64,000 bases of DNA from Sedimentisphaeraceae bacterium JB056 (GTDB taxonomy: Bacteria > Planctomycetota > Phycisphaerae > Sedimentisphaerales > Sedimentisphaeraceae), in contig JBITAJ010000012.1 in NCBI GenBank assembly GCA_044440125.1, forward strand, positions 32,001 through 96,000. The letters run 5' to 3'. The position numbers and the translations under genes are program-made. The notes beneath the pieces were generated by a model, which was not told the DNA's origin, made no database searches, and worked only from the letters and a program-made list of their open reading frames with translations. This document shows positions 1 to 64,000 of the stretch, piece after piece. How positions within the stretch are numbered: the first letter of the stretch is position 1; each line of letters opens with the position of its first letter.

Positions 1-106
1 AAATTTCAGAATAATCTTGAAAAAAGCCTTTGATAGCAGTATTATAAGGAATTATGATAGTGATATACTTTTACTTATTCTGTTAAAGATGATTTGAGGA
101 AATCTT

Positions 107-940
107 ATGAGCAAACCTTCTTCCTGTAAATTTAAAGTACTCAGGACCGGCGTTAAATATTATCATGCTTCGGATTATTTCCTTTACAGGTCTCACGGTT
201 CTGGTGACTATATATTTATAAAATTTCTGAGTAAGGCGACGATTGAATTTCTTGGTGAAAAGCATTTTGTTGAGCCGGGTAACTGTATATTTTTTTCCCC
301 TAAATGTGCTCATCGCCTGAGTGGTTATAAAGATGAGGGTCTTGCCAATGACTGGCTGCATTTTATAGGGCAAAATGGAAGAAAAATAATGGCGAAATAT
401 GATTTGCCTATTAACACTGTTATCCCTACCGTTAATATTTCATTTGTTCGTGGTATTATAAACAATATCAAAAAAGAGATAAGTGAAAGTCAGATGCTTC
501 ATAGTGATAGGATGGCTGAAATATTGTTTGAGACGTTGTGTTTGAATATTTCACGAAGTCTTGAAGCGGAACACGAATTCAGGTTGAGTTCATCGAAGAG
601 GGAGCATTTTGATAATTTCAGGAAATTAAGACGCAAAATGCTTGAGACATTCTGTGAAGACTGGACAGTTGAAAAGATGGCGGCAGAGGTTTATATGAGC
701 TGTTCGCGTTTTGCAGTATTGTATAAAGAGTTTTTCGGTACATCTCCAATTGCAGAATTGCTTGAGGTGAGGATAAGTAATGCCAAATGGCTTCTGACGA
801 GTACAACATGTTCTGTTAAATCAATTGCACGGCAGAGCGGTTTTAAGAATGTGTACTATTTCAGTCGTAAATTCAATGAGTATGTTGGTTGTCCGCCGAC
901 AAAATATTATACAAATTATGTAAAAAATGTTGATGATTAA
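107..940 (+). CDS. AraC-family transcriptional regulator
   Basis: N-terminal cupin-like region; C-terminal double HTH 'WTVEKMAAEVYMSCSRFAVLYKEFFG...AKWLL...SVKSIARQSGFKNVYYFSRKFNEYVGCPP'. Confidence 0.92.
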   Translation: MSKPSSCKFKVLRTGVKYYHASDYFLYRSHGSGDYIFIKFLSKATIEFLGEKHFVEPGNCIFFSPKCAHRLSGYKDEGLANDWLHFIGQNGRKIMAKYDLPINTVIPTVNISFVRGIINNIKKEISESQMLHSDRMAEILFETLCLNISRSLEAEHEFRLSSSKREHFDNFRKLRRKMLETFCEDWTVEKMAAEVYMSCSRFAVLYKEFFGTSPIAELLEVRISNAKWLLTSTTCSVKSIARQSGFKNVYYFSRKFNEYVGCPPTKYYTNYVKNVDD

Positions 941-941
941 A

Positions 942-970
942 AAAGGCTGTAGAAATTTTCTACAGCCTTT
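942..970. terminator. Bidirectional intrinsic terminator
   Basis: AAAGGCTGTAGAAA-t-TTTCTACAGCCTTT inverted repeat between convergent genes. Confidence 0.8.
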
Positions 971-991
971 AGAAATCTCAGAAAAATATAT

Positions 992-2572
992 TTACTCTGG
1001 TGATACGATACTGTCGGCAAGCCAGTAAGCAGCGAAGGCTGCCATGTCATCAAGGTTTACAACACAGTCACCTGTAACATCGTAATCCTGACCGCCGCAT
1101 TGCCATGATGTCATGGAATCAATACCTGCATCGTAGTTGGCCTGTACCTCAGCTTGTGTCAGCAGGCGATTGTAGATACGGACAGCAGCTATATCACCTA
1201 CGTAATAGATGTCATCCCTATAGGTTCCGAATCGAATATCATCAGTTTTGAAGTAGAAATCGTCAATAGAAGATGCAGTAACGCTCTGTACACCATGCGT
1301 TACTCTTGTCCCGCCGTTGACATATATGTCGTGATTGATTTCGATTTTGCCGGTGGTGGAATTGTATTGAGCAGCATATTTGACGAATACTACATGTACC
1401 CAATCAGTAGCACTGTAATCAAGGATGTATCCAGAATGATAATAGAAAGCTCCTGTTGTTGATGTTGCGGCTGTTTCATTATCTCTTTGCAGGAATGCGA
1501 TCGCGTATTTGCCGGTTGCGGCATCACATCTGGTTTCCAAACGCCAGCCTGTATCTGCTCCGTCGCAATTTCCTACGATCATGCCTCTTCCTTTAGAGTT
1601 GGCGATTGCTGCCGGCATTCTGATCCATGCTTCGATTGTGCACCAGTCATCGTCAACAAAACTCAGATTGTCGTGTGTCTCTAAACCAGTTGCCTGATCT
1701 TTAGTGTTGCCGGCTCCTCTATCAGTAAATTCGTAGAACCAGTTGTAAGTGCCTGCCGTTGCATCGGCTGTTTCAGCTGTCAATACCGGTTTGCCCTCAA
1801 GCAAACCATCGCCAGAGCCTAAAACCGGTGTCCAGTAGTCATTTACAAGATCACCGGCATCTGCAGCATTTGCTTCGAAAGCAAGGCCGTTTGAGATGAC
1901 TACTTCGCCAAAAAGGAGATCCGTAGGTACGTAATTAGGCTCGTTTGTCCAGAAGATAGCATCAATTCTCTCTGAGTTTTCGCCGGCTTCTCTTTCGTTT
2001 ATTCTGAATACAATCTTGCCGTCAGTGTCGAGAGAGAATTCTTTTTCTACGCCGGAGGTGGTGGAGTCTGCACCGAGCCATATCCATTTGCCTGCACCTG
2101 CACCGTCATTGCCTGGCAGATCATTGCCAAGAATATCATCTTCATCGGTTACTCCGGCTATTGCTGTTGAGTACCATGATTCTCCTGAACCATCGCCTGA
2201 GTCATTTTTGACAACCAGATAATTAGCCTCTTCATCATCTGCTGCAGGCTGATTAACCCTAACCCAGCAATACCAGTTGCCGCTAAGCTCTATCGCAGGA
2301 TCCGGCAAATCAGCAGAATCAATTGAATATTCGGCCCACCACTGATCTATCTGGGTTTTATTCGAGTACTCAGAAAAATAAAGAGCACTTCCTGATGTGT
2401 TCCATGCTTCTGTGTCTACTGTGAATTGATCTGTCTTGGAATCATAATTTTCTGCTTCAATCCAGATGGAAACATTTCCTGTTGATGAATTGTAGTCTAT
2501 TCTGCAATCAGAAGCGATTGCAAGACTGCAGAAAACAATGAAAAAAAGCACGCATGATCTAATCATAATCAT
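992..2572 (-). CDS. Secreted LamG-like jelly-roll protein with C-terminal dockerin-like motif
   Basis: Signal peptide; 'TIEAWIR...WVHVVFV...YVNG...GDIAAVRIYNRLLTQAEVQANY' (LamG-like); C-terminal 'DVTGDCVVNLDDMAAFAAYWL'. Confidence 0.8.
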   Translation of the reverse strand: MIMIRSCVLFFIVFCSLAIASDCRIDYNSSTGNVSIWIEAENYDSKTDQFTVDTEAWNTSGSALYFSEYSNKTQIDQWWAEYSIDSADLPDPAIELSGNWYCWVRVNQPAADDEEANYLVVKNDSGDGSGESWYSTAIAGVTDEDDILGNDLPGNDGAGAGKWIWLGADSTTSGVEKEFSLDTDGKIVFRINEREAGENSERIDAIFWTNEPNYVPTDLLFGEVVISNGLAFEANAADAGDLVNDYWTPVLGSGDGLLEGKPVLTAETADATAGTYNWFYEFTDRGAGNTKDQATGLETHDNLSFVDDDWCTIEAWIRMPAAIANSKGRGMIVGNCDGADTGWRLETRCDAATGKYAIAFLQRDNETAATSTTGAFYYHSGYILDYSATDWVHVVFVKYAAQYNSTTGKIEINHDIYVNGGTRVTHGVQSVTASSIDDFYFKTDDIRFGTYRDDIYYVGDIAAVRIYNRLLTQAEVQANYDAGIDSMTSWQCGGQDYDVTGDCVVNLDDMAAFAAYWLADSIVSPE

Positions 2573-2897
2573 TTCTCCTTAAACAAATAAAGTTTTAGTA
2601 TCCAAATTATGCAATAGCATTGTTTGGATTTGTACACAATTCATACCTTAAACTGTAGCTGCAGCTATATATCCTGCCTTATGCAGAAATATCAAAGTTT
2701 ACAGTTGGATTATAATACTTCAGAGGTTCGATGGCAATACATAATAAAATTGTTCTTTTAACTTATTCTTTTAAGTTGTGTTTTGCTTTTATACTAAAAA
2801 TAAAAGAAATGTCCAAAAGTTAGAGAGGATTATAAATTGCAATAATGCGTTTAATAGCGTAGAATAGCCAACGTTACCTTGTTTAGGATAAGATTAA

Positions 2898-4553
2898 ATG
2901 GAGCTATTAAGAATGAAAAATCAAAACAGGAAGAATGTTGTATTTACCTTTTCTATTATGTTGCTTATTGGGGTCTTGCTACCATCTATAGGTGAATCTT
3001 CGCAGGGCAAGGTGTATGATCCGCCTTTTAATGTGCTGTACAGTAACGACACTACTAATATATTGACATGTGAAAGCTATTTTCATAAGGCTGGTGAGCC
3101 TATTAATATGGGGATGCTGGATGCTGTTGTTGACGAGACGGCAGGTACAGGGATTGATGTTCATATGCTTCAGCCTGGTTTTACATGGGTTCCATTCTGG
3201 CAGAGTAATGTTTTGCCTGTTGAAGAACACGTAAAGTGGTGGAATGAAACATATCCGGGCGTTGGTGTAAGCGGTTATTTGCAAATGGTATTGGAAGGGA
3301 ATGATTTTGTCGAGTCATTTGTAGACCGGTGTAAAAAAGATGAACTTACACCATTTATTTCGATACGCCTTAATGACAAACACTTGCTGAATGAAATAGA
3401 TGCTCCTGAACATGAAGGCAGGTCTGTTCACATAAGCAAGTTTTATTGCGACCATCTTGACTACCGGATTGGTGAAGACAAAAACGACCAATACCAGAGA
3501 GTACATAACTGGGCAATACCGGAAGCCAGAGAGTATAAATTCAAATTCATAAAAGAGATATGTGAGAATTACGACATATCCGGTTTGGAACTTGACTTTA
3601 TGCGTCATCCGAATTTCTTCAGGCTCTACGAGACTACTTCTGAACAAAGAGCTAAAATAATGGCTGATTTTGTCAGAGACGTGCGGAATCTGCTTGATAG
3701 GACGGCAAAAAAAGATACTCACAGGTGGTTGTCGGTGAGAATACCGGCTTATATTGCATGTCATGATCCGTTGGGAATCAATCTCAAGGAGTTTGAAAAG
3801 GCTGGTGTTGATATCTTTAATATATCTGCATACTTTTTTACAGATCAGCAAAGCGATATAAAGAGAATTGCTGAAATAATTCCTGATTCTGCAAAATATC
3901 TTGAGATGACTCAATGTTCGGCTATTGGTAAGACTGTTGCTAAGGGAATTGACAACTTTGAGTTCAGGCGCACGACAGATGAACAATTCTATACAACCGC
4001 TCATCTTGCGTATTCTTTCGGGTTTAAGGGAGTGAGTGTGTTTAATTTCGCTTACTACAGAAAGCATGGCGATGGTGATAGGGGAGTGTTTAATGAGCCG
4101 CCTTTCCATGTATTCAATAATATTGCTGACAGAGATTGGGTTGCCAAGCAAAAGCAACATTATTTTGTAGGTAAAATCTGGAATCATCCGCGTAAGCCGT
4201 ATCTTGCTTTGCCGCAAAGACTTGAGAAAGGCAACCACTATATCTGTCTTCAGCTTAATATGGTTCCGCCTGCAGGTGGTTGGAAAAAGGATGCGAGAAT
4301 GAGGTTGCAGGCTGATAAGGCATGGAGCGGACAGAAGATAATTATGAGATTCAACAATACTAATCTCCGTACAAATAAACTGATCGAAGAGCCGTATTCT
4401 ATACCTTATGAGTCGGGTATCGGAAAGGCTGAGCAATATAGAGGGTATACTATTCCGAAAGAAATTTTGGCTGACGGCACAAACCAGATAGAATTTAAGC
4501 TTGCCGATGGCGAACCTTTCAATCTTATATATCTTGACATTGCTGCAGAATAA
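2898..4553 (+). CDS. Secreted putative glycoside hydrolase (TIM-barrel, GHL10-like), family uncertain
   Basis: Signal peptide; 'FISIRLNDKH...HNWAIPEAREYKFKFIKEICENYDISGLELDFMRHP' resembles GHL10/DUF187-like barrels; C-terminal beta domain. Confidence 0.55.
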   Translation: MELLRMKNQNRKNVVFTFSIMLLIGVLLPSIGESSQGKVYDPPFNVLYSNDTTNILTCESYFHKAGEPINMGMLDAVVDETAGTGIDVHMLQPGFTWVPFWQSNVLPVEEHVKWWNETYPGVGVSGYLQMVLEGNDFVESFVDRCKKDELTPFISIRLNDKHLLNEIDAPEHEGRSVHISKFYCDHLDYRIGEDKNDQYQRVHNWAIPEAREYKFKFIKEICENYDISGLELDFMRHPNFFRLYETTSEQRAKIMADFVRDVRNLLDRTAKKDTHRWLSVRIPAYIACHDPLGINLKEFEKAGVDIFNISAYFFTDQQSDIKRIAEIIPDSAKYLEMTQCSAIGKTVAKGIDNFEFRRTTDEQFYTTAHLAYSFGFKGVSVFNFAYYRKHGDGDRGVFNEPPFHVFNNIADRDWVAKQKQHYFVGKIWNHPRKPYLALPQRLEKGNHYICLQLNMVPPAGGWKKDARMRLQADKAWSGQKIIMRFNNTNLRTNKLIEEPYSIPYESGIGKAEQYRGYTIPKEILADGTNQIEFKLADGEPFNLIYLDIAAE

Positions 4554-4577
4554 TACTTAGATGTTTTGCAATAAAAA

Positions 4578-4606
4578 AGCCGGTTAAATCTTGATTTTAA
4601 CCGGCT
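4578..4606. terminator. Intrinsic terminator between convergent genes
   Basis: AGCCGGTTAAA-N7-TTTAACCGGCT, preceded by an A-run (U-tail on the minus strand). Confidence 0.75.
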
Positions 4607-4644
4607 GAAAGATTGTTTTAATTTATAATTGTAGAATATTGGGC

Positions 4645-5367
4645 TTAGCTTGATCTTTTTCTGCGTATGAAGAATCCGCCTAAGCCGATTAGGGCCAATG
4701 TTGCGGGTTCTGGAACTGCTACATATTCCAGTGTCAAAGTTGCCGCGGCTTCTGTTTCTCTTACACCGAAGATATCGAGAGATGTTGACTCGCCTGAGTG
4801 GCGTGAAATCATGAATGTAACGTTCTCGTCAGTATCGCCGTTGAGGAAATTGAGTAAGCTTGCTCCGGAGATGCTGTAAGTGTCTCCGCCTGCTCCGCCG
4901 TAATTGTATCCAACCACCTGGAAATCGCCAAGCATAGAGCTTTCTGCGGGGTCAAATGTTGTCTCACTCGTTGTGTCGTTACCGGGTGCATTGTTCCATG
5001 TAAGCCCCATAGTATATGGGTCGCCTGGATTACGGGCGGAATTGATTTCTTCCCAATCATTTGCTGTAACATCATCGTCAAGACCGTAAATGTCATAGGT
5101 CGAATTCCATGCACCGGCGATGTCACGGCTAAGAGTAAGAGTTGCTGAGGTGACATAATCTATGTCTGTAGGCAACTCAAAACGCATGTATCCTTTTATC
5201 CCATTGTCGCTTACGCTGGAAACCCACATTCCGCTGCGATTGGAGAGGCCGTAATCAGGAGCGACTTGCCTGATATCCGTATCGGCAGCAGCACCAAGCT
5301 GGACCGAAGCTGCTGAAGAAATACCTGCCAAGGCAGTAATCATCAGCAATATCAATAATTTTCTCAT
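4645..5367 (-). CDS. PEP-CTERM surface protein with one DNRLRE-like domain
   Basis: Signal peptide MRKLLIL...; C-terminal VPEPATLALIGLGGFFIRRKRSS; 'ADTDIR...KGYMRFELP...SATLTL...LTWNNAP'; start moved to the ATG at 5367 after GAAAGG. Confidence 0.9.
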   Translation of the reverse strand: MRKLLILLMITALAGISSAASVQLGAAADTDIRQVAPDYGLSNRSGMWVSSVSDNGIKGYMRFELPTDIDYVTSATLTLSRDIAGAWNSTYDIYGLDDDVTANDWEEINSARNPGDPYTMGLTWNNAPGNDTTSETTFDPAESSMLGDFQVVGYNYGGAGGDTYSISGASLLNFLNGDTDENVTFMISRHSGESTSLDIFGVRETEAAATLTLEYVAVPEPATLALIGLGGFFIRRKRSS

Positions 5368-5408
5368 AACAAAACCTTTCATAAAAAACAATCAACTAAT
5401 TAAATATC

Positions 5409-6218
5409 CTACCAGAAATAATCGCGACCGGCTGAAGGCCAGTGGTCATATTTTCCGGGGATTCTCGTGTCGTTGAGAAGTGTCTTTCCATCATCTCTTT
5501 CAGGTCCCATTTCATCTGCGTCAACCCATTCAACGCTGCCATCAACGTAAAGCCTGTTCGAGCCATCGGGTATTACAACGCCATTTTTACTTTTACCTGG
5601 ATGAGCAATTACTGTAGCCTCTGCATTCCAGTCGTTAGCCCATCTGATATTCAAGTCTGCACAAAGAATCTTATCAGAACGGTCTGTAGGTTTCTGGGCG
5701 CATTCTTCGACTGTTTTAGGCTCAGGAATAGTCATGTTGACCAGTCCAACTAAATTGACCAGTCCCATATATCTCGGATAGGGAGCGTCTCCATTGCGGG
5801 GCAGATCTTCCTGGCTAAAGTCGACATCTCCAAGAAAACCTCTTTTAGCTCCCTTGCTTCTTAAAGAAGGGCAAACCCAAAATTCAGCTTCTATGCCGTA
5901 ACCTGTTTTCAATACTTGATATACATTATCGCCCAAGAAGTAAGGTACTACGCCGGAGATTTCATTTCCGATTGGTATATGAACTTCCTTGCCGCCTTGA
6001 GTTGTACATCTGGGTATCCATTGTCCATAATCATTAGCATAGGCAAGATGGGTAACACCAACTTGATGAAAATTTGATGAACAAATTACTTTTTTTGCCT
6101 GTTTTCTTGCCATAGTAAGAGCAGGCATCATAATGCTCATAAGCACGGCAATTATCGAAATTACCACCAGCAGTTCTATTAATGTGAATGCTTGGCGTTT
6201 ATTTAGTCTTTCCATCAT
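5409..6218 (-). CDS. Prepilin-type N-terminal cleavage/methylation protein (DUF1559/H-X9-DG-like)
   Basis: 'AFTLIELLVVISIIAVLMSIMMPAL..AR..AK...CSSN.HQ'; C-terminal 'H...GSNRLYVDGSVEW'. Confidence 0.9.
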   Translation of the reverse strand: MMERLNKRQAFTLIELLVVISIIAVLMSIMMPALTMARKQAKKVICSSNFHQVGVTHLAYANDYGQWIPRCTTQGGKEVHIPIGNEISGVVPYFLGDNVYQVLKTGYGIEAEFWVCPSLRSKGAKRGFLGDVDFSQEDLPRNGDAPYPRYMGLVNLVGLVNMTIPEPKTVEECAQKPTDRSDKILCADLNIRWANDWNAEATVIAHPGKSKNGVVIPDGSNRLYVDGSVEWVDADEMGPERDDGKTLLNDTRIPGKYDHWPSAGRDYFW

Positions 6219-6253
6219 AAAGCTCCTGTTTACATCAGTTTATATGTTTCAAC

Positions 6254-7303
6254 TTATGCGGATTCCCTTTCGATGATATCCGCTTTTATCAGTACCGATT
6301 TATCTTTTTTCTTGTCTTTTTCTATCATGTCGACCAGCAGATTTACCGCTTCATGAGCTACATCTGCAAATTTCTGGTCTGTTGTGGTTAGTTGCGGGGA
6401 TATAAGTCTTCCGATGTCGTAATTGCCGCTTCCTGCAACGGCTACGTCATCCGGGACTCTGATACCGGCATTCTTCAATTGTGTTATTATCTGTACCGCA
6501 AGATGATCATTGGCGGTAAAAACCACATCTGCTTTTGCCTGTCGAATGGTTTTCTCTATAAAAATATCTGTGTATTTTGGCGGTGTGTACCAGCTGTCGC
6601 CGTTAAGCCCATGATCTGTAGCGACCCATATAAGGTCTTTTTCGATTTCCAGCCCTAAGCGTCGGGACGACTTTATATATCCGTTGTACAAAGACTGCGG
6701 AGAGTGCCAGTCGAGGTTTGTTGTGGCAAAAGCTATTCTTCGATGCCCTTTATTGTACAGATATTCCATCATTTGGATTGCGCTGTCTTCGTAATCGAAG
6801 GCGGCAAACGTTGCATTTGATATAGAAGGAGGGTCTATGAACACTACCTTGGAGAATTTCTGAGAAACTACCTTTGGAATATCAATGTCGGGTTCAGGAT
6901 AGATATGGTGCATACATATCACGCCGTCAACTCCTCTGCTTATCAGTTCATCAACTGCCTCGTCTATTGATGCAGGAGTAGGGTATTCGTGAACGATTAT
7001 AAGATGATAACCGGCTTCCTTTGCCTTGAATCCCATTTGTGCCAGTCTTATACTGTTTATCATAAGTGGTTTTGGGTCCATCAGGATGCCGATGGTCTTG
7101 CTGCGTTTACCAGCGAGTTGCCTGGCGGCTTGATTAGGACGGTAGTTTAGCTTTTCAGCGATTTCACGAATTCGCTGAGCGGTTTCCTCCGCAACACGGA
7201 TATTTTTTCCGCCTGAACCCTGCAGCACGTATCCAACAGTTGTTGGTGAGACCTTGGCCTCACGAGCTATGTCAATAAGCCTGACTGGTTTTGTAGTCGG
7301 CAT
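6254..7303 (-). CDS. LacI-family transcriptional regulator
   Basis: 'LIDIAREAKVSPTTVGYVL...LNYRPNQAARQL'; 'IRVPDDVAVAG...PQLTT'; start may be 7303 or 7318. Confidence 0.93.
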   Translation of the reverse strand: MPTTKPVRLIDIAREAKVSPTTVGYVLQGSGGKNIRVAEETAQRIREIAEKLNYRPNQAARQLAGKRSKTIGILMDPKPLMINSIRLAQMGFKAKEAGYHLIIVHEYPTPASIDEAVDELISRGVDGVICMHHIYPEPDIDIPKVVSQKFSKVVFIDPPSISNATFAAFDYEDSAIQMMEYLYNKGHRRIAFATTNLDWHSPQSLYNGYIKSSRRLGLEIEKDLIWVATDHGLNGDSWYTPPKYTDIFIEKTIRQAKADVVFTANDHLAVQIITQLKNAGIRVPDDVAVAGSGNYDIGRLISPQLTTTDQKFADVAHEAVNLLVDMIEKDKKKDKSVLIKADIIERESA

Positions 7304-7346
7304 TTTTCTTTCTTTCATAATTTTTAATTTTTTTGTGAAAAAACTC

Positions 7347-7375
7347 TTGATTTTGCGTTCTATCAGTGGTAATCT
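7347..7375 (+). promoter_or_regulatory. Putative sigma70 promoter for the 7506+ operon
   Basis: TTGATT-17 bp-TAATCT. Confidence 0.5.
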
Positions 7376-7379
7376 TGTT

Positions 7380-7397
7380 TGATGTAACGCCACATCA
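7380..7397. promoter_or_regulatory. Putative LacI-type operator 1
   Basis: TGATGT-AACGCC-ACATCA imperfect palindrome with central CG, in the divergent lacI intergenic region. Confidence 0.65.
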
Positions 7398-7457
7398 GTT
7401 TTCAGTATAGCACTAAAATTGCGTTATTCAAGCAAATTTTTATTTTTTTGAAAAAAA

Positions 7458-7473
7458 GATTTGGCGTTAAATC
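7458..7473. promoter_or_regulatory. Putative LacI-type operator 2
   Basis: GATTTGGCGTTAAATC; its reverse complement GATTTAACGCCAAATC matches operator 1 core GATGTAACGCCACATC at 14 of 16 positions. Confidence 0.6.
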
Positions 7474-7505
7474 AAAGTTGATAAAAAAAGGAACGTAAGT
7501 ATATA

Positions 7506-8573
7506 ATGGGCAAGAGAAACTTATTAAATCTTCTGAAACGGGAAGGAATCGAGAGAGCAGAGTGTTATTTCACTTTGTGTCCTTCTCTTGAAGCCCAAAT
7601 GTGTGAGCATGTTGCTGATGCGGATTATCAGGACTACTTTGGCTTTTCGATGAGATATGTCGGGCAGCCGGTTTTATCTAAATCTGAATTTGATCCACTT
7701 TGCTATTATTCCGAAGTTCTTAAAGAAGGAACATGCATAGATCGCTGGGGTGTTGCACATTGCCCGGGAAGTGAAGAGGCAATGCATATGACTCAGATGA
7801 TGCACCCACTTTCGGGCAGTATATCGATGGAAACACTGGAGAATTACCCATACCCAGATTTTGCAACTGCCGATTACAGCCAGATTGAGGGGAATGTTAA
7901 GTCTTTTGCTGAGCGTGATATAGCTTCTTTTGCAAAAATGAGTGATATGGTTTGGGAGATATCCTGGTATTTGAGAAGCATGGAAGATTTGATGATGGAT
8001 ATGGCTGTTGATGATGAGAAAGCAGTGTATATTCTTGATAAGGCAACCGAATTAGCTTGCGTTCGTGCTGAGAAGTATGCTGCTCTTGGCGTTGATATTT
8101 TGCATACAGGCGATGATGTAGGCATGCAGCAAAACATGATGTTTTCAGTTGAATTCTGGCAAAAATGGTTAAAACCGCGTATGGCAAAAGTTGTTGAAAC
8201 TGCTAAAGATACAAATCCGAATATCTTGTTTTCGTATCACAGCTGCGGTTTTATTGAGCCTATAATCAACGACCTTATCGAAATAGGAGTTGATGTGCTG
8301 AATCCTGTACAACCTGAATGCATGGATTTTGAAGAAATTCACAACAAATACGGCAACAAGATTTCCTTTTGGGGTACTATAGGTACTCAGACAACTATGC
8401 CGTTTGGCTCGCCTGACGATGTGAGACGGGAAGTTTTGAGAAATCTTGATATTGCGGGTAAGAAAGGCGGGCTGCTTTGTACACCAAGCCACCTGCTTGA
8501 ACCGGAAGTACCTCTTGAGAATATATTGTCATACGTCAAAGCTTGCAGAGATTGGGAGCCAGATGTTGCATAA
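7506..8573 (+). CDS. UroD/MtaA-CmuA-fold protein (putative methyltransferase) 1
   Basis: 'GDDVGMQQNMMFS...YHSCG...IGVDVLNPVQPE...FWGTIGTQTTMPFGSPDDV...PSH'. Confidence 0.88.
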   Translation: MGKRNLLNLLKREGIERAECYFTLCPSLEAQMCEHVADADYQDYFGFSMRYVGQPVLSKSEFDPLCYYSEVLKEGTCIDRWGVAHCPGSEEAMHMTQMMHPLSGSISMETLENYPYPDFATADYSQIEGNVKSFAERDIASFAKMSDMVWEISWYLRSMEDLMMDMAVDDEKAVYILDKATELACVRAEKYAALGVDILHTGDDVGMQQNMMFSVEFWQKWLKPRMAKVVETAKDTNPNILFSYHSCGFIEPIINDLIEIGVDVLNPVQPECMDFEEIHNKYGNKISFWGTIGTQTTMPFGSPDDVRREVLRNLDIAGKKGGLLCTPSHLLEPEVPLENILSYVKACRDWEPDVA

Positions 8574-8680
8574 TGTAAAAAATATGAACAGTGAGACCTT
8601 TTAATGGTCTTAAAAGAATAATGTAGTATGCCGTGCGTGGCGGTGTATAGAGAGAATAACCAATTATCGGAGGCTAAGTT

Positions 8681-11600
8681 ATGACATTTAGCAAACAGTT
8701 ATTGAGAAATTTACTTATTGGATTATTGTTGTCGGTTTCAATAGCGACAGCAGAGACAAAGACGGTAACCATACCAGTTGCCGCGGATTGCGATATCAGG
8801 GAGGTTGTGCCTGATACAGCATACGGTATCAGAACTGATATGGTAGCAGCAACCAGCACAAGCTCCATGAAAATCTATATGCGGTTTAATCTGCCTGCAG
8901 ATTTTGCGGTTGCTTCTTCTGCCACAGTAAAAATGGTAAGAACGAGGGTTGCTTCAGCAACAACAAATCTCTACTATAATCTTTATGGACTCAATGACGG
9001 CGTGGCAGGTCAGGACTGGTTGGAAACTACCGGTTATGTTGATAATCCGGCAACTGTTCAGGATGGCCTTACATGGAACAATGCTCCGGCCAACAGTACT
9101 GGAAACACTTTTACTACTGACGCTCTTGCACTTGTCAATCTGGTTATGCTCCCGGCCGGTGATAATGGTGGGGCAGTTGGCAGCGAGCATGATTTTACAA
9201 GTCAGGGACTTGTTGATTTCCTCAATAGCGACACAGACGGCGTTGTTAATCTGATGATGAGCCGTCACAATACTACAAGTGCATGGGAAAGTTTTGCAGG
9301 AAAAGAAAATACAACATACAGCGGTCCTGTACTTGAGCTTACATATGATACTATAAATTCTAAAACTGTTGAAATAGTGGCAGTGGCTGATACTGATATA
9401 AGGCAGGATTCTCCTACATATGCAAAAGGCGACCGTACAGTTGCTGTAGTTCAGAATTCTTCAGGCAAGAACAAGAAGATGTATATAAAGTTCCAGCTTC
9501 CTGTCGATTTCGGTACTGCACTGGCTGTTGATTTCAAAATCGTACCTGAGATTAATTATAATACTTTGTGGAACTGGGAATATAATCTCTTTGGCCTTGA
9601 AGATGGTGCCGAAGGAAACGACTGGCCGGAAAGTTCTCCGGGAGAAATTCCAGGACAGTCATACATGTCAGGTGTTACTTGGGAAAACGCACCTGGTAAT
9701 GACCCTGCTACCGGAGCGATGACATCCGATGTTACAGAAAAACTTAATTCATTCAATATCTATTCAGAGGTAGGTGTTGATGTTACGGCTGTTTCAAGTC
9801 AGGCAATGGTTGACTTTATAAACACAGATTCTGATGGTTTTGTAACTTTAATCATGACAAGAACAAATCCAAGCACCGCATTGGATCAGCTTGCTACAAA
9901 AGAGAATACTACATATGCCGGTCCAAGACTTGTAATAACATACGAACCTATCGAAACGACAACAGTCACACTTTCTGCTGTTGCTGATACTGATATTCGT
10001 ATGGCTGCTCCTGATTATGCTCATTCAACCCGAACAGGTATGTGGGTTTCAAGTCAGTCAACCAATGGTATGAAGGGATATGCAAGATTTACATTGCCGA
10101 CTGATATCGGAAGTGTAGTTTCAAGTACTATAACATACAATAGAACAGTAGCGGCCGGTGCCTGGAATTCAACTTACGATATTTATGTATTGAATGATAA
10201 TGCCGTAGGAAATGACTGGCCTTCAGCAAACAGTGCAAGAAATCCTGGAGACCCTTACACAATGGGGCTTACATGGAACAATGCACCGGGTAACGATACG
10301 ACCAGCTCAATTTTGTTCGATACTGCGACTACTTCGATGCTCGGTGATTTTACTGTAGTGGGTACAAGTTATGGCGGAACCGTTGGTGATTCTTATTCGT
10401 TGTCGAATACTGCTTTGAATGATGCGATATCGGCAGACACAGATGGCGCCATTACTCTTATGATCAGTCGCCACTTTGGAGAGTCATCATCAATGGATGT
10501 TTTTGGTGTGGTTGAAACAGGTGCACCTGCGACATTGAGTATTACATATATCAATCAATGTGGTGAAAGGCTTCTTTCGGACGTTAATTATGACTGCACT
10601 GTTGACTATCAGGACTATGCCCAGATGGGTAACGACTGGTTGATAGATGATCCTAATTTCTTTACTGAAGCTAACAACGATGTATATCCTGATGGAGTTA
10701 TCGGTATTGCTGATCTTGACATGATGGCTCAGAGCTGGCTTGGATGTTCGCTTCCAGGCGACCCTGATTGTGATCAGTACTGGAAAGCAGAATATCTTGC
10801 TCCTGTAAAATATAATCAGTGGCGTAAAAGTTTTGATACATTCCCGATAGCAGCATGGGCTTATTTCACAAGATATGGCGGTTTGGCTTCTGAGTATCAA
10901 AGCTATTATGATGCCGGTCTTACTATGGTACAGACTGTTCCCGATCAGTATCAGACAGCGGTTGATGCCGGACTGTATCCGATAATGGGTACCTGGGATG
11001 CTCTCTACAGTAATTCAGCAAAGCTTGATACATTCATGGGCTATCCTACAGCTGTTGAAGAAAATCTCAGAGGCTTGTTCTTCAAAGATGATATAAGAGA
11101 TTTCCAAATACCTGAGATGGTAGATGCAACACAAAAAGTACTGCTCGAAGATGTTAGAGGCGCGATACCAATGGTGAATCTGCTACCTTCATTCGGTACT
11201 ATTGATGGCGAAAATTCCAACACATACCAAGAATATCTTGATTATGTAGATGAATACATCGATACTGTTCATCCTGCGATTCTAAGCTGTGCATATTATT
11301 GTCTTCTCAGCGATGAAAATGAAAGAGCGGGAACATATGACAGTCTTGAACTCAGACGTTCAAAAGCACTTGCTAACGGTATAGGCTTCATGGCATTCGC
11401 TATTGTAAACGAGCATCTTGGCTACCGCAGCCCAAGTGAATCCGATCTTAACTGGAAAGTATGGGCATCTCTGACATACGGTGCAAAGGCTATCTGGTAT
11501 TACAACTGGCGTATAGAACCCGACAGCAGTTTCGGTGAAGGTATGATAACTCATCTTGACGGAACACCTACGGATGTTTATTACCTTGCACAGTCTATAA

Positions 11601-12010
11601 ATACAGAAGTACAGGCGATGGGTCCGGTTCTTATGAGTCTTGAGTCAACGGGCGTTTATCATGCCGATGTTGCAGACCCGAACAATACCTCGATTACACT
11701 CTACAGCGACGGCGATGTTGCCGCTATAGCAACATTTACCGGAAGCCAGTTTGTAATAGGTGAATTTGAGAATGTAGATGATGCAGCAGATACTTCTGAC
11801 TACGTTATGATAACCAGCAAGAGACATGCGGCAGATAAACTTTCTAACGAACTGACATCATCAGCTTCGTTTACAGCATCTGCGGGTGTGACTTCTGTGA
11901 ATTATTTTGACACATCCTCAGAAACATGGCAAAGCCTTACTGGAAGCGGCGGTGTTTATAACCTAAGCATTGATGGTGGTAAGAGCGTATTGCTGAAATT
12001 TAATTATTAA
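8681..12010 (+). CDS. Large secreted modular protein: 3 DNRLRE-like repeats, dockerin-like pair, GH-like barrel
   Basis: Signal peptide; three repeats starting 'ADCDIR', 'ADTDIR', 'ADTDIR', each with 'TW.NAP'; 'DVNYDCTVDYQDY...WL' and 'DGVIGIADLDMMAQSWL'; C-terminal half paralogous to 15553..17523. Confidence 0.8.
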   Translation: MTFSKQLLRNLLIGLLLSVSIATAETKTVTIPVAADCDIREVVPDTAYGIRTDMVAATSTSSMKIYMRFNLPADFAVASSATVKMVRTRVASATTNLYYNLYGLNDGVAGQDWLETTGYVDNPATVQDGLTWNNAPANSTGNTFTTDALALVNLVMLPAGDNGGAVGSEHDFTSQGLVDFLNSDTDGVVNLMMSRHNTTSAWESFAGKENTTYSGPVLELTYDTINSKTVEIVAVADTDIRQDSPTYAKGDRTVAVVQNSSGKNKKMYIKFQLPVDFGTALAVDFKIVPEINYNTLWNWEYNLFGLEDGAEGNDWPESSPGEIPGQSYMSGVTWENAPGNDPATGAMTSDVTEKLNSFNIYSEVGVDVTAVSSQAMVDFINTDSDGFVTLIMTRTNPSTALDQLATKENTTYAGPRLVITYEPIETTTVTLSAVADTDIRMAAPDYAHSTRTGMWVSSQSTNGMKGYARFTLPTDIGSVVSSTITYNRTVAAGAWNSTYDIYVLNDNAVGNDWPSANSARNPGDPYTMGLTWNNAPGNDTTSSILFDTATTSMLGDFTVVGTSYGGTVGDSYSLSNTALNDAISADTDGAITLMISRHFGESSSMDVFGVVETGAPATLSITYINQCGERLLSDVNYDCTVDYQDYAQMGNDWLIDDPNFFTEANNDVYPDGVIGIADLDMMAQSWLGCSLPGDPDCDQYWKAEYLAPVKYNQWRKSFDTFPIAAWAYFTRYGGLASEYQSYYDAGLTMVQTVPDQYQTAVDAGLYPIMGTWDALYSNSAKLDTFMGYPTAVEENLRGLFFKDDIRDFQIPEMVDATQKVLLEDVRGAIPMVNLLPSFGTIDGENSNTYQEYLDYVDEYIDTVHPAILSCAYYCLLSDENERAGTYDSLELRRSKALANGIGFMAFAIVNEHLGYRSPSESDLNWKVWASLTYGAKAIWYYNWRIEPDSSFGEGMITHLDGTPTDVYYLAQSINTEVQAMGPVLMSLESTGVYHADVADPNNTSITLYSDGDVAAIATFTGSQFVIGEFENVDDAADTSDYVMITSKRHAADKLSNELTSSASFTASAGVTSVNYFDTSSETWQSLTGSGGVYNLSIDGGKSVLLKFNY

Positions 12011-12021
12011 CAATCAATCAG

Positions 12022-12059
12022 ACAGGTCGTCAGGAACGGCTGGCGGCCTGTTGCTTTTT
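12022..12059 (+). terminator. Intra-operon hairpin/terminator
   Basis: ACAGGTCGTCAG-N6-CTGGCGGCCTGT (with G-U pairs) followed by TGCTTTTT. Confidence 0.55.
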
Positions 12060-12092
12060 ATAAAATCAGTTATTATTCAAGGTTTACTTCAA

Positions 12093-13502
12093 ATGGGATA
12101 CATACATTTTTTCGATGACTGGCAGCTTATTTCATACAGCAATCTTGTACGCAAACAAGGCAGCCCGCGCTATCGTCCTGAAGCTACACTCGTTGACGGA
12201 TTAACAGAAGGTACATGGAATTTTCCACTTGTAACCTATCTTGCTGAACAGCAAAAGTATATAGGGCTTTACGGCGGTGCGGCAAGCCTGCCGATATTCA
12301 ACAGCATGCAGATACCCGAAGGTGTAGATAAAAATCTTAAACCAAGAACTCAGGTGCTTTGTTATGCTGAAAGCAAAGACGGTATCAACTGGGATAAACC
12401 GGATCTTACGAGCAGAGCAAATTTTGGCGGTGAGACATTTGTGAAAAATCAGGTTTTCGGACTTGAGCAAGGCTATGATGGGGGACCTGCCACTTACGAT
12501 CCGTATGATCCTGATCCACAAAGACGATTCAAGTATCTGATCAATTTCAAAGATAACGCCTACAATGCTCATGGCATACGTGCAATGGTAACATCGGGCA
12601 ATGGAATTGACTGGAAGATTGAAAAATATTTCAAGGATCAACATGGAACTGATACACCGACAAGCATATTCTACAATCCATTGAAAGAATGCTACAGCTT
12701 CAATATACGCTATTGGTCAGGCGACAGGCGTATATTCTTTATGAATACAAAAGACTTTGAAAACTTCGGCGATGCCGAGCTCATAATGCATCCTGACAGT
12801 ATGGATGAACCTCTTGTTGGTTTTTACGGGATGCCGGTGGCGTATTATGAGGGTCTTTTCGTTGGACTGCTTTGGAAAATTTATTGCGATCCTGCAACCC
12901 AGACCTTGGCTAATGGAAAAGTTAACTGTGAACTGGTTTACAGCTATGATGGCAGTCATTTCAACCGTGCATTCAGACAACCGTTTATAGATACAAACGA
13001 ACTTGGCGATCACGGCGGCGGCTGCGTTTATACTGGTTCGATGGTTGTTACACCGGAGAACACCATACGATTTTATTCCGGCGGCTCAAAGGCCGAACAT
13101 TTCCAGAATCAGGAACTCGAGGATGCCGCACTGATGATGCATGAGATGCGTCTTGACGGTTTTATGTATATGGCAACACCAAGCGGAAGAGGCCGTCTCA
13201 GAACAAGGCCGCTGCGTATACATGGTGACAGTCTTAAAATAAATGCAAGAAGTCCATGGGGGTATGTCAAGGTAAGAGTTCTTGATGAAAATGCTAAAGT
13301 GATTGAGGGGTATGATTTTGATGACTGTATTCCTCTTGTTGGCGATGAGCTTTTCTGGGAGCCCAAGTGGAAAAACGGCAAGACTATAGCCGGAGTTAAA
13401 AGTCATTTGAGGCGATCTCTCGAAATCGAAATCAACACTGGTGAAATATTTGGCATCAGGGGTGATTTTGAAAGGCTCAAATGTCTTTGGGATAAAGATT
13501 GA
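12093..13502 (+). CDS. Putative five-bladed beta-propeller glycoside hydrolase (GH32/GH43-like clan)
   Basis: Asp-box-like 'YAESKDGINWDKP', 'SGNGIDW', 'YSYDGSHF'; 'RLDGF' followed by a beta-sandwich; no signal peptide. Confidence 0.7.
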   Translation: MGYIHFFDDWQLISYSNLVRKQGSPRYRPEATLVDGLTEGTWNFPLVTYLAEQQKYIGLYGGAASLPIFNSMQIPEGVDKNLKPRTQVLCYAESKDGINWDKPDLTSRANFGGETFVKNQVFGLEQGYDGGPATYDPYDPDPQRRFKYLINFKDNAYNAHGIRAMVTSGNGIDWKIEKYFKDQHGTDTPTSIFYNPLKECYSFNIRYWSGDRRIFFMNTKDFENFGDAELIMHPDSMDEPLVGFYGMPVAYYEGLFVGLLWKIYCDPATQTLANGKVNCELVYSYDGSHFNRAFRQPFIDTNELGDHGGGCVYTGSMVVTPENTIRFYSGGSKAEHFQNQELEDAALMMHEMRLDGFMYMATPSGRGRLRTRPLRIHGDSLKINARSPWGYVKVRVLDENAKVIEGYDFDDCIPLVGDELFWEPKWKNGKTIAGVKSHLRRSLEIEINTGEIFGIRGDFERLKCLWDKD

Positions 13503-13562
13503 TTTCCCGGTCAGTACTTCGTATATTAAAGTTGTGAGTTATAATTTATTTTAAGGATTGTG

Positions 13563-15524
13563 ATGAACCTTCACTTTTGGGATTGGTTTATAGTCGGTGT
13601 TGTAACATGCTTTTTCATTTTTATGGCATGGTACACACGGAGATTTACAAAAAGCGTGGCTGATTTTATGGCGGCTAACAGGTGTGCCGGACGGTATCTT
13701 CTGGCTGTAGCTTATGGAATTTCTTCTCTTGGTGCAATAACGGTTATCGCCGAGTTCCAGAAATTCTACAAAGCCGGATTCACTGCCGTATGGTGGTCAT
13801 TCATAATGTTCGCCGTAACTATTCTTATAGCGGCGTCGGGATGGGTTGTCTACAGATACAGGGAAACGAGAGTCTTTACTCTTGCCCAGTTCTTTGAGAC
13901 CCGTTACAGTCGAAACTTCAGGATTTTTTGCGGTATCCTTGGCTTCAGTGCCGGTATTGTCAATTTTGGTATATTTCCTGCTGTGGGGTCGAGATTTTTC
14001 CTTTACTTCTGTGGTTTACCCCATACTTTCAGTGTTTTCGGTTTTGAAATCTCAACATTTCTTACGATCATGACTGTGCTGCTGGTAGTATCGCTGTATT
14101 TTACATTTTCAGGCGGCCAGATCGCTGTTATCACTACCGATTTTCTGCAGGGCATATTCTGCAATATCGTGTTCATACTGATACTTGTGTTTATGTTCAT
14201 AAAGTTCGATTGGCCGACGGTTGTGGAGGGCTTGCGAATGGCCCCGGCCGATCAATCGAGAATAAACCCGTTTGAGACCGGCGGCATATCAGATTTTAAT
14301 TTGTGGTTCTTTCTTATACTTGCGTTCACGATGTTTTACGGCATCATCAGTTGGCAGGGTCAGCAGGGATATTTTACATCATCAAAAAGTCCGCATGAGC
14401 AGAAGATGGCTATGGTACTTGCCAATTGGCGGTTCGTTGCTCTTACGCTTCTCTTGCTTCTTATTTCTCTTTCGGCATTCGTGGTAATGAATCATCCGAA
14501 ATTTTCCGGTACAGCCGAAAGTGTCAACCAAATGCTTTCAGCGACGGATAATGATCAAACCCGTGAACAGATAAGAATACCGCTTGTGCTGGTGAATGTG
14601 CTGCCGAAAGGTTTAATAGGTGCTTTCTGCGCGGTGATGCTTGCAGCCTTTATCAGTACCCATGATACGTATCTTCATACATGGGGCAGTATTTTTATTC
14701 AGGATGTGGTCATGCCGTTCCGTAAAAAGCCTTTTGATACGAAGACTCATATGAAACTGTTAAGGGCTTCAATAATAGGCGTGGCGGCATTCGTATTCTG
14801 TTGGAGTTGGAAGTTTCAGCAGAGTCAGGACATACTCATGTATTTCCAGATAACAGGTGCGATTTTTACCGGCGGGGTGGGCTCGGCTATTATAGGCGGG
14901 CTTTACTGGAAACGTGGAACCACCGCTGCGGCATGGTCGGCCATGATAACCGGTGGAACACTTGCAACTGCAGGTGTAATTCTTATACAGATACATTCTC
15001 AAAATCCTTTTACCAATAAACTGCTTTTATTCATTTCTTCTCAAACAGGTGCGGTGCTTGGTTTCTGGTCTTCTTTGGTTGCGATAATAGTTTATGTCGT
15101 GGTCTCGCTTCTTACCTGTAAAGAACCATACAATATAGAAAAGCTTTTACATCGCGGTAAGTATGCTGTTGCAGGTGAGAAAAAGAAACTTAACAATGTG
15201 AAGGGAATCCGTGCGCTCATAGGCGGAGAAGAGTTTACTCTTCGTGACAAGCTGACCAGTCTTTCAGTAATCATATGGGGTATAGGATGGTTTCTTGTAT
15301 TTCTTGTTGGAACTATATGGAATTATTTCTACCCTATATCAAACTCAAACTGGGAAAAATTCTGGAGTGTGTATGTATGGATCAGTCTTGTGGTTGGAAC
15401 AATAATCACTATTTGGTTTACCATCGGCGGATTCAAAGATTTGAGATTTATGTTCCGTACGCTTGCCTCTGTTAAGAGAGACGAGAGTGATGACGGCATG
15501 GTAAGCGAAGAAGATAAAGGTTGA
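13563..15524 (+). CDS. Sodium:solute symporter (SSS family)
   Basis: Polytopic membrane protein; 'DFMAANRCAG', 'TLAQFFETRYS', 'GGQIAVITTDFLQG', 'LAAFIST', 'GLYWKRGT'. Confidence 0.92.
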   Translation: MNLHFWDWFIVGVVTCFFIFMAWYTRRFTKSVADFMAANRCAGRYLLAVAYGISSLGAITVIAEFQKFYKAGFTAVWWSFIMFAVTILIAASGWVVYRYRETRVFTLAQFFETRYSRNFRIFCGILGFSAGIVNFGIFPAVGSRFFLYFCGLPHTFSVFGFEISTFLTIMTVLLVVSLYFTFSGGQIAVITTDFLQGIFCNIVFILILVFMFIKFDWPTVVEGLRMAPADQSRINPFETGGISDFNLWFFLILAFTMFYGIISWQGQQGYFTSSKSPHEQKMAMVLANWRFVALTLLLLLISLSAFVVMNHPKFSGTAESVNQMLSATDNDQTREQIRIPLVLVNVLPKGLIGAFCAVMLAAFISTHDTYLHTWGSIFIQDVVMPFRKKPFDTKTHMKLLRASIIGVAAFVFCWSWKFQQSQDILMYFQITGAIFTGGVGSAIIGGLYWKRGTTAAAWSAMITGGTLATAGVILIQIHSQNPFTNKLLLFISSQTGAVLGFWSSLVAIIVYVVVSLLTCKEPYNIEKLLHRGKYAVAGEKKKLNNVKGIRALIGGEEFTLRDKLTSLSVIIWGIGWFLVFLVGTIWNYFYPISNSNWEKFWSVYVWISLVVGTIITIWFTIGGFKDLRFMFRTLASVKRDESDDGMVSEEDKG

Positions 15525-15552
15525 AGTGTTAAAGATTAAAATGAAGGCGTTT

Positions 15553-17523
15553 ATGATGAAAAGAATTTTAAGTTGTTTGTTTATAATTTCGATTACGGGA
15601 GTTTTAAGTTTTGGTGCAGATGATACTGCAACGAAAAAGTGGCATCAGTGGCGAAAGGCTCGTGATAAATTTCCGATAGCGGCCTGGGCATATTTTGACA
15701 GGTTTGACGGCAGTTATGAGGAATATAAGACTTATGCTGATGCGAATTTGACAATGGTTTCAATTCCTGAGGATATGAGGCATTACGAGAATGCCACCAA
15801 GGCCGGACTTGATGTTATAATCGGAGGCTGGATGTATCTGCATGAAAAGCCCGAAGTGGTAGAAAGACTTTTGAGTTTCCCGTCCACGACGGCAGAGAAT
15901 GTAGCCGGTTATCAACTCAAAGATGAACCCGAGCCTACTATTTTCGAAGGTCTGGCACGTGCGCATCAGATGATTTATGAAAAAGATCAGCGTAATGTTC
16001 TTATTATAACGGATATGCTTCCCGGGTGGGCATGGATGAAAAATACTCGCCGTGCCGAACGGTTTGAAATGAACTATGATGAGATGATAGCTCATTGGAT
16101 AGAAACAGCAAAACCTCCTGTAATAATAAACTGTCATTATGCACCTATGCTTGACGGCAGCGATCGTGATGACATGTATGCCGACAAAGAACTTATGCGT
16201 AAACACGCACTGCTGAATAATATTGGTAATATGTCGTTTATTTCTGCTGCAGCCTATCGTGACTGGTACAGGGTTCCAAGCGAATCAGATTTTTACTGGC
16301 AGGTTTATACATGTCTTGCATATGGTTCAAAGGGGATATGGTATTGGAACTGGAGAATCAAACCGGTTAAGGATGTGTTCTTTGAGGGATTGGTTACATA
16401 TAAGGATGATAAGCCTACCGAGTCGTACGAGTATGTTAAAAATGTAAATGCCGAAGTGTTGGCGTTGGGCGACCTGCTGCTGAAGCTGCGGTCGAGAAAT
16501 GTCTGGCATACCGGCGAGGTGGTACCTCAGGGAACTACGAGGTTTGTGCCTATGCCTGACAGCGGATCATCTGTGATATATGATTTTGTCGGTGATGATT
16601 TTATAGTAAGTGAGTTTGATAATCAGGATGACAGTGCGGATAAGAGTACATATGTTATGTTGGTTAATAAAAGACATGGTGCTGGTAAGCTCAGCAGCGA
16701 TCCATCATTGAAAGCGGAGGCGATATTTAAGCCGGCTGATTATTACGGGTTTGTCTACCATTATCCGCAGAGTGATAAGGCGGTTCTGCTTGAACCGTTT
16801 GAGTATAACGGAGAAAAAGGCTATTATAAAATTTCGCTTGAGGGCGGTAAAGGTGCAATGCTTCGCTTTTCAAGGAAGCCTGTAGATATTTTCATCGCTG
16901 ATAGGCCTCAGCAAAGATTGGAGTTTGCCAGAAGAGTGCCGACTGTTGATGGAGAACTTAACGATGGAATCTGGCAGAAATCCGAGTCGTTGGAATTGAA
17001 AAAGCCTGCCGATAGTGAAGGAACTATTAAAGAATCAGGCTTGGTCAAAGCTGCGTGGCGTGATAACCAGCTTTGGATATGTGCGGATTTTCAAGATAGC
17101 GATATTATTGCTCTCGGTGATGAAAACGGACAGGATCATTACAGGCTCGGCGATTGTCTTGAAATATTCCTTAAACCGGAATATTCAGATTGGTACTGGG
17201 AGATATGGGTAAATCCGAAGGGGAATTATACTACACTCTTCTGGAACAAGAAAGGTGATAAGGCAGCCAAGACTTTTGAGTTTGACGTTGTGTGTAAAAA
17301 AACTGATACCGGATGGTATGTTGAGGCCGAGTTGCCTTTCGATGGATTACTTCAAAATGGCGAACTTCTTAAGCAGGGACAATGGACGATTCTTGCTGCG
17401 AGACAAAATCATACTGGTAAAGTTGATATAAAAACACGGGAGTTATCTTCGTGGCCCGGTTTGACAAAGAGTAATTTTCATTTACTTAATGAGTTTGCTA
17501 AATTGAACTTTGCTCTTTATTGA
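15553..17523 (+). CDS. Secreted GH-A-like barrel protein with C-terminal CBM9/DOMON-like domain
   Basis: Signal peptide; 'GYQLKDEP'; 'YTCLAYGSKGIWYW'; C-terminal 'VDGELNDGIW...GDCLEIF...WYVEAELPF'. Confidence 0.7.
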   Translation: MMKRILSCLFIISITGVLSFGADDTATKKWHQWRKARDKFPIAAWAYFDRFDGSYEEYKTYADANLTMVSIPEDMRHYENATKAGLDVIIGGWMYLHEKPEVVERLLSFPSTTAENVAGYQLKDEPEPTIFEGLARAHQMIYEKDQRNVLIITDMLPGWAWMKNTRRAERFEMNYDEMIAHWIETAKPPVIINCHYAPMLDGSDRDDMYADKELMRKHALLNNIGNMSFISAAAYRDWYRVPSESDFYWQVYTCLAYGSKGIWYWNWRIKPVKDVFFEGLVTYKDDKPTESYEYVKNVNAEVLALGDLLLKLRSRNVWHTGEVVPQGTTRFVPMPDSGSSVIYDFVGDDFIVSEFDNQDDSADKSTYVMLVNKRHGAGKLSSDPSLKAEAIFKPADYYGFVYHYPQSDKAVLLEPFEYNGEKGYYKISLEGGKGAMLRFSRKPVDIFIADRPQQRLEFARRVPTVDGELNDGIWQKSESLELKKPADSEGTIKESGLVKAAWRDNQLWICADFQDSDIIALGDENGQDHYRLGDCLEIFLKPEYSDWYWEIWVNPKGNYTTLFWNKKGDKAAKTFEFDVVCKKTDTGWYVEAELPFDGLLQNGELLKQGQWTILAARQNHTGKVDIKTRELSSWPGLTKSNFHLLNEFAKLNFALY

Positions 17524-17531
17524 GGTGTTCA

Positions 17532-18164
17532 ATGATCAAAATCAAAGATAACGCAACGATTGTATTTGCCGGTGACAGTATAACTCATGGTTTTTCATCT
17601 ATTGAGGAATATAAACCTTACGGCAAGGGATTTGTTGATTTCGTTGCAAATATACTGTTAGCGCAGAATTATAAAAGTAATCTTAAAATATACAATGCCG
17701 GTATCGGTGGAAATACAACAAGTGAGCTGCTTGAAAGATGGCAGAAAGATGTACTTGATCTGGAGCCGGACATTGTGGTATTGCTTATTGGAGTTAATGA
17801 TGTGCTTCGTAAGTATGAAGAAGACAGGTCTGATGAGAGCGTATCTGTTGATCAATGCCAGAGCAATATAAAATTCATGCTTGATACGCTGGTCAAGAAT
17901 AATGTTCAAGTAGTACTTATGCAGCCGTTTATGTTTGTCAAAGATAATTATGATCAACGATTTTCAGATATATTAAGATATGGTGATAGAATAAAAGAAC
18001 TTGCTGAAAATTATTCCGACATAACTTTTATCCCGATGCAGGAAATCATAACGAAAGAGTTTGAAGATATTGACATGGCTGATGTGAGCTATGATTCAAT
18101 TCATCCGCATCGTTGGGCCCACTGTTGGTTGGGATTGGAATTGTTGAAATATTTTACGAAATAG
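17532..18164 (+). CDS. SGNH/GDSL hydrolase (putative carbohydrate esterase)
   Basis: GDSIT, NAGIGG, IGVND and DSIHP blocks. Confidence 0.92.
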   Translation: MIKIKDNATIVFAGDSITHGFSSIEEYKPYGKGFVDFVANILLAQNYKSNLKIYNAGIGGNTTSELLERWQKDVLDLEPDIVVLLIGVNDVLRKYEEDRSDESVSVDQCQSNIKFMLDTLVKNNVQVVLMQPFMFVKDNYDQRFSDILRYGDRIKELAENYSDITFIPMQEIITKEFEDIDMADVSYDSIHPHRWAHCWLGLELLKYFTK

Positions 18165-18190
18165 AACTCAAAGACCAATTGGAGAGATTA

Positions 18191-19945
18191 ATGAATAAAC
18201 GTAGATATATCCTATTATTTATGCTTTTCTTTTGTACTGTTTTGAAAGCAGAAAGTTTTAAGGTAGGTTTTGCCAACTCATTGCAAAAACTGCGAGGCGA
18301 TAGAACAGCAGTTAAAGATGTTGTCTATAAAGATAGCGTTTATCTTGATATGGCAAGAGATGAGAGTGAATCATTTCAGCTTGTAGTTGTGCCTCAGAAT
18401 TCAGAACTGAAAAATATAAAGGTGAACTTGAATCCTGTTATTATGGGAAGCGATAAACTTAAGACCCGCTGGCATATTGTTAATTATGTAAAGACTTCTA
18501 ACCCTTCATATCCAACACCTTATGTTGGCTTGTGGCCCGATGTTCTGATGCCTGCAGCAAACTTTGATGTTGCTGCTGATGAAGTGCAGCCATTATGGTT
18601 CAGCGTCATAAGCGATCCGCAAACTCCTGCAGGAGTGTATAATGGAAGCATAGAGATAAGTGATGGAAAGACGACTGAAATTGTTGAGCTTGTGGTAAAC
18701 GTTCGTAATTTTACAATACCAAGGCCTGGTACACTGGCTACGCCGTTCGGTCTTTATAAATGGACTCTCGAAGAATGGTATTACGGCAAACGAGGTACTC
18801 TGGCCAAGGAAGACTTTATGCGATGGTGTGAGTTTCTCGCGGAGTACAGGTTGACGGTTAAGAATATCGGCTATGAGTATGTTGAGAAAAAATACGCGGA
18901 CGTTGACGGGGAGAAAAAACTTGTCGGTGTGGATATGTCAAAACTCAACCCTGAGCTTAAGAGATTATCCAATGAATATTTTGCACCATACTCTTACGGA
19001 CTTTACCGGCTGCAATCGGGCCCGACAGTTGAAAAAGGGATGGAGGCCCAGGCATCGTGGTGTACGCCTGAAAATATCGCTGCTCCGGTCAAACTTCATT
19101 TTGACCAGTGGCAAAAGCAGGGTTTTAATGATGAGGTATACATTTATGGAGTTGATGAAGCTACTAATGGCGATATGTACGAGTTGATCAAAGATACTTA
19201 TGCTCTCATCAAAAAGGATATTCCGAATTCAAAAATCATGCAGACCGGACTTTGCAATAAGCCGGAAATGGTTGGTTTGATAGATATATGGTGTCCTAAA
19301 AACGAGATAGCATGGGCCCCGTTCTTTCAGGAGCGGCTCAAAGCCGGTGATACTTTATGGATGTATGTGTGCTGTTCGCCGGTGCCGCCGTATCCTAATC
19401 TCCTTGTAGATGAACCGGCGGTGCATCACCGTGTGCTCTTCTGGCAGACAAGGCAGATTGGCGCAACGGGTTTTCTTTACTGGTCAACTCTTTGGCATGC
19501 GGGTATAGAGGACAAGCCATATACGGATAAGCCGGCGTTTCCCGAAAGAATGTGGGATTATGGAGAGTCTAATATGTATTCGGATGTGTGGGTGCATGTC
19601 AATGGCGACGGGTTGTTAGTTTATCCGGGTAAGAACCTTACCCCGCTGCCTTCAATCAGGCTTGAAATTGTGCGTGACGGTATAGAAGACTACGAATATA
19701 TGGTGATACTTGAAAAACTTGTCGCTGAAGTAAGTGCACTGGAAAAATATCAAACTAAAGGGACTGCTTCACTTATCGCAAGAGCAAAAGAGCTTTCACA
19801 GGTGCCGGATTTTATTTCGAGCAGCGCCCTCAAGTATACTGAAGAGCCTCTGGTTCTTTTCGAAAGACGTCGCGAGATTGCGGATATGATCGAACAGTTC
19901 AAAGATATTCTTGAAAATAAAGACTACACAAACTGGAAGATGTAA
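18191..19945 (+). CDS. GH123-like (DUF4091) glycoside hydrolase 1
   Basis: 'DESESFQLVV', 'WPDVL', 'YGVDEA', 'DIWCP', 'GFLYW', 'NGDGLLVYPG', 'PSIRLEIVRDGIEDYEY'; signal peptide. Confidence 0.85.
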   Translation: MNKRRYILLFMLFFCTVLKAESFKVGFANSLQKLRGDRTAVKDVVYKDSVYLDMARDESESFQLVVVPQNSELKNIKVNLNPVIMGSDKLKTRWHIVNYVKTSNPSYPTPYVGLWPDVLMPAANFDVAADEVQPLWFSVISDPQTPAGVYNGSIEISDGKTTEIVELVVNVRNFTIPRPGTLATPFGLYKWTLEEWYYGKRGTLAKEDFMRWCEFLAEYRLTVKNIGYEYVEKKYADVDGEKKLVGVDMSKLNPELKRLSNEYFAPYSYGLYRLQSGPTVEKGMEAQASWCTPENIAAPVKLHFDQWQKQGFNDEVYIYGVDEATNGDMYELIKDTYALIKKDIPNSKIMQTGLCNKPEMVGLIDIWCPKNEIAWAPFFQERLKAGDTLWMYVCCSPVPPYPNLLVDEPAVHHRVLFWQTRQIGATGFLYWSTLWHAGIEDKPYTDKPAFPERMWDYGESNMYSDVWVHVNGDGLLVYPGKNLTPLPSIRLEIVRDGIEDYEYMVILEKLVAEVSALEKYQTKGTASLIARAKELSQVPDFISSSALKYTEEPLVLFERRREIADMIEQFKDILENKDYTNWKM

Positions 19946-20982
19946 TGCAGATAAAAAGACTAAATAGAGAACAGGTGCGCGCAGCGATAAAATTTCAGTC
20001 GCCCTCAAGACCTCCTATCGCCCATGCTCTGACTTTTGAACCGGAATTATGGGCGAAGTATCCGGAGCAGCTTGACCGTATCAAAAGAGATTATCCCGAT
20101 GATATATCTTTTCACAATGTACATGTTGACTACTGGCAGGCTCCGGTGGATAAGCCATTTTATCGATGGGCCTTTGGCGGTAAGCAGAAACCGGCCGGTA
20201 CTGCTATAGACAGCTGCCCGGTGATAGAAGACTGGAATGATCTGGATCAGTTTATAAGTGAAATGCCGTCGCCTTTGGATGATAAGCCTTACGACGAAGT
20301 AAGACGGCTTGCCAATCAAAATCCTGACGATTATATATTGATTAGCTTTGGACATTATTTCAATCAGAAGTTTGCTTCCTTTCGAGGTATTGAAAATCTT
20401 TTGATGGATTTTTATGACAGTAAACATGAATTGCAAAGACTTCTTGAAGCGATTCTCGGTTATTACCAGGTGCTTGCCGAGCGCGTTGCCAAAGCCGGGG
20501 CTAACGGGATTTATGGCGGTGAAGATTTGGGTACGCAGAGAAGCTTGTTTATGTCGCCGCAAATTTTTCGTGAGGTATATAAACCATATTACATTCGCTT
20601 TGCCGAGATACTCCATGCTAACGGACTTGATTTTTGGCTGCATAGTTGCGGTAATATCACTGAGATAATACCTGATCTGATAGAGGCCGGTGTTGATGTA
20701 CTGCATCCGATACAGGTTGGTACGATGGATGATGAGCAGATAGTCAAAGATTATTCCGGTAAGATTTGTTTCCATGTAGGTATGGATGTTCAGAATCTTA
20801 TACCTTTTGCTACCGTGCAGGAAGTACGTGAGGGAATACGAAAGCGGGCCTTCAATTTCTATCGTCCTGACGGCGGTGTTATTTATGCTGCCGGAAATGT
20901 CATAACCGATGGTACGCCGCTGGAGAATATCGAAGCTTACGCACAAGAGCTGTTTTATTTTGTGGAGGCGCACACAAAATGA
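19945..20982 (+). CDS. UroD/MtaA-CmuA-fold protein 2
   Basis: 'EDLGTQRSLFMSPQIFRE...LHSCGN...AGVDVLHPIQ'. Confidence 0.88.
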   Translation: MQIKRLNREQVRAAIKFQSPSRPPIAHALTFEPELWAKYPEQLDRIKRDYPDDISFHNVHVDYWQAPVDKPFYRWAFGGKQKPAGTAIDSCPVIEDWNDLDQFISEMPSPLDDKPYDEVRRLANQNPDDYILISFGHYFNQKFASFRGIENLLMDFYDSKHELQRLLEAILGYYQVLAERVAKAGANGIYGGEDLGTQRSLFMSPQIFREVYKPYYIRFAEILHANGLDFWLHSCGNITEIIPDLIEAGVDVLHPIQVGTMDDEQIVKDYSGKICFHVGMDVQNLIPFATVQEVREGIRKRAFNFYRPDGGVIYAAGNVITDGTPLENIEAYAQELFYFVEAHTK

Positions 20983-22205
20983 CATCAAGGGAACGGGTTT
21001 TACGAAGTATAGAATTCAAGAGTGTGGACAGGCTTGCCAAGGACCTTGGCGGTATGGCATCGACGGGAATAAGTGCGTTCGCTTATCCGAGGCTTGTCGA
21101 AAAGCTTGGACTTGCCTATCGCAGGCCAAAAGTTCATGATGTAGGTCAGATGCTGGCTATGCCGGATATGGATGTTCTCGATGCGTTGGGTTGTGATGTG
21201 GTAACGGTTTTTCATGGCGTGACCAACGCTTTTGAACAGGATGAGAAATGGCACGATTATGATTTTGGAGGCAGGCTCAAGGCAAAGATTCGTGATGCCT
21301 CTATGTTTGAAGTTTTATCTGACGGTACGATTGAATGTAAAACTCAAAAGTCAAAAATGCCTCCCGCTTCGACCGTTTTCGATACCGAACACGGCGGCCA
21401 GTCTGTATGTCTTTCCGGAGATATACCCAAACCAGATCTTGATCAGTTGCGGGAGCAGTTGAATAAGAGTTTCCCTTCCGAGTCGCAAATAGAGGAGACT
21501 GCTTCTCTTTGCCGAATGGTAAGACAAAGTACCGATAAGGCGGTCTTTTTTAACGGCCCGATTTACAGCGGACTTGGTATATGCTCTTTCGGCGGGATGG
21601 GTATTTTCCCGATGCTGTGTATGCTCGAACCTGAGTTCGTCAAAGAGTTGCATGGTATTATTGCTGATAACGCGACCACTATAATACATAAAATGCTTCC
21701 TGCCATAAAGAATGATATTGATATTTTATTGTTCGGTTCCGATGACTGGGGTACGCAGAATTCTCTTATCGCTCCGCCGGAGGTTTACAGGGAATTGTTT
21801 CTGCCGTTCCTCAAGCGAATGAACAGCGAGATAAAATCTATAGCTCCCGATCTTAAAATATTTCTGCATAGCTGCGGCAATATAATTGATATACTGCCGA
21901 TGATAATCGAAGCAGGGTTTGATGTGCTCAATCCCGTGCAATGGTCAACGACCGGTCAAGGCAGTTATGTTAAGTGGAAAGAAAAGACTCACGGCCGCAT
22001 CGCGTTATGGGGCGGCGGGGTAAATTCCCAGCATACTCTTCCTTTGGGAACAGTGGATGATATAGAACGTCAGGTAAGAGAAACCGTAAAATGTTTCTCT
22101 GATGGCAGCGGTTATATATTTGCTAACACACATAATATATTGTCAGAGATAGAACCCGAAAAAATAACGGCTATGTATAAAACGGCTGAAGAAATTAAGA
22201 TTTAA
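20979..22205 (+). CDS. UroD/MtaA-CmuA-fold protein 3
   Basis: 'MTSRERV', 'DDWGTQNS', 'FLHSCGN', 'GFDVLNPVQ', 'GYIFANTHNI'. Confidence 0.88.
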   Translation: MTSRERVLRSIEFKSVDRLAKDLGGMASTGISAFAYPRLVEKLGLAYRRPKVHDVGQMLAMPDMDVLDALGCDVVTVFHGVTNAFEQDEKWHDYDFGGRLKAKIRDASMFEVLSDGTIECKTQKSKMPPASTVFDTEHGGQSVCLSGDIPKPDLDQLREQLNKSFPSESQIEETASLCRMVRQSTDKAVFFNGPIYSGLGICSFGGMGIFPMLCMLEPEFVKELHGIIADNATTIIHKMLPAIKNDIDILLFGSDDWGTQNSLIAPPEVYRELFLPFLKRMNSEIKSIAPDLKIFLHSCGNIIDILPMIIEAGFDVLNPVQWSTTGQGSYVKWKEKTHGRIALWGGGVNSQHTLPLGTVDDIERQVRETVKCFSDGSGYIFANTHNILSEIEPEKITAMYKTAEEIKI

Positions 22206-22225
22206 AATTGTTAAGAGGCTTTAAG

Positions 22226-23353
22226 ATGACAAACAGAGAAAGATTATTGACAGTACTTAGAGGCGATATACCCGACTGCGTACCGGTATGTCCCGACATA
22301 TCGAATATGATTCCCTGCCGCCTTACGGGCAAGCCGTATTGGGATGTTTATCTCAAGAACAATCCTCCGCTCTGGAAGGCTCATATAAATGCATTGAAAT
22401 ATTTCAACCTCGACGGTGGGTTTGAGATGTATCGTTATCCCGACCCGCTCGGTGATGCTCCGAAATATGAAACAAGAATACTCAAACGTGAAGACGGCAA
22501 AATCATAACGAGGGATTATTACACTGAGAAGCAGGAATGGGCAAAATATCTCTGGGTTTATTATGAGAATGAGGCGCCCGCTGCTTATGTCAAACCTGCA
22601 ACAGTAGGGCTGCCCGAGGTGCCGCAACAATGGGAGCAAATAGATAATCCTGTAGAGTGGCCTGATGGAATGGAGCTGTGGCGTATCATACGAAAAGAGA
22701 TGGGAGAGCAGGGATTGATGGGTATGCCTTCGGGTATGCATACGTGTTTGCTTAACACTGCCGATGATGTGTATGAGTATTATGATAATCCCGGCAAGTA
22801 TCACAAGATGGCCGAGGATATGCTTGCACTTTCACTGAGCAGGATCGAGAGGATATCCAAGTTTCCAGTAGAGGATCGTCCGGACTTTATTGCCTGTGGA
22901 GCATCCGGTTCGCTTGTTCTTCAGACGCCCACAATATTCAGGGAGCTGATCTTGCCGATGCTCAAAGAGGTAACCAAAGCGGCAAAGAATATCGGTCTGC
23001 CCACACAGGTTCATTCCTGTGGCCCTGAGACGGCACTTGTCAAAATGGCCGCCGAAGAGACCGACCTTACTGTAATAGATCCACTTGAGATTGCTCCGAT
23101 GGGAGACTGTACGCTTGCGGACCTCAAGAAAGAGTTTGGCGACAAGATCGTTCTCAAAGGCAATCTTCATACTACTGACGTAATGCTTTACGGCAGCGTG
23201 CAGGAAGTTAAGGACGCGGCAAAGAAGGCGATTGATGACGCGGCAGAAGGTGGACGTTTTATCCTGTCCACCGGCGACCAGTGCGGCAGGGACACACCTT
23301 TCGAAAATATCGAGGCGATGGTGGAAGTAGCCAGAACATACGGCAAATATTAA
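22226..23353 (+). CDS. UroD/MtaA-CmuA-fold protein 4
   Basis: 'MTNRERLL', 'VHSCG', 'LKGNL', 'FILSTGDQCGRDTPFENI'. Confidence 0.88.
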   Translation: MTNRERLLTVLRGDIPDCVPVCPDISNMIPCRLTGKPYWDVYLKNNPPLWKAHINALKYFNLDGGFEMYRYPDPLGDAPKYETRILKREDGKIITRDYYTEKQEWAKYLWVYYENEAPAAYVKPATVGLPEVPQQWEQIDNPVEWPDGMELWRIIRKEMGEQGLMGMPSGMHTCLLNTADDVYEYYDNPGKYHKMAEDMLALSLSRIERISKFPVEDRPDFIACGASGSLVLQTPTIFRELILPMLKEVTKAAKNIGLPTQVHSCGPETALVKMAAEETDLTVIDPLEIAPMGDCTLADLKKEFGDKIVLKGNLHTTDVMLYGSVQEVKDAAKKAIDDAAEGGRFILSTGDQCGRDTPFENIEAMVEVARTYGKY

Positions 23354-23368
23354 ATGAAAGAGGTGTAA

Positions 23369-25168
23369 ATGAATAAGCTGCTGTTTAATTTCATAACCAT
23401 AGTAATGATCAGTACGAGTTGTTTGCAGGCTTCGTATAAAATTGCTTATGCCGATTCCATGACTAAGATCCGTATGGAGAAAGAGTATGCATCCGATCTT
23501 CCGATCGTTTCGGATATTGATGTTGATATGGCGGCTAATGAAAGTGAATCTTTCCAGCTTGTCATAATACCCGACGACTCAAATATTGAAGAAGTGTTTG
23601 TCAACTTTGAGAATACGACTTTTGATGCCGATGAACTGGCTATTGAATATTTCAAGGTCGGCTATGTGAAAACCGGTAAGCCGAAAAAGTACGATCCGTT
23701 ATATGTCGGTTACTGGCCGGACAGACTTATGCCCGTTGACACCTTTGATGTCAAAAGTGAAAATGTTGCGGTTTTGTGGTTTAAGATTACCACTAATAAA
23801 AATATACGCAGGGGCAGTTATAAAACTGATATAAGGATAACGAGTGCCCGGCAGAGCGATCTTGTAGAGTTGAATGTTAAGGTGAGAGATTTTGTCATAC
23901 CTGAAAAGGGAACATTTGCGGCTCCGTTCGGATTGTATCTGCCGTATATTTCTAAATGGTATTTTTCTGACGAAGATTATATAGGCAACATTACTCCCGA
24001 GCAATACGGTCAAATGTGCGAATCGCTTTACGAATACCGGCTTACTCCCAAGAATATAGGCTATGAATATGTTCACAGAAAAATCGGCGACCAAGTGCTG
24101 CCGCAAGCCGGAGCTAATGCCGGCCGGATCTTTGTTCATAAGGATATGAGCAAACCGATCAGTGTTGATATGGAGAGCCTGCAAAAGACCATCGGTCGGC
24201 TTGGCGATCAATTCCCGGATTATTCGTATGGAATCTATCGTTTGCCGCCGTATGAAGAGCTGCTTAAAGACGCCGATATTACTAACGGTCAACGAGATAC
24301 TTCCAGAGAAAATCTTGACAATTTGGTTCTGCCGGCTCTCGCCCATATAAAAGAATGGAAGAAGCAGAACTTGTCTTCGGTCGGATATATCTACGGGGTT
24401 GATGAGCCGCGGGAGTTTCATTTGGGTTTTTTGAAGGAGCTTTATACGAAGATCAAGGCCGAATTACCGGATGTGAAAATTCTGCAGGTGATTTCAACGG
24501 GAGACCCAAGCAAACTTGAAGGTTTGGTTGATATCTGGTGCCCATTGACAATCTTGCTCCATAGGGAATACGATTTTTTCCAGAAACGAGTTGCGGCAGG
24601 CGACATGCTTTGGACGTATGTCTGCTGCTGGCCTGAACCGCCGTTTGCAAACTTTTTCATTGATGAACCAGGTATAGATCACAGGGCATTGTTCTGGCAG
24701 GCTCAAAAGGCCGGAGCTACAGGGCTTCTATACTGGAGTGTTGCGTGGTTCGAAGGGCTTGAGGAACTTAAAGCTCCCGATGGGATAACCCTCAAAGAGC
24801 CTGTCGATATGACCAAGCACGAGATGTATGGCCGATCTAAAGTAAACGGTGACGGTTTGCTCTTGTATCCCGCTGAAAATTTTCAATTCAATCCGTCGAT
24901 ACGTCTTGAAATAATAAAAGACGGCATTGAAGACTGTGAATATTTTTCCCTTCTGAAAGCGTTGGTTCAGGAAGTAGAAAATATAAAAAGTCTTGATCAG
25001 GAAGATGCGGCCCGTCTTTCTCAGGCGAGGAAACTTATTGCCGTGCCTGATGATATAGTTGAAGATATGATTAATCATACTTCCCGTTCTAATGATATAA
25101 CAGATCATCGAAGAAAAATAGCCGATGCAATCGAAAGCTTAATGAAGATAAAAGAAAAGAGAAAGTAA
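23369..25168 (+). CDS. GH123-like (DUF4091) glycoside hydrolase 2
   Basis: Paralogue of 18191..19945: 'NESESFQLV', 'YGVDEP', 'DIWCP', 'NGDGLLLYP', 'PSIRLEIIKDGIEDCEY'. Confidence 0.85.
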   Translation: MNKLLFNFITIVMISTSCLQASYKIAYADSMTKIRMEKEYASDLPIVSDIDVDMAANESESFQLVIIPDDSNIEEVFVNFENTTFDADELAIEYFKVGYVKTGKPKKYDPLYVGYWPDRLMPVDTFDVKSENVAVLWFKITTNKNIRRGSYKTDIRITSARQSDLVELNVKVRDFVIPEKGTFAAPFGLYLPYISKWYFSDEDYIGNITPEQYGQMCESLYEYRLTPKNIGYEYVHRKIGDQVLPQAGANAGRIFVHKDMSKPISVDMESLQKTIGRLGDQFPDYSYGIYRLPPYEELLKDADITNGQRDTSRENLDNLVLPALAHIKEWKKQNLSSVGYIYGVDEPREFHLGFLKELYTKIKAELPDVKILQVISTGDPSKLEGLVDIWCPLTILLHREYDFFQKRVAAGDMLWTYVCCWPEPPFANFFIDEPGIDHRALFWQAQKAGATGLLYWSVAWFEGLEELKAPDGITLKEPVDMTKHEMYGRSKVNGDGLLLYPAENFQFNPSIRLEIIKDGIEDCEYFSLLKALVQEVENIKSLDQEDAARLSQARKLIAVPDDIVEDMINHTSRSNDITDHRRKIADAIESLMKIKEKRK

Positions 25169-25169
25169 T

Positions 25170-27161
25170 ATGGATTTTAACGCAGGATTAACTGATAGAT
25201 TTTCTACGGGCTGTAACTACTGGGCTTCACATGCCGGGTTGTTTATGTGGAGCAGATGGGACGAGGCAATAGTTGAGGCAGACTTTAAGCTTCTAAGCGA
25301 AAAGGGGCTGAAGACTTTGCGGGTCTTTCCGCTCTGGCCCGATTTTCAGCCGCTCAACGTTCTTTACGGCGAGTTTGGAGCGGCCAAGGAAGTTCGCCGC
25401 GGCGAGAGAAGACTTGATAGTTCGAGTCCTGAATCAGTTGCCTGTGTTGATCCTATTATGGTAGATCGTTTTGAGAAAATGTGCGAGCTGGCCGGAGAGT
25501 ATGGCCTTGAGCTTACCGTTATGCTGCTCACCGGCTGGATGAGCGGCAGACAGTTCAAGCCTGCTCCTCTCAATGACCGCAACATATATTCCAATCCGTT
25601 CGCCCTTAAGTGGCAGGTTCGGTTCGTGAAATATTTTGTGGAAAGGTTCAGGTCGCACAAGTGTATTGTGGGCTGGGGGCTTGGCAACGAGAGCAATATA
25701 ATGAGTACCTGTGATGACCCTGATACCGCTTATAGCTGGACGGCTCTTATATCCAACACGATCAAGGCCGCCGATCCTGAGCGGCCGGTAATTTCCGGAA
25801 TGCACGGACTCAGCGTTGACGGCAGCGGGCTGGGTTGGAAGATATCCGATCAGGGGGAACTTGTTGATATCGTTACAACCCATCCCTATGCCTTGTTTGT
25901 TAAACATCTTGATGGTGATAAGCTGCTAAGCATAAGAAATACAATGCATATTGCTGCGGAGTCAACGCTTTATTCCGATCTTACCGGCAAGCCGTGTATG
26001 AGCGAGGAACTTGGTGATCTTGGGACCAATCTTCTTGATCCACAATCCTCAAAAACGTTTCTAAATACTTGTCTTTTATCAGGTTGGGCTAATAATAACC
26101 TTGGTCTTTTATGGTGGTGTGCTTTTGAGCAGCGGCATCTTGACGATGCTCCTTACGATTGGTTTGCTTTTGAACAGGAGCTTGGTATTTTTAGTGCCGA
26201 TGGTAAGCCTAAGCCTACTTATTCAGCTTTTGAGAATTTTCACTCATTCCTCAGTTCTTTGCCGCCTCAGTTGCGAAAGCTTCCGCCGCGAAAACGCGAT
26301 GCCGTTTGCCTTCTCAGCAGAGGGCAGGATAACTGGGCTGCCGCTTTATCAACTTTTGTCCTTGCTAAACAGGCAGGTTTTGACGTACAGTTTGTTACAG
26401 AGGAGAATATACTTCCCGATGCTGAACTATATATGCTGCCGTCACTTTGCGGTTATGGTCCGGTATCTAAGTTTATGTATAAACAATTGCTTGATAAAGT
26501 GGAAGCTGGTGCAAGCTTATATATAAGCTCTTTTGATGCTTTACTGCCTAATCTCAGTGAGTATGCAGGTGTGAAAGTGATTTCAAGGAGTAAGTGGAAT
26601 TGTGAAGGCAGTATCAAGCTTGACGATGGTACCTCTATTAGACTGCCTGATGAGATGACCATGCAGCAGTGGCATAGAGAGGGCGGCTTCTTTGCTGATG
26701 CCAGCCAGTATTCTCTTGAACTGGAACCGGTTGGAGCTGAAGTGCTTGCAGATGATGAGAACGGTAATCCTATTTTAACTTGTAATAAATACGGCAAAGG
26801 TTTTGTATATTTCCTTAACTTTGGATTGGAAGTTATACTTGCCAAGACGTCTTTTGCTTTTGAAAACAATATGGACGATTTCTTTAAGCTTTATCAAAAA
26901 ATAAGTGGTAAGGCTTTGTCGCAAAGAGCTGCTCTTAAGAGTGAAAATCAGAAAGGACTGGCTATCTCAGAGTTTGTTATTAATGAGGAAGTGGTATGCG
27001 TAGGCGTTAACCACTATTGCTGTAAGATTGAAGGAAAACTTGACTTGCAGAACGATTTTAAGCTGGTTAAGTCTTTTGGTGGCGAGGTTAAGTCTTTTGG
27101 TGACAGGTGTTTATCTTACAGGCTGGATAAAGGGAAGGCTTTTGTTGCGATTTTAAGTTGA
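25170..27161 (+). CDS. Cytoplasmic clan GH-A hydrolase (GH5-like) with GH42-like trimerisation domain
   Basis: 'GCNYWASHAG', 'LRVFPLWPDFQP', acid/base 'LGNES', 'HPY', nucleophile 'SEELG', 'WWCAF'. Confidence 0.8.
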   Translation: MDFNAGLTDRFSTGCNYWASHAGLFMWSRWDEAIVEADFKLLSEKGLKTLRVFPLWPDFQPLNVLYGEFGAAKEVRRGERRLDSSSPESVACVDPIMVDRFEKMCELAGEYGLELTVMLLTGWMSGRQFKPAPLNDRNIYSNPFALKWQVRFVKYFVERFRSHKCIVGWGLGNESNIMSTCDDPDTAYSWTALISNTIKAADPERPVISGMHGLSVDGSGLGWKISDQGELVDIVTTHPYALFVKHLDGDKLLSIRNTMHIAAESTLYSDLTGKPCMSEELGDLGTNLLDPQSSKTFLNTCLLSGWANNNLGLLWWCAFEQRHLDDAPYDWFAFEQELGIFSADGKPKPTYSAFENFHSFLSSLPPQLRKLPPRKRDAVCLLSRGQDNWAAALSTFVLAKQAGFDVQFVTEENILPDAELYMLPSLCGYGPVSKFMYKQLLDKVEAGASLYISSFDALLPNLSEYAGVKVISRSKWNCEGSIKLDDGTSIRLPDEMTMQQWHREGGFFADASQYSLELEPVGAEVLADDENGNPILTCNKYGKGFVYFLNFGLEVILAKTSFAFENNMDDFFKLYQKISGKALSQRAALKSENQKGLAISEFVINEEVVCVGVNHYCCKIEGKLDLQNDFKLVKSFGGEVKSFGDRCLSYRLDKGKAFVAILS

Positions 27162-27185
27162 AAAATAAAATCAGCCTAAAACTTT

Positions 27186-28190
27186 TTATTGGACTGAGTC
27201 GCAGAAAGCCTCAAATACCTCATCTGGCACATCTGCGGGTATCTCACAGCCGGCACTGAGCATATAGCTTGTATCTTTTGCTTTTTGAATACAAGACTTT
27301 GCCTTTTGGGCACAAACCTGCGGTGTTGCCTGTAGAATATCAGCTACCGGATCGAGATTGCCCTTGAAGCATTTGCCGGCTTTGCCGTAAACACAGCAGG
27401 CTGTATCAAAGTCAACCATATGATCAACATTGAAAAGATCGGCGTCAGTTTTTACCATATCCTCAAGCAAAGCAGAGGTATTGCCGCATATATGGAGTTT
27501 TACAAGTCCGCCGGCGTTGTGTACCGCCTGAATAACACGCTTCTCATACGGCAGTGCGAATTCACGATACATCTCCGGAGAGATTAAGGATGCCGCTGCA
27601 TCTCCGGCACCGACCATATGCGCTCCGCTTTCAATTTGCAGTAATGCAAAATCAATAACTATATCGGTGAGAAATTCGAGGGTCGTATGAACAAGTTGCT
27701 GATTTTCGTAAGTCAGCATTAGAAGCTCACTTACGCCACATATCGAGCATGATTCGGCAAAAGGCATATCTACCCAGCCGGCTACCATACATCTGTCACC
27801 AATATTTTTTGACAGACACTCAACAGCTTTAGCCCTGTCGTACATTCTCGACGAAGCATTGGAAACATCAGGTCGTTTGAGAGAATTCAAATCCTGCAGA
27901 TTTCTCACCAAGGGAGCGGCAAGATGGGGTGGATGCTCTTCCGGGAAAACCATTTCTCCGCCAAGATCAGCCGATACCCTGAATGCATCCGAGCAGGCCG
28001 TTACTGCATCGACATTGAATTTTTCAAAAATGTTTAACTGAGATTGCGCAAGTACTTGTGCATCACTTGCAAACTGCCTGTAAGATGCGCCGATTCTTTT
28101 GGCTGCAAAACTCATCAAAAGTGGAAATACCGGCGTTCTGTCGACCTTTTTCCCTGCGATACTGTTCAAACATCTTTGCTTGGAGTTCAT
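27186..28190 (-). CDS. MtaA/CmuA-type methyltransferase (UroD fold) 5
   Basis: 'GAGDAAASLISPEMYREFALPYE', Zn ligands 'LHICG' and 'SAGCE'. Confidence 0.9.
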   Translation of the reverse strand: MNSKQRCLNSIAGKKVDRTPVFPLLMSFAAKRIGASYRQFASDAQVLAQSQLNIFEKFNVDAVTACSDAFRVSADLGGEMVFPEEHPPHLAAPLVRNLQDLNSLKRPDVSNASSRMYDRAKAVECLSKNIGDRCMVAGWVDMPFAESCSICGVSELLMLTYENQQLVHTTLEFLTDIVIDFALLQIESGAHMVGAGDAAASLISPEMYREFALPYEKRVIQAVHNAGGLVKLHICGNTSALLEDMVKTDADLFNVDHMVDFDTACCVYGKAGKCFKGNLDPVADILQATPQVCAQKAKSCIQKAKDTSYMLSAGCEIPADVPDEVFEAFCDSVQ

Positions 28191-28638
28191 AAATAATGAT
28201 TCCCTTAAATTTCTGCTAAATAGAAGGTGGAAAATAAATTACAGCTTCTGGACATTGAATATTAATATATACATGTACAAATTAAGTGCAAGTAAATAGT
28301 CTCTTATATTTCCGATAATCCTATCGGGTCTATTTATTTTCAAAATTTTATTGAAATCCACGATTTTGGCTGTCTTTCTCGACTTTTGCCGGCCTTACCT
28401 TTTCTTAAATCTCATAAAAGACGTTTTTTTTTGTATAAATAGTAAAAAAGTTGCTTTTTACTCGGTTTTATGGATACTTATAAAGGTATAATTGCGGCTT
28501 AGTGTAGCCGTAGAAATTTTAATAAACGTGAGCGTTCATAACCCAGGTGATGTTTATTGTATGAAATTGCAATATTATTGTTAAATGTATGAATGTTTAC
28601 AAATAAACAAAAAATCTTGCAGATAGTTTGGAGATTAT

Positions 28639-29199
28639 ATGAAAGCAACAGATATGAAAAAAGGTATGACCGTTACAATTGACGGAATACTATATTCGAT
28701 TGTGGATTATCAACACGTTAAACTGGGTAAGGGCGGTGCGGTTTACCAGACCAAGCTCAAAAACCTGATTGACGGCGGCATTCGCGATATAAGGCTCAGG
28801 GCTGAAGAGAATATTGAACAGGCTTATCTTGATAAGCGTAATTTCGAATATCTCTATTCAGCGGGCAGTGAACACGTACTTATGGACCTCGAAACTTATG
28901 ATCAGATCACTCTTGACGATGATCAGTTTGGTGAGGGAATGAAATACCTAAAGGGTAACGAGACACTTCAGGTAAGTATGTATAATGAAAAGCCTGTCCA
29001 GATTGTTCTGCCTACAACGGTAGATCTTGAAGTTACCGACACAGCCCCTGAAATCAAGGGTGCTACGGCAACGAATCAGTACAAACCTGCCACACTGGAA
29101 ACGGGTTTGGAAATTTCAGTCCCTCCTTTTATCAAACTTGGTGAAAAAATCCGTGTTGATACCAGAACTGGTGATTATGTAACCAGAGTTAAAGAATAG
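28639..29199 (+). CDS. efp: Translation elongation factor P
   Basis: 'HVKLGKGGA', 'FEYLY', 'KPATLETGLEISVPPFI..GEKIRVDTRTGDY'. Confidence 0.97.
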   Translation: MKATDMKKGMTVTIDGILYSIVDYQHVKLGKGGAVYQTKLKNLIDGGIRDIRLRAEENIEQAYLDKRNFEYLYSAGSEHVLMDLETYDQITLDDDQFGEGMKYLKGNETLQVSMYNEKPVQIVLPTTVDLEVTDTAPEIKGATATNQYKPATLETGLEISVPPFIKLGEKIRVDTRTGDYVTRVKE

Positions 29200-29223
29200 G
29201 CAATAAGGTTTGGAGTAACTTGC

Positions 29224-29264
29224 CGGGGCAGCAGTGAAAGCCGTTGCCCCGGGCTCCTTTTTTT
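29224..29264 (+). terminator. Intrinsic terminator after efp
   Basis: CCGGGGCAGC...GTTGCCCCGG stem followed by a T7 run. Confidence 0.65.
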
Positions 29265-29290
29265 GCAGTTGCAGCTATAGAAAGAATAAA

Positions 29291-32200
29291 ATGCTCTCGA
29301 AAATAAGTAAACTGCTCGTATCAATGTTCGGCTCTCGCAATGAACGTTTGGTAAAAGCGTATATGGATATTGCGCTTTCAGCCGGAGAATTTGAGCCTCA
29401 GATGAAGCAACTCACAGATGAGCAGATTAAGAGTCATACCAGCGTTCTGAAAGATAAGATCAACTCTGGCACCAAGGCTGAGTCTCTTCTGCCTGAAGCC
29501 TTTGCTCTTGTACGTGAAGCCGCGCGAAGAAACATGAATATGCGGCATTATGATGTTCAGCTTGTTGGTGGAAATGTCCTTTTTGAGGGTAAAATCGCAG
29601 AAATGGCTACTGGTGAGGGTAAAACGCTTGTTGCCACACTTGCTGCCTATCTTGTTCACTTACGTGGCAAGCATGTACATGTGATAACTGTTAATGATTA
29701 CCTGGCCAAACGTGACTGTGAGTGGATGAGACCTGTTTATGAGGCTCTTGGACTTACAGTTGGTGCTATACAGTCGGAAATGAATCCCGGCGGTGCCGAA
29801 CGAAAAGAGATGTACGCTCGTGATATCACCTATGGTACAAACAATGAATTCGGTTTTGATTATCTTCGTGACAATATGAAGATGAATGCAGAGCAGCTTG
29901 CCCAAGGCGAGCTTGAATTTGCTCTGATTGATGAGGTTGACTCGATTCTGATTGATGAGGCGCGTACCCCTCTTATTATCAGTGGTCCGGCGTTTGATGA
30001 TATCACACGGTATAAGAAGGCTGATACAGTCGTAAAAGGGCTGATTTCTCTTCAAAGTAAATACGACAGTGTTAAGAAAAGAATAGACCTTGCCGAGAAG
30101 GAAATTGCAGCCGCTGAAGGCGAGATATCTGACTCAGGCAAGGATAAGGAAAGATCTCAAAAAGCACGTGAAGTTCTTGAAAAAGCGAGATCTGAGAAGG
30201 AGCAATCTGAAGAAGAACTTGAAAATACTACCCAGTATTATGAAGTAGAGTACGACCGCAAGAGCGTTCATCTGACCCACGAGGGAACCGGTGCTGCGCA
30301 GGATCTTGCTGATGTCGGCTCGTTCTTTACCGGTACCAATATGGACTGGCCGCATCTTATAGAGCAGGGTCTGCGTGCGAGAATATGTTTTGAGCGTGAA
30401 AAAGATTATGTGGTGATGGATGGTAAAGTCGTTATTGTTGATGAGTTTACCGGTCGTTTGATGGAAGGTCGTCAGTGGTCTGATGGGCTTCACCAGGCAA
30501 TTGAGGCTAAAGAAAATGTTCAGATCAAAGAGGAGTCGCAAACTTTGGCGACAATAACCCTCCAGAACTTCTTCAAGCTTTATGATCAGATTGCCGGTAT
30601 GACAGGTACCGCGATGACTGAGGCCCAGGAATTCAGCGACATTTACGGTCTTGATACCGTTTCCATACCGACTAATAAGCCTTGTGTAAGAGATGACAAA
30701 GACGATCTTATTTTCAAGTCGATGAAGGAAAAATTCGCGGCTATTGTTGAAAATGTCAAGGACATAAGTCAAAGCGGCTGCCCCGTACTGGTAGGTACTG
30801 TAAGTATTGAGAAATCCGAGGCCATTTCCAATGCCTTGATTCGCAAATACGGTATCGAGCATGAGGTACTCAATGCTAAGCAGCATGCACGCGAGGCTTC
30901 TATTGTTGAAAAAGCGGGTTTTACTCATACCGGCAGAGATGGAAAGCAATGGGGAAATGTAACAATTGCTACGAATATGGCCGGTCGTGGTACAGATATC
31001 AAGCTTGGTGAAGGAGTCGCCGAAAGAGGCGGACTTCACATAATCGGTACTGAGCGACATGAATCGAGGCGTATTGATAATCAGCTTCGAGGTCGTGCGG
31101 GGCGTCAGGGAGACAACGGTGCCAGCCAATTCTTCCTGTCGTTCGATGATGATCTTCTGGCTATTTTCTCACCTGACTGGACAGTGAAAGCTCTTACCAG
31201 AACCGGCTGGAAGGAAGGCGATCCTGTTTTCCATCCGTGGATCAGCAGAGGTATAGAAAAAGCTCAGAAAAAAGTTGAGGAAAAGAACTATGAGTCGCGT
31301 AAATCACTTCTCGAATATGATGAAGTGATGGATTATCAACGTAAGATATTCTATACAAGAAGACGTGAGATTCTCAAAGGTGTGGATTTAAGGCAAATTA
31401 TCGAGGATATGATAGCTAATGTTGTATCTGACGCTTGCCAAAGCATATTAAATGAAGACTATCCTTACAACTGCATAGTTGAATGGGCCAGAAGCAACTT
31501 TAATGTTGATGTTACCCTGAAATCGATCAAAGGCGGTGAAATTGAGGATATTGAAAAGCATATAAAGAAGAATGCTAAGAAAGAAGTTGAGTCTGAGATT
31601 GAAATTGCTCTTGGTGAATATATTGAGGATTTCGAGGACAGATCGACCTGGAAGCTTGATAAGCTTTCAAAATGGATGATGAGTTCTTATAGTGCTGACG
31701 TTTCGGTTTCCAAACTTCGCAGTCTGGATGCTTATCAGATACAGGAAATGGTAACTCAGGCTGCATGTGGTCAGGTTGACAACAAAGACAGCTCCATGCT
31801 TGCAGAGTTTTTGAGCGATGACTTTGCGGAAAAAACTTTCCTGGATGCTGTTAATGCCCGTTTTAATCTGAAGCTGACGGTTGAAGATATAAAAGACCGT
31901 TCTTCTGAGGATATACAAGGGGCTATATTGACCTTGATTGCGGAGAAATATGATACTAAGGAGCTTGAGTATCCTATAGACTTTGCTCTTGGAATGGTAT
32001 TTACGCAGCAGGGAGTTAATGCATACGGCTTTGAGATGCTTACAAAATGGGCTAAGCATCGTTATAACTTGGATCTGAATATTGATGAGATACAGAATCA
32101 ACAGCCGGCTGAGCTTCGTAAGCAGCTTATTGAAGCGGCAAAGCATACTTTTGATACTTTTGAGCAGGAAATCAATGACAAAGCTGATGAATGTGAGGCC

Positions 32201-32761
32201 GCTGATTTTGCTCAATGGATGAAGGGACGTTATAATGTAAACTTTGCTCAAGAGCTTCTTGATGACATGGAGAAGGTTAAAGAGAACAGCGTAAAGCTTG
32301 TTCGCAGCATTCTCAGAAATGAACTTTCAAGGCTTGAGAAATATGTGCTCTTGCAGATATATGACAGCACATGGAAAGATCATCTTTATGCTATGGACAG
32401 GCTCAAAGAGAGTATTTTCCTACGTTCTTTTGCGGAAAAAGACCCTAAGGTTGAATACAAACGCGAAGGATACAAGATGTTCGAGGAGATGCTCAGCAGC
32501 GTAGAGCAGAGAGTAACGGATACGATTTTCAAGGTTCGGCTTGCCGGCAATGAGAATACGAAGAACGTTTATTCTGGTCAGAACGCTTCGCATGATGAAG
32601 CCAAGCAGTTTACTCAAACCGAAACGCAGAGGGCGGCAGCAATGGCCCCTCAGAAATCATCACCTGCAGCGCCTATAGTTAATAAGGAGCCAAAGGTAGG
32701 CAGGAATGATCCATGTCCTTGCGGGAGTGGTAAAAAATACAAAAAATGCTGCGGCAGATAG
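29291..32761 (+). CDS. secA: Preprotein translocase subunit SecA (expanded form)
   Basis: 'EMATGEGKT', 'DEVDSILIDEARTPLIISG', 'ERHESRRIDNQLRGR', SEC-C 'GRNDPCPCGSGKKYKKCC'. Confidence 0.98.
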   Translation: MLSKISKLLVSMFGSRNERLVKAYMDIALSAGEFEPQMKQLTDEQIKSHTSVLKDKINSGTKAESLLPEAFALVREAARRNMNMRHYDVQLVGGNVLFEGKIAEMATGEGKTLVATLAAYLVHLRGKHVHVITVNDYLAKRDCEWMRPVYEALGLTVGAIQSEMNPGGAERKEMYARDITYGTNNEFGFDYLRDNMKMNAEQLAQGELEFALIDEVDSILIDEARTPLIISGPAFDDITRYKKADTVVKGLISLQSKYDSVKKRIDLAEKEIAAAEGEISDSGKDKERSQKAREVLEKARSEKEQSEEELENTTQYYEVEYDRKSVHLTHEGTGAAQDLADVGSFFTGTNMDWPHLIEQGLRARICFEREKDYVVMDGKVVIVDEFTGRLMEGRQWSDGLHQAIEAKENVQIKEESQTLATITLQNFFKLYDQIAGMTGTAMTEAQEFSDIYGLDTVSIPTNKPCVRDDKDDLIFKSMKEKFAAIVENVKDISQSGCPVLVGTVSIEKSEAISNALIRKYGIEHEVLNAKQHAREASIVEKAGFTHTGRDGKQWGNVTIATNMAGRGTDIKLGEGVAERGGLHIIGTERHESRRIDNQLRGRAGRQGDNGASQFFLSFDDDLLAIFSPDWTVKALTRTGWKEGDPVFHPWISRGIEKAQKKVEEKNYESRKSLLEYDEVMDYQRKIFYTRRREILKGVDLRQIIEDMIANVVSDACQSILNEDYPYNCIVEWARSNFNVDVTLKSIKGGEIEDIEKHIKKNAKKEVESEIEIALGEYIEDFEDRSTWKLDKLSKWMMSSYSADVSVSKLRSLDAYQIQEMVTQAACGQVDNKDSSMLAEFLSDDFAEKTFLDAVNARFNLKLTVEDIKDRSSEDIQGAILTLIAEKYDTKELEYPIDFALGMVFTQQGVNAYGFEMLTKWAKHRYNLDLNIDEIQNQQPAELRKQLIEAAKHTFDTFEQEINDKADECEAADFAQWMKGRYNVNFAQELLDDMEKVKENSVKLVRSILRNELSRLEKYVLLQIYDSTWKDHLYAMDRLKESIFLRSFAEKDPKVEYKREGYKMFEEMLSSVEQRVTDTIFKVRLAGNENTKNVYSGQNASHDEAKQFTQTETQRAAAMAPQKSSPAAPIVNKEPKVGRNDPCPCGSGKKYKKCCGR

Positions 32762-32807
32762 CTTAAGAGTTATTGTTGTGGAATTCTTTTATATGAAGGA
32801 GTTGAAA

Positions 32808-33833
32808 TTGAAAAGGAAAATGATAATTTTTGCTTTTTTGGCTTTTGCTGTTACTGTTCAGGCCAAGACATGGCAAATAAGTGATGATTTATCTTTAAAA
32901 GAGGTTTCAGGTCAGCAAACTGATTTTGAAATAGATTTTGCAATGCTTAAACGTGCTGCTGATCAAAATAAACCTCAGGAGTTACTTGTAGCAGTGCTGG
33001 ATATGGAGAAGAAATATCCGGATATTACATCAGGTGACGATTGGAAGGCTTATGTTGAGGCTGAAGAAGCACTTGCGAATGAGAAATGGAAGAAAAGTTC
33101 GGAGCTTTTTACTGCTTTTCTCGACAATTATCCCGTAAGCCGTTTTTATAATGCAGCGCTTGAGCGTGAATATGAGATAGCATCAGCTTTTCTTGCCGGC
33201 CAGAAACGACGTGCCTTTGGTATCTTCATGATCCGAGGTTACGATGATGGTGAAGTTATGATGAGGAAAATTTCGGATAAGGCGGGTAACAGCTCGATTG
33301 CTAATAGAGCCTTGAAGACTCTTGCAGAGAGTTTTGAAAGTCGTAAACTTTATTTTGAGGCTTATGATGTTTGGACGGAGATTGCCGTAAGATGGCCGAC
33401 CGGAGAAAGTGGAGAGGAATCTCTACTTGGAATGGCGAGAAATATGCATAGTGCATATAACGGTCCTAATTATGATGCCGCTCCGGTAAAAAGTGCTGAG
33501 GGCTATTACAGTCAATATCAACTTCGTTATCCCCAGCTTGCTGAGAAAAAGGGAGTTGAGCAGCAATATAATAATGCCGTCGAACAAATAGCTTTCAAAT
33601 ATTACAATATTGCTAATTATTATGAAAGAACTGACGATATTGAAAGTGCAATGATCTACTATAATTACGTAATTGATAAAAGTCCTGATACAGAAGTAGC
33701 GAAATTGGCCTCTGGAAAGATGCAGGGTATAAGTGACAGGCCTCAGGAAATTGTCAAGATCAAGCCCGAAGACAAAAGCCTTTGGTGGCGACTATGGCAC
33801 TTTTTCGATTTCGAAGCTGTAGAGAAACTTTGA
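32808..33833 (+). CDS. TPR protein, BamD-like outer-membrane assembly factor
   Basis: Signal peptide; TPR helices; 'YNGPNYD', 'YYNIANYYERT...SAMIYY'; lies between secA and an lptE-like gene; start uncertain (32793/32808/32820). Confidence 0.65.
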   Translation: MKRKMIIFAFLAFAVTVQAKTWQISDDLSLKEVSGQQTDFEIDFAMLKRAADQNKPQELLVAVLDMEKKYPDITSGDDWKAYVEAEEALANEKWKKSSELFTAFLDNYPVSRFYNAALEREYEIASAFLAGQKRRAFGIFMIRGYDDGEVMMRKISDKAGNSSIANRALKTLAESFESRKLYFEAYDVWTEIAVRWPTGESGEESLLGMARNMHSAYNGPNYDAAPVKSAEGYYSQYQLRYPQLAEKKGVEQQYNNAVEQIAFKYYNIANYYERTDDIESAMIYYNYVIDKSPDTEVAKLASGKMQGISDRPQEIVKIKPEDKSLWWRLWHFFDFEAVEKL

Positions 33834-33846
33834 GGAGGTTTTACCA

Positions 33847-34389
33847 ATGAAAAATATAAAGATGAAAACTTTGCTCTTAGTCGTCTGTGCTGTTTTTGTA
33901 ACTCTTAGCGGATGCACTGATTACACCCAGGGCTGGCCTTATCCTGAAGATGTAGATAGTGTTTATGTAGAGATGTTCAATAGCAAAAGTCTTAGAAGAG
34001 GCGCTGAATATACTTTGACTGACGCGATTTGCAAACAGCTTGAGGTGCAGACCCCTTATAAAATAGTTTCGGACAGAAGTCGAGCTGACAGCATAATTTA
34101 TGGAGAAATTGTTTCGCTTGGCGATACTGTTCTCTCTACTGAGGTTGAAACGGGTATGCCAATCGAGAAAGAGACGCGTTTGGCATTGGTGTTTAGTTGG
34201 AAAGATCTCAACACCGGTAAAATGTATGTTAATGAAAAGCAAGTTACTGCCTCTGCCAGCTATATTCGGGAGAAGAAAAGCAGCGACCTTGCTACTTATA
34301 ACTTAAGTCAAAGTTTTGAGTATGCAGCTGATGTTGCAGTGAACAAAGCGGCGGAGAAAGTAGTAGAATCTATGCGGCTTGAATGGTAA
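33847..34389 (+). CDS. LptE-like LPS assembly lipoprotein
   Basis: Lipobox LSGC; 'SVYVEMF.SKS.RRGAEYTLTDAI...TPYKIV...ADSII.GEI'. Confidence 0.75.
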   Translation: MKNIKMKTLLLVVCAVFVTLSGCTDYTQGWPYPEDVDSVYVEMFNSKSLRRGAEYTLTDAICKQLEVQTPYKIVSDRSRADSIIYGEIVSLGDTVLSTEVETGMPIEKETRLALVFSWKDLNTGKMYVNEKQVTASASYIREKKSSDLATYNLSQSFEYAADVAVNKAAEKVVESMRLEW

Positions 34390-34469
34390 GCTTTTGGAAT
34401 GTAGAAATTTAAGTAACTGAATTAAGCAATTTTTTAATAAATACGGTATTAGAGCCGAAAATAATTGAT

Positions 34470-36587
34470 ATGAATGAAAATAACGATCAGAATCAAAGAA
34501 ATAACAAAAGAATGCCCAAAGTACCTCCATTGGCCGGTAAAGGCAAACCTCGAGGTCCTTTTGGCTGGATAATAATAGCTATAATTGTTATAAGCCTTTT
34601 CTCTATGAAGGATAAATTTATGCCGGCTGAGCAGATTACGATCAGCCAGTTTAAAAATTTCATAGATTTGGGTTATGTGAGTTCCGTTGAGATAGGTATA
34701 AGCTCTTCGAACATTACGGGTAAATTCAGTGAAGCGGGCATAACTGCACGTAATCAGCAAAACGGCAGTGCTCTTGCTTCATTTAAAACGCAGTGTATTC
34801 CGGAAGTTGTGCCGGATCTTACAAAAAAACTTGATGATAATAATGTAAGTTACAAATTTGTAGGTGATGGAACTTTTTGGCTTATACTGATAAATCTTGC
34901 ACCGTTCCTCTTTGTAATATTGATTTTCTGGTTTATCTTTGCCCGGAATATGAAGGGCGGTCCTGGTGGGATGTTGATGAATTTCGGCAGAAGCAAGGCC
35001 AAGCTTTTCAACACTGAGGACAAGAAGGTTACTTTTGATGATGTTGCCGGAATTGAAGAGGCTAAGGATGAGGTTAGCGAAATAATCGAATTTTTGAAGA
35101 ATCCAAAGCGTTTCATGAAGATTGGTGGACGCATTCCTCGCGGATTGCTCCTTGAGGGCCCTCCCGGATGCGGTAAGACTCTTCTTGCCCGTGCGATTGC
35201 CGGTCAGGCGGATGTGCCTTTCTTCAGCATAAGCGGTAGTGATTTTGTCGAAATGTTTGTTGGTGTCGGTGCCAGCCGTGTTCGCGACTTGTTCAAGCAG
35301 GCCAAGGAAAATTCTCCTTGTATCATTTTCCTCGATGAAGTTGATGCAATCGGTAAGAAACGTGGTCCTGGAGTAACCAGCGGCGGACATGATGAACGTG
35401 AGCAGACGCTTAACGCGATTCTGGTTGAGATGGATGGTTTTGAGTCGAGCGATCAGGTAATCGTGATTGCCGCCACTAATAGGGCTGACGTTCTTGACAA
35501 GGCTCTGACTCGTCCGGGACGATTTGACAGGCAGGTATTTGTGCCGCTGCCAGATATCAAGGGGCGTGCGGAAATCCTGAAAGTACATGCTAAGAAGGTT
35601 AAGCTTTCTCCTGATGTTAATCTTGATATTATAGCCCGTGGAACTCCAATGTTCAGTGGTGCCGAGCTTGAGTCTCTTATAAATGAAGCGGCAATCGCGG
35701 CAACAATGGCTGATAAAGACTTCATCGAACAAGCCGACCTTGAAGAGGCCAGGGATAAAGTTCGCTGGGGACGTGCCAAGAAGAGCCGTGCGATCGATCA
35801 GAAAGAAAAAGAACTTACGGCGTATCATGAGGCCGGCCATACACTCATTCAGGCACTTCTGGATGATGCCGATCCTCTGCACAAGGTCAGTATTATTCCT
35901 CGCGGGCCTATGGGTGGTGCGACATTCTCCTTGCCGGAGAAAGATCGTTACACTTATTCGCAGAATTTCTGCAAGGCTTATCTGCAGGTGTGTTTTGGCG
36001 GTCGTATTGCTGAGGAAATATTCTGCGGCGATATCACAAGCGGTGCATCGGCTGATATCAAGCAGGCTACAGCTATGGCAAAAACCATGGTTCTCAGCTG
36101 GGGCATGAGTGATAAGCTCGGTCTGATTGACTTTGTCGGTGATAATCCATACAAGGAAATGGGACTTGCCAGCGGCAATGAATATTCCGAGCAAACATCT
36201 CAATCAATCGATCAGGAAATAAAACGACTTCTTGATAATGCTTATGATAATGCTAAAGCATTGGTCAATAAGCATAAGGATAAGGTTGAGCAGATTGCGA
36301 TGGCTCTTATCAAGTATGAAACACTTGACGCTGAAGAAGTACGTATGATACTTGATGGCGAAGAGATAGACAGGCCAACGGTCGCCGAGCTCTTACAGGC
36401 TGAGCAGGAGAAGGCTGCTAAAGCTGCTGAAGAGGAAAAACAGCGTCTTGAGGCTGTCAAGAAAGTTGTAGAAGCGGTTGATTCTGATGAAAAGCTGCCT
36501 CCAAGCGGCAGTGATGAAGATCAGGGGCAGAAGTCTGAGGAATCGCAAAACGAAGACGACCAGAGTGAAAGCCCGAAACAACAGTAA
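34470..36587 (+). CDS. ftsH: ATP-dependent zinc metalloprotease FtsH
   Basis: 2 TM helices; Walker A GPPGCGKT; 'TRPGRFDR'; HEAGH zinc motif. Confidence 0.98.
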
Positions 36588-36604
36588 AAAAAAAATGAAA
36601 TATT

Positions 36605-36639
36605 AAAAGGGAGACGGCTTTTGCTGTCTCCCTTTTTTT
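36605..36639 (+). terminator. Intrinsic terminator after ftsH
   Basis: AAAAGGGAGACGGC-TTTT-GCTGTCTCCCTTTTTTT. Confidence 0.85.
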
Positions 36640-36674
36640 GTGACTGAAATTCGTTTAATACGGAAGGGGATAAA

Positions 36675-38477
36675 ATGAGAACAGGGACAAGTTATAAAAA
36701 GATGATTCTGCCGGTAATGGCTGTTGTTTTATGTTTAGTGAGCGGTTTTGCTGTTGCGAGTCAGCGTGTGGTTGAATATGAAAGTGACTACTCTGATGTT
36801 TCGCTTGAGGCGGTCAGGCTTGCTGACGGGTCTGCGGCGATAGCGTTCAGGTTTACCGGTACGGATAATGTGCATTATTATGCGGATAAGGAAACTGCTC
36901 CGGGTGGTATGTCGCTTGCGATTGACTCCAATCTGCCTGAAGACTGCTCGGCTGATGCGCCGATGTTTCCGAAGGCTAAAGATTATTATGATAAGGGCTT
37001 GCAGCAGGATATAAAGGTTTACAGCGGCGATTTTGATGTTGTTGTGGGTTTGGATTGTAAAGAGGCGGGTGAAGTCGAGGCTTCTTTCACTGTTCACGGC
37101 ATAGCGTGTACCGATAAGTTGTGCTTGCCGCCGTTTTCGCACGATCTGACTATTAAGGTCGATACCTCAGAGGTTCAGTCATGGCCAGCGTGGCAGAAAA
37201 CGGATAAATCTGAGCCTGAGCCCACTGTTTCTGCTGATGCAAAAGAAGCGAAAGAAGAGGGGGCAGCGATTGTTGTTTCGGAGTTTTCGGTTGCCTCGGC
37301 TGTGAAATATTTTCTGCTTGCGATATTGGCTGGGCTTACGTTCAATATTATGCCGTGCGTGTGGCCCGTGCTTCCTTTGGCAGTGCAGAGGCTTGTCAAT
37401 TTCTCCGGTGGCAATAAAAAGACTCTCCTGCTCCACGGTGCGGCTTTCAGCGGTGGTATAATTCTGTTTTTCGTTCTCTTTGCCGCAATCAGCGTGGTGC
37501 TTAAGCTTACAACCGGAGCCGCTCTTGACTGGTCGGAACATCTGCGTTATCCATCAGTGATAATCGGTATGGGGCTCTTGCTTGTTGTTCTGGCTATGTT
37601 TATGTTCGATATATTTGTAGTGGGTGTGCCAAGCTCCGTTGCCTCAAAATCCGGCGGTAATGGTACTGTCAGCGGCAGCATCGGCATGGGATTTCTCGCG
37701 GCGGTTTTAAGTACGCCTTGCAGCGGTGCGATATTGGCGGCGGTTCTTGTATGGGCACAAACGCAAAACCTTGCAGTCAGCACGGTAACGATAATCCTCA
37801 TGGGTTTTGGTATGGCGATTCCATACATGATACTTGCAAATTCACCTGCACTTCTCAAAAAACTTCCCAGACCCGGCACATGGATGGAGATTTTCCGCAA
37901 GGCAATGGGTTTCTTACTGCTTGTGATAGCATTTAAGCTCATGCTTGCACTGCCAGAGAAATATCTGGGCGGAGCGTTCTATTATTCGCTTGTGGTTGCT
38001 TTTGCCGCATGGATGTGGGGCGGCTGGGTGAATATAACCAGCCCGAAGAAGAAAAAAATCACCGTTCGTCTGCTGGCTTTATTACTTCTGGTATTGACTG
38101 CTAAGCCGCTTTTGAAACCGGAGGTAAGTGTTGTAGATTGGCAAGGTTACGATCGGGTTCAGGTGAGTTCACTGACTTCAGCGGGTGAGCCTGTTTTGAT
38201 AAAATTTACGGCAAAATGGTGCACCAATTGCCATTATCTCGACAGAACGGTATATTCAGACCCTGAGATCGCAAAACTGCTTGAAGAAAAAGGTATAACT
38301 CCTGTTAAAGCAGATACGACATCCTTCGATGATCCGGCAACCGAAGACCTCAAAGCAATATACAACGAGCCGGGAAGCGTGCCTGTAACAATAATAATAG
38401 CCCCCGACGGCAGCCTGACGAAACTGCGCGGCGTATTCGAAAAGAAAGAGCTGATCGAAGCAATCGAAAGCCTTTGA
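36675..38477 (+). CDS. dsbD: Thiol:disulfide interchange protein DsbD
   Basis: N-domain 'CTDKLCLPP'; TM cysteines 'MPCVWPVL' and 'STPCSG'; thioredoxin 'WCTNC'. Confidence 0.88.
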   Translation: MRTGTSYKKMILPVMAVVLCLVSGFAVASQRVVEYESDYSDVSLEAVRLADGSAAIAFRFTGTDNVHYYADKETAPGGMSLAIDSNLPEDCSADAPMFPKAKDYYDKGLQQDIKVYSGDFDVVVGLDCKEAGEVEASFTVHGIACTDKLCLPPFSHDLTIKVDTSEVQSWPAWQKTDKSEPEPTVSADAKEAKEEGAAIVVSEFSVASAVKYFLLAILAGLTFNIMPCVWPVLPLAVQRLVNFSGGNKKTLLLHGAAFSGGIILFFVLFAAISVVLKLTTGAALDWSEHLRYPSVIIGMGLLLVVLAMFMFDIFVVGVPSSVASKSGGNGTVSGSIGMGFLAAVLSTPCSGAILAAVLVWAQTQNLAVSTVTIILMGFGMAIPYMILANSPALLKKLPRPGTWMEIFRKAMGFLLLVIAFKLMLALPEKYLGGAFYYSLVVAFAAWMWGGWVNITSPKKKKITVRLLALLLLVLTAKPLLKPEVSVVDWQGYDRVQVSSLTSAGEPVLIKFTAKWCTNCHYLDRTVYSDPEIAKLLEEKGITPVKADTTSFDDPATEDLKAIYNEPGSVPVTIIIAPDGSLTKLRGVFEKKELIEAIESL

Positions 38478-38520
38478 TATATTTTAAAAGAGCTAAAGAA
38501 TGAGAATTTATTTGAAATTT

Positions 38521-38538
38521 AGTCAATTATAGTTTACT
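38521..38538. promoter_or_regulatory. Putative TA autoregulatory operator
   Basis: AGTCAATTATAGTTTACT imperfect palindrome (14/18) just upstream of the toxin start. Confidence 0.45.
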
Positions 38539-38547
38539 ATATAAATT

Positions 38548-38883
38548 ATGGTTTATGAAGTAACCCTATATCAGACCACTAAAGGCGATATTCCTGTTAG
38601 GAAATGGCTGTCGAAGCTGAATGTTACAACGCGGGATAGAGTCTATAGTAGGCTTATGCGAATTGAACAGGGTAATTTCGGAGATCATAAACAGATAGAG
38701 ACTGAATTGTATGAACTCAGATTTTTCTTTGATGGTGGGTTGCGAGTTTATTATACGGTTCAAGATGAAAGAGTTGTTGTTCTGTTTTGTGGAGGGAACA
38801 AAAAAAGTCAGAAGCGTGATATAAGCAAAGCTATCGCATTATTATATGAATATAAAAAGGAATTGAATGATGCCTCTACATAA
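38548..38883 (+). CDS. RelE/HigB-type toxin (addiction module killer protein)
   Basis: 'RIEQGNFGDHK...LYELRFFFDGGLRVYY...LFCGGNKKSQKRDI'. Confidence 0.9.
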   Translation: MVYEVTLYQTTKGDIPVRKWLSKLNVTTRDRVYSRLMRIEQGNFGDHKQIETELYELRFFFDGGLRVYYTVQDERVVVLFCGGNKKSQKRDISKAIALLYEYKKELNDAST

Positions 38884-39172
38884 ATTAGAAGACATAATTG
38901 CTGAAGATTTGAAAGGGCGTGATGGGCTTGAAAGTTTTCTTGATACTCTCCTTGAAGAGTATGAAACTACCGGAGATAAAGAAACTTTTCTGCGGCTGTT
39001 GAAGATCGCTGCCAAAGCTCGTGGCGGCATAGAAGAAACAGCGGTCAAGACAGGCCTTACCAAGCAGGCGATATACAAGATATTTTCCGGCAAGGGAAAT
39101 CCCACTTTCAACAGTCTTGTAAAAATAATCGAATCACTCGGCTACAGGCTGACCGTTAAACCCATCAACTGA
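38867..39172 (+). CDS. HTH antitoxin (addiction module antidote)
   Basis: 'AKARGGIEETAVKTGLTKQAIYKIFSGKGNPTFNSLVKI..SLG'; overlaps the toxin. Confidence 0.9.
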   Translation: MMPLHKLEDIIAEDLKGRDGLESFLDTLLEEYETTGDKETFLRLLKIAAKARGGIEETAVKTGLTKQAIYKIFSGKGNPTFNSLVKIIESLGYRLTVKPIN

Positions 39173-39244
39173 GGTTTGTATTACGGCCTATTTAGCAAAT
39201 TTACAGATGGTCATATTCTAACGATTCTGATACGTAACAAATAG

Positions 39245-39369
39245 TATCAGAGCCGCGTACGTCATTAAGCGGGTAGTGCGGTTAATTTTAGAATATGCTT
39301 TATGGATATTGTAGATTTTGATCTGATAGTAAGTACCCTATCTGCTTCCTAACGGGCACAGCTCTGATA
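39245..39369. repeat. Degenerate inverted repeat pair (REPIN/MITE-like)
   Basis: TATCAGAGCCGCGTACGTCATTAAGCGGGTAG (39245-39276) versus the reverse complement of 39338-39369, TATCAGAGCTGTGCCCGTTAGGAAGCAGATAG. Confidence 0.6.
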
Positions 39370-39619
39370 GTTTAACTTTTATCTTATCATGCACATATAT
39401 GATTTAGTGATTCTTATGATTTAATTGACGATGAGTTTAGGATTGGTATCATAAGGTTGGTATTGTGGGTGGCTAAATTATTATGATTCATTAATGAGAG
39501 TTGCTCACAGAAAAACAGAAGAACATGCTGAAGCGATTATTCAAAAAGATATGGATAAATTAAGTAGATAACTCTAAAAGAGGTTTAAGTAACCTGCTTG
39601 TTTTAATTAGGAATTATGA

Positions 39620-40417
39620 ATGTGTTCAAAGATTAAAGATACTAAAGATTGGATTTGTAAACATGTTGCAATAACTCTATTTATGGTAGTTGCATTTGTT
39701 GTGCTGCTGATTATGGGGTGGCTTTCTTATCCAAAAGATACGGAGTTTGATTTTGTTATAGCATGGGCTGCTCTTTTTGGCGGTATTGGTGGGATTGGTT
39801 CTTTGGTAACAAAAAATGAAGCTTTAAAACAAAATGACAATGCAAGGCTGAGCGATTCTCGTCAGGAGAGGCTGGCTTTGATTGCGTCTGATGTTCTCGA
39901 AAAGACTTATCTGGTACACCGAGCGATAACCAATATAACCTCTCCACTTTCATTTAAGGAAGAAGGCATTAAAACTACTGATGAAAAGGGTGAAGAGGTT
40001 AAAATAGAAAAAACTGACTTATCACAAGCAGAGATTTTTGCATATCGATTTCAAAAACATGATAAACTCTTTTCGAATTACTTTTCTTTAGACATCAAGG
40101 CAAAGGTGTATTTTAATAACGAGGTATATCAAAATATTCAAGATATGAAATCTGTTATTATTTTTATACGTTGTCATATAACCACATTATTAAGATATAC
40201 AAAAAAAGCGATTGAACAAAATCTTGCAGAGAATACCAAACAAATGCAACAGATAGAAGATGAAATTGAAGCTTTCTATAGTCCTGGTTTTGTGAATGAA
40301 TTGTTCGAAGAAAAGACTTCTTCTTCTTTTCAAAAAAATATAGAGACATTTAATACTGTATGTAAAAAACTGGAATTAGAGCTTAGTGGATATATAAGAG
40401 GAAAAGAAATTGACTAA
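39620..40417 (+). CDS. Hypothetical protein, two N-terminal TM helices plus helical domain
   Basis: 265-aa ORF with AGGA RBS in the AT-rich insert. Confidence 0.65.
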   Translation: MCSKIKDTKDWICKHVAITLFMVVAFVVLLIMGWLSYPKDTEFDFVIAWAALFGGIGGIGSLVTKNEALKQNDNARLSDSRQERLALIASDVLEKTYLVHRAITNITSPLSFKEEGIKTTDEKGEEVKIEKTDLSQAEIFAYRFQKHDKLFSNYFSLDIKAKVYFNNEVYQNIQDMKSVIIFIRCHITTLLRYTKKAIEQNLAENTKQMQQIEDEIEAFYSPGFVNELFEEKTSSSFQKNIETFNTVCKKLELELSGYIRGKEID

Positions 40418-40453
40418 ACAAAAAACGGACAATTATTTAAAGGAGTTGGTGTT

Positions 40454-40670
40454 ATGATAAAGAATGATGCAGAAAAACAGATAATTTTGGAATGGGTAAA
40501 TTGGAAAAACTAATAATATAACAAGCCCGTCTTACAATAACAAAGATGAGTTTTATCGTCACCGTCTTCAAAAAGTAACGCCTCAGTTGCTTACATTTCG
40601 AGTTGGTCGTGGATGTGATAAATGGCAAGATGTTCAGGCATGGATAAATGATTATGAAAACAAAAATTAA
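40454..40670 (+). pseudogene. Frameshifted small hypothetical gene (~71 aa if repaired)
   Basis: AAGGAG RBS; MIKNDAEKQIILEWVNWK, then an A5 run; the +1 frame stays open for 53 codons (…LQKVTPQLLTFRVGRGCDKWQDVQAWINDYENKN*). Confidence 0.55.
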
Positions 40671-40801
40671 TGATAGTTAAAGACAGATGGATTTATCGAT
40701 TAAGGATTTTAACGGCTGAATTAAACATGTTAAATTAATGGAGAGTTGTAGAATATGAATGCATATAAGCAAATGAGACTGTATTTGAAGGGGATATATT
40801 A

Positions 40802-41455
40802 ATGGAAACATGGCAGATGATTTTAGTGTTAGTTGTTATTGCTATTGTTGGACTTGTTTCTGAATATCACCAGATTAGAAAGAAACGTAAGAAGCTCAAG
40901 TTGGTTCAGGAGTTTCTGGGAAATTTTGATGAATGGTGTAGTTCTCAATGGAATGACAAACAACTTTATAATTGGATGATTAGTAAGTCTGAAATAATTC
41001 AAAAACAATTAGGTTATTCAGGCCTTATTGATTTACGTCTTCCTTTTGAGAAAGGCTATCATAAAAATTATCCTATAATACTAAATTCTATTCCTGCAAT
41101 TCAACGAGGGATATCAGATTTATATCTGAATAAAGAAGAAGTTGCAACTTATTGTCAAATGGTGGATGGTTGCCTTAGGCGTTTTATTGGTTCAAGAGAA
41201 GAATATATTAGTTATAGATTAAAGAAATTATATAATCCATTAAGTTTGTTTTGTAATGGTATTGGCGTAATTCTTGCTATTCCTGTCTATATGTTAGAAG
41301 AGTGTAAAATAATCAGTCCGAATAGATCTGAATTAATTACTGAGAGTAATTTTTTTGGTTTTATAAACTTAATAGCTTCATTAGTAACAATAGTAAGTGG
41401 ATCTATGGTTATTGTATTGGGTTGGGATAAATTTGTTCAGATTATAGGTTTTTAG
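40802..41455 (+). CDS. Hypothetical membrane protein
   Basis: 217-aa ORF with N- and C-terminal hydrophobic helices; AT-rich. Confidence 0.7.
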   Translation: METWQMILVLVVIAIVGLVSEYHQIRKKRKKLKLVQEFLGNFDEWCSSQWNDKQLYNWMISKSEIIQKQLGYSGLIDLRLPFEKGYHKNYPIILNSIPAIQRGISDLYLNKEEVATYCQMVDGCLRRFIGSREEYISYRLKKLYNPLSLFCNGIGVILAIPVYMLEECKIISPNRSELITESNFFGFINLIASLVTIVSGSMVIVLGWDKFVQIIGF

Positions 41456-41458
41456 ATC

Positions 41459-42208
41459 ATGAATATTAATACCAAAAACATGGATTTCTATCAAATACTT
41501 GAGTTGCATCCATACATGGATATAAAAGAACAATTTGAGGAAATAAAAGATGTTATTAATCTTTTACATGACAAACGTAAAGAGCTATATGGGAAAATAG
41601 AATCGATAAAAGTGTGCAAAAGTAGTTGTGAAGAAGCTAACTTAAATGGCATACAATATAAATCTGCTTACAAAGATATTGCTTGTAGTATGGCTGCTGT
41701 GGGTTTATTAGCACCATTTTTTGAGAGTTTATTTTCTCGTTCATTTGAATACATGCGTGATCAAGATGCTAATAGTCAGACAAGTAAACACAATAGATGG
41801 ATTTGCGCTAAGGAAAACAGTTGGGACTGTCATTATTATTTTGGAAAAAGCAATCATCCACAAAAGAATATTACAAAAGGCATAATACAGTTAGTAGAAG
41901 CAACTAACTTAAAAGATAGATTCCCTAATAATTTAGAAAGTATATTGTCCGCTCTTTTTGCTTATCGTAACAAAATGTTTGATGGGGGATATGAATGGGA
42001 GTTAAAGGATAGAGAAAAATTTTGGAAGCGTGTTGAAGAAAAATGGAATGTTGATAAACGTAAATGGTTTGAAAATGCAACTCAAGGTGATTGTATATGG
42101 ATGATATACATGTCTGATGAATTTATAAATGAGTGTCTTGAATGTATTAAGAAATGTATAACAGAGTTTTCGAGTATCTTTGATGAATTTAAGGGTAACA
42201 GAATTTAA
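41459..42208 (+). CDS. Hypothetical protein, possibly HEPN-like
   Basis: 249-aa ORF 3 bp after the upstream gene; 'APFFESLF' and 'LFAYRNKMFD'. Confidence 0.65.
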   Translation: MNINTKNMDFYQILELHPYMDIKEQFEEIKDVINLLHDKRKELYGKIESIKVCKSSCEEANLNGIQYKSAYKDIACSMAAVGLLAPFFESLFSRSFEYMRDQDANSQTSKHNRWICAKENSWDCHYYFGKSNHPQKNITKGIIQLVEATNLKDRFPNNLESILSALFAYRNKMFDGGYEWELKDREKFWKRVEEKWNVDKRKWFENATQGDCIWMIYMSDEFINECLECIKKCITEFSSIFDEFKGNRI

Positions 42209-42498
42209 TGACCATGTCTCTTTTTTGCAACATAAAGGATTTTTTATAAAAAAGATACGTGTTTCTTTGATTGAAGTATTGGTGGAGCGGATGAATTACT
42301 GACCTGCGGAAGACTGTTAAGCATTGGGGTCAATCTTTCATTGTGTTTGTTTTTGCCCGCTCCTTAGCAGCCAGAGGTACTGTTGGAGATGGGTAGTGAT
42401 TGGGTTTAATCCAAAGCGGTTTTGTGCTATTGCTTTCAACCGCAGTCCCAAAGGGGTGTTGCCGTATTCTATTGATATTAGATTGGTGTGTGTTGTTG

Positions 42499-42526
42499 GC
42501 AGGGGCACGGCATGCCATGCCCCTAC
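42499..42526. repeat. GTAG-class REP-like palindrome (degenerate)
   Basis: GCAGGGGCACGGCATGCCATGCCCCTAC. Confidence 0.7.
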
Positions 42527-42702
42527 ATGCGGAACTGATATGATTAATGGTGTAGAGTTCATGAAAGCCATTTCAGGTTCAATTACCTGAAAAATTTCTT
42601 TGGTCTTTTTGTTCTGATTTGCCTTTTGTGGTGGTTTCTGGTAGAATTCCGGGTTTTATGTTGTATGTAGCTATAACTAATTTGAGACATTAAGGATACA
42701 CA

Positions 42703-43977
42703 ATGAATGTATTATTGGTAGGCAGCGGCGGTCGTGAGCATGCGATTGCCTGGAAACTTAGCCAGAGCAAGTCTTTGACCAAGCTCTACATGGCTCCAGG
42801 TAATCCGGGAATGGCGAAATTCGGCCCAACTGTTGATATTGATGTGAACGATACTGAAAAACTCGTTAAGTTCGCTAAAGACAATGCTATAGAGCTTGTT
42901 GTAGTCGGCCCTGAAGACCCGCTTGCAGGCGGTCTTGTAGATGCTGTTGAGGCTGCAGGAATCAAGGCATTTGGTCCAAGCAAGGCAGCGGCTCAGCTTG
43001 AAGCCGACAAAGCTTTTGCCAAGAGAATCATGAAGGATAATTCTATCCCGACAGCCGAGGCACACGCTTTTACCGATTTTGAAGATGCGAAGGCGTATAT
43101 CGCTTCACGTGAGGATGGGCTTGTTATCAAGGCAGCCGGTCTTGCTAAGGGTAAGGGCGTTTATGTATGTGATGAGCCGTCAGAAGCTATCAATATTGCT
43201 GAGCAGATCATGTGCGATAAGCTTTATGGCGATGCCGGCGACACAATCATCGTTGAAGAGAAGCTTGTTGGCGAAGAAGCATCTATTCTTGCTTTCGTTG
43301 ACGGCCGTAATATATATGTAATGGAAAGCTCACAGGATCATAAGCCTATCGGTGATGGTGATACTGGTCCAAATACCGGCGGTATGGGAGCTTACAGCCC
43401 GGCGCCTGTTGTTACAGACGAGCTGATGGATAAGATAACACGTGAGGTTCTGGTATCAGTTGTTGACGGTATGAACCGCAACGGCACACCATACAAGGGC
43501 ATTTTGTATGCCGGTATCATGGTGACAAATACAGGCCCGAAAGTGCTTGAATTCAATGTAAGGCTTGGCGATCCTGAAACACAGCCGGTACTTATGAGAC
43601 TCAAAAGCGATCTGCTTGAGATAATGCTTGCTGTTTGTGAAGGTAAGCTTGATAAGATTGAGCTTGAGTGGGATGATCGCCCTGCGATTTGTGTTGTAAT
43701 GTCTTCAGGCGGATATCCTGGAGATTACGAAAAGGGCAAGGTTATCACCGGTCTTGATGAAGCAGCGAAGATGGAAGACGTTTATGTGTTCCATGCCGGT
43801 ACTGCACTTAAGGACAACAAGATTGTAACTAACGGTGGACGTGTTCTTGGCGTTACAGCAATGGGCAGCGATGTTGCGGCTGCTAAAGCAAGAGCATACG
43901 AGGCAGTTGATGTTATAAAATTCGAAGGCGCGTATTGCCGAAAAGATATTGCTGATAAAGCAATAAACAGAAAATAA
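42703..43977 (+). CDS. purD: Phosphoribosylamine--glycine ligase
   Basis: 'GSGGREHA', 'GLAKGKGV', 'GPNTGGMGAYSP', 'EFNVRLGDPETQ', 'TNGGRVL'. Confidence 0.98.
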   Translation: MNVLLVGSGGREHAIAWKLSQSKSLTKLYMAPGNPGMAKFGPTVDIDVNDTEKLVKFAKDNAIELVVVGPEDPLAGGLVDAVEAAGIKAFGPSKAAAQLEADKAFAKRIMKDNSIPTAEAHAFTDFEDAKAYIASREDGLVIKAAGLAKGKGVYVCDEPSEAINIAEQIMCDKLYGDAGDTIIVEEKLVGEEASILAFVDGRNIYVMESSQDHKPIGDGDTGPNTGGMGAYSPAPVVTDELMDKITREVLVSVVDGMNRNGTPYKGILYAGIMVTNTGPKVLEFNVRLGDPETQPVLMRLKSDLLEIMLAVCEGKLDKIELEWDDRPAICVVMSSGGYPGDYEKGKVITGLDEAAKMEDVYVFHAGTALKDNKIVTNGGRVLGVTAMGSDVAAAKARAYEAVDVIKFEGAYCRKDIADKAINRK

Positions 43978-43985
43978 TGCCTTAA

Positions 43986-44014
43986 AGGCGAATCGGAAAT
44001 GTTCCGGTTCGCCT
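43986..44014. other. Intergenic hairpin
   Basis: AGGCGAATCGGAA-ATG-TTCCGGTTCGCCT. Confidence 0.5.
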
Positions 44015-44037
44015 CCGGCTTTAGGTGGGGCTTAAAA

Positions 44038-45048
44038 ATGCAGATGGAAAAGGAAATAGTTGATATTTCAATTGTGATACCTCTATTAAACGAGGAGGAT
44101 AATCTCCATCAACTGCATCAGGAAATAACAGATACGCTCAAAGGGCCGCTTTCTGATAAAAGCTACGAAATTATCTTTGTTGATGATGGCAGCAGAGATG
44201 CGAGTTTTGAGATATTGAAAAAGATTTCGGCGGGTGATTCTTGTGTAAGAGTTATCAGGTTCAGGCGTAACTTTGGCCAGACGGCCGCAATGAGCGCGGG
44301 TTTTGAACATGCCAGAGGCCATGTGATTATTCCGATGGATGCTGATTTGCAAAATGATCCTGCAGATATACCGATGCTGCTCAAAAGACTTGATGATGGG
44401 TTCGATATAGTCAGCGGATGGAGACGTAATAGACAAGACAAGGCAATTACAAGGAGACTTCCTTCGCAAATAGCCAACTATATTATCAGGCGTATCACTT
44501 TTGTTAACATCCATGATTTTGGGTGTACGCTCAAGGCCTATCGGCGAGAGGTGCTTCAGGAGACCAAGCTTTACGGTGAGATGCATCGTTTTATACCGGC
44601 AGTAGCCACATGGAGCGGTGCCAGAGTTACAGAGCTTGAAGTTAACCACAGGGCAAGGGTTGCAGGCAAAGCCAAATATGGTCTTGCAAGAACTTACAAA
44701 GTGGTTCTTGATCTTATAACCGTGAAATTTCTTGGTTCATATTCAACAAAGCCGCTTTATGTTTTTGGAAAAATGGGCTTCTTTTCGGCTATTCTGTCAT
44801 TTCTTCTTTTTATTGTCGTAGTCTATCAGAAAATTGCCGCAGATTTTTCAATGAACAGAAATCCGCTACTTGTTCTTGCGGCAATGATGTTTACAGCCTC
44901 AATACAATTCATTATGATGGGATTGCTTGCCGAATTGCTGGTAAGAACTTACCATGAATCACAGAACCGTCCGACTTATGTGATAAAAGAGATAATTGAG
45001 GGGACAAACACCGATGAGGATACTGCTTCCGATAAAACAGGTGCCTGA
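44038..45048 (+). CDS. GT2 polyprenyl-phosphate glycosyltransferase (GtrB/ArnC-like)
   Basis: 'VDDGSRD', 'RNFGQTAA', 'MDADLQNDP', 'GEMHRFIP', two C-terminal TM helices. Confidence 0.93.
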   Translation: MQMEKEIVDISIVIPLLNEEDNLHQLHQEITDTLKGPLSDKSYEIIFVDDGSRDASFEILKKISAGDSCVRVIRFRRNFGQTAAMSAGFEHARGHVIIPMDADLQNDPADIPMLLKRLDDGFDIVSGWRRNRQDKAITRRLPSQIANYIIRRITFVNIHDFGCTLKAYRREVLQETKLYGEMHRFIPAVATWSGARVTELEVNHRARVAGKAKYGLARTYKVVLDLITVKFLGSYSTKPLYVFGKMGFFSAILSFLLFIVVVYQKIAADFSMNRNPLLVLAAMMFTASIQFIMMGLLAELLVRTYHESQNRPTYVIKEIIEGTNTDEDTASDKTGA

Positions 45049-45808
45049 GGTTCGTAATGTACGAATGGATGAGAAGACCGGAACGGTAATCCGTGAAGGT
45101 GTTGAAGCGATAATCAATCCCCTTGATCTTTACGCAATTGAGCTTGCCATACGTTTGAAGGAAGATTACGGAGCCCAAATCACAGCGATTACCATGGGCC
45201 CTGCCAAGGCAGATATTGCTTTGCGTGAGGCGGTTGCGATGGGGGTTGATAATGCGGTTTTGATAAGTGACAAGGCTTTTGCCGGTTCTGATACGTGGGC
45301 AACGAGTTTCATTCTCTCTGAATCAATCAAACAGCTTGGCGAATTTGACCTTATAATATGCGGTGAACGCGCGGTTGATGGTGATACGGGGCAGGTTGGT
45401 CCGGGGATCTCGGCATTTCTCGACTTGCCTGTTGCTACATATGTTAGCGAATTGGAAAGCATAGAAGACGGCAAGGCGTATCTTTCAAGAATGCTTGAGG
45501 GCGGTTACGAGAAGCTGGAGCTTAAATTGCCCGCGGTCTTGACTGTCGTAAAAGAAGTTTCCAATCCCAGGCTTCCCACGTTACGAGGCAAAAAGAAAAG
45601 CCGGCTGATGGATGTTCCCCTTTTGAGCCAGAAAGAGCTCAATTTAATCCCGGAATCAATCGGCCTGAAGGGTTCACCAACAAAAGTAGTGAAAATAACC
45701 AAGCCCAAAGTTGCCAGAGAATGCCAACTATACAAAATTATCGATGAACAGTCGGCTCATGCGGCGGCAGATGCGTTCTGTGAGTTTGTAAAGGAGGCTG
45801 GGTGCTGA
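45014..45808 (+). CDS. etfB: Electron transfer flavoprotein beta subunit
   Basis: 'IKQVP', 'INPLD', 'AGSDTWATS', 'CGERAVDGDTGQVGP', 'GLKGSPT'. Confidence 0.95.
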   Translation: MRILLPIKQVPEVRNVRMDEKTGTVIREGVEAIINPLDLYAIELAIRLKEDYGAQITAITMGPAKADIALREAVAMGVDNAVLISDKAFAGSDTWATSFILSESIKQLGEFDLIICGERAVDGDTGQVGPGISAFLDLPVATYVSELESIEDGKAYLSRMLEGGYEKLELKLPAVLTVVKEVSNPRLPTLRGKKKSRLMDVPLLSQKELNLIPESIGLKGSPTKVVKITKPKVARECQLYKIIDEQSAHAAADAFCEFVKEAGC

Positions 45809-46821
45809 TCAAAACTGCAAACGGAAATAGCGGCGGGATATGGATACTCGCCGAGCAGAGCGGCGGGGTGATTGAGCCGGTAAGCTATGAGCTTCTTACC
45901 AGAGCAATACTGCTTGCCGAGAAGAACAATGCTGAAATATACGCGATGGTTTTGGACCGCAAGCTGGAAGATTCGGAACTGAATAAGCTTATAAGCCGCG
46001 GCGCGGATATCGTGGTTGCTACTGAAGATGAATTGCTTGATTATTTTATTGCCGAAGCCTTTTCGCAGGCGATGTCAGAGATTATTGAAGTTTTTAAGCC
46101 TGAGATACTGCTTGCCGGCGCTACCAGTACGGGCAGAACGGCGATGCCTCTTACTGCAGTGAAAGTAAATACCGGACTCACTGCTGATTGTACAATCCTT
46201 GATATCGACACCGAAAGCGGAAATTTGCTTCAAACACGTCCTGCCATTGGCGGTAATATACTTGCCACCATAAAGACTCCAGACCACCGACCTCAAATGG
46301 CAACAATCAGGCCTCACTCAACACCGCAGGCTCCAGAGCAGAGCGGACGAAGCGGACGCATAATAAGGTATGAACTCCAAAGCGAGCTGAAAAATGATGC
46401 CATAAAGAGAATCGGGTTTGAGCCTAATCGTGAAAAAGTTGCCGTTATTGATGCCGAGAGGGTCGTTGTTGCCGGTCGCGGGATAAAGAAGGCGGAGAAT
46501 ATGTCGCTTGTGTATGAACTGGCGGAAGCTCTGGGAGCGGCAGTCGGTGGAACAAGGGATGTTGTTGACAGGGGCTGGCTTAGCTATCCGCACCAGATTG
46601 GTCTCAGCGGACATACTATAAGCCCTAAGCTTTATGTTGGGCTTGGAGTTTCCGGTGCAATCCAGCATTTGGCAGGTATGCAGACGGCTGAGAAAATAAT
46701 CGTTATAAATAATGATCCGATGGCTGATATTTTCAAGGTTGCCGATGTTGGTATTGTGGGCGATTTGTTTAATGTCGTTCCTGAAATAATCAGGAAGCTT
46801 AAAGACGGGGGCGAGCTATGA
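45802..46821 (+). CDS. etfA: Electron transfer flavoprotein alpha subunit
   Basis: 'TGLTADCT', 'RPQMATIRP', 'QIGLSGHTISPKLY', 'SGAIQHLAGM'. Confidence 0.95.
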   Translation: MLIKTANGNSGGIWILAEQSGGVIEPVSYELLTRAILLAEKNNAEIYAMVLDRKLEDSELNKLISRGADIVVATEDELLDYFIAEAFSQAMSEIIEVFKPEILLAGATSTGRTAMPLTAVKVNTGLTADCTILDIDTESGNLLQTRPAIGGNILATIKTPDHRPQMATIRPHSTPQAPEQSGRSGRIIRYELQSELKNDAIKRIGFEPNREKVAVIDAERVVVAGRGIKKAENMSLVYELAEALGAAVGGTRDVVDRGWLSYPHQIGLSGHTISPKLYVGLGVSGAIQHLAGMQTAEKIIVINNDPMADIFKVADVGIVGDLFNVVPEIIRKLKDGGEL

Positions 46822-48236
46822 CCGGCTACAATCATATTACGCCGCAGATAATCGAAGAGCTGGAAAAGATTGTCGGTTCTGAGTATGTGATTTATGGTGA
46901 TGTTGATAAGCTCGAGCCGTATTCGCATGATGAAGTGCCCGGCGCCGAATACAGGCATATGCCTGAGGTGGTTGTCAGGCCGAGAACTGCTCAGGAAATT
47001 TCAGCGATTATGAAGCTTGCCAATGCTGAGATGATTCCGGTAACGCCTCGCGGCGCAGGTTCGGGGCTTAGCGGTGGTGCGGTTCCGATTTATGGCGGAA
47101 TTGTTCTTTTGTGCGACAGGATGAATGAGATACTCGAGTTTGACGCAGAAAATATGATGATTACAGTAGAGCCGGGTATCATATCAAATGAGATTAACGA
47201 ATACCTCAAGCCGCATGGTTTGTTCTATGCAGGGTATCCAATGAGTCTTGAAACTTGCTATATCGGCGGCAATGTGGCGGAGAATGCCGGCGGCGGTAAG
47301 GCGGTAAAGTATGGCGTGACAAATCGTTATGTGCTTGGTATGGAAGTGGTTATGCCAAACGGCGATATTGTTGAATTTGGCGGCAAGCTGATAAAGGATG
47401 TTACCGGCTATAATATGCAGCAGCTTATGACTGGCTCAGAGGGTACGCTTTGTGTATTTACGAAGATAATCCTCAAGCTCCTGCCTTTGCCGGCTCATCA
47501 GGTGGATCTTTTGTGTTTGTTCAAGGATTCCCAGACTGCGATAGAGTCTGTAAGCAAGGTGATGACCGGCGGAATTATACCAACTTCGGTTGAGTATATC
47601 GATAAGACGGCGTTTGTTGCCTCTTGCGAGTATTTGAATGAGACGCTTCCGTATAAGGATGCCGGTGCGATGCTGCTGATTACTATTGATGGTTTCAGTG
47701 AGCAGCAGGTTATAAGTGAGTATGAGGCGGTGGGCGAGAAGTGTCTTGAGCTTGGTGCGATAGAGGTTTATGTTGCTGATAATCCGACGACTACTGAGCG
47801 TGTGTGGAAGATTCGTCGCAATATTGGCGAGGCGTATAATATCATAAGCCGCAGACAGAGCGGGGAGGATATTGTTGTGCCGCCGTCGCAGATACCTCAG
47901 ATGGTGGCTAAGCTTGAGCAGCTTGCAGAGAAATATGGGCTTATGATTCCATGTTTTGGCCATGCCGGTGATGGTAATCTGCATGCAAGGCTGGTTTCTG
48001 ATCCTGCGTGGAGCGATGAATACTGGAAGGAGCTTTTGCCGAAAGTGCTTGAAGAGCTTTATTCGCTTACCGCGAAGCTTGGCGGTCGAATTTCAGGCGA
48101 GCATGGTATTGGAAGCAAACGCAAAAAGTATATGTCGAAAGTAGTCAGCGAAGAGTATCTAAATACTCTGCGGGCAATCAAAAAGGCCCTCGACCCCAAA
48201 GATATCCTGAATCCCGGCAAGATATTTGATGTGTAA
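46818..48236 (+). CDS. FAD-linked 2-hydroxyacid dehydrogenase (GlcD/LctD-like)
   Basis: 'PRGAGSGLSGG', 'IGGNVAENAGG', 'GSEGTL', 'GHAGDGNLH', 'SGEHGIG', 'LNPGK'. Confidence 0.92.
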   Translation: MTGYNHITPQIIEELEKIVGSEYVIYGDVDKLEPYSHDEVPGAEYRHMPEVVVRPRTAQEISAIMKLANAEMIPVTPRGAGSGLSGGAVPIYGGIVLLCDRMNEILEFDAENMMITVEPGIISNEINEYLKPHGLFYAGYPMSLETCYIGGNVAENAGGGKAVKYGVTNRYVLGMEVVMPNGDIVEFGGKLIKDVTGYNMQQLMTGSEGTLCVFTKIILKLLPLPAHQVDLLCLFKDSQTAIESVSKVMTGGIIPTSVEYIDKTAFVASCEYLNETLPYKDAGAMLLITIDGFSEQQVISEYEAVGEKCLELGAIEVYVADNPTTTERVWKIRRNIGEAYNIISRRQSGEDIVVPPSQIPQMVAKLEQLAEKYGLMIPCFGHAGDGNLHARLVSDPAWSDEYWKELLPKVLEELYSLTAKLGGRISGEHGIGSKRKKYMSKVVSEEYLNTLRAIKKALDPKDILNPGKIFDV

Positions 48237-48333
48237 AGACATCATAAGGGGAGTTGCATTTCGGCATTTAGCTTGACTTTTAGTGTTGTTTATAGTACTG
48301 TTAATAATGTGATTAGTAATATTATTAATAGGT

Positions 48334-48594
48334 GTGAAAATGATATCTATAACGTCAAATGAATTGAAAACGAGGGGAGTCTCTGCTATAAAAGGGCTGC
48401 TTAAGGATAATCCCGAAGCCGCTATAACCGTACGTGGCAAGGCTGAATATGTCGTACTGAAGATGGACGATTTTATTCATTACAGAGAACTGGAGCTTGA
48501 ACAGGCACTTTATGAGACTCGCAAGGAAATCAATGAAGGTAAGTTTGCCAAGTCCAGCGTTGAAGAGCATTTAAAGGATATTGGTGATGTATGA
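48334..48594 (+). CDS. Phd/YefM-type antitoxin
   Basis: 'ITSNELKTRGVS...ITVRGKAEYVVL...ELEQALYE'. Confidence 0.85.
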   Translation: MKMISITSNELKTRGVSAIKGLLKDNPEAAITVRGKAEYVVLKMDDFIHYRELELEQALYETRKEINEGKFAKSSVEEHLKDIGDV

Positions 48595-48859
48595 GATTAT
48601 TTATACTCACCGTTATGTAAAACTTGCCAAGAGATTTTTCAAAAAACATCCTGATCTGCTTGAGCGTTACAGAAAGACTCTTCTGCTTCTTGAGGCAGAC
48701 CCTTACCACAAATCACTCCGAATTCATAAGCTTACCGGTCGGCTTGAAGGGATTTTTTCGGTTTCTATCAATATGAAATATCGGATTACAATCGAATTTA
48801 TCATTGATGAAAAGACCATAATTCCTGTAAGTATTGGCTCTCACTCTGAAATTTATTGA
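48581..48859 (+). CDS. RelE/YafQ-type toxin
   Basis: 'DPYHKSLRIHKLTGRLEGIFSVSINMKYRI...IGSHSEIY'. Confidence 0.88.
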   Translation: MVMYEIIYTHRYVKLAKRFFKKHPDLLERYRKTLLLLEADPYHKSLRIHKLTGRLEGIFSVSINMKYRITIEFIIDEKTIIPVSIGSHSEIY

Positions 48860-48930
48860 TTTTTTAATCTAACATTTTGCAGCTTAAAAAGCCTATTCTG
48901 AGAGTTTTAATTGAAATCAGGGGGTAAGTA

Positions 48931-49052
48931 TATGGCATCAGCAGCGCCGCATATTACAAATGGCGTAGCAAATTTGGTAATATGGAAGCCTCTGATATCA
49001 AACGCATGCGTTAGCTTGAACATGAAAACTTTTGTCTCAAGCATATGCCGAT
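48931..49052 (+). mobile_element. Decayed IS3-family OrfA fragment
   Basis: Translates as YGISSAAYYKWRSKFGNMEASDIKRMR*LEHENFCLKHM, the typical IS3 OrfA HTH/leucine-zipper pattern, with an in-frame stop. Confidence 0.8.
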
Positions 49053-49100
49053 TCCAGCAAGCTGATTGCTAAGCCCAAGGAGCTTGCATCCAGATATGTT

Positions 49101-50585
49101 TCATTTTTTATTATGTCTAATTGACATAATAACTCCAGCAATAATAGATAGTAACATCACTCCCCAGCCACCAATTATTATAGAAGAAGGGGAATATCCT
49201 GAATACCAGCCAGAAAATTCATTAATAAATTTTGAACCAAATACAAAGATTAGAATTATTGGTATAAAATAAACGATAATAACCTTGGCTATTTTAAGTA
49301 AGTAAACTTTTTTTAATGAGATCGTATTGTTTAGAGTAAATTTTGTTAAAGTGAATTGTCCAAAAATTATACATTCTAGTATTACAATAGCTGCGATGCT
49401 GTAATAAGCAATCCAATGATCAATTATGTCTAACCAATAAAGACCACTGCCAGTGGTGAAAATTAAACTGCCGCCAAATCCTAATAAGCATATTATGCCT
49501 GCCAATATACTCTTTGATTTTGTCCTTGCAGATAAATCGTCACAGCCAGCGACAATTGCTTCAACTGCAGCAAAAACGCTGTCAATTCCTAATGAAACCA
49601 AAATGACGAAAAATATGATACCCCATAAAGGTGCAAATGGAAGATTTGATATTGCCATTGGGTAGGATACAAAAGCAAGAAAAATGCCATCCAGTTTAAG
49701 GTCAGAAATATTAACACCTGCAGAATGTGCTAAAAACCCCATTGTCGAAAAGACTGTAATGCCTGCAAGTAAACTAAAAAAGACATCAAAACAACAGATT
49801 GTAATTCCAGATTTAATGAGTGCAGAATCTTGTTTTCTTCTGCTTGCGTAAGCTATAACTTGTCCCATGCCTAAACTCATAGATAACATTACCTGAGATG
49901 CAGCAGCAGCCCAAACAGAAATATTGAACATTTTACCGCTTTGAGGTCTGAGAAAATAAGCTACGCCATTTTTAGAACCAGGCATTGTGAAGTTTTCGAA
50001 TATAAATACTATTAGTAAAATAGCCGGCAGTGGTACTGTAATTAATAAAATTTTTGACAATGTTTTTGTTTTTGATCTTGAAATCAAATAAACTCCGCCC
50101 CATACCAAAGCAAGTGCTAATACTGTAGCAAGATTTATTCCTCCTAACTGAAAAGGACCATCTGACATCTTTACAACTTTATCAAGGAAAAATGAAGCAG
50201 GGTCTTTACCCCATGCTTCTGAAAAACTATAAAAAATATATTCTATGCTCCAAGCCAATACAACAGAATAATAAAATAGTATAACTAATGAATTTATTAA
50301 TGCCCACCATCCAATCCAAGTCCATCGCTTATTAATATTTTGAAAAGCAGTTGCTATCGAATTACCCTTTTTACCCATTATTATTTCCAATAGCATAATT
50401 GGTAAGGCAATCAGAAGCATGCAAATAAGATATGGTATAAGAAATGTTCCTCCACCATTTTCATATGCCATATAAGGAAATCTCCAAAGATTACCTACGC
50501 CAACAGCTGCACCAACGCAAGCTAAAATAAAAAAGATTTCTTTAGGCCAAAACTCTCTAATTTTTTTCTTTTTTAATTCAGACAT
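49101..50585 (-). CDS. Sodium-dependent transporter, NSS/SLC6 (LeuT) family
   Basis: 'GAAVGVGNLWRFPYMAYENGGGTFLIPY', 'LAFVSYP', 'LGIDS', 'LDIIDHW'. Confidence 0.95.
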   Translation of the reverse strand: MSELKKKKIREFWPKEIFFILACVGAAVGVGNLWRFPYMAYENGGGTFLIPYLICMLLIALPIMLLEIIMGKKGNSIATAFQNINKRWTWIGWWALINSLVILFYYSVVLAWSIEYIFYSFSEAWGKDPASFFLDKVVKMSDGPFQLGGINLATVLALALVWGGVYLISRSKTKTLSKILLITVPLPAILLIVFIFENFTMPGSKNGVAYFLRPQSGKMFNISVWAAAASQVMLSMSLGMGQVIAYASRRKQDSALIKSGITICCFDVFFSLLAGITVFSTMGFLAHSAGVNISDLKLDGIFLAFVSYPMAISNLPFAPLWGIIFFVILVSLGIDSVFAAVEAIVAGCDDLSARTKSKSILAGIICLLGFGGSLIFTTGSGLYWLDIIDHWIAYYSIAAIVILECIIFGQFTLTKFTLNNTISLKKVYLLKIAKVIIVYFIPIILIFVFGSKFINEFSGWYSGYSPSSIIIGGWGVMLLSIIAGVIMSIRHNKK

Positions 50586-50587
50586 CC

Positions 50588-50749
50588 TTAAAGCTCATTC
50601 CTAATTTCATAATCAGAGAGTTTTTCATTCTCGCAAATCGAACGTGCAGTGTGGCGATTTATAATTATACTTACTATTTTTTGCACATCATCTTCTGGTA
50701 TGTCTACAAGATCTACTAAAGATTCAACAAGTAATTGTTTATTGTTCAT
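50588..50749 (-). CDS. Small 53-aa protein (not in the ORF track)
   Basis: MNNKQLLVESLVDLVDIPEDDVQKIVSIIINRHTARSICENEKLSDYEIRNEL*; ATGA overlap with the upstream stop; its own stop is 2 bp before the transporter ATG. Confidence 0.7.
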   Translation of the reverse strand: MNNKQLLVESLVDLVDIPEDDVQKIVSIIINRHTARSICENEKLSDYEIRNEL

Positions 50750-51879
50750 CTTTCATTGTCCTTAAACATAAGGTTAGTATTAAATGGTAATCTTGTTGTA
50801 TCTCGACTTAACAAGGTTACTATATTTAATTTTCTATCTTTACTATATTTACATAAATAAGTTGAAATTAAGTCTGTTGTTCTTCGTGATTTTACTTCAA
50901 TTGCAATATCTTTCATTTCAAATGCTTCTGTTTTCTCTCTTGGTTCATACATGAAAATTTGAGCAAAAGAGAAACTATATTTTTTGAGAAACTTGATATT
51001 TTCCTGATGGTCCATTTCTGTTTCAGAAGGAAACCCTGCCATAATATCAGTTGAAATATTTTTTACACCATACGATAATAGAGTATTATAAACGGTATAG
51101 AAATTTTCCAAAGAATATTCTCTTCTCATTTTTCTTAAAATCTTATTACTTGCTGATTGGATTGGAATGTGTATATTTCCAGTAATATTGTTATGGGAAA
51201 GTAAAGCTATATCATCAAATTTGCTTTCAAGGAGCCATTTGATACCGATTGGTCCTAACTTTATTTTCTGTGTTGGGTATTTCTGAAAGACATATTTTAG
51301 TAATTGCCATATATCTGTATCTTTATCTAAACCATATGCTCCAATATCTTGTCCTACAAACTTGATATATGCTAATGATGAAGATTTTTCTATATCTTTA
51401 CAAATATCACCGATATCTCTGCTTAGATGTCTTCCGCGTGCTAATTTTACAGAACAATAAGCACAATTTCCATAGCATCCTTCAGATATTGTTATATTCT
51501 GTATTGGATTTAGAGTGGATACTATTTCCAAAGGGGTTAGATGAAAATATTTCGAAATAAAATTTTGTATTTCACCTTTTTTGATGTAATGCAATTTATT
51601 GTTTTTGTGTTTTTTTCTCAGGAAACAACCCGATGCTATAATCAGATGAAAATTTTTATACTCGTAAATATCGTTAAGTAATTTTTCGAATTCATGTTCT
51701 TTTTGCATACTGAAGGTGCAACCTAATATTATAAATATATCAGCAATTTCAGAATCAACCTCGCTTAAGCCTAAAACATTGAGTTCATCTTTAATGACAT
51801 TGGCATCATATTCTAAGCACCCACATCCGTTGTGTATTATACAGTAGCCAGATATATTGTTTTTTGATTTACAGCTCAT
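50746..51879 (-). CDS. Radical-SAM methylthiotransferase-family protein lacking a TRAM domain
   Basis: UPF0004 cysteines 'NGC', 'LGCT', 'SGC'; CxxxCxxC 'EGCYGNCAYC'; 'GQDIGAYG', 'HIPIQSAS', 'TDIMAGFPSET'. Confidence 0.9.
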   Translation of the reverse strand: MSCKSKNNISGYCIIHNGCGCLEYDANVIKDELNVLGLSEVDSEIADIFIILGCTFSMQKEHEFEKLLNDIYEYKNFHLIIASGCFLRKKHKNNKLHYIKKGEIQNFISKYFHLTPLEIVSTLNPIQNITISEGCYGNCAYCSVKLARGRHLSRDIGDICKDIEKSSSLAYIKFVGQDIGAYGLDKDTDIWQLLKYVFQKYPTQKIKLGPIGIKWLLESKFDDIALLSHNNITGNIHIPIQSASNKILRKMRREYSLENFYTVYNTLLSYGVKNISTDIMAGFPSETEMDHQENIKFLKKYSFSFAQIFMYEPREKTEAFEMKDIAIEVKSRRTTDLISTYLCKYSKDRKLNIVTLLSRDTTRLPFNTNLMFKDNER

Positions 51880-53437
51880 TTTTAAGCTCGCTAATAAATT
51901 GCCCTTTTCCTGCGCATCGCAAAAGATGCAAAGGATGGTATTTATTTTTTGTTTCTTTTGCTAGGCATCCAATATTGCCGATATAGTTTGATAAGTTATG
52001 TATTGCGCTTTTACCTTTCATATCATTTGGTTCTTCATTGTTACTATGATTGGCTAAAACAACCTTTTCCTGAAGTTTTATTGCAAATTTTTTTAAATTT
52101 TCATGATAGCATTCTGCAATATCTTCTACCGCTTTTAATGGAATATGAAATCCATTTTCGAAATGATTTTTGTGTTGTTTTTTCTCGTGTAATTCTTTGT
52201 TAATCGGGTAGTAAGCGATTCTGTTGGTTAAATCCAATCCTCCACCCCAAATGCGTATATTCTGGTTTTGAAACATCACCGCACAATCTATTGTAGGTTT
52301 TATTTTGCCTGGTTCTATTAACATTTTGATCAATGCTTTTTTAAGTGTTGCCAATGCATCGCAATAAGTTAGCTTGTTATTTTGCTTATAATCGATATTT
52401 CTTATTTCAGGTAACCCTATGTGTTTAAGGATGCCGTTAAAGTAATTTCTTTCTGACAATATGATTTCTAGAAAATCATCTAATGCAATCACTGCGATTG
52501 GCATTGACATCGCCAAATGTATCAACGATAATTCTTTTAATCTGTCAATTGTTCTATTGTTTGTTGCTACAATATCATGATAACATTCTGGGATGATCAT
52601 AATTCGAGATGCTATTGTTTCATTTTCATGGTTTCGTATTACTGAGTCATGTAAAGCAAGATGAACTTGCATATATGGGGAAAACCATTCAGATAAAGTC
52701 ATTTGTACATTTATAAATAAAGCTTCCTTGCAATTTTTTAAATCTGTAAGCATGTTATTTACAGTTGTGTAATGAATATCTTCTATTTCCTTTGGAGGTA
52801 TGTTTTCGCCAATAATTTGAGAAATATCATCTTTTAAGGTTTTTAGCTTTCCTTCAATTTCCTCTTTATCTTGAAAGTAATCTTCAAATTTTTTTTCAGG
52901 TTGATTATTTGTAGTCTTTTTTATTATTTCTAAAAATACTTCTTTTATATTGTTTAATGCTTTGGTGTCAATTTGTATATCGTCCGGATTTGCAATTTGA
53001 ACTGATTGAATATTTTTAAGAGGGCTGTTTATTTTTCTTCTATCAACACCAAAGTACATAATCATTGCATTCTTATTTTGGCTAGTCAATCGACCTAGTT
53101 CATAGAATAACCAAGGGGACGAAATGTTTTCATGTGTTACAAATAATAATCCTAGAGAACTATCATTTAGTTCTTTTTCTAAGTTTACAACCCAATTGGA
53201 ACCCATCTCAATGTCAACAAAAGACACAAAAGTATTTTTATTCTTAAAGGTTTCACTAAAGAAAGTATTGAATTTTTCTGTAAGTTGTTTGCTATATTGA
53301 CCTGACCAACTTAAAAAACATTTTCCTTCAGATTGATTAGTAGCTTTGCACATCTCTAACATTACCTCAATAATTCGTTTTAGCATAAATTTATGAGAAT
53401 TACAACGTAAAAAACTGCAAATTTCATTGTAAGCCAT
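51869..53437 (-). CDS. TIR-domain protein with unknown C-terminal domain
   Basis: 'CFLSWSG...DIEMGSNW...ELNDSSLGLLFVTHENISSPWLFYELG' (TIR_2-like, catalytic Glu retained); true start may be 53353. Confidence 0.85.
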   Translation of the reverse strand: MAYNEICSFLRCNSHKFMLKRIIEVMLEMCKATNQSEGKCFLSWSGQYSKQLTEKFNTFFSETFKNKNTFVSFVDIEMGSNWVVNLEKELNDSSLGLLFVTHENISSPWLFYELGRLTSQNKNAMIMYFGVDRRKINSPLKNIQSVQIANPDDIQIDTKALNNIKEVFLEIIKKTTNNQPEKKFEDYFQDKEEIEGKLKTLKDDISQIIGENIPPKEIEDIHYTTVNNMLTDLKNCKEALFINVQMTLSEWFSPYMQVHLALHDSVIRNHENETIASRIMIIPECYHDIVATNNRTIDRLKELSLIHLAMSMPIAVIALDDFLEIILSERNYFNGILKHIGLPEIRNIDYKQNNKLTYCDALATLKKALIKMLIEPGKIKPTIDCAVMFQNQNIRIWGGGLDLTNRIAYYPINKELHEKKQHKNHFENGFHIPLKAVEDIAECYHENLKKFAIKLQEKVVLANHSNNEEPNDMKGKSAIHNLSNYIGNIGCLAKETKNKYHPLHLLRCAGKGQFISELKNEL

Positions 53438-53582
53438 AATTTATATACAAAAATATATTAATAGACTATAGCAAATGTGCAATATTATTTTGGTATTTTT
53501 TAATAAGCTTATTAAAAAAATTAAATTGTATTAAAAGTAAACATAAGGTATAGTTTGGGGCTACTCTATAATTAGCCAAAAT

Positions 53583-53613
53583 GAATTGGCTAGTGTTATC
53601 ACATAGCCAATTC
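53583..53613. terminator. Hairpin at the island's right border, after the exonuclease gene
   Basis: GAATTGGCTA-N11-TAGCCAATTC. Confidence 0.45.
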
Positions 53614-53621
53614 TAAGACTT

Positions 53622-54302
53622 TTAACTGAGGTTTGGCATTCTTGAGAGGGTTTTGCCTGTTGGTTTGAGGTTGAAGTTTTCGCAGGTTGGCAGGGGTGAG
53701 TTTTCAAAGCTGTCGATGAATTTATAGCGTTTAAGTAGGGATAAGTGTTTGTATGTTTTGATGTTACGTTGCCTCATCTGCTCGAAATACACATCCATCA
53801 GCTTTGCTGAAGCCAAAGCATCAGCTCCGGCGGTGTGGGCATTTTCAAGCGTGATATTATGCTTCTGACAAGCGAGATCAAGGCTGCACCTATCGCCTAT
53901 ATCAAGCATCTTTCGCATGTACATAAGGCAAAAATGCGGTACTTCCCAGTCAACACCCGCCATAGCAAGCTCATGTCTGAGGAATTTGATATCGAAATAG
54001 ACATTATATGCCGCTACCATACAGCCCGAAAGTGAGTCTACAAAATCTCCGGCTATCTCTTCGAATACAGGAGCATCTTCAACGTCTGAGTTTCTGATGC
54101 CGTGAATATATGTTGCCCCAACGTTGCGGCAGGGGTTTACGAGCGTATCAAAAGCGATATAGGGTTCTTTGCCCGGTTCAACTTTTACAACAGATACCTC
54201 AACAACGCGATCGTTGCCAGGCATCATGCCTGTTGTCTCAAAGTCGATAACGGCTATCGGCAGTTCTTCTATGTTGTGGTTGTATACGCCTGATTTTGTC
54301 AT
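53622..54302 (-). CDS. DEDDh 3'-5' exonuclease (DnaQ-like)
   Basis: 'VIDFETTG', 'YNVYFDIKFL', 'AHTAGADA'. Confidence 0.92.
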   Translation of the reverse strand: MTKSGVYNHNIEELPIAVIDFETTGMMPGNDRVVEVSVVKVEPGKEPYIAFDTLVNPCRNVGATYIHGIRNSDVEDAPVFEEIAGDFVDSLSGCMVAAYNVYFDIKFLRHELAMAGVDWEVPHFCLMYMRKMLDIGDRCSLDLACQKHNITLENAHTAGADALASAKLMDVYFEQMRQRNIKTYKHLSLLKRYKFIDSFENSPLPTCENFNLKPTGKTLSRMPNLS

Positions 54303-54320
54303 TGGTTCTTTTTCGTGAGA

Positions 54321-55976
54321 TTAAAACTTGGCCGGCGGCATTTGCGTGCGATAATGATTTGTTATCGGAAGTCGCCTGTCGCGACCGAATGCCTTTGGCG
54401 TGATCTTTATACCCGGAGGCGATTGACGTCTCTTATATTCGTTGCAGTCGATGAGCCTTATTACCCTGTTGATTTCCGCGGCATCGTAGCCAAGCTCGTT
54501 TACAATCTCCTGCGCAGAGCAATCCATCTCCACATAATGGGTTACTATCGAGTCGAGCATATCGTAGTCTGGCAGTGAATCGGTGTCTTTCTGATCAGGT
54601 CGAAGCTCCGCGCTCGGTGGCCTTGTTATCGTGCTTACAGGGATAACCTCACGGCCTGCGTGTTCGTTTACGTATTCGCTGAGCTTGAAGACAAGCGTTT
54701 TAGGCACATCTTTTATGATCGCAAATCCGCCGGCGGTATCGCCATACAGAGTTGAGTAGCCGACCGCGGTTTCGCTTTTATTGCCGGTGGTAAGCACCAT
54801 GTAGCCGAACTGATTGCTGAGTGACATAAGCATTGTGCCGCGGATACGTGCCTGAAGGTTTTCGTAGGCGGTTTTCGAGTCGTCCCAGCCGTCAACCAAG
54901 CCCAATACATTGTGAAACTCGCCTAAAGTATCGGCAATTGGTATGGTGTGGAATTCGATTCCCAGATTCTGGGCCAGAAGCCCCGCGTCGCTTATGGTAT
55001 CGGAGCTGTTGAATTTCGACGGCATTGTGACGCCGATTACGTTTTCCTTGCCAAGAGCTTCTACGGCGATTGCCGCTACGAGAGCTGAATCAATACCGCC
55101 GCTGAGACCCATTATTATTTTCTTAAACCCACTTTTTCGCACATAGTCGCGGGTTCCCAGCACCAAAGCTCCATAAACTTCCTCAACAGTTTTTCTTGGC
55201 TGAGCCGCCTTGTCCTGACAAGGCTCTATCATTGCCTTGCCCGAATCATCGAGCGTTATGTTTGCAGAAATCATATCTTCGTCGAATACAGCGGCCTTGC
55301 TCAAAACGACGCCGGCAATGTTCGTAAACATGCTTCTGCCGTCAAAGACCAGCTCATCCTGACCGCCTACCATGTTGCAGTATGCTATAGGGGTATCAAA
55401 TCTGCCGGCGGCTTTTGCGATTATGCGTTTTCTTTCTTCGATTTTCCCTTTGTGGAATGGTGATGCAGAGAGGTTGAGCAGAAGGTGCTTGTCTTCTGTT
55501 GCCTCCACTATCGAGGCGATTTTTTCAGTTTGCCATATATCTTCGCATATCGTTACTGCGATTTTGACACCGTCTGTTACGAACGAAACCGGTTTGTTTC
55601 CCGGCACAAAATAACGCCTCTCATCGAACACGCCGTAGTTGGGCAGCAATTTTTTATGGTACACATCGACGATTTTGCCGTCAGTGATTATAGCTGCCGC
55701 ATTGTAGCATTCGTCACCAAGCGGCTGAGCAAACCCTACTATAAGGGTCTTTTTATTGCATCTGTCGGCAACTGCCTGAAGGCCGAGGGTGTTATGATCG
55801 AGGAAGTGCTTTTTAAGCAGTAAATCTTCCGGCGGATAGCCGCACAATGCGAGTTCTGGAAACACAACGACATCGGCGCCGTCAGCTATCGCTTTATCGT
55901 AATATTCAACGATTTTGCCGATATTATAGCCGAAATCGCCAACTATGGGGTTTATCTGTGCAAGTGATATCTTCAA
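54321..55976 (-). CDS. nadE: Glutamine-dependent NAD+ synthetase
   Basis: Nitrilase domain 'FPEL', 'LPNYGVFDE', 'ICEDIW'; 'GLSGGIDS', 'TGNKSE', 'PSAELRPDQ'. Confidence 0.97.
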   Translation of the reverse strand: MKISLAQINPIVGDFGYNIGKIVEYYDKAIADGADVVVFPELALCGYPPEDLLLKKHFLDHNTLGLQAVADRCNKKTLIVGFAQPLGDECYNAAAIITDGKIVDVYHKKLLPNYGVFDERRYFVPGNKPVSFVTDGVKIAVTICEDIWQTEKIASIVEATEDKHLLLNLSASPFHKGKIEERKRIIAKAAGRFDTPIAYCNMVGGQDELVFDGRSMFTNIAGVVLSKAAVFDEDMISANITLDDSGKAMIEPCQDKAAQPRKTVEEVYGALVLGTRDYVRKSGFKKIIMGLSGGIDSALVAAIAVEALGKENVIGVTMPSKFNSSDTISDAGLLAQNLGIEFHTIPIADTLGEFHNVLGLVDGWDDSKTAYENLQARIRGTMLMSLSNQFGYMVLTTGNKSETAVGYSTLYGDTAGGFAIIKDVPKTLVFKLSEYVNEHAGREVIPVSTITRPPSAELRPDQKDTDSLPDYDMLDSIVTHYVEMDCSAQEIVNELGYDAAEINRVIRLIDCNEYKRRQSPPGIKITPKAFGRDRRLPITNHYRTQMPPAKF

Positions 55977-56013
55977 TTTATCGCCTTGGTACTTATCAAA
56001 ATTTAATATATTA

Positions 56014-56802
56014 TTATGCTACATCTCTGAGTTTTTGTATGCTCTCTGAGTCTTCCTTTTTACTCCATCGTATGTATTCTGCGCCACAACTATCTAATGC
56101 ATTAATATATTCGTCTTTAATTTCTGTCTCGATATCATTAATGACAGCCAAGCCTATAATATTCTTTTCTGTTTGTTTTTCTCTTACCCTTTTTATATCT
56201 TCCCATGTAAACAAAAATTGAGGCAAATTCATTTTATTAATTGAATTGAATGATTTAATTACTATTTCTGTTTTTTTGTATGCGATTTGAAAATCAAAAG
56301 TAAATTCTAACCCAGTACTTCCCTTTGATATGAAATGTGGAGTGTAGATTATTTCATGATCATCAAGATAAGATTTAACATCTTCCCTAAATACAGATGA
56401 TACAGTATGTTTTGCTAGGCAGTAAAGGTCATTAATTTCTGAAATCGCAGATATTATATTCAATTTTTTTTGCGGAAAATTTTTTTCATTTGCTTCAGCA
56501 ACAAGCTCTTTATCCAAAAGCTTAATGTCATAATTTAATAAAATTTTATCTAAAATCTGTTTTCTTTTTTGCGACCTCATTATTTCCATGCCATAAAGCT
56601 CTAAATTTCGTAATGTATTTCCATCATCAGATAGGAAAATTTTATTCTTGTCTTTTTTTGCATAAATATCTAATGTGTCATTGAATGAACTCGTGAACGG
56701 AGTACTTATTTCAACCCATTCAGAGCTGTTACTTGTAGAAAGGACAGTATTTTCCTTTAAGAATGAATAATAATTATTCATTAATTCTTCTATCCAGTTC
56801 AT
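56014..56802 (-). CDS. DUF1828/DUF1829-like protein
   Basis: 'EISTPF...DTLDIYA...LSDDG.TL..L'; 'GSTGLEFTFDF', 'FTWEDI', 'INDIE'. Confidence 0.75.
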   Translation of the reverse strand: MNWIEELMNNYYSFLKENTVLSTSNSSEWVEISTPFTSSFNDTLDIYAKKDKNKIFLSDDGNTLRNLELYGMEIMRSQKRKQILDKILLNYDIKLLDKELVAEANEKNFPQKKLNIISAISEINDLYCLAKHTVSSVFREDVKSYLDDHEIIYTPHFISKGSTGLEFTFDFQIAYKKTEIVIKSFNSINKMNLPQFLFTWEDIKRVREKQTEKNIIGLAVINDIETEIKDEYINALDSCGAEYIRWSKKEDSESIQKLRDVA

Positions 56803-57320
56803 TGTAACCTCATTTGTAAATGTAAGTCTATATTGGTACGAACATTAATTATATCAAAAAAACTTTTCAATACAGGTATTATACCATGCTGTCTACTAAT
56901 ATCTTTTATTCTGAAATTATCTTTATCTAATGGAATTGCCCAAACAAGTTGTTTATAACCATCAACAACATAGTGGATATGGCCAGGCTTTTTATCCAAA
57001 TATATGCCTGCATATGGTTTAAACTTTTCAGGAACAGATTCAAGAACAACTTCTGGATTTTTATGCCGTTGATGGTAGTCAATACGTAATAAACCGTGTT
57101 TTGTTATATCATCTAAATGGTGTAATGATATTTTAAGTGCCTTTTTTTCACTTTCTTTGATGTCTACAATAAATACTTGCTCTGAGTCATCGCTTGATAC
57201 AAGATCCAGTCGTAATCTTATTGGGCTTTCAAGTTTAATGATTTTGGTATCAATTATTTTACCTTTTTCAATTACATGTTTGTCCAGATTTATTAGATTT
57301 GTAGCTGTCTGTGCATCCAT
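56799..57320 (-). CDS. Hypothetical protein (DUF6978-like partner of DUF1828/1829)
   Basis: 'LLRIDY...HKNP...HIHY...WAIPL'; ATGA overlap with the downstream gene. Confidence 0.65.
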   Translation of the reverse strand: MDAQTATNLINLDKHVIEKGKIIDTKIIKLESPIRLRLDLVSSDDSEQVFIVDIKESEKKALKISLHHLDDITKHGLLRIDYHQRHKNPEVVLESVPEKFKPYAGIYLDKKPGHIHYVVDGYKQLVWAIPLDKDNFRIKDISRQHGIIPVLKSFFDIINVRTNIDLHLQMRLQ

Positions 57321-57334
57321 TTGTTTGACCTATA

Positions 57335-57919
57335 TTAAAACTTAACTTCGGGGACTTCTGTTTTTGCCTGTTCGGTGGCCTCGAAGTATGGGGCTTCTTC
57401 AACATTGGCGATCGAGCAGAAGAAGGAACCAAATAGGCTGCGGCGGTAGCTGTTGAGGGCTGTTGCCGCCTCATTATACCGCTTTCTTTCTACGCTGATG
57501 CGGTTTTCTGTGCCTTCAAGGCTGTCCATAAGAGCCATGAAGCTCTGATCGGCCTTGAGGGTTGGATAGTTTTCCTGAAGCATCAGCAGTCTTGAAAGTA
57601 CGCCGCTGAATTCATTGGCCGCGTTGATCTTGCTTGCTCTGTCGGCATTGGTGAAATATTTTGTACGCGCTTCTGCAAGCGATTCGAATATCCCTTTTTC
57701 GTGCTCGGCATAGCCTTTTACGGTGTTGACGAGATTTGGGATAAGATCGAAACGCCTTTGAAGATTTGTGTCAACATTCGACCATGCCTGCTTGACTTGC
57801 TCGTCCATTGCAACGGCTTTATCATAGCCGCTGCGGAACCACGAGAATATCGCGATGCCTATGATAAGTATTACAGCAAGTGTTATAAGTAAGAATTTTC
57901 CAATTCCGCCGTGACGCAT
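57335..57919 (-). CDS. lemA: LemA family protein
   Basis: N-terminal TM; 'QRRFDLIPNLVNTVKGYAEHE', 'ENYPTLKA', 'EGTENRI'. Confidence 0.95.
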   Translation of the reverse strand: MRHGGIGKFLLITLAVILIIGIAIFSWFRSGYDKAVAMDEQVKQAWSNVDTNLQRRFDLIPNLVNTVKGYAEHEKGIFESLAEARTKYFTNADRASKINAANEFSGVLSRLLMLQENYPTLKADQSFMALMDSLEGTENRISVERKRYNEAATALNSYRRSLFGSFFCSIANVEEAPYFEATEQAKTEVPEVKF

Positions 57920-57934
57920 AGCTCTCTCCTTTAA

Positions 57935-58231
57935 TTAGCTTTTTCTAAAAACTGCTACAATATTGTCTACATCGACAACAAAAAGGCGATTATCGCCCTC
58001 AAAATCCACAGGAATTGCTCCCTTGGGATTGAAAAGTACCTTGTCATATTGCTGGAGTGGTATCTCCGGGCAGTTTTCAACTTCGGTTGACACCGTGATG
58101 ATACGACCGGTTATTGTCGGTATTTCGATGTTGTCGGGCAGTTGAATGCCGCCTTTTGTTTGTTTTTTATCTTCGTCTTTACGGATAAGTATTCGTTTTC
58201 CGATAGGCTCTACTGTCTCAAATTCTGTCAT
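57935..58231 (-). CDS. Co-chaperonin GroES-family protein (no adjacent groEL)
   Basis: 'PIGKRILI...QTKGGIQLPD...DKVLF...IVAV'. Confidence 0.85.
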   Translation of the reverse strand: MTEFETVEPIGKRILIRKDEDKKQTKGGIQLPDNIEIPTITGRIITVSTEVENCPEIPLQQYDKVLFNPKGAIPVDFEGDNRLFVVDVDNIVAVFRKS

Positions 58232-58442
58232 AATAAAATCCTGATCTATAAAGAGTTATGATTTTTATTCTGTTTAATTCATAATAGGGACATCATGACG
58301 CACCGGTAAATTTACTTTTAAGATGCGGCAAATATCACTCCAATCCCACATTATCGCAATTTTGACATATTTTTCAATATAATTGGACAGCTTTTTTATC
58401 GCCGCTGGTTTTCTGTTGGCGAAATAGAGATTGATATTTGTT

Positions 58443-58518
58443 TTTTGACAGGATTACAGGATTTACATGATTGTTGGGGATACCCAAATTGTAGAGACGC
58501 GATTAATCGCGTCTCTAC
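58443..58518. repeat. Composite repeat copy 1: ACAGGATT(T) units plus 28-bp perfect GTAG palindrome
   Basis: GTAGAGACGCGATTAATCGCGTCTCTAC at 58491-58518. Confidence 0.9.
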
Positions 58519-58537
58519 GGAGATGATTTTCTATGAT

Positions 58538-60025
58538 TTAGTCGGCCGGTACACATCTTCCTTCTGCCCATTGGTACAGATTGGCAATTTTTTCCCGCAT
58601 TGTTACCGACAGCGGCGGCGATGTCTGCAACACTTTTACAATCATTTCTGTTGTCAGATCAGTTTTTCTTGCAAAGGATTTATGCAATGCCGAAAGAATC
58701 GCCTGTTCAATTTCTGCACCGCTGAAGCCGTCTGATTCTTTTACTAACAGGCTGACATCAAAGTCTTCGGGTTTTTGCTTGCGTTTTTTAAGGTGGATTT
58801 CGAAGATCCTTTCTCTTGCCTCGGCCTTTGGCAGGCCAACGAAGAAAATTTCGTCAAATCTTCCCTTTCTTAAAAGCTCAGGGGGAAGTGCCTCTATGTC
58901 GTTTGCGGTTGCGATTACAAATACCGGTGTTTTGTGCTCCTGCATCCATGTCAGCAGTGAGCCGAACATTCTTCTGCTCAGTCCGCCGTCACTTGACTGG
59001 CTTGAGGCCCCGGCGAATGCTTTCTCTATCTCGTCTATCCATAAAATCACTGGCGACATAAATTCTGTCTGCCTCAGCGCATCACGCAGATTCTTTTCCG
59101 ATTGGCCGATATAGCTGTTGTAAAGTACGTTGGGATCGAGTCTTAGCAAAGGCTGTTTCCATGCTGTAGATACGGCTTTTGCGCATAAACTTTTTCCCGC
59201 TCCCTGCACGCCGAGCATAAGAACGCCTCTTGGTACATCCAATCCGTATTCGCTTGCCTTGTCACTGAATGCCGCCTTACGGTGTTTGAGCCATTTTTTG
59301 AGGTTGTTCATGCCGCCGATTTCTTTCAAATCCAGAGGCGATTGTATGAATTCCAGAAGCCCTTCTTTTTGAAGCATCTTTCGTTTACCGGCTATCACGG
59401 TGTTTACGTCATTGTCGTCAAACATCTTATCTTCGGCGACGCAGTCTTTTACGAGTTGTTTTGCCTGCCTTCTTGTCAATCCCCGCAAGTTGCGGACAAC
59501 TGCGTCCATTCCGCGTTGTGTTATACCCACTTCGATTGGATTGCAACTGTGGATTTCTCTTAAAGTCTGCTTTACAAGATTGACCAGTTCATCTTCTTTG
59601 GGCAGTGAAATGTCATAGGTTTTTGCGTATGATTTGAGTACTTCCGGGAGGGTGTCTTGGCTTTCGATGAGAATTAAAACGCCGTTGTTTTTTTCTAATT
59701 TAGCGAGAGTATCCCTCATTATTCGCAGATTAAGCTTGTCTTCTAAATGTGAGACTAAATCCAGTGCTACGCAGATTTTATCGTCACCATTCATTGCGAA
59801 ATGGCAAAGTCCCAATGCAGGTTTGTCTGTGTCTTCGTATGCCTCTGATTCGGCCATCATGCCGTCTCTAACTCCATAGCCCAGTGACCAGATGCACATC
59901 GATTTTTTAAGCTCGAGCGTTGTCTGAACTAATATGTCCAATGTGTCACGTTCCTCGTGGGTTTCGATATAGATAAAACGGTTTCCGCCTTGTATCAGTT
60001 TTGCGATTTCCAAATAATCCTGCAT
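58538..60025 (-). CDS. AAA+ ATPase (Ycf46-like)
   Basis: 'IGGMNNLKKWL', Walker A 'GVQGAGKS', Walker B 'LWIDEIEK', 'LPPELLRKGRFDEIFFV'. Confidence 0.9.
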   Translation of the reverse strand: MQDYLEIAKLIQGGNRFIYIETHEERDTLDILVQTTLELKKSMCIWSLGYGVRDGMMAESEAYEDTDKPALGLCHFAMNGDDKICVALDLVSHLEDKLNLRIMRDTLAKLEKNNGVLILIESQDTLPEVLKSYAKTYDISLPKEDELVNLVKQTLREIHSCNPIEVGITQRGMDAVVRNLRGLTRRQAKQLVKDCVAEDKMFDDNDVNTVIAGKRKMLQKEGLLEFIQSPLDLKEIGGMNNLKKWLKHRKAAFSDKASEYGLDVPRGVLMLGVQGAGKSLCAKAVSTAWKQPLLRLDPNVLYNSYIGQSEKNLRDALRQTEFMSPVILWIDEIEKAFAGASSQSSDGGLSRRMFGSLLTWMQEHKTPVFVIATANDIEALPPELLRKGRFDEIFFVGLPKAEARERIFEIHLKKRKQKPEDFDVSLLVKESDGFSGAEIEQAILSALHKSFARKTDLTTEMIVKVLQTSPPLSVTMREKIANLYQWAEGRCVPAD

Positions 60026-60154
60026 AAATCTCTCCTGTAATACCTGCTCAAAATAACAACAACAAAATTGTTATTGCACCTTATATCATAATTCAAATAG
60101 TTTGCGATGCAATTCAAAACCTATAAAAAAATTTGAAAAGGCGTATTCAGATAG

Positions 60155-60230
60155 TTTTGACGGGATTGCAGGATTTACAAGATTGTTGAGAATATCCAAA
60201 TTGTAGAGACGCGATTAATCGCGTCTCTAC
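60155..60230. repeat. Composite repeat copy 2
   Basis: Same leader, and the palindrome GTAGAGACGCGATTAATCGCGTCTCTAC at 60203-60230. Confidence 0.9.
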
Positions 60231-60241
60231 GGGGCATTTTG

Positions 60242-60547
60242 TCAAATCTCAGTGAATGAACCAAACGCAAGTAATAGTCCGAGTAGTCCCCATAGTATTA
60301 TCATAAATATGAGAGATGTGTTTAATAGAAAACGAATACGTTGGTATCTTCTTTTCTCTTGCTCATTTATCGTTTCTATGATAAGTTTTTTCATTTGTTT
60401 CTGTTCTTTAATGAAACTCCATGAAAAAATATTGAACCGGATCAGATTTTTGTTTGCGAGAATTATTTTTTGCAAGTATGTTAATATGAAGTTAAATAAC
60501 GAGATGCATATAAATAATCCTAAAATAATTTTTAATTCTATGCTCAT
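60242..60547 (-). CDS. Small hypothetical membrane protein (2 TM)
   Basis: 101-aa AT-rich ORF with AGGA RBS and two hydrophobic segments. Confidence 0.55.
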   Translation of the reverse strand: MSIELKIILGLFICISLFNFILTYLQKIILANKNLIRFNIFSWSFIKEQKQMKKLIIETINEQEKRRYQRIRFLLNTSLIFMIILWGLLGLLLAFGSFTEI

Positions 60548-60576
60548 AATAAAATCCTAAGCGGTTCATTTTGATG

Positions 60577-61266
60577 TTAGATAATCGGTTCCTTTTTGCC
60601 GAGGAATTTAGGGGATTTGTTTGTGATGTATAAATCGGCAAACATTTTACATCGTGCGAATGATTCTCTTGCGAACATTTTGAGTTTCTTGTCGTTGTCG
60701 GTTACGTTGTTTGCGTTGAAGGCGATCGCCTTGATTCCGTTATGCTCCGCTATATACACCGCACGGCTGTTGTGGAATTCCTGGGATATGATGGTTATTT
60801 CATCAAGGCAGAATATTTCTTTCGCCCTTACTATCGAATCCAGTGTTCTAAAGCCAGCGAAATCACACGTAATATCTTCCTGCGGCACACCTCGTTCGAT
60901 CAGTGCCTGTCTCATATCTTTCGGCTCGTTATAACCTTTGCGGCTGTTGTCACCGCTGACCAATATATGCTCGATTTTACCTTGTTTGTAGAGCTCCGCG
61001 GCGGCATTGACGCGGTGAAGAAAATATAGATTGAGCCGGCCGTCCTGAACATATTTGCAAGTACCCAGCAATAAGCCGACTTTATTATGCGGCACATCTT
61101 TGGTGTCATCAAAGAGCTTGCTTTGTGTGGCAGATGTCACCGTTTTATAAACACATAATGGCGCAACTACAGCAATGATTATCGCGAATATTACCAACGT
61201 AATCACGCTTTTAATTTTTCTCCGTATAAATTGTGGGATAAACATAATCCGACTCTTTCCAAACAT
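60577..61266 (-). CDS. SanA/YdcF (DUF218) family protein
   Basis: 'GLLLGT', 'LVSGDN...YNEP', 'DFAGFRTLDS', 'SQEFHNSRA', 'RESFAR'. Confidence 0.9.
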   Translation of the reverse strand: MFGKSRIMFIPQFIRRKIKSVITLVIFAIIIAVVAPLCVYKTVTSATQSKLFDDTKDVPHNKVGLLLGTCKYVQDGRLNLYFLHRVNAAAELYKQGKIEHILVSGDNSRKGYNEPKDMRQALIERGVPQEDITCDFAGFRTLDSIVRAKEIFCLDEITIISQEFHNSRAVYIAEHNGIKAIAFNANNVTDNDKKLKMFARESFARCKMFADLYITNKSPKFLGKKEPII

Positions 61267-61355
61267 ATAATGGTTGATTATATCAATAAAAAGAGTTTGG
61301 TAAATATTATTTTGATTCTATGTTTGTTTTCTGCAGTTCCGTAAACATCCGAATT

Positions 61356-61383
61356 GTAGAGACGCGATTAATCGCGTCTATTG
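61356..61383. repeat. REP-like palindrome copy 3 (degenerate end)
   Basis: GTAGAGACGCGATTAATCGCGTCTATTG, preceded by ATCCGAATT. Confidence 0.85.
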
Positions 61384-61403
61384 CGGATAATTTATTGCGA
61401 CAT

Positions 61404-62552
61404 TTACGATAAGCGATTCTTGAAATCTTCATATGTGAAGTGTCGTTGGAGTTTCAATTTGTCGGTGTCAGGGTCGTATGTTACTATGTCTGGCAGGTTT
61501 ATGCCGTTGAACATATTGTTTTTAACCATTGAGTAGATGCTCATATCGTGGAATACGAGGCGGTCGCCGATTTTAAGCGGCTCGTTGAATGCGTATTTTC
61601 CGATGATATCTCCGGCAAGACAGGTTGGGCCTGCGAAGCGGTAGCAGTATGGGGCGTTGCCTTTTTCGAAGCTGTTTTCAACGTGCGGGCGGTACGGCAT
61701 TTCCAGTACGTCCGGCATATGAGCAGCAGCGGAAGTATCGAGAATTGCGATCGGCATATCACGTTCGATAATATCGAGAACTGTGCTGACGAGGAATCCG
61801 GTATTGAGAGCCACAGCCTCGCCCGGTTCCAGATACACCTTCACGTTATAGCGATTCTGGAAGTCGGTTATCAGTCTGCAAAGCAGGTCAACATCGTAAT
61901 CTTCGCGGGTTATGTGGTGGCCGCCGCCAAAGTTAACCCAGTCCATTTGCGGCAGGTATTTACCGAATTTTTCCTCAACAGCAACGAGAGTTCGTTCGAG
62001 TGCATCGCTTCCAAGCTCGCAGAGCGTATGGAAATGTATGCCGTTTATGCCTTCGAGGTTTTTGCCCTCAAATTCCTCGGCAAGGATTCCCATTCGCGAA
62101 CCCGGCGAACATGGGTCGTAGATGGCTGTTTTTACTTCGCTATGACGCGGGTTTACACGAAGCCCGCATTCGGGTCTCCGGCCGCTCTTTTCAACAAGCG
62201 GCTTGTAAAGCTCCCACTGGCTGAACGAATTGAACACGATATGGTCGCATATTTCGAGGTATTTGTCGAACTCATCTGGGCGAAATCCCGGTGCGCAAAG
62301 GTGCACTTCGCCGCGGAACTCCTCTTTTGAAAGCCGAGCCTCAAAAAGCGAACTTGCCGCCGCTCCAACAAGATATTCACGGCACAAATCAAACGTTGAC
62401 CATGCGGCATAGCCCTTGAGAGCAAGCATTATCTTACAGCCGGTTCTATCCTGAACGCTTTTGAGCAGTTCGAGATTTTTCAGCAGTAATCCGCGATCAA
62501 TCACGTAACACGGCGTTGCAGGTTCGTTTATGTTAAAATTTATCGGGTTCAT
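61404..62552 (-). CDS. nspC: Carboxynorspermidine decarboxylase
   Basis: 'TPCYVID', 'LALKG', 'YDPCSPGSRMG', 'GGGHHIT', 'HMPDVLEMPY', 'TCLAGD'. Confidence 0.95.
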   Translation of the reverse strand: MNPINFNINEPATPCYVIDRGLLLKNLELLKSVQDRTGCKIMLALKGYAAWSTFDLCREYLVGAAASSLFEARLSKEEFRGEVHLCAPGFRPDEFDKYLEICDHIVFNSFSQWELYKPLVEKSGRRPECGLRVNPRHSEVKTAIYDPCSPGSRMGILAEEFEGKNLEGINGIHFHTLCELGSDALERTLVAVEEKFGKYLPQMDWVNFGGGHHITREDYDVDLLCRLITDFQNRYNVKVYLEPGEAVALNTGFLVSTVLDIIERDMPIAILDTSAAAHMPDVLEMPYRPHVENSFEKGNAPYCYRFAGPTCLAGDIIGKYAFNEPLKIGDRLVFHDMSIYSMVKNNMFNGINLPDIVTYDPDTDKLKLQRHFTYEDFKNRLS

Positions 62553-62619
62553 AGGAGCGTATTTTAAATGCTTTGGGATAATAGGCAAGTTTTTTTTATT
62601 TGAAATCAGAACTGATACA

Positions 62620-62638
62620 GTATATACTTCGTATATAC
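62620..62638. promoter_or_regulatory. Putative antitoxin operator
   Basis: GTATATAC-TTC-GTATATAC (both a direct and an inverted repeat) just before the AGGAG RBS. Confidence 0.6.
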
Positions 62639-62653
62639 ATAGGAGATACTGAT

Positions 62654-62881
62654 ATGATTAAAAATTTAACAAAACATGGTAATAGTTACGCTATTGTTAT
62701 CGATAAGCCCATACTTGAGCTGCTCAAAGCAACTCCTGAAACGCCGTTTGAGATAATTTCTGACGGCAGATCACTGGTTTTGACACCAGTAAGGACGGAA
62801 GAGCAGGAAGAAAAATTTGAGCAGGCAATGTCAATGATTCATAAAAGATTCGGCAAGGCGATGAAAAAACTGGCAGAATAA
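62654..62881 (+). CDS. AbrB/MazE-type antitoxin
   Basis: 'LTKHGNSYAIVIDKPILELL'. Confidence 0.9.
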   Translation: MIKNLTKHGNSYAIVIDKPILELLKATPETPFEIISDGRSLVLTPVRTEEQEEKFEQAMSMIHKRFGKAMKKLAE

Positions 62882-63277
62882 ATGGTACCACAGAGTATAA
62901 TTTTTCTCGATTTTGGCAAAATTCTCCGTATTCATAACGAATTAATAGCTCACTACGGAGGTTCGCACGGAATTCGTGATTCAGAGCTTCTTAAGTCTGC
63001 GGTAGAAATGCCTGTTGCTTCATTCGATGGTCGCTATCTTCATCAAAATATTTTTGAGATGGCTGCCGCTTATATGTATCACATAACACAAAATCATCCA
63101 TTCATTGATGGTAACAAAAGAGTTGGTGCTGCTTCAGCAATAATCTTTCTTTCAATCAATGATATTGAAATTGAAAATGATCAGGATGGGTTAATAGAAC
63201 TTAGTTTGAAAGTAGCTTCTGGTAAGGCCTATAAAGAACAAATTGCAGATTTTTTTAGAAAAAACGCAATTAGATAG
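62882..63277 (+). CDS. Doc (Fic-family) toxin
   Basis: 'HPFIDGNKR' motif; 'GGSHGIRD'. Confidence 0.93.
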   Translation: MVPQSIIFLDFGKILRIHNELIAHYGGSHGIRDSELLKSAVEMPVASFDGRYLHQNIFEMAAAYMYHITQNHPFIDGNKRVGAASAIIFLSINDIEIENDQDGLIELSLKVASGKAYKEQIADFFRKNAIR

Positions 63278-63282
63278 ATGAA

Positions 63283-63311
63283 AAGGACGAACGTTTTTGG
63301 CGTTCGTCCTT
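63283..63311. terminator. Bidirectional terminator
   Basis: AAGGACGAACG-N7-CGTTCGTCCTT between convergent genes. Confidence 0.75.
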
Positions 63312-63344
63312 GGGTTTTTTGTCAATAATCTTGGTTTTCAGCTT

Positions 63345-64000
63345 TTATACGCTGAAATTGAAATCGCAGTCTATTACTTTCCACGGGAGGCCGTGATTGT
63401 TGAGCATTTCCATGAATGGATCAGGGTCGAACTGCTCCATATTGTAAACGCCATCTTTTTTCCACTTTCCGGTAAGCACCATTGCCGCACCGATCATTGC
63501 CGGTACGCCGGTTGTGTATGAAACTGCCTGAGCGCCAACTTCTTTGAAGCATTCGGCATGGTCGCATACGTTATAGATCATGATTTTCTTTTTCTGTCCA
63601 TCCTTGATGCCTTCTATAATGGTTCCTATGCAGGTCTTGCCCTGATAGTTTGTACCAAGTGATCCGGGATCCGGCAGTACAGCCTTCAAAAATTGCAGCG
63701 GCACAATCTCTTTGCCTTCATACATCACAGGCTCAATGCTTGTCATACCCACATTCTGCAGTACGCGAAGGTGTGTTATGTATTCCTGCCCGAATGTCAT
63801 CCAGAAGCGAATGCGTTTTAGCCCATTGATGTGCTTAACGAGCGACTCTTCCTCTTCGTGATAGAGCAGGTAGCCCTTGCGAACGCCAACTTCCGGAAAA
63901 TCGATGTCATCAGAGATGCTCATCGCAGGAATCTCTTTCCATTGTCCCTCTTCCCAGTATTTACCGGGCTGAGTAATCTCACGGATGTTGATTTCCGGGT
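63345..64000 (-). CDS. Carboxynorspermidine synthase (saccharopine dehydrogenase family), 5'-truncated by the window edge
   Basis: Frame stays open to the window end ('PEINIREITQPGKYW'); 'YHEEEESL', 'QAVSYTTGVPAMIGA'. Confidence 0.92.
   Translation of the reverse strand, partial: PEINIREITQPGKYWEEGQWKEIPAMSISDDIDFPEVGVRKGYLLYHEEEESLVKHINGLKRIRFWMTFGQEYITHLRVLQNVGMTSIEPVMYEGKEIVPLQFLKAVLPDPGSLGTNYQGKTCIGTIIEGIKDGQKKKIMIYNVCDHAECFKEVGAQAVSYTTGVPAMIGAAMVLTGKWKKDGVYNMEQFDPDPFMEMLNNHGLPWKVIDCDFNFSV

Follow-up and report, generated by a model that had tools for sequence, protein, structure and literature searches.

A mobile four-gene cassette with a TIR-headed protein, a TRAM-less methylthiotransferase, a 53-residue protein and an NSS transporter as a candidate conflict system of an undescribed kind

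The window analyzed here is a stretch of 64,000 nucleotides from Sedimentisphaeraceae bacterium JB056 (contig JBITAJ010000012.1, positions 32,001 to 96,000), and all coordinates refer to it. Its ORF list contains four tightly coupled minus-strand ORFs (49101-53437), named g1 to g4 in reading order. The first, g1 (51869..53437, 522 aa as listed), codes for a putative effector with a TIR domain and a conserved C-terminal domain, g2 (50746..51879, 377 aa) for a TRAM-less radical-SAM methylthiotransferase of the MiaB/RimO family, g3 (50588..50749) for a 53-aa protein predicted to form a helical hairpin with a flexible tail, and g4 (49101..50585, 494 aa) for a sodium-coupled transporter of the NSS/SLC6 type. 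g1 and g2 overlap by 11 bp, g2 and g3 by 4 bp (ATGA), and 2 bp separate g3 from g4. The islet that holds them has 31% GC compared with 45-49% in the flanks (0.28-0.38 across 49000-53500, 0.45-0.49 in the core genes on both sides). An earlier reading made from the letters alone (the sequence-only reading) had described both the coupling of the four co-oriented genes and their AT-richness, and the ORF coordinates and base composition confirm them. Upstream of g1 lies an AT-rich spacer (53438..53621, minus strand), the presumed promoter region, in which promoter-like matches were not commoner than in shuffled sequences; no RNA run was found to contain the locus.

On one side of the cassette, a plus-strand RelE/YafQ-like toxin gene (48581-48859) and an overlapping upstream ORF of 86 aa form a probable toxin-antitoxin (TA) pair (48334..48859), followed by a short remnant resembling an IS3-family transposase gene (48931..49028; E = 3e-6). 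The sequence-only reading saw here a TA module and an IS3 scar; the former stands as a probable pair, its toxin scoring 26.5 bits against Pfam YafQ_toxin (under the 30-bit cutoff), while the latter comes down to a 98-nt stretch with 74.7% identity. On the other side, a minus-strand gene (53622..54302) codes for a DEDDh exonuclease that resembles the PADLOC candidate PDC-S48 (3.5e-52; Pfam RNase_T, 5e-20). This gene was not found in any of five genomes of the same family at an E value of ≤1e-10 and is accessory in the JB056 genome. By PADLOC and Pfam, the neighbors of the cassette in the window are the PDC-S48-like and PDC-M24A/B candidates and the TA pair.

A scan keyed on a single g2 motif, a pattern present in roughly 20 of the 36 g2 clusters by a count made by eye on the alignment, returned six metagenomic loci (L089 to L094). 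Context is known for seven cassettes only, the window and these six loci, all six from the same pattern, so g2-g3-g4 sets that lack g1 may occur among the remaining g2 clusters. The order g1-g2-g3-g4 is conserved at the six loci as far as each contig reaches: g1 precedes g2 in all four complete loci, a g3 homolog follows g2 in all six, and g4 comes after g3 in the five that extend past g3. In L093 a DDE transposase is inserted between g3 and g4, and L091 contains a C-terminal fragment of g1 that is found by profile (E = 5e-6) and has no BLAST match. Junctions range from -11 to +15 bp, except for two g4 starts that were probably called too long. The genes are also coinherited, with a single topology for the g2 and g4 trees and a compatible one for the g1 C-terminal domain (median end-branch lengths of 0.76, 0.23, and 1.42, respectively). 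The loci are unlike one another (g2 identities of 32-59%, GC of 34-55%), and the GC of the cassette is lower than that of its flanks in five of six loci with flanks. We did not find the cassette in 40 relatives, in 400 genomes of the phylum (best other match, 195 bits versus 469), or in IMG/VR or PLSDB; the 440 related genomes contain ordinary enzymes only. L094 has a type II restriction-modification (R-M) pair, ParA, and RepA as neighbors on a plasmid-like contig, and L090 has a type II methylase fusion. R-M, plasmid, IS, TA, or candidate defense genes make up the contexts, and the cassette moves horizontally, apparently as a rare unit that stays intact in unrelated microbes. Recurrence elsewhere and a defense-island-like context, which the sequence-only reading had named as checks on its proposal, were both found.

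The TIR domain of g1 spans about residues 39-170 (52928..53323, minus strand) and is recognized by the PADLOC model TIR-TM (2.4e-23); with 22 bits, the match to Pfam TIR_2 stays under the 28-bit cutoff. A phmmer search with g1 retrieved 706 proteins at an E value of ≤1e-10, most of them aligned to the same residues. The catalytic-type glutamate is kept as Glu113, within WLFYELG. Since the TIR begins around residue 39 and homologs start 6-10 residues ahead of it, translation of g1 probably begins at Met26 or Met29. Among the homologs, P0124 to P0126 are full-length, and others match the C-terminal domain alone.

This C-terminal domain, of about 300 aa, is conserved yet fast-evolving and is common to g1 of the window, L089, L090, L092, and L094; in the window it corresponds to about residues 219-466 (52040..52783, minus strand). 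Alignment A2 of the domain has 16 invariant columns, and its AF2 model has a mean pLDDT of 71.5 and a pTM of 0.72. In VIA-align wide, the best 24 matches of the model are nearly all folds of the PLD superfamily, with about 115-168 aligned residues and Z scores of 4.7-7.5; models that match nothing clearly typically reach 7-8 at best in this tool. The nearest folds include Nuc, the N-domain of SauUSI, and Zucchini, as well as the ligand-binding TrmB/FilR1; structure matches in ESM-Atlas are to PLDc_2/FilR1_middle (TM of about 0.3), and Foldseek gave nothing at an E value of <0.1. The PLD signature motif is HxK(x)4D (HKD). The g1 domain has no HKD motif in alignment A2, nor did it match any solved PLD by sequence. 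It is probably a PLD-superfamily fold without the HKD motif, a call of middling confidence. We propose a regulatory or sensor role for it; a derivative that regulates or binds a ligand is likelier than one with nuclease or lipase activity.

The N-terminal head of g1 differs among relatives. Among ten full-length proteins carrying the C-terminal domain, the head is a TIR in six (window, L094, P0124 to P0126, and P0215), a set of hydrophobic transmembrane (TM) helices in three (L089, L090, and P0157), and SIR2_2 in one (L092), which also matches the PADLOC models LmuA (2.5e-22) and ThsA (6e-17). The L094 head matches ThsB models, and by BLAST the C-terminal domains of the window and L094 proteins align, whereas their TIRs do not. 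Heads have been swapped even within the closest cassette pair of the trees, L090 (TM) and L094 (TIR). Effector swapping of this kind is the pattern of abortive-infection systems. In L089 and L090, the N-terminal helices may serve only to anchor the protein in the membrane and not to form pores. As the head can be exchanged for a membrane anchor, it would be an output (killing) module and not an obligatory maker of a pathway substrate.

For g2, Pfam identified Radical_SAM (1e-13) and UPF0004 (3e-7), and neither Pfam nor NCBIfam detected a TRAM domain. The match to TIGR00089 (189 bits against a cutoff of 251) covers profile positions 3-357 of 429, and g2 also falls below the cutoffs of MtaB, MiaB, RimO, and every other NCBIfam; by profile, its solved relatives include MiaB (1.5e-49) and RimO (7e-46). 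It belongs to a clade of 36 clusters with members of 310-385 aa, after which the matches fall from 196 to 132 bits, and Pfam TRAM is found in none of the 36. The Fe-S cysteines C54, C85, C135, C139, and C142 are invariant across these clusters and the sixth, C19, is kept in at least 90% of them, so that g2 looks like a catalytically intact methylthiotransferase with all six retained.

AF2 predicts that g3 forms two helices (residues 3-14 and 19-32, pLDDT 84-93) and a tail (pLDDT 43-64); it has no Pfam, NCBIfam, or PADLOC family. Its only invariant residues, R36 and I38, are both in the tail, within the motif R-x-I-[C/T]-[E/N], whose cysteine is a threonine in L091. Behind the motif, the tail varies in length and sequence. 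This variability and the Cys/Thr exchange would be atypical for a modified core peptide.

The transporter g4 is a clear member of its family (Pfam SNF, 3.6e-97; NF037979, 1.3e-21), with the TM1 motif G-N-L-W-R-F-P-Y and with GlyT2, DAT, and GAT1 as its best solved relatives (about 1e-64). The window g4 is 46-59% identical to those of the other cassettes, and g4 is the most conserved cassette gene overall (46-78%); the only other NSS protein of the JB056 genome is 34% identical to it. Neither g2 nor g4 matched any PADLOC model. The sequence-only reading had proposed a TIR with its catalytic glutamate, a TRAM-less methylthiotransferase, a 53-aa ORF belonging to the cassette, and an NSS transporter, and all of these identities are borne out.

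The same reading had claimed a new system. The conserved combination and the hallmarks of defense and conflict support this, and we found no matching description of the four-gene cassette in the literature. We infer, with slightly better than even confidence, a mobile four-gene conflict system of an undescribed kind, most likely an abortive-infection-type one directed against phages or mobile genetic elements. In it, g1 would act as the executioner: its head, either a TIR or SIR2 NADase or a set of membrane-inserting helices, would kill the cell once switched on by the PLD-like C-terminal domain to which it is fused. g2 would be a working methylthiotransferase that has lost the RNA-binding TRAM, and with this domain missing, tRNA is probably not its substrate. 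Together with g3, its translationally coupled putative partner, it would produce the signal that controls g1. RimO methylthiolates a protein. By analogy, in the leading version of this explanation, to which we give somewhat less than an even chance within it, g2 would modify the extended R-x-I-C-E segment of g3; in the other version, g2 would act on a small molecule of the adenine or amino-acid type, with g3 serving as an adaptor. As for g4, our guess is that this SLC6-like Na+ symporter may import or remove a small amino-acid-like ligand or precursor.

The alternative that survives best, still an unlikely one, is a TA-like addiction or stress-suicide module that does not respond to phages, with g1 as a toxin restrained by g3 and/or by a g2 metabolite derived from g4 import, and with killing triggered when the element is lost or metabolism collapses. 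The plasmid-like contig of L094, the adjoining TA pairs, and the tight coupling would fit such a module, and the part of an antitoxin could fall to the small hairpin protein, acidic or basic. However, addiction would need far less than four genes, one of them for a costly Fe-S enzyme and another for a 12-TM-class transporter, and the high conservation of g4 argues for a genuine transport function. It also overlaps the conflict explanation, as many abortive-infection systems are TA-like, and differs mainly in the trigger.

A peptide or small-metabolite cluster, which the sequence-only reading had offered as its alternative, is not without weight, since g3 might be a peptide that is acted on by an enzyme; we rate it as quite unlikely and below the conflict explanation. 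In such a biosynthetic or uptake cluster, g3 would be a RiPP-like precursor, g2 its modifying enzyme, g4 the transporter of the product or of a precursor, and g1 a regulator or self-protection factor. The g3 gene lies directly behind a radical-SAM gene and codes for a leader-like hairpin with a floppy tail, and the published HXS description offers a precedent, a radical-SAM enzyme that matures a protein effector with a small partner protein (PMC13128918). However, no protease, ABC exporter, RRE, or SPASM domain was seen in any of the loci, the tail past the motif is not constant, and the surroundings (R-M, plasmid, IS, and TA genes) are not biosynthetic. NSS proteins are importers, and heads of the TIR, SIR2, and TM types are typical of killing and not of immunity or regulation.

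Very unlikely is the main proposal of the sequence-only reading, a Thoeris-like path that would start with cleavage of NAD+ by the TIR into an ADPR-type signal, which g2 would methylthiolate and g4 would sense or move. Glu113 and the adenine-C2 methylthiotransferases MtaB and MiaB, the nearest named families of g2, speak for it, but SIR2 (L092) or TM helices (L089, L090, and P0157) replace the TIR in four of the ten proteins, including the sister of a TIR cassette. As the replacement occurs on the same C-terminal domain, the other steps of the pathway must be able to run without any product of a TIR. Nor was a ThsA-type partner found in the cassette, with no PADLOC ThsA match for g2 to g4 or the window g1. 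Finally, each family is common by itself, but it is hardly credible that a solitary TIR gene has merely come to lie next to housekeeping genes for tRNA methylthiolation and amino-acid transport, as the order recurs with congruent trees in six independent loci, whose wide differences in g2 and GC speak against the DNA of one organism, g2 lacks TRAM and reaches no NCBIfam cutoff, the GC is foreign, and the 440 related genomes offer only ordinary enzymes.

Among known defense systems, prokaryotic viperins are radical-SAM enzymes of phage defense. In the available descriptions, HXS combines HxsB/C, the small HxsD, and HxsA, the radical-SAM enzyme maturing the protein effector with the small protein alongside (PMC13128918), and Ophion combines rSAM, PHP, and PRTase components (bioRxiv 10.1101/2025.09.30.679545). 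These resemble the cassette in having an operon with a radical-SAM enzyme, in their case one of phage defense, but the subfamily, partners, and outputs differ, and as far as those descriptions go, none has a methylthiotransferase, an NSS transporter, or effectors with swapped TIR, SIR2, and TM heads; Hxs and Ophion were told apart on their descriptions. CBASS and Pycsar systems place a conserved regulatory domain on interchangeable effector heads. The cassette resembles them in its TIR or TM killing heads and in the TIR-TM match of g1, but a CD-NTase or cyclase is missing, no enzyme in it other than the methylthiotransferase could make a signal, and the regulatory domain appears PLD-like rather than SAVED, CARF, or STING. 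With Thoeris (ThsB TIR plus a ThsA SIR2/Macro/TM effector), it shares NAD-directed TIR and SIR2 modules, the ThsA/LmuA-like head of L092 and ThsB-like head of L094, and a defense-island-like setting. In contrast to the separate TIR signal-maker and SLOG/Macro sensor of Thoeris, the cassette has TIR, SIR2, and TM as alternatives at one position of one protein, which suggests that they are outputs, and they are accompanied by a methylthiotransferase, the 53-aa g3, and an NSS transporter. At the level of single genes, g2 shares the UPF0004 and radical-SAM core and the six cluster cysteines with MiaB, MtaB, and RimO, but it is TRAM-less, below the family cutoffs, and an accessory gene that travels in a mobile cassette beside a small putative partner of its own. 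We know of no defense system with an NSS importer. g4 matches the SNF family, that of GlyT2, DAT, GAT1, and the bacterial LeuT, over its full length and has the TM1 motif, and it differs from these transporters in being encoded in a mobile, conflict-type cassette.

The cassette consists of four genes on the minus strand of the window, in the order g1 (an effector with a TIR head and a C-terminal domain, positions 51869-53437, 522 aa), g2 (a TRAM-less methylthiotransferase, 50746-51879, 377 aa), g3 (a protein of 53 aa, 50588-50749), and g4 (an NSS transporter, 49101-50585, 494 aa). Genes g1 and g2 overlap by 11 bp, g2 and g3 overlap by 4 bp (ATGA), and g3 and g4 are separated by 2 bp. The GC content of the block is 28 to 38% in 500-nt windows, versus 45 to 49% in the core genes on both sides. 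The ORF list and the GC windows thus confirm the four coupled, co-oriented genes in a low-GC block described in the sequence-only reading, whose domain calls are also borne out by Pfam, NCBIfam, and PADLOC. Scans of the locus with promoter and terminator consensus sequences returned sites that were no commoner than in shuffled sequences.

A metagenome collection was scanned with a degenerate pattern for one motif specific to the g2 clade, and six loci were recovered; all of the additional contexts come from this single motif scan, so that seven are known with the window included. In every one of the six, the g2-clade gene is followed directly by a homolog of g3 of 52 to 64 aa, and an NSS gene comes after g3 in the five loci that extend past it, with 46 to 78% identity among cassettes. 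Upstream of g2, the four complete loci all code for a protein of 473 to 543 aa, while locus L091 begins inside a fragment for which the g1 profile gives a match at its C-terminal end (E value of 5e-6 in a four-sequence search) and BLAST gives none. One cassette, that of L093, has a high GC content and carries a DDE_Tnp_1 transposase inserted between g3 and g4 (L093 positions 159-1064, plus strand), and this copy is probably disrupted. In maximum-likelihood trees, the topologies of g2 and g4 are identical and that of the g1 C-domain is compatible with them, with median end-branch lengths of 1.42 for the g1 C-domain, 0.76 for g2, and 0.23 for g4; we therefore conclude that the four genes travel together, with g1 evolving the fastest. 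The suggestion of a new system has held, as the gene order recurs in the six metagenomic loci as far as each of them reaches.

The N-terminal head of g1 differs among its relatives. A phmmer search with g1 retrieved 706 proteins at E values of ≤1e-10. In BLAST comparisons among the g1 proteins, only the C-terminal 200 to 350 residues align, with 23 to 34% identity. The full phmmer scan adds full-length TIR relatives (P0124 to P0126) and relatives of the C-domain (P0157 and P0215). Of 10 full-length proteins with this C-domain, six have a TIR head and three have one or two hydrophobic helices in its place; the remaining protein has a SIR2_2 domain, with matches also to the PADLOC SIR2 models of LmuA and ThsA. 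The closest pair of cassettes differs in this respect, L090 having transmembrane helices and L094 a TIR domain. In the window, the TIR domain spans approximately residues 39 to 170 and matches the PADLOC model "TIR-TM" (2.4e-23, 81.4 bits), while the score with Pfam TIR_2 (22 bits) is under the 28-bit cutoff; translation of g1 probably begins at Met26 or Met29. The Glu of the WLFYELG motif, which the sequence-only reading noted as kept, is indeed present as E113, and the equivalent column is also Glu in P0124 to P0126; in TIR domains of the NADase type, this Glu is the catalytic residue.

The alignment of the g1 C-domain (A2) contains 16 invariant columns, including a W-F-x-P-x-x-Q-x-H-L motif, an Arg, an I-H pair, and an Asp. 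Its AlphaFold2 model has a mean pLDDT of 71.5 and a pTM of 0.72, and is confident over approximately residues 15 to 260 of the domain. A Foldseek search with this model gave nothing at E values of <0.1. In a search independent of Foldseek, the first 24 rows were nearly all folds of the PLD superfamily, with Z scores of 4.7 to 7.5; the matches comprised SauUSI, PLD, NucT, Zucchini, Nuc, the C-domains of PPK, FAM83, and the sugar-binding domain of TrmB. An ESM Atlas model of the same protein fell with the PLDc_2 and FilR1_middle clusters at a TM score of about 0.3, and the ESM Atlas gave no usable feature match for the domain. Against the PDB, the sequence profile of A2 matched only TIR chains, through the N termini of some of its rows. 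As the fold scores are middling, a PLD fold is probable for this modeled domain but not established. The HxK(x)4D motif is absent from the conserved columns of A2, where an invariant His occurs in Q-x-H-L-A with no Lys, and therefore a regulatory or ligand-binding derivative is favored.

The second gene appears well preserved in its catalytic parts. It matches Pfam Radical_SAM (1e-13) and UPF0004 (30.7 bits, over the 27-bit cutoff), and the cysteines of its CxxxCxxC motif (C135, C139, and C142) are invariant in the 36 members of the clade; of those for the auxiliary cluster, C54 and C85 do not vary, and C19 is kept in at least 90%. We found no match to TRAM (PF01938) in g2, and in precomputed Pfam annotations the domain is absent from all 36 clade members. 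The match to TIGR00089 stops at position 357 of the 429 in the profile, and the scores lie below the NCBIfam cutoffs for TIGR00089 (189.2 versus 251), MtaB (164.8 versus 357), MiaB (121.6 versus 355), and RimO (114.3 versus 357). The clade is sharply separated, since its first 36 clusters (310 to 385 aa) score 196 to 857 bits and the next match 132 bits. From its sequence, g2 looks like an intact methylthiotransferase that has lost the domain with which related enzymes hold their RNA or protein substrates.

The small protein g3 has no match in Pfam, NCBIfam, or PADLOC, the seven known members share no Pfam family even at E values of ≤5, and the ESM Atlas gave no usable feature match. Only M1, R36, and I38 are invariant in the seven proteins, the last two within the motif R-[S/P/A]-I-[C/T]-[E/N]. 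AlphaFold2 predicts confident helices at residues 3 to 14 and 19 to 32, followed by an unstructured tail that starts with the R-x-I motif. We also considered g3 as a split-off TRAM domain and rejected this origin: the TRAM domain is a beta-barrel, and g3 is predicted to be helical and has an ORF of its own, in another register, in each of the seven loci.

The transporter g4 matches Pfam SNF/NSS over its full length (3.6e-97, 326.7 bits versus a cutoff of 27) and contains 10 hydrophobic segments in a crude hydropathy scan. The best solved relatives, among the best 60 of 104 matches, are the animal SLC6 carriers GlyT2, DAT, and GAT1 (about 1e-64), and no bacterial LeuT-type chain occurs among those 60. 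The only other NSS protein of the genome is 34% identical to g4. Its first transmembrane segment (A-A-V-G-V-G-N-L-W-R-F-P-Y) has a Gly at the position where amine carriers have Asp and amino-acid carriers have Gly, which may be a lead toward the amino-acid carrier type.

Only the window's own genome contained a member of the g2 clade, both among its 40 relatives and among 400 genomes of the phylum; the next best match in the phylum scores 195 bits versus 469, in frames of 388 to 600 aa typical of the ordinary enzymes. Among named sources, a member of cluster P0016 comes from a Bacteroidales MAG, and no clade members were found in IMG/VR viral contigs or in PLSDB plasmids. The GC content of the cassette is lower than that of its flanks in five of the six loci with flanks (0.31/0.42, 0.37/0.47, 0.47/0.65, 0.34/0.45, and 0.54/0.63) and equal to it in L094. 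The latter cassette (L094 positions 4683-9369), on a plasmid-like contig, adjoins ParA, a RepA initiator, and a type II pair made up of a BsuBI/PstI-type restriction enzyme and an Eco57I-type methylase, and that of L090 has a large fusion of a type II methylase as its neighbor.

The flanks of the cassette in the window are a RelE/YafQ-like toxin-antitoxin pair and a 98-nt stretch, a weak remnant of an IS3 transposase gene; the cassette lies between the toxin-antitoxin pair and a DEDDh (RNase T family) exonuclease (53622-54302, minus strand) that matches the PADLOC candidate PDC-S48 (3.5e-52). This exonuclease has a host-like GC content of 0.45 and was not found in any of five genomes of the same family at E values of ≤1e-10, and it may be part of the same variable region. 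At 2.6 kb from the cassette, with NadE and LemA as the core genes on its two sides, there is a two-gene islet with a GC content of 0.29 to 0.31 (DUF6978 and DUF1828/DUF1829 genes, 56014-57320, minus strand) that matches PDC-M24A (3.6e-54) and PDC-M24B (1.3e-94). The two core genes that flank the cassette stand about 860 kb apart in the closest complete relative genome, so that the insertion site is not definable by synteny, and no att-like repeats flanking the cassette were found. The sole direct repeat spanning its boundary (36 nt, 75% identity) is probably due to chance; its copy at 48202-48237 is the 3' end of an FAD-oxidase gene, and that at 49194-49229 falls within the 3' portion of g4. 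Elsewhere in the window, we observed two further small addiction-type pairs (38548-39172 and 62600-63277, plus strand), namely, a Gp49/HigB-like toxin paired with its HTH antidote, and a Fic/DOC protein that matches the PDC-S23 models and is paired with a 93-aa ORF. A foreign islet at 39620-42208 (plus strand) contains three ORFs of 217 to 265 aa with a GC content of 30 to 33% and no Pfam family, one of which has a marginal match to PADLOC AbiZ (6e-4).

The swapping of heads on one conserved domain is a signature of the output proteins of abortive infection, as in CBASS, Pycsar, and Thoeris. Since TIR, SIR2, and transmembrane heads are exchanged on the same domain of g1, we read this protein as an executioner whose C-domain would act as a switch for the head, and we lean slightly toward a conflict or defense cassette in which g1 would be the controlled effector. 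The methylthiotransferase would work with its translationally coupled partner g3, a docking-type hairpin with an exposed conserved motif. By analogy with the methylthiolation of a protein by RimO, it is most economical to assume that g2 acts on g3 as its substrate, or otherwise that g3 is an adaptor; within a conflict or defense role, we put this forward tentatively. The product of g2 and g3 would then control g1, and g4 could serve to provide or clear a small ligand that bears a carboxylate, the role of g4 and the trigger being the weakest parts of the proposed mechanism.

A more novel scheme, which we consider unlikely, would be a new class of immune signaling by radical-SAM sulfur chemistry, in which g2 puts a methylthio mark on the tail of g3 or on an amino-acid- or nucleoside-like molecule, a PLD-fold sensor reads the mark or molecule and fires the TIR, SIR2, or membrane effectors, and the SLC6-like g4 lets the signal, or a precursor of it, enter or leave the cell. 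Such a system might guard the integrity of SAM, Fe-S, or membrane energy disturbed by phages, or act as a community alarm taken up by neighbors. A peptide or metabolite biosynthetic cluster is a minor alternative: a small ORF and a radical-SAM enzyme are the only parts in common with a RiPP cluster, and searches of the window and of the six metagenomic loci found no domain of the SPASM, RRE, peptidase, or ABC kind. Last, the pathway proposed in the sequence-only reading, in which the TIR product is methylthiolated by g2 and then sensed or transported by g4, could not be upheld because cassettes with transmembrane and SIR2 heads retain g2 to g4.

If the cassette is a defense system, as we slightly favor, it would add to bacterial immunity three types of components not known in it, a methylthiotransferase, an SLC6/NSS transporter (the family of the animal neurotransmitter carriers), and a noncatalytic PLD-fold switch domain, and would give the MiaB/RimO family its first nontranslational job. 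Its compact size (4.3 kb), the handles for mutation (TIR E113, the six Fe-S cysteines, and R36 and I38 of g3), and a sharp mass-spectrometric prediction (+46 Da) make the question directly testable. If it is not, the conserved mobile link of NAD-destroying or membrane effectors with a transporter and radical-SAM pair would still be unexplained biology.

PADLOC-DB v2.0.0 (2023) contains no families for g2, g3, or g4. Searches of published full texts on methylthiotransferases with anti-phage activity, TIR, SIR2, radical SAM, abortive infection, or defense islands, on MiaB-like proteins with TIR domains and conflict systems, and on NSS transporters in an anti-phage context brought up no account of such a system among the papers listed (for abortive infection, judged by title or abstract), in agreement with the earlier impression that the combination had no precedent. 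In the text of a systematic TIR survey (bioRxiv 10.64898/2025.12.03.692087) and of two further articles (PMC9503650 and PMC7159879), term look-ups gave no mention of methylthio, MiaB, or a transporter or symporter in such a system, although the supplements of all three could list such operons.

Among the radical-SAM defenses, the viperins have an enzyme subfamily and partners unlike those of the cassette. The same difference applies, as far as their descriptions go, to HXS (PMC13128918) and Ophion (bioRxiv 10.1101/2025.09.30.679545). Thoeris has a separate signal maker, ThsB, and a sensor-effector, ThsA, with SLOG or Macro domains, and no ThsA model matches any gene of the window, whereas in the g1 family the TIR domain is interchangeable with SIR2 or transmembrane segments at one position. 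We rate the composition of the cassette as categorically new, and its overall logic, in which exchangeable effectors sit on a sensor domain, as familiar.

Follow-up and report, generated by a model that had tools for sequence, protein, structure and literature searches.

Prokaryotic viperins are radical-SAM defence proteins. A radical-SAM enzyme is likewise essential within the immune operon Ophion, according to bioRxiv 10.1101/2025.09.30.679545, and such an enzyme matures a peptide effector in the defence system HXS, as stated in PMC13128918. The enzyme described here differs from viperin, OpnA of Ophion and the HxsB type in that it is a methylthiotransferase (MTTase) with an auxiliary cluster, and its partner genes are different. 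For MTTases, PMC10702137 gives a three-domain architecture with a C-terminal TRAM domain as the rule, lists two types of known substrate, A37 of tRNA and ribosomal protein S12, and describes RimO as the sole known MTTase with a protein substrate. The locus also resembles the logic of Thoeris, CBASS, Pycsar and Lamassu-type systems, both in a gene X whose constant domain carries swappable TIR, SIR2, TM, CHAT and trypsin-like modules and in its defence-island-like surroundings. In contrast to those modular anti-phage systems, its enzyme is an MTTase rather than a cyclase or a TIR signal maker, an SNF transporter is added, and PADLOC 2.0 models match X alone, through its TIR/SIR2 modules, and none of the other three cassette proteins. 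A literature search, with subscription journals and bioRxiv supplements outside its scope, found no paper on this cassette.

The locus lies on the minus strand of the window, which is the whole 64,000-nucleotide stretch of contig JBITAJ010000012.1 from Sedimentisphaeraceae bacterium JB056 that was analysed. Four genes are arranged there as a tight operon in the order X, MTTase, 53-aa protein and SNF/NSS transporter, as follows.

53438..53621, minus strand: region 5' of X, AT-rich (22.8% GC), probable promoter region
51869..53437, minus strand: gene X, 522 aa, first cassette gene, with an N-terminal TIR-like module and a conserved C-terminal domain
50746..51879, minus strand: MTTase, a TRAM-less MiaB/MtaB-like radical-SAM methylthiotransferase, 377 aa, ATG start
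50588..50749, minus strand: small protein, 53 aa, with the conserved motif R36-S37-I38-C39-E40 and a start that overlaps the MTTase stop (ATGA)
49101..50585, minus strand: SNF/NSS sodium-coupled transporter, 494 aa, last cassette gene, Pfam SNF at E 3.6e-97

X and MTTase overlap by 11 nt, MTTase and the small ORF by 4 nt, and a 2-nt gap separates the small ORF from SNF. The cassette is a low-GC insert, with 29–33% GC as compared with 45–49% in the flanking genes. Scanning for sigma-70 promoters and terminators gave results no better than shuffled sequences, and three Rfam matches at 48000–54500 all lay far below the gathering scores, so that no RNA family or riboswitch was assigned in this range; tRNA genes were not found within the window. 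Sequencing runs listed for this DNA comprised one DNA run, which may be the source sample, and no RNA run. The DEDDh exonuclease and NadE genes upstream were weighed as possible further cassette members and excluded on their host-like GC (45–49%); the exonuclease, for which the ten metagenome loci described below were queried, is missing from all of them. The four-gene cassette, with its TIR/SIR2/TM-swapping partner and SNF transporter, is the main point of the present analysis and was absent from the initial annotation of this DNA.

The MTTase is divided into the following parts.

51604..51843, minus strand: UPF0004 (N-terminal MTTase) domain, residues 13–92, from Pfam and invariant cysteines
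50986..51495, minus strand: radical-SAM core, residues 129–298, with C135xxxC139xxC142, from Pfam and invariant alignment columns
50749..50901, minus strand: family-specific C-terminal tail, residues 327–377, with helices 327–348 and 353–357 and a conserved FNTN motif

Enzymes of the MiaB/RimO/MtaB family transfer -SCH3 and use two SAM per turnover. Residues 13–92 matched UPF0004 (PF00919) above the Pfam cut-off with an E-value of 3.2e-07, and residues 129–298 matched Radical_SAM (PF04055) at 1e-13. C19 and C54 of the auxiliary cluster are located inside the UPF0004 domain and C85 is the third ligand; these three and C135, C139 and C142 occur in all 26 sequences of a family alignment, in which the GQD, QSAS and STD..G..E core motifs are likewise invariant or nearly so, and N367 and N369 of the tail are conserved. 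The initial annotation had reported a 377-aa reading frame with three N-terminal cluster cysteines plus CxxxCxxC, and had quoted the strings ISEGCYGNCAYCSVKLARG, QDIGAYGLD, HIPIQSASNKILRKMRREY and FMYEPREKT; the frame, the Pfam domains, the six cysteines and all four strings were recovered on the minus strand. It had also placed the end of the protein about 55 aa past FMYEPREKT, which is right as to the short end, though this string occupies residues 309–317 and 60 aa remain.

The absence of a TRAM domain, claimed at the same time, was confirmed by three approaches. No TRAM (PF01938) was detected with Pfam in the MTTase even at E ≤ 0.1. The NCBIfam model TIGR00089 aligned over profile positions 3–357 of 429 and left its last ~70 positions, the TRAM region, unaligned, giving 189.2 bits, which is below the curated cut-off of 251. 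The AlphaFold2 model (pLDDT 90.2, pTM 0.88) showed, beyond the radical-SAM core, a helix at 327–348 and a short helix at 353–357, and no beta domain. Structural searches with this model gave MtaB, MiaB and RimO as the top matches, with the MtaB model 9a6d_A in first place. MiaB (7mjv–7mjz) shares the fold and both cluster sites (Foldseek E 6e-23, TM 0.78; profile E 1e-47), but it belongs to a different clade and its alignment to the MTTase (7mjz) ends at residue 382 of 457, ahead of TRAM; that of RimO (4jc0) ends at 355 of 438. No hidden TRAM is encoded 3' of the gene, because the MTTase stop codon shares bases with the start codon that follows (ATGA). A short MtaB frame in the relative G016 is a frameshift, where a TRAM-like stretch, judged by eye, occurs in another frame; this contrasts with the MTTase, which has no TRAM encoded downstream.

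This short form is common to ~35 protein clusters with lengths of 310–385 aa, 33 of which fall within 344–385 aa. Since so many clusters of the same length have it, the TRAM-less form exceeds what chance would give. Family members were retrieved with E-values from 1e-97 to 3e-52, followed by a drop to full-length archaeal enzymes at ~1e-32. In a 79-row tree, the TRAM-less family formed its own clade with an SH-aLRT support of 100 and a long stem, and e-MtaB was monophyletic with a support of 100, leaving the family outside. In the best tree, the TRAM-less clade grouped with bacterial MtaB at a weak support of 46.7; a constrained tree uniting it with e-MtaB was not rejected (AU p 0.48); with these two values, its sister group is left between MtaB and e-MtaB. 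The initial annotation had described the enzyme as resembling the archaeal/CDKAL1 clade. This holds for its nearest full-length relatives by score, which are of the archaeal e-MtaB type: the family HMM gave 195–233 bits for archaeal e-MtaB, 159–182 for MtaB-labelled rows, 132–190 for MiaB-labelled rows and 128–150 for RimO. Membership in the e-MtaB/CDKAL1 clade is not supported, given the separate clade and the score against the e-MtaB model TIGR01578, which was 162.8 bits at a cut-off of 314.7; against TIGR01579 it was 164.8 bits (cut-off 357).

The MTTase shares the three UPF0004 cysteines and the radical-SAM CxxxCxxC with both MtaB and e-MtaB, which are its best-scoring full-length relatives (~29–31% identity in the best rows, E ~1e-32). 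It differs from them in the missing TRAM, in scores far below both equivalog cut-offs and in its separate long-stem clade. It further differs from MtaB as an accessory gene in a mobile cassette, with a canonical MtaB located elsewhere in the same genome. RimO is of the same enzyme family, and its protein substrate S12 serves as a working model for the small protein; it is more distant in sequence (TIGR01125, 114 bits), has a TRAM and acts on a ribosomal protein, whereas the proposed partner of the MTTase is a dedicated ~55-aa neighbour. Full-length MiaB, RimO and MtaB are each encoded in this genome above their NCBIfam cut-offs, and the MTTase is an extra paralogue, not a broken housekeeping gene. 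No family member was found among 60 related genomes: their best score was 181 bits, where the protein of the window reaches 479.5. A profile scan of genome contigs gave, among the matches listed, only canonical full-length MTTases with ≤37% identity, which is no gauge of family spread because the patterns were generic. Viral contigs contained no close relative, with six weak radical-SAM matches, the best being 32% identical over residues 129–319.

The gene order was compared in ten metagenome loci, which are those found with the MTTase family motif, so that all ten encode the MTTase. An X homologue lies directly upstream in nine, a count that covers these ten loci and not all 82 X homologues, and the contig of the tenth ends within the MTTase. 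The small ORF follows the MTTase in nine of ten, that is, in 9/9 with downstream sequence, and SNF follows the small ORF in eight with 45–59% identity, the other two contigs stopping first. Every missing cassette gene thus coincides with a contig end, and the GC content of the loci ranges from 28 to 61%. Furthermore, for 14 of the 35 MTTase clusters, the longest contig is equal in size to that of a cluster in the SNF subclade, a distinct group of ~57 clusters to which the cassette SNF belongs. SNF/NSS proteins are sodium-coupled importers, and it is not obvious where such an importer would fit into a mechanism of defence.

Gene X is composed of two parts.

52985..53317, minus strand: TIR-like module, residues 41–151, containing SSPWLFYELG with E113
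51872..52780, minus strand: conserved C-terminal domain, residues 220–522, from alignment and fold model

Residues 39–271 matched the PADLOC model TIR-TM (PDLC03016) at E 2.4e-23, and the match to Pfam TIR_2 was below the cut-off (E 2.5e-4); E113 stands at what we take to be the catalytic Glu position of NADase TIR domains. TIR and SIR2 modules process NAD+. Pfam gave no match to the C-terminal domain at E ≤ 1e-4, and a sequence homologue search with residues 175–522 recovered the query alone. A profile search for the domain found 82 library representatives, and in the full-length hits it is placed C-terminally. Among 68 homologues scanned, the N-terminal domain was TIR_2 in 14, SIR2_2 in 11, and CHAT, Trypsin_2 and a Pyr_redox-like domain in one each, and TM helices were predicted in 12 of the 40 without a clear Pfam N-domain. 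X of the TM type occurs in the loci L093 and L096, which retain the MTTase. The SIR2 form matched the PADLOC models of LmuA and ThsA, and TIR forms matched those of ThsB, SpbK and PDC-S66. X is a constant C-terminal domain with interchangeable toxic-type N-terminal modules.

The invariant residues of this constant domain (alignment A3) are F241, W251, P254, Q257, H259, L260, R278, H307, I325, D384 and W397. Its model (pLDDT 72.6, pTM 0.76) was aligned by VIA-align to SauUSI (Z 8.2), NucT (7.2), Nuc (7.2) and Zucchini (7.0). The top 24 rows have Z values of 5.6–8.2, graded as middling by the tool, and most of them are, as we recognise them, PLD-superfamily folds. Foldseek against the PDB returned nothing at E ≤ 0.001. 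The PLD catalytic HKD motif is HxK(x)4D; it was not among the invariant residues, which include no Lys, and H259 occurs within Q-x-H-L-A-L-Q-D in a predicted helix. Neither this domain nor the small protein had a usable match in the ESM Atlas.

The small protein was examined in ten sequences, among which I38 is invariant, E40 is kept in nine and C39 in eight. The other two carry T or K in place of C39, which argues against an essential cysteine. By hand count, the window's protein is net acidic, and those of L096 and L101 are basic. When it was modelled with the MTTase, the complex gave an ipSAE of 0.86 (0.82, 0.87 and 0.86 in individual runs) as compared with 0.15 for the best control; the partner had a pLDDT of at least 80, and the runs shared at least 69% of contacts. 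The mark used was passed by 116 of 157 solved complexes and by 2 of 215 mismatched pairs, counts that are only a rough guide for this complex because alignments made for this analysis, and ligands, were used. The predicted interface includes small-protein residues 35–45, with R-S-I-C-E (36–40) among them, and MTTase residues 15–26, 54–63, 207–210, 234–237, 276 and 304–307 and tail residues 328–374, of which the last are among those of lowest predicted error; the MTTase side takes in the surroundings of its cluster cysteines and core motifs. The small protein is predicted to sit on the C-terminal helices of the MTTase, where the tail, standing in place of TRAM, is the predicted docking surface. 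The initial annotation had suggested repurposing for a small molecule or a peptide, and its peptide idea gains support from this predicted complex with the adjacent 53-aa protein. The PDB integrative model 9a6d, MtaB-YvfG, also contains a small protein bound to MtaB, and likeness to it could account for part of the high score. Despite that precedent, comparison with PDB chains detected no sequence relative of the small protein: its profile gave nothing significant, the best hit being ribosomal protein bL36 (E 0.09), owing to a motif like 'ICE(N/E)P'.

Neighbouring genes were judged in four loci with enough flank. The window contains Phd/YafQ-like TA genes, a PDC-M24A/B pair and a DEDDh exonuclease resembling PADLOC PDC-S48; the neighbours are a BsuBI/PstI RM pair in L101, Fic/Doc and Abi_2 in L095 and a large D12 methyltransferase protein in L096. 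One criterion of anti-phage systems is a constant domain that carries exchangeable toxic modules, which X shows over the 68 homologues scanned; another, RM, TA or defence neighbours together with a patchy horizontal distribution, was found in the four loci and the 60 relatives. The conservation of the four genes as a unit, with SNF and a partner that swaps TIR, SIR2 and TM modules, points to a conflict or defence role over ordinary biosynthesis. From its genomic context and domain swapping, it looks like a defence system.

The reading of the MTTase as a decaying, truncated and functionless copy of a housekeeping gene is strongly disfavoured, to the point of being negligible. The score below the NCBIfam family cut-off and the frameshift-shortened MtaB frame of G016 would fit it, whereas the ~35 clusters of equal length, the invariant catalytic residues, the conserved family-specific C-terminus, the clade support of 100, the operon kept across hosts of 28–61% GC and the lack of any TRAM remnant downstream speak against it; a truncated pseudogene was rejected on clade, conserved residues and operon. 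We also think it quite improbable that the enzyme is a tRNA (A37) methylthiotransferase, perhaps for particular host or phage tRNAs, with the small protein replacing TRAM in trans. The MTTase keeps all catalytic motifs, its nearest full-length relatives by score are the tRNA enzymes e-MtaB and MtaB, and PMC10702137 has the MTTase and radical-SAM domains recognising tRNA besides TRAM. MiaB and MtaB are, however, already present in this genome, the small proteins have no consistent charge, and their conserved loop is predicted to contact cleft regions that a nucleotide must enter, in a family that is rare, patchy and embedded with X and SNF.

In RiPP clusters, a radical-SAM enzyme is usually accompanied by a short ORF next to it and by a transporter. 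The cassette might accordingly be read as peptide or small-molecule tailoring instead of immunity, in which the MTTase methylthiolates a RiPP-like precursor encoded by the small ORF or a metabolite imported by SNF; this is in essence what the initial annotation had inferred. The conserved peptide motif is among the residues touching regions of the catalytic motifs in the predicted complex, and peptide maturation by a radical-SAM enzyme is known even within a defence system (HXS, PMC13128918). A short conserved ORF is present, yet a Pfam scan of the cassette detected neither RRE/PqqD nor SPASM, and neither a leader peptidase nor an ABC/MFS exporter; its transporter is a symporter of an importer family. 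The TIR, SIR2, TM and protease modules swapped in X are of conflict type and not biosynthetic, RM, Abi and TA genes are neighbours, and translation of the small ORF is coupled 1:1 to that of the MTTase ahead of it; we regard tailoring as unlikely. Little credence is given to a small-nucleotide substrate, by which the MTTase would methylthiolate an adenine-containing TIR/SIR2 product to make or destroy a signal, the small protein being only a regulator. MtaB- and MiaB-type enzymes act on adenine C2, as PMC10702137 states, and the separate conserved domain of X could bind a ligand, but many X homologues have TM, protease or unassigned N-termini without an NAD-processing module, and the MTTase is kept beside such forms (L093, L096).

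With the observed gene order, conservation, domain swapping, island context and TRAM absence, we favour, at somewhat better than even chances, a defence-type cassette not described before, in which the MTTase acts on its own small protein or together with it. Judged from sequence, the MTTase would be an intact, probably active member of an unnamed fifth branch of the MiaB/RimO/MtaB family, in which a short helical tail may have replaced the TRAM domain. It would not be the cell's modifier of tRNA or S12 but the putative enzymatic core of a horizontally mobile cassette of X, MTTase, ~55-aa protein and SNF transporter. The small protein is predicted to dock through its two helices on the C-terminal helices of the MTTase, and the contact list suggests that its R-S-I-C-E loop extends to the cleft that separates the auxiliary cluster from the radical-SAM cluster. 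The small protein may serve the MTTase as a dedicated substrate, in the way that RimO uses S12, or act on the active site as a pseudo-substrate or regulator. The PLD-like C-terminal domain of X might read the state of this complex, after which the N-terminal module of X could drive an abortive-infection-type response such as NAD+ depletion. SNF could provide substrate supply (e.g., methionine), sensing or a membrane effector. A more specific form of this defence reading, a new immune type in which the MTTase methylthiolates the ~55-aa protein at the R-S-I-C-E loop or modifies it in another way by means of its clusters, the PLD-like sensor reads the modification, TIR, SIR2, protease or membrane effectors are unleashed and the SLC6-like transporter is integral, is offered tentatively and with low confidence.

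If this more specific form is true, the dedicated ~55-aa protein would give methylthiotransferases a third class of substrate. A conserved branch that lacks TRAM and has a small partner of its own would extend this enzyme family by a new architecture and, probably, by a new substrate. The cassette model is directly testable because all four proteins are small. The cassette defines an X domain without a Pfam match, and it would extend the known components of bacterial conflict systems by sulfur chemistry of the radical-SAM kind and by a sodium symporter of the neurotransmitter type.

The TRAM-less methylthiotransferase (MTTase) is encoded together with three other genes on the minus strand, which overlap or abut one another and constitute a four-gene cassette, as listed below from its first gene.

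51869..53437, minus strand: X, 522 aa
50746..51879, minus strand: MTTase ORF, 377 aa
50588..50749, minus strand: small ORF, 53 aa
49101..50585, minus strand: SNF/NSS transporter (Pfam, E = 3.6e-97)

The GC content of these genes was 29–33%, compared with 45–49% for the flanking genes. Close to the start codon of X, on its upstream side (53438–53470, minus strand), a spacer of 22.8% GC holds the string TATTTTTG, which resembles a Bacteroidota-type −7 promoter element (consensus TAnnTTTG).

The initial annotation regarded the ORF as an MTTase possessing both cluster motifs and devoid of TRAM, which was borne out by Pfam, NCBIfam, AlphaFold2, and profile alignments, and every string it quoted was found in the translation. 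Pfam located UPF0004 at residues 13–92 and Radical_SAM at residues 129–298, and returned no TRAM match for this protein even at E ≤ 0.1. The NCBIfam model TIGR00089 was aligned only over its positions 3–357 of 429 with a score of 189 bits, which is below the cut-off of 251, and the best subfamily scores (MtaB 164.8, e-MtaB 162.8, MiaB 121.6, and RimO 114.3 bits) were all far under the respective NCBIfam cut-offs. An AlphaFold2 model constructed from 26 relatives (pLDDT 90.2, pTM 0.88) exhibited only a helix (327–348) and a short helix (353–357) past the radical-SAM barrel. Its closest structures were the MtaB model 9a6d_A (E = 1.7e-24), MiaB 7mjz (6e-23), and RimO 4jc0 (6e-18), and the family profile alignment ended at residue 382 of 457 in MiaB and residue 355 of 438 in RimO.

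This TRAM-less MTTase belongs to a family and is no isolated oddity. When 5.8 billion proteins were searched, 35 clusters (P0002–P0036) of 310–385 aa were obtained, 33 of them 344–385 aa, at E-values from 1e-97 to 3e-52, followed by a sharp score drop to full-length enzymes (~435 aa) at approximately 1e-32, many of archaeal e-MtaB type. In a 26-member alignment, C19, C54, C85, C135, C139, C142, and the core motifs were invariant, and a C-terminal FNTN motif peculiar to the short family was conserved. The same genome also encodes MiaB (445 bits, cut-off 355), RimO (497, 357), and MtaB (384, 357). No short-family member was found in the 60 genomes searched from the same taxonomic family and order, for which the best score was 181 bits versus 479.5. 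In a relative (locus L103 of genome G016, 1150–2550), the canonical MtaB was read as a 380-aa TRAM-less ORF; a TRAM-like stretch was recognized by eye beyond an A-rich run, in a different frame, so that this case was rejected as a true TRAM-less form and ascribed to a frameshift or assembly error.

Placement of the short family was examined with a tree of 79 rows (20 short-family, 22 e-MtaB, 15 MtaB, 16 MiaB-like, and 6 RimO), which were labeled by the best BLAST match to four reference rows and selected by setting aside the remaining proteins of the homologue search and most loci of the genome-contig scan. All groups were monophyletic, and the short family was located on a long stem with an SH-aLRT of 100. 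In the best tree it grouped with bacterial MtaB at a support of only 46.7, and constraining it to group with e-MtaB cost 0.5 log-likelihood units (AU p = 0.48). The family HMM scored archaeal e-MtaB highest (195–233 bits), with 159–182 for MtaB-labeled, 132–190 for MiaB-labeled, and 128–150 for RimO rows. The proposed resemblance to the archaeal/CDKAL1 clade hence holds as a fair likeness to e-MtaB on the HMM scores, but not as membership, since the short family forms a separate clade in the tree.

A metagenome scan using the back-translated family motif returned ten loci (L092–L101), all of which encode a family member (35–45% identity). An X C-terminal homologue was located directly upstream of the MTTase in 9/10 loci; the copies of L095 and L097 are partial, at contig ends, and were detected (E = 2e-17 and 3e-7) with a profile built without these two sequences. 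The L099 contig stops inside the MTTase. Downstream, a 52–64-aa ORF with the small-protein motif was present in nine of the ten, L092 being cut, and the SNF gene (45–59% identity) came next in eight, with L092 again cut and L097 ending a few codons into an apparent SNF start. The GC content of these loci ranged from 28 to 61%, and their hosts are therefore diverse. The SNF subclade comprised approximately 57 clusters (44–59% identity) and was distinct from generic NSS proteins, whose identity did not exceed 41%, and for 14 of the 35 MTTase clusters the longest contig was identical in size to that of an SNF-subclade cluster, which hints independently at MTTase–SNF pairing. The nearest solved relatives of SNF were eukaryotic/animal SLC6 transporters, namely GlyT2 (E = 6e-64), DAT, and GAT1 (E about 1e-64), with no LeuT-named entry among the 60 matches listed. 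By eye, the GNxWRFPY-type conserved stretch of TM1 is intact. TM8 bears a eukaryote-like "GIDS" string.

The N-terminus of X in the window is TIR-like (PADLOC TIR-TM, 2.4e-23; Pfam TIR_2, only 2.5e-4) and holds the motif SSPWLFYELG with E113. It is a clear TIR in L101 (1e-30), L092, and L100, SIR2 in L098 (7e-18, where LmuA and ThsA models also matched), transmembrane helices in L093 and L096, and helical with no family match in L094. Among 68 X homologues, Pfam detected 14 TIR_2, 11 SIR2_2, and one each of CHAT, Trypsin_2, Pyr_redox-like, and a weak membrane-protein match, leaving 39 with no match. Transmembrane helices were predicted in 12 of 40 homologues that have no clear N-terminal family, and many others of these 40 appeared by eye to share a helical N-terminus of ~110 aa, which may constitute an additional class of module or else serve to bind DNA. 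In homologues of ~400–420 aa (P0146, P0152, P0163–P0168, P0173, P0181, P0187, P0188, and P0197), this N-terminus showed a recurring "LLR.R ... YL...Y" pattern by eye and no Pfam match.

A C-terminal domain of ~300 aa is common to the X proteins of the window and these loci, with invariant F241, W251, P254, Q257, H259, L260, R278, H307, I325, D384, and W397. Among 1.84 billion proteins, its profile recovered only 82 representatives, of which 75 reached E ≤ 1e-10, and the domain was C-terminal in the full-length matches. It had no match in Pfam, PADLOC, or NCBIfam, and its model (pLDDT 72.6, pTM 0.76) gave no significant Foldseek match. VIA-align returned SauUSI (Z = 8.2), NucT (7.2), Nuc (7.2), and Zucchini (7.0), together with FAM83B, PPK, and TrmB; we take most of the top 24 rows to be PLD-superfamily folds, a coherent list in a middling Z range. 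The HKD motif is not conserved in this domain. We interpret X as an interchangeable effector carried on a constant domain that would serve as sensor or adaptor.

In the ten-sequence alignment of the small protein, I38 was invariant (10/10), followed by E40 (9/10) and C39 (8/10, otherwise T or K), which together give the motif R-[SP]-I-C-E on the C-terminal side of a pair of predicted helices. A longer form, R-[SP]-I-C-E-[EN]-P, was seen in the window ORF and the small ORFs of L093–L101. Complex prediction using the MTTase and small-protein alignments, two 4Fe-4S clusters, and SAM gave a score of 0.86 (runs 0.82, 0.87, and 0.86) versus 0.15 for the best control, with a partner pLDDT no lower than 80 and a contact overlap between runs of 69% or more. 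Of 157 solved complexes, 116 came up to this mark, as did 2 of 215 mismatched pairs; these counts are only rough guides here because our own alignments and ligands were used. The surest predicted contacts connect the small-protein helices with MTTase residues 331–370, the family-specific tail in the place of TRAM. Small-protein residues 35–45 were also predicted to face MTTase residues 15–26, 54–63, 207–210, 234–237, 276, and 304–307, which surround the cluster ligands and core motifs, and this contact list suggests that the loop would lie in the MTTase cleft. As a prediction, the model supports binding between the two proteins. By its title, 9a6d is an integrative PDB model of a small protein bound to MtaB, and the score could in part reflect memory of it. 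No significant sequence match of the small protein was found in the PDB; the only ones, below significance, were to ribosomal protein bL36 (E = 0.09), through similar "ICE" strings, a likeness that is probably due to chance yet curious, as RimO modifies a ribosomal protein.

The flank was judged in four loci, namely the window, L101, L095, and L096. In L101, X has as neighbors a methylase of Eco57I type and a BsuBI/PstI restriction enzyme, L095 carries Fic/Doc and Abi_2 genes, and L096 has a large D12-methyltransferase protein. The following features were located in the window, where PDC names denote PADLOC candidate systems.

48334-48859, plus strand: overlapping toxin–antitoxin pair, Phd/YefM-like (86 aa) and YafQ/RelE-like (92 aa); Pfam matches weak, below cut-offs
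53622-54302, minus strand: DEDDh/RNase_T exonuclease, 226 aa (PDC-S48, E = 3.5e-52)
56014-57320, minus strand: two-gene pair, PDC-M24B (E = 1.3e-94, DUF1828+DUF1829) and PDC-M24A (E = 3.6e-54, DUF6978)

The Phd/YafQ-like pair borders the cassette on its downstream side. The exonuclease matches only the N-terminal ~174 of 411 PDC-S48 model positions, has a host-like GC content (45%), and is not matched in any of the ten related loci. The PDC-M24A/B pair is a separate low-GC insert (29–31%) between NadE and LemA. A sharp GC dip was also noted at 40001–42000 (30% versus ~42% for its neighbors).

We lean, at little better than an even chance, toward a conflict cassette that is horizontally mobile and has escaped description, in which the MTTase acts on its own small protein or together with it, and X executes the response. 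The MTTase and small protein would then engage in RimO-like action or pseudo-substrate control, and X would carry out the response by its TIR, SIR2, protease, or membrane modules. It is rather unlikely that the genes serve peptide or metabolite tailoring only. A tRNA enzyme with a TRAM substitute acting in trans is improbable here, and action of the MTTase on an NAD-derived nucleotide seems slightly more so. Gene decay is scarcely credible for a member of such a family.

PMC10702137 describes MTTases as a three-domain family whose known substrates are tRNA and S12 only. Viperins are radical-SAM enzymes in defence. Ophion (bioRxiv 10.1101/2025.09.30.679545) and HXS (PMC13128918) are reported as defence systems with a radical-SAM enzyme. 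All three belong to other radical-SAM subfamilies and have other partners than the MTTase of the cassette. The literature searched, outside subscription journals and closed supplements, gave no description of the cassette. Judging from sequence, the MTTase would represent a new branch and architecture of the MTTases, and the cassette around it probably amounts to a modular defence system of a new kind.
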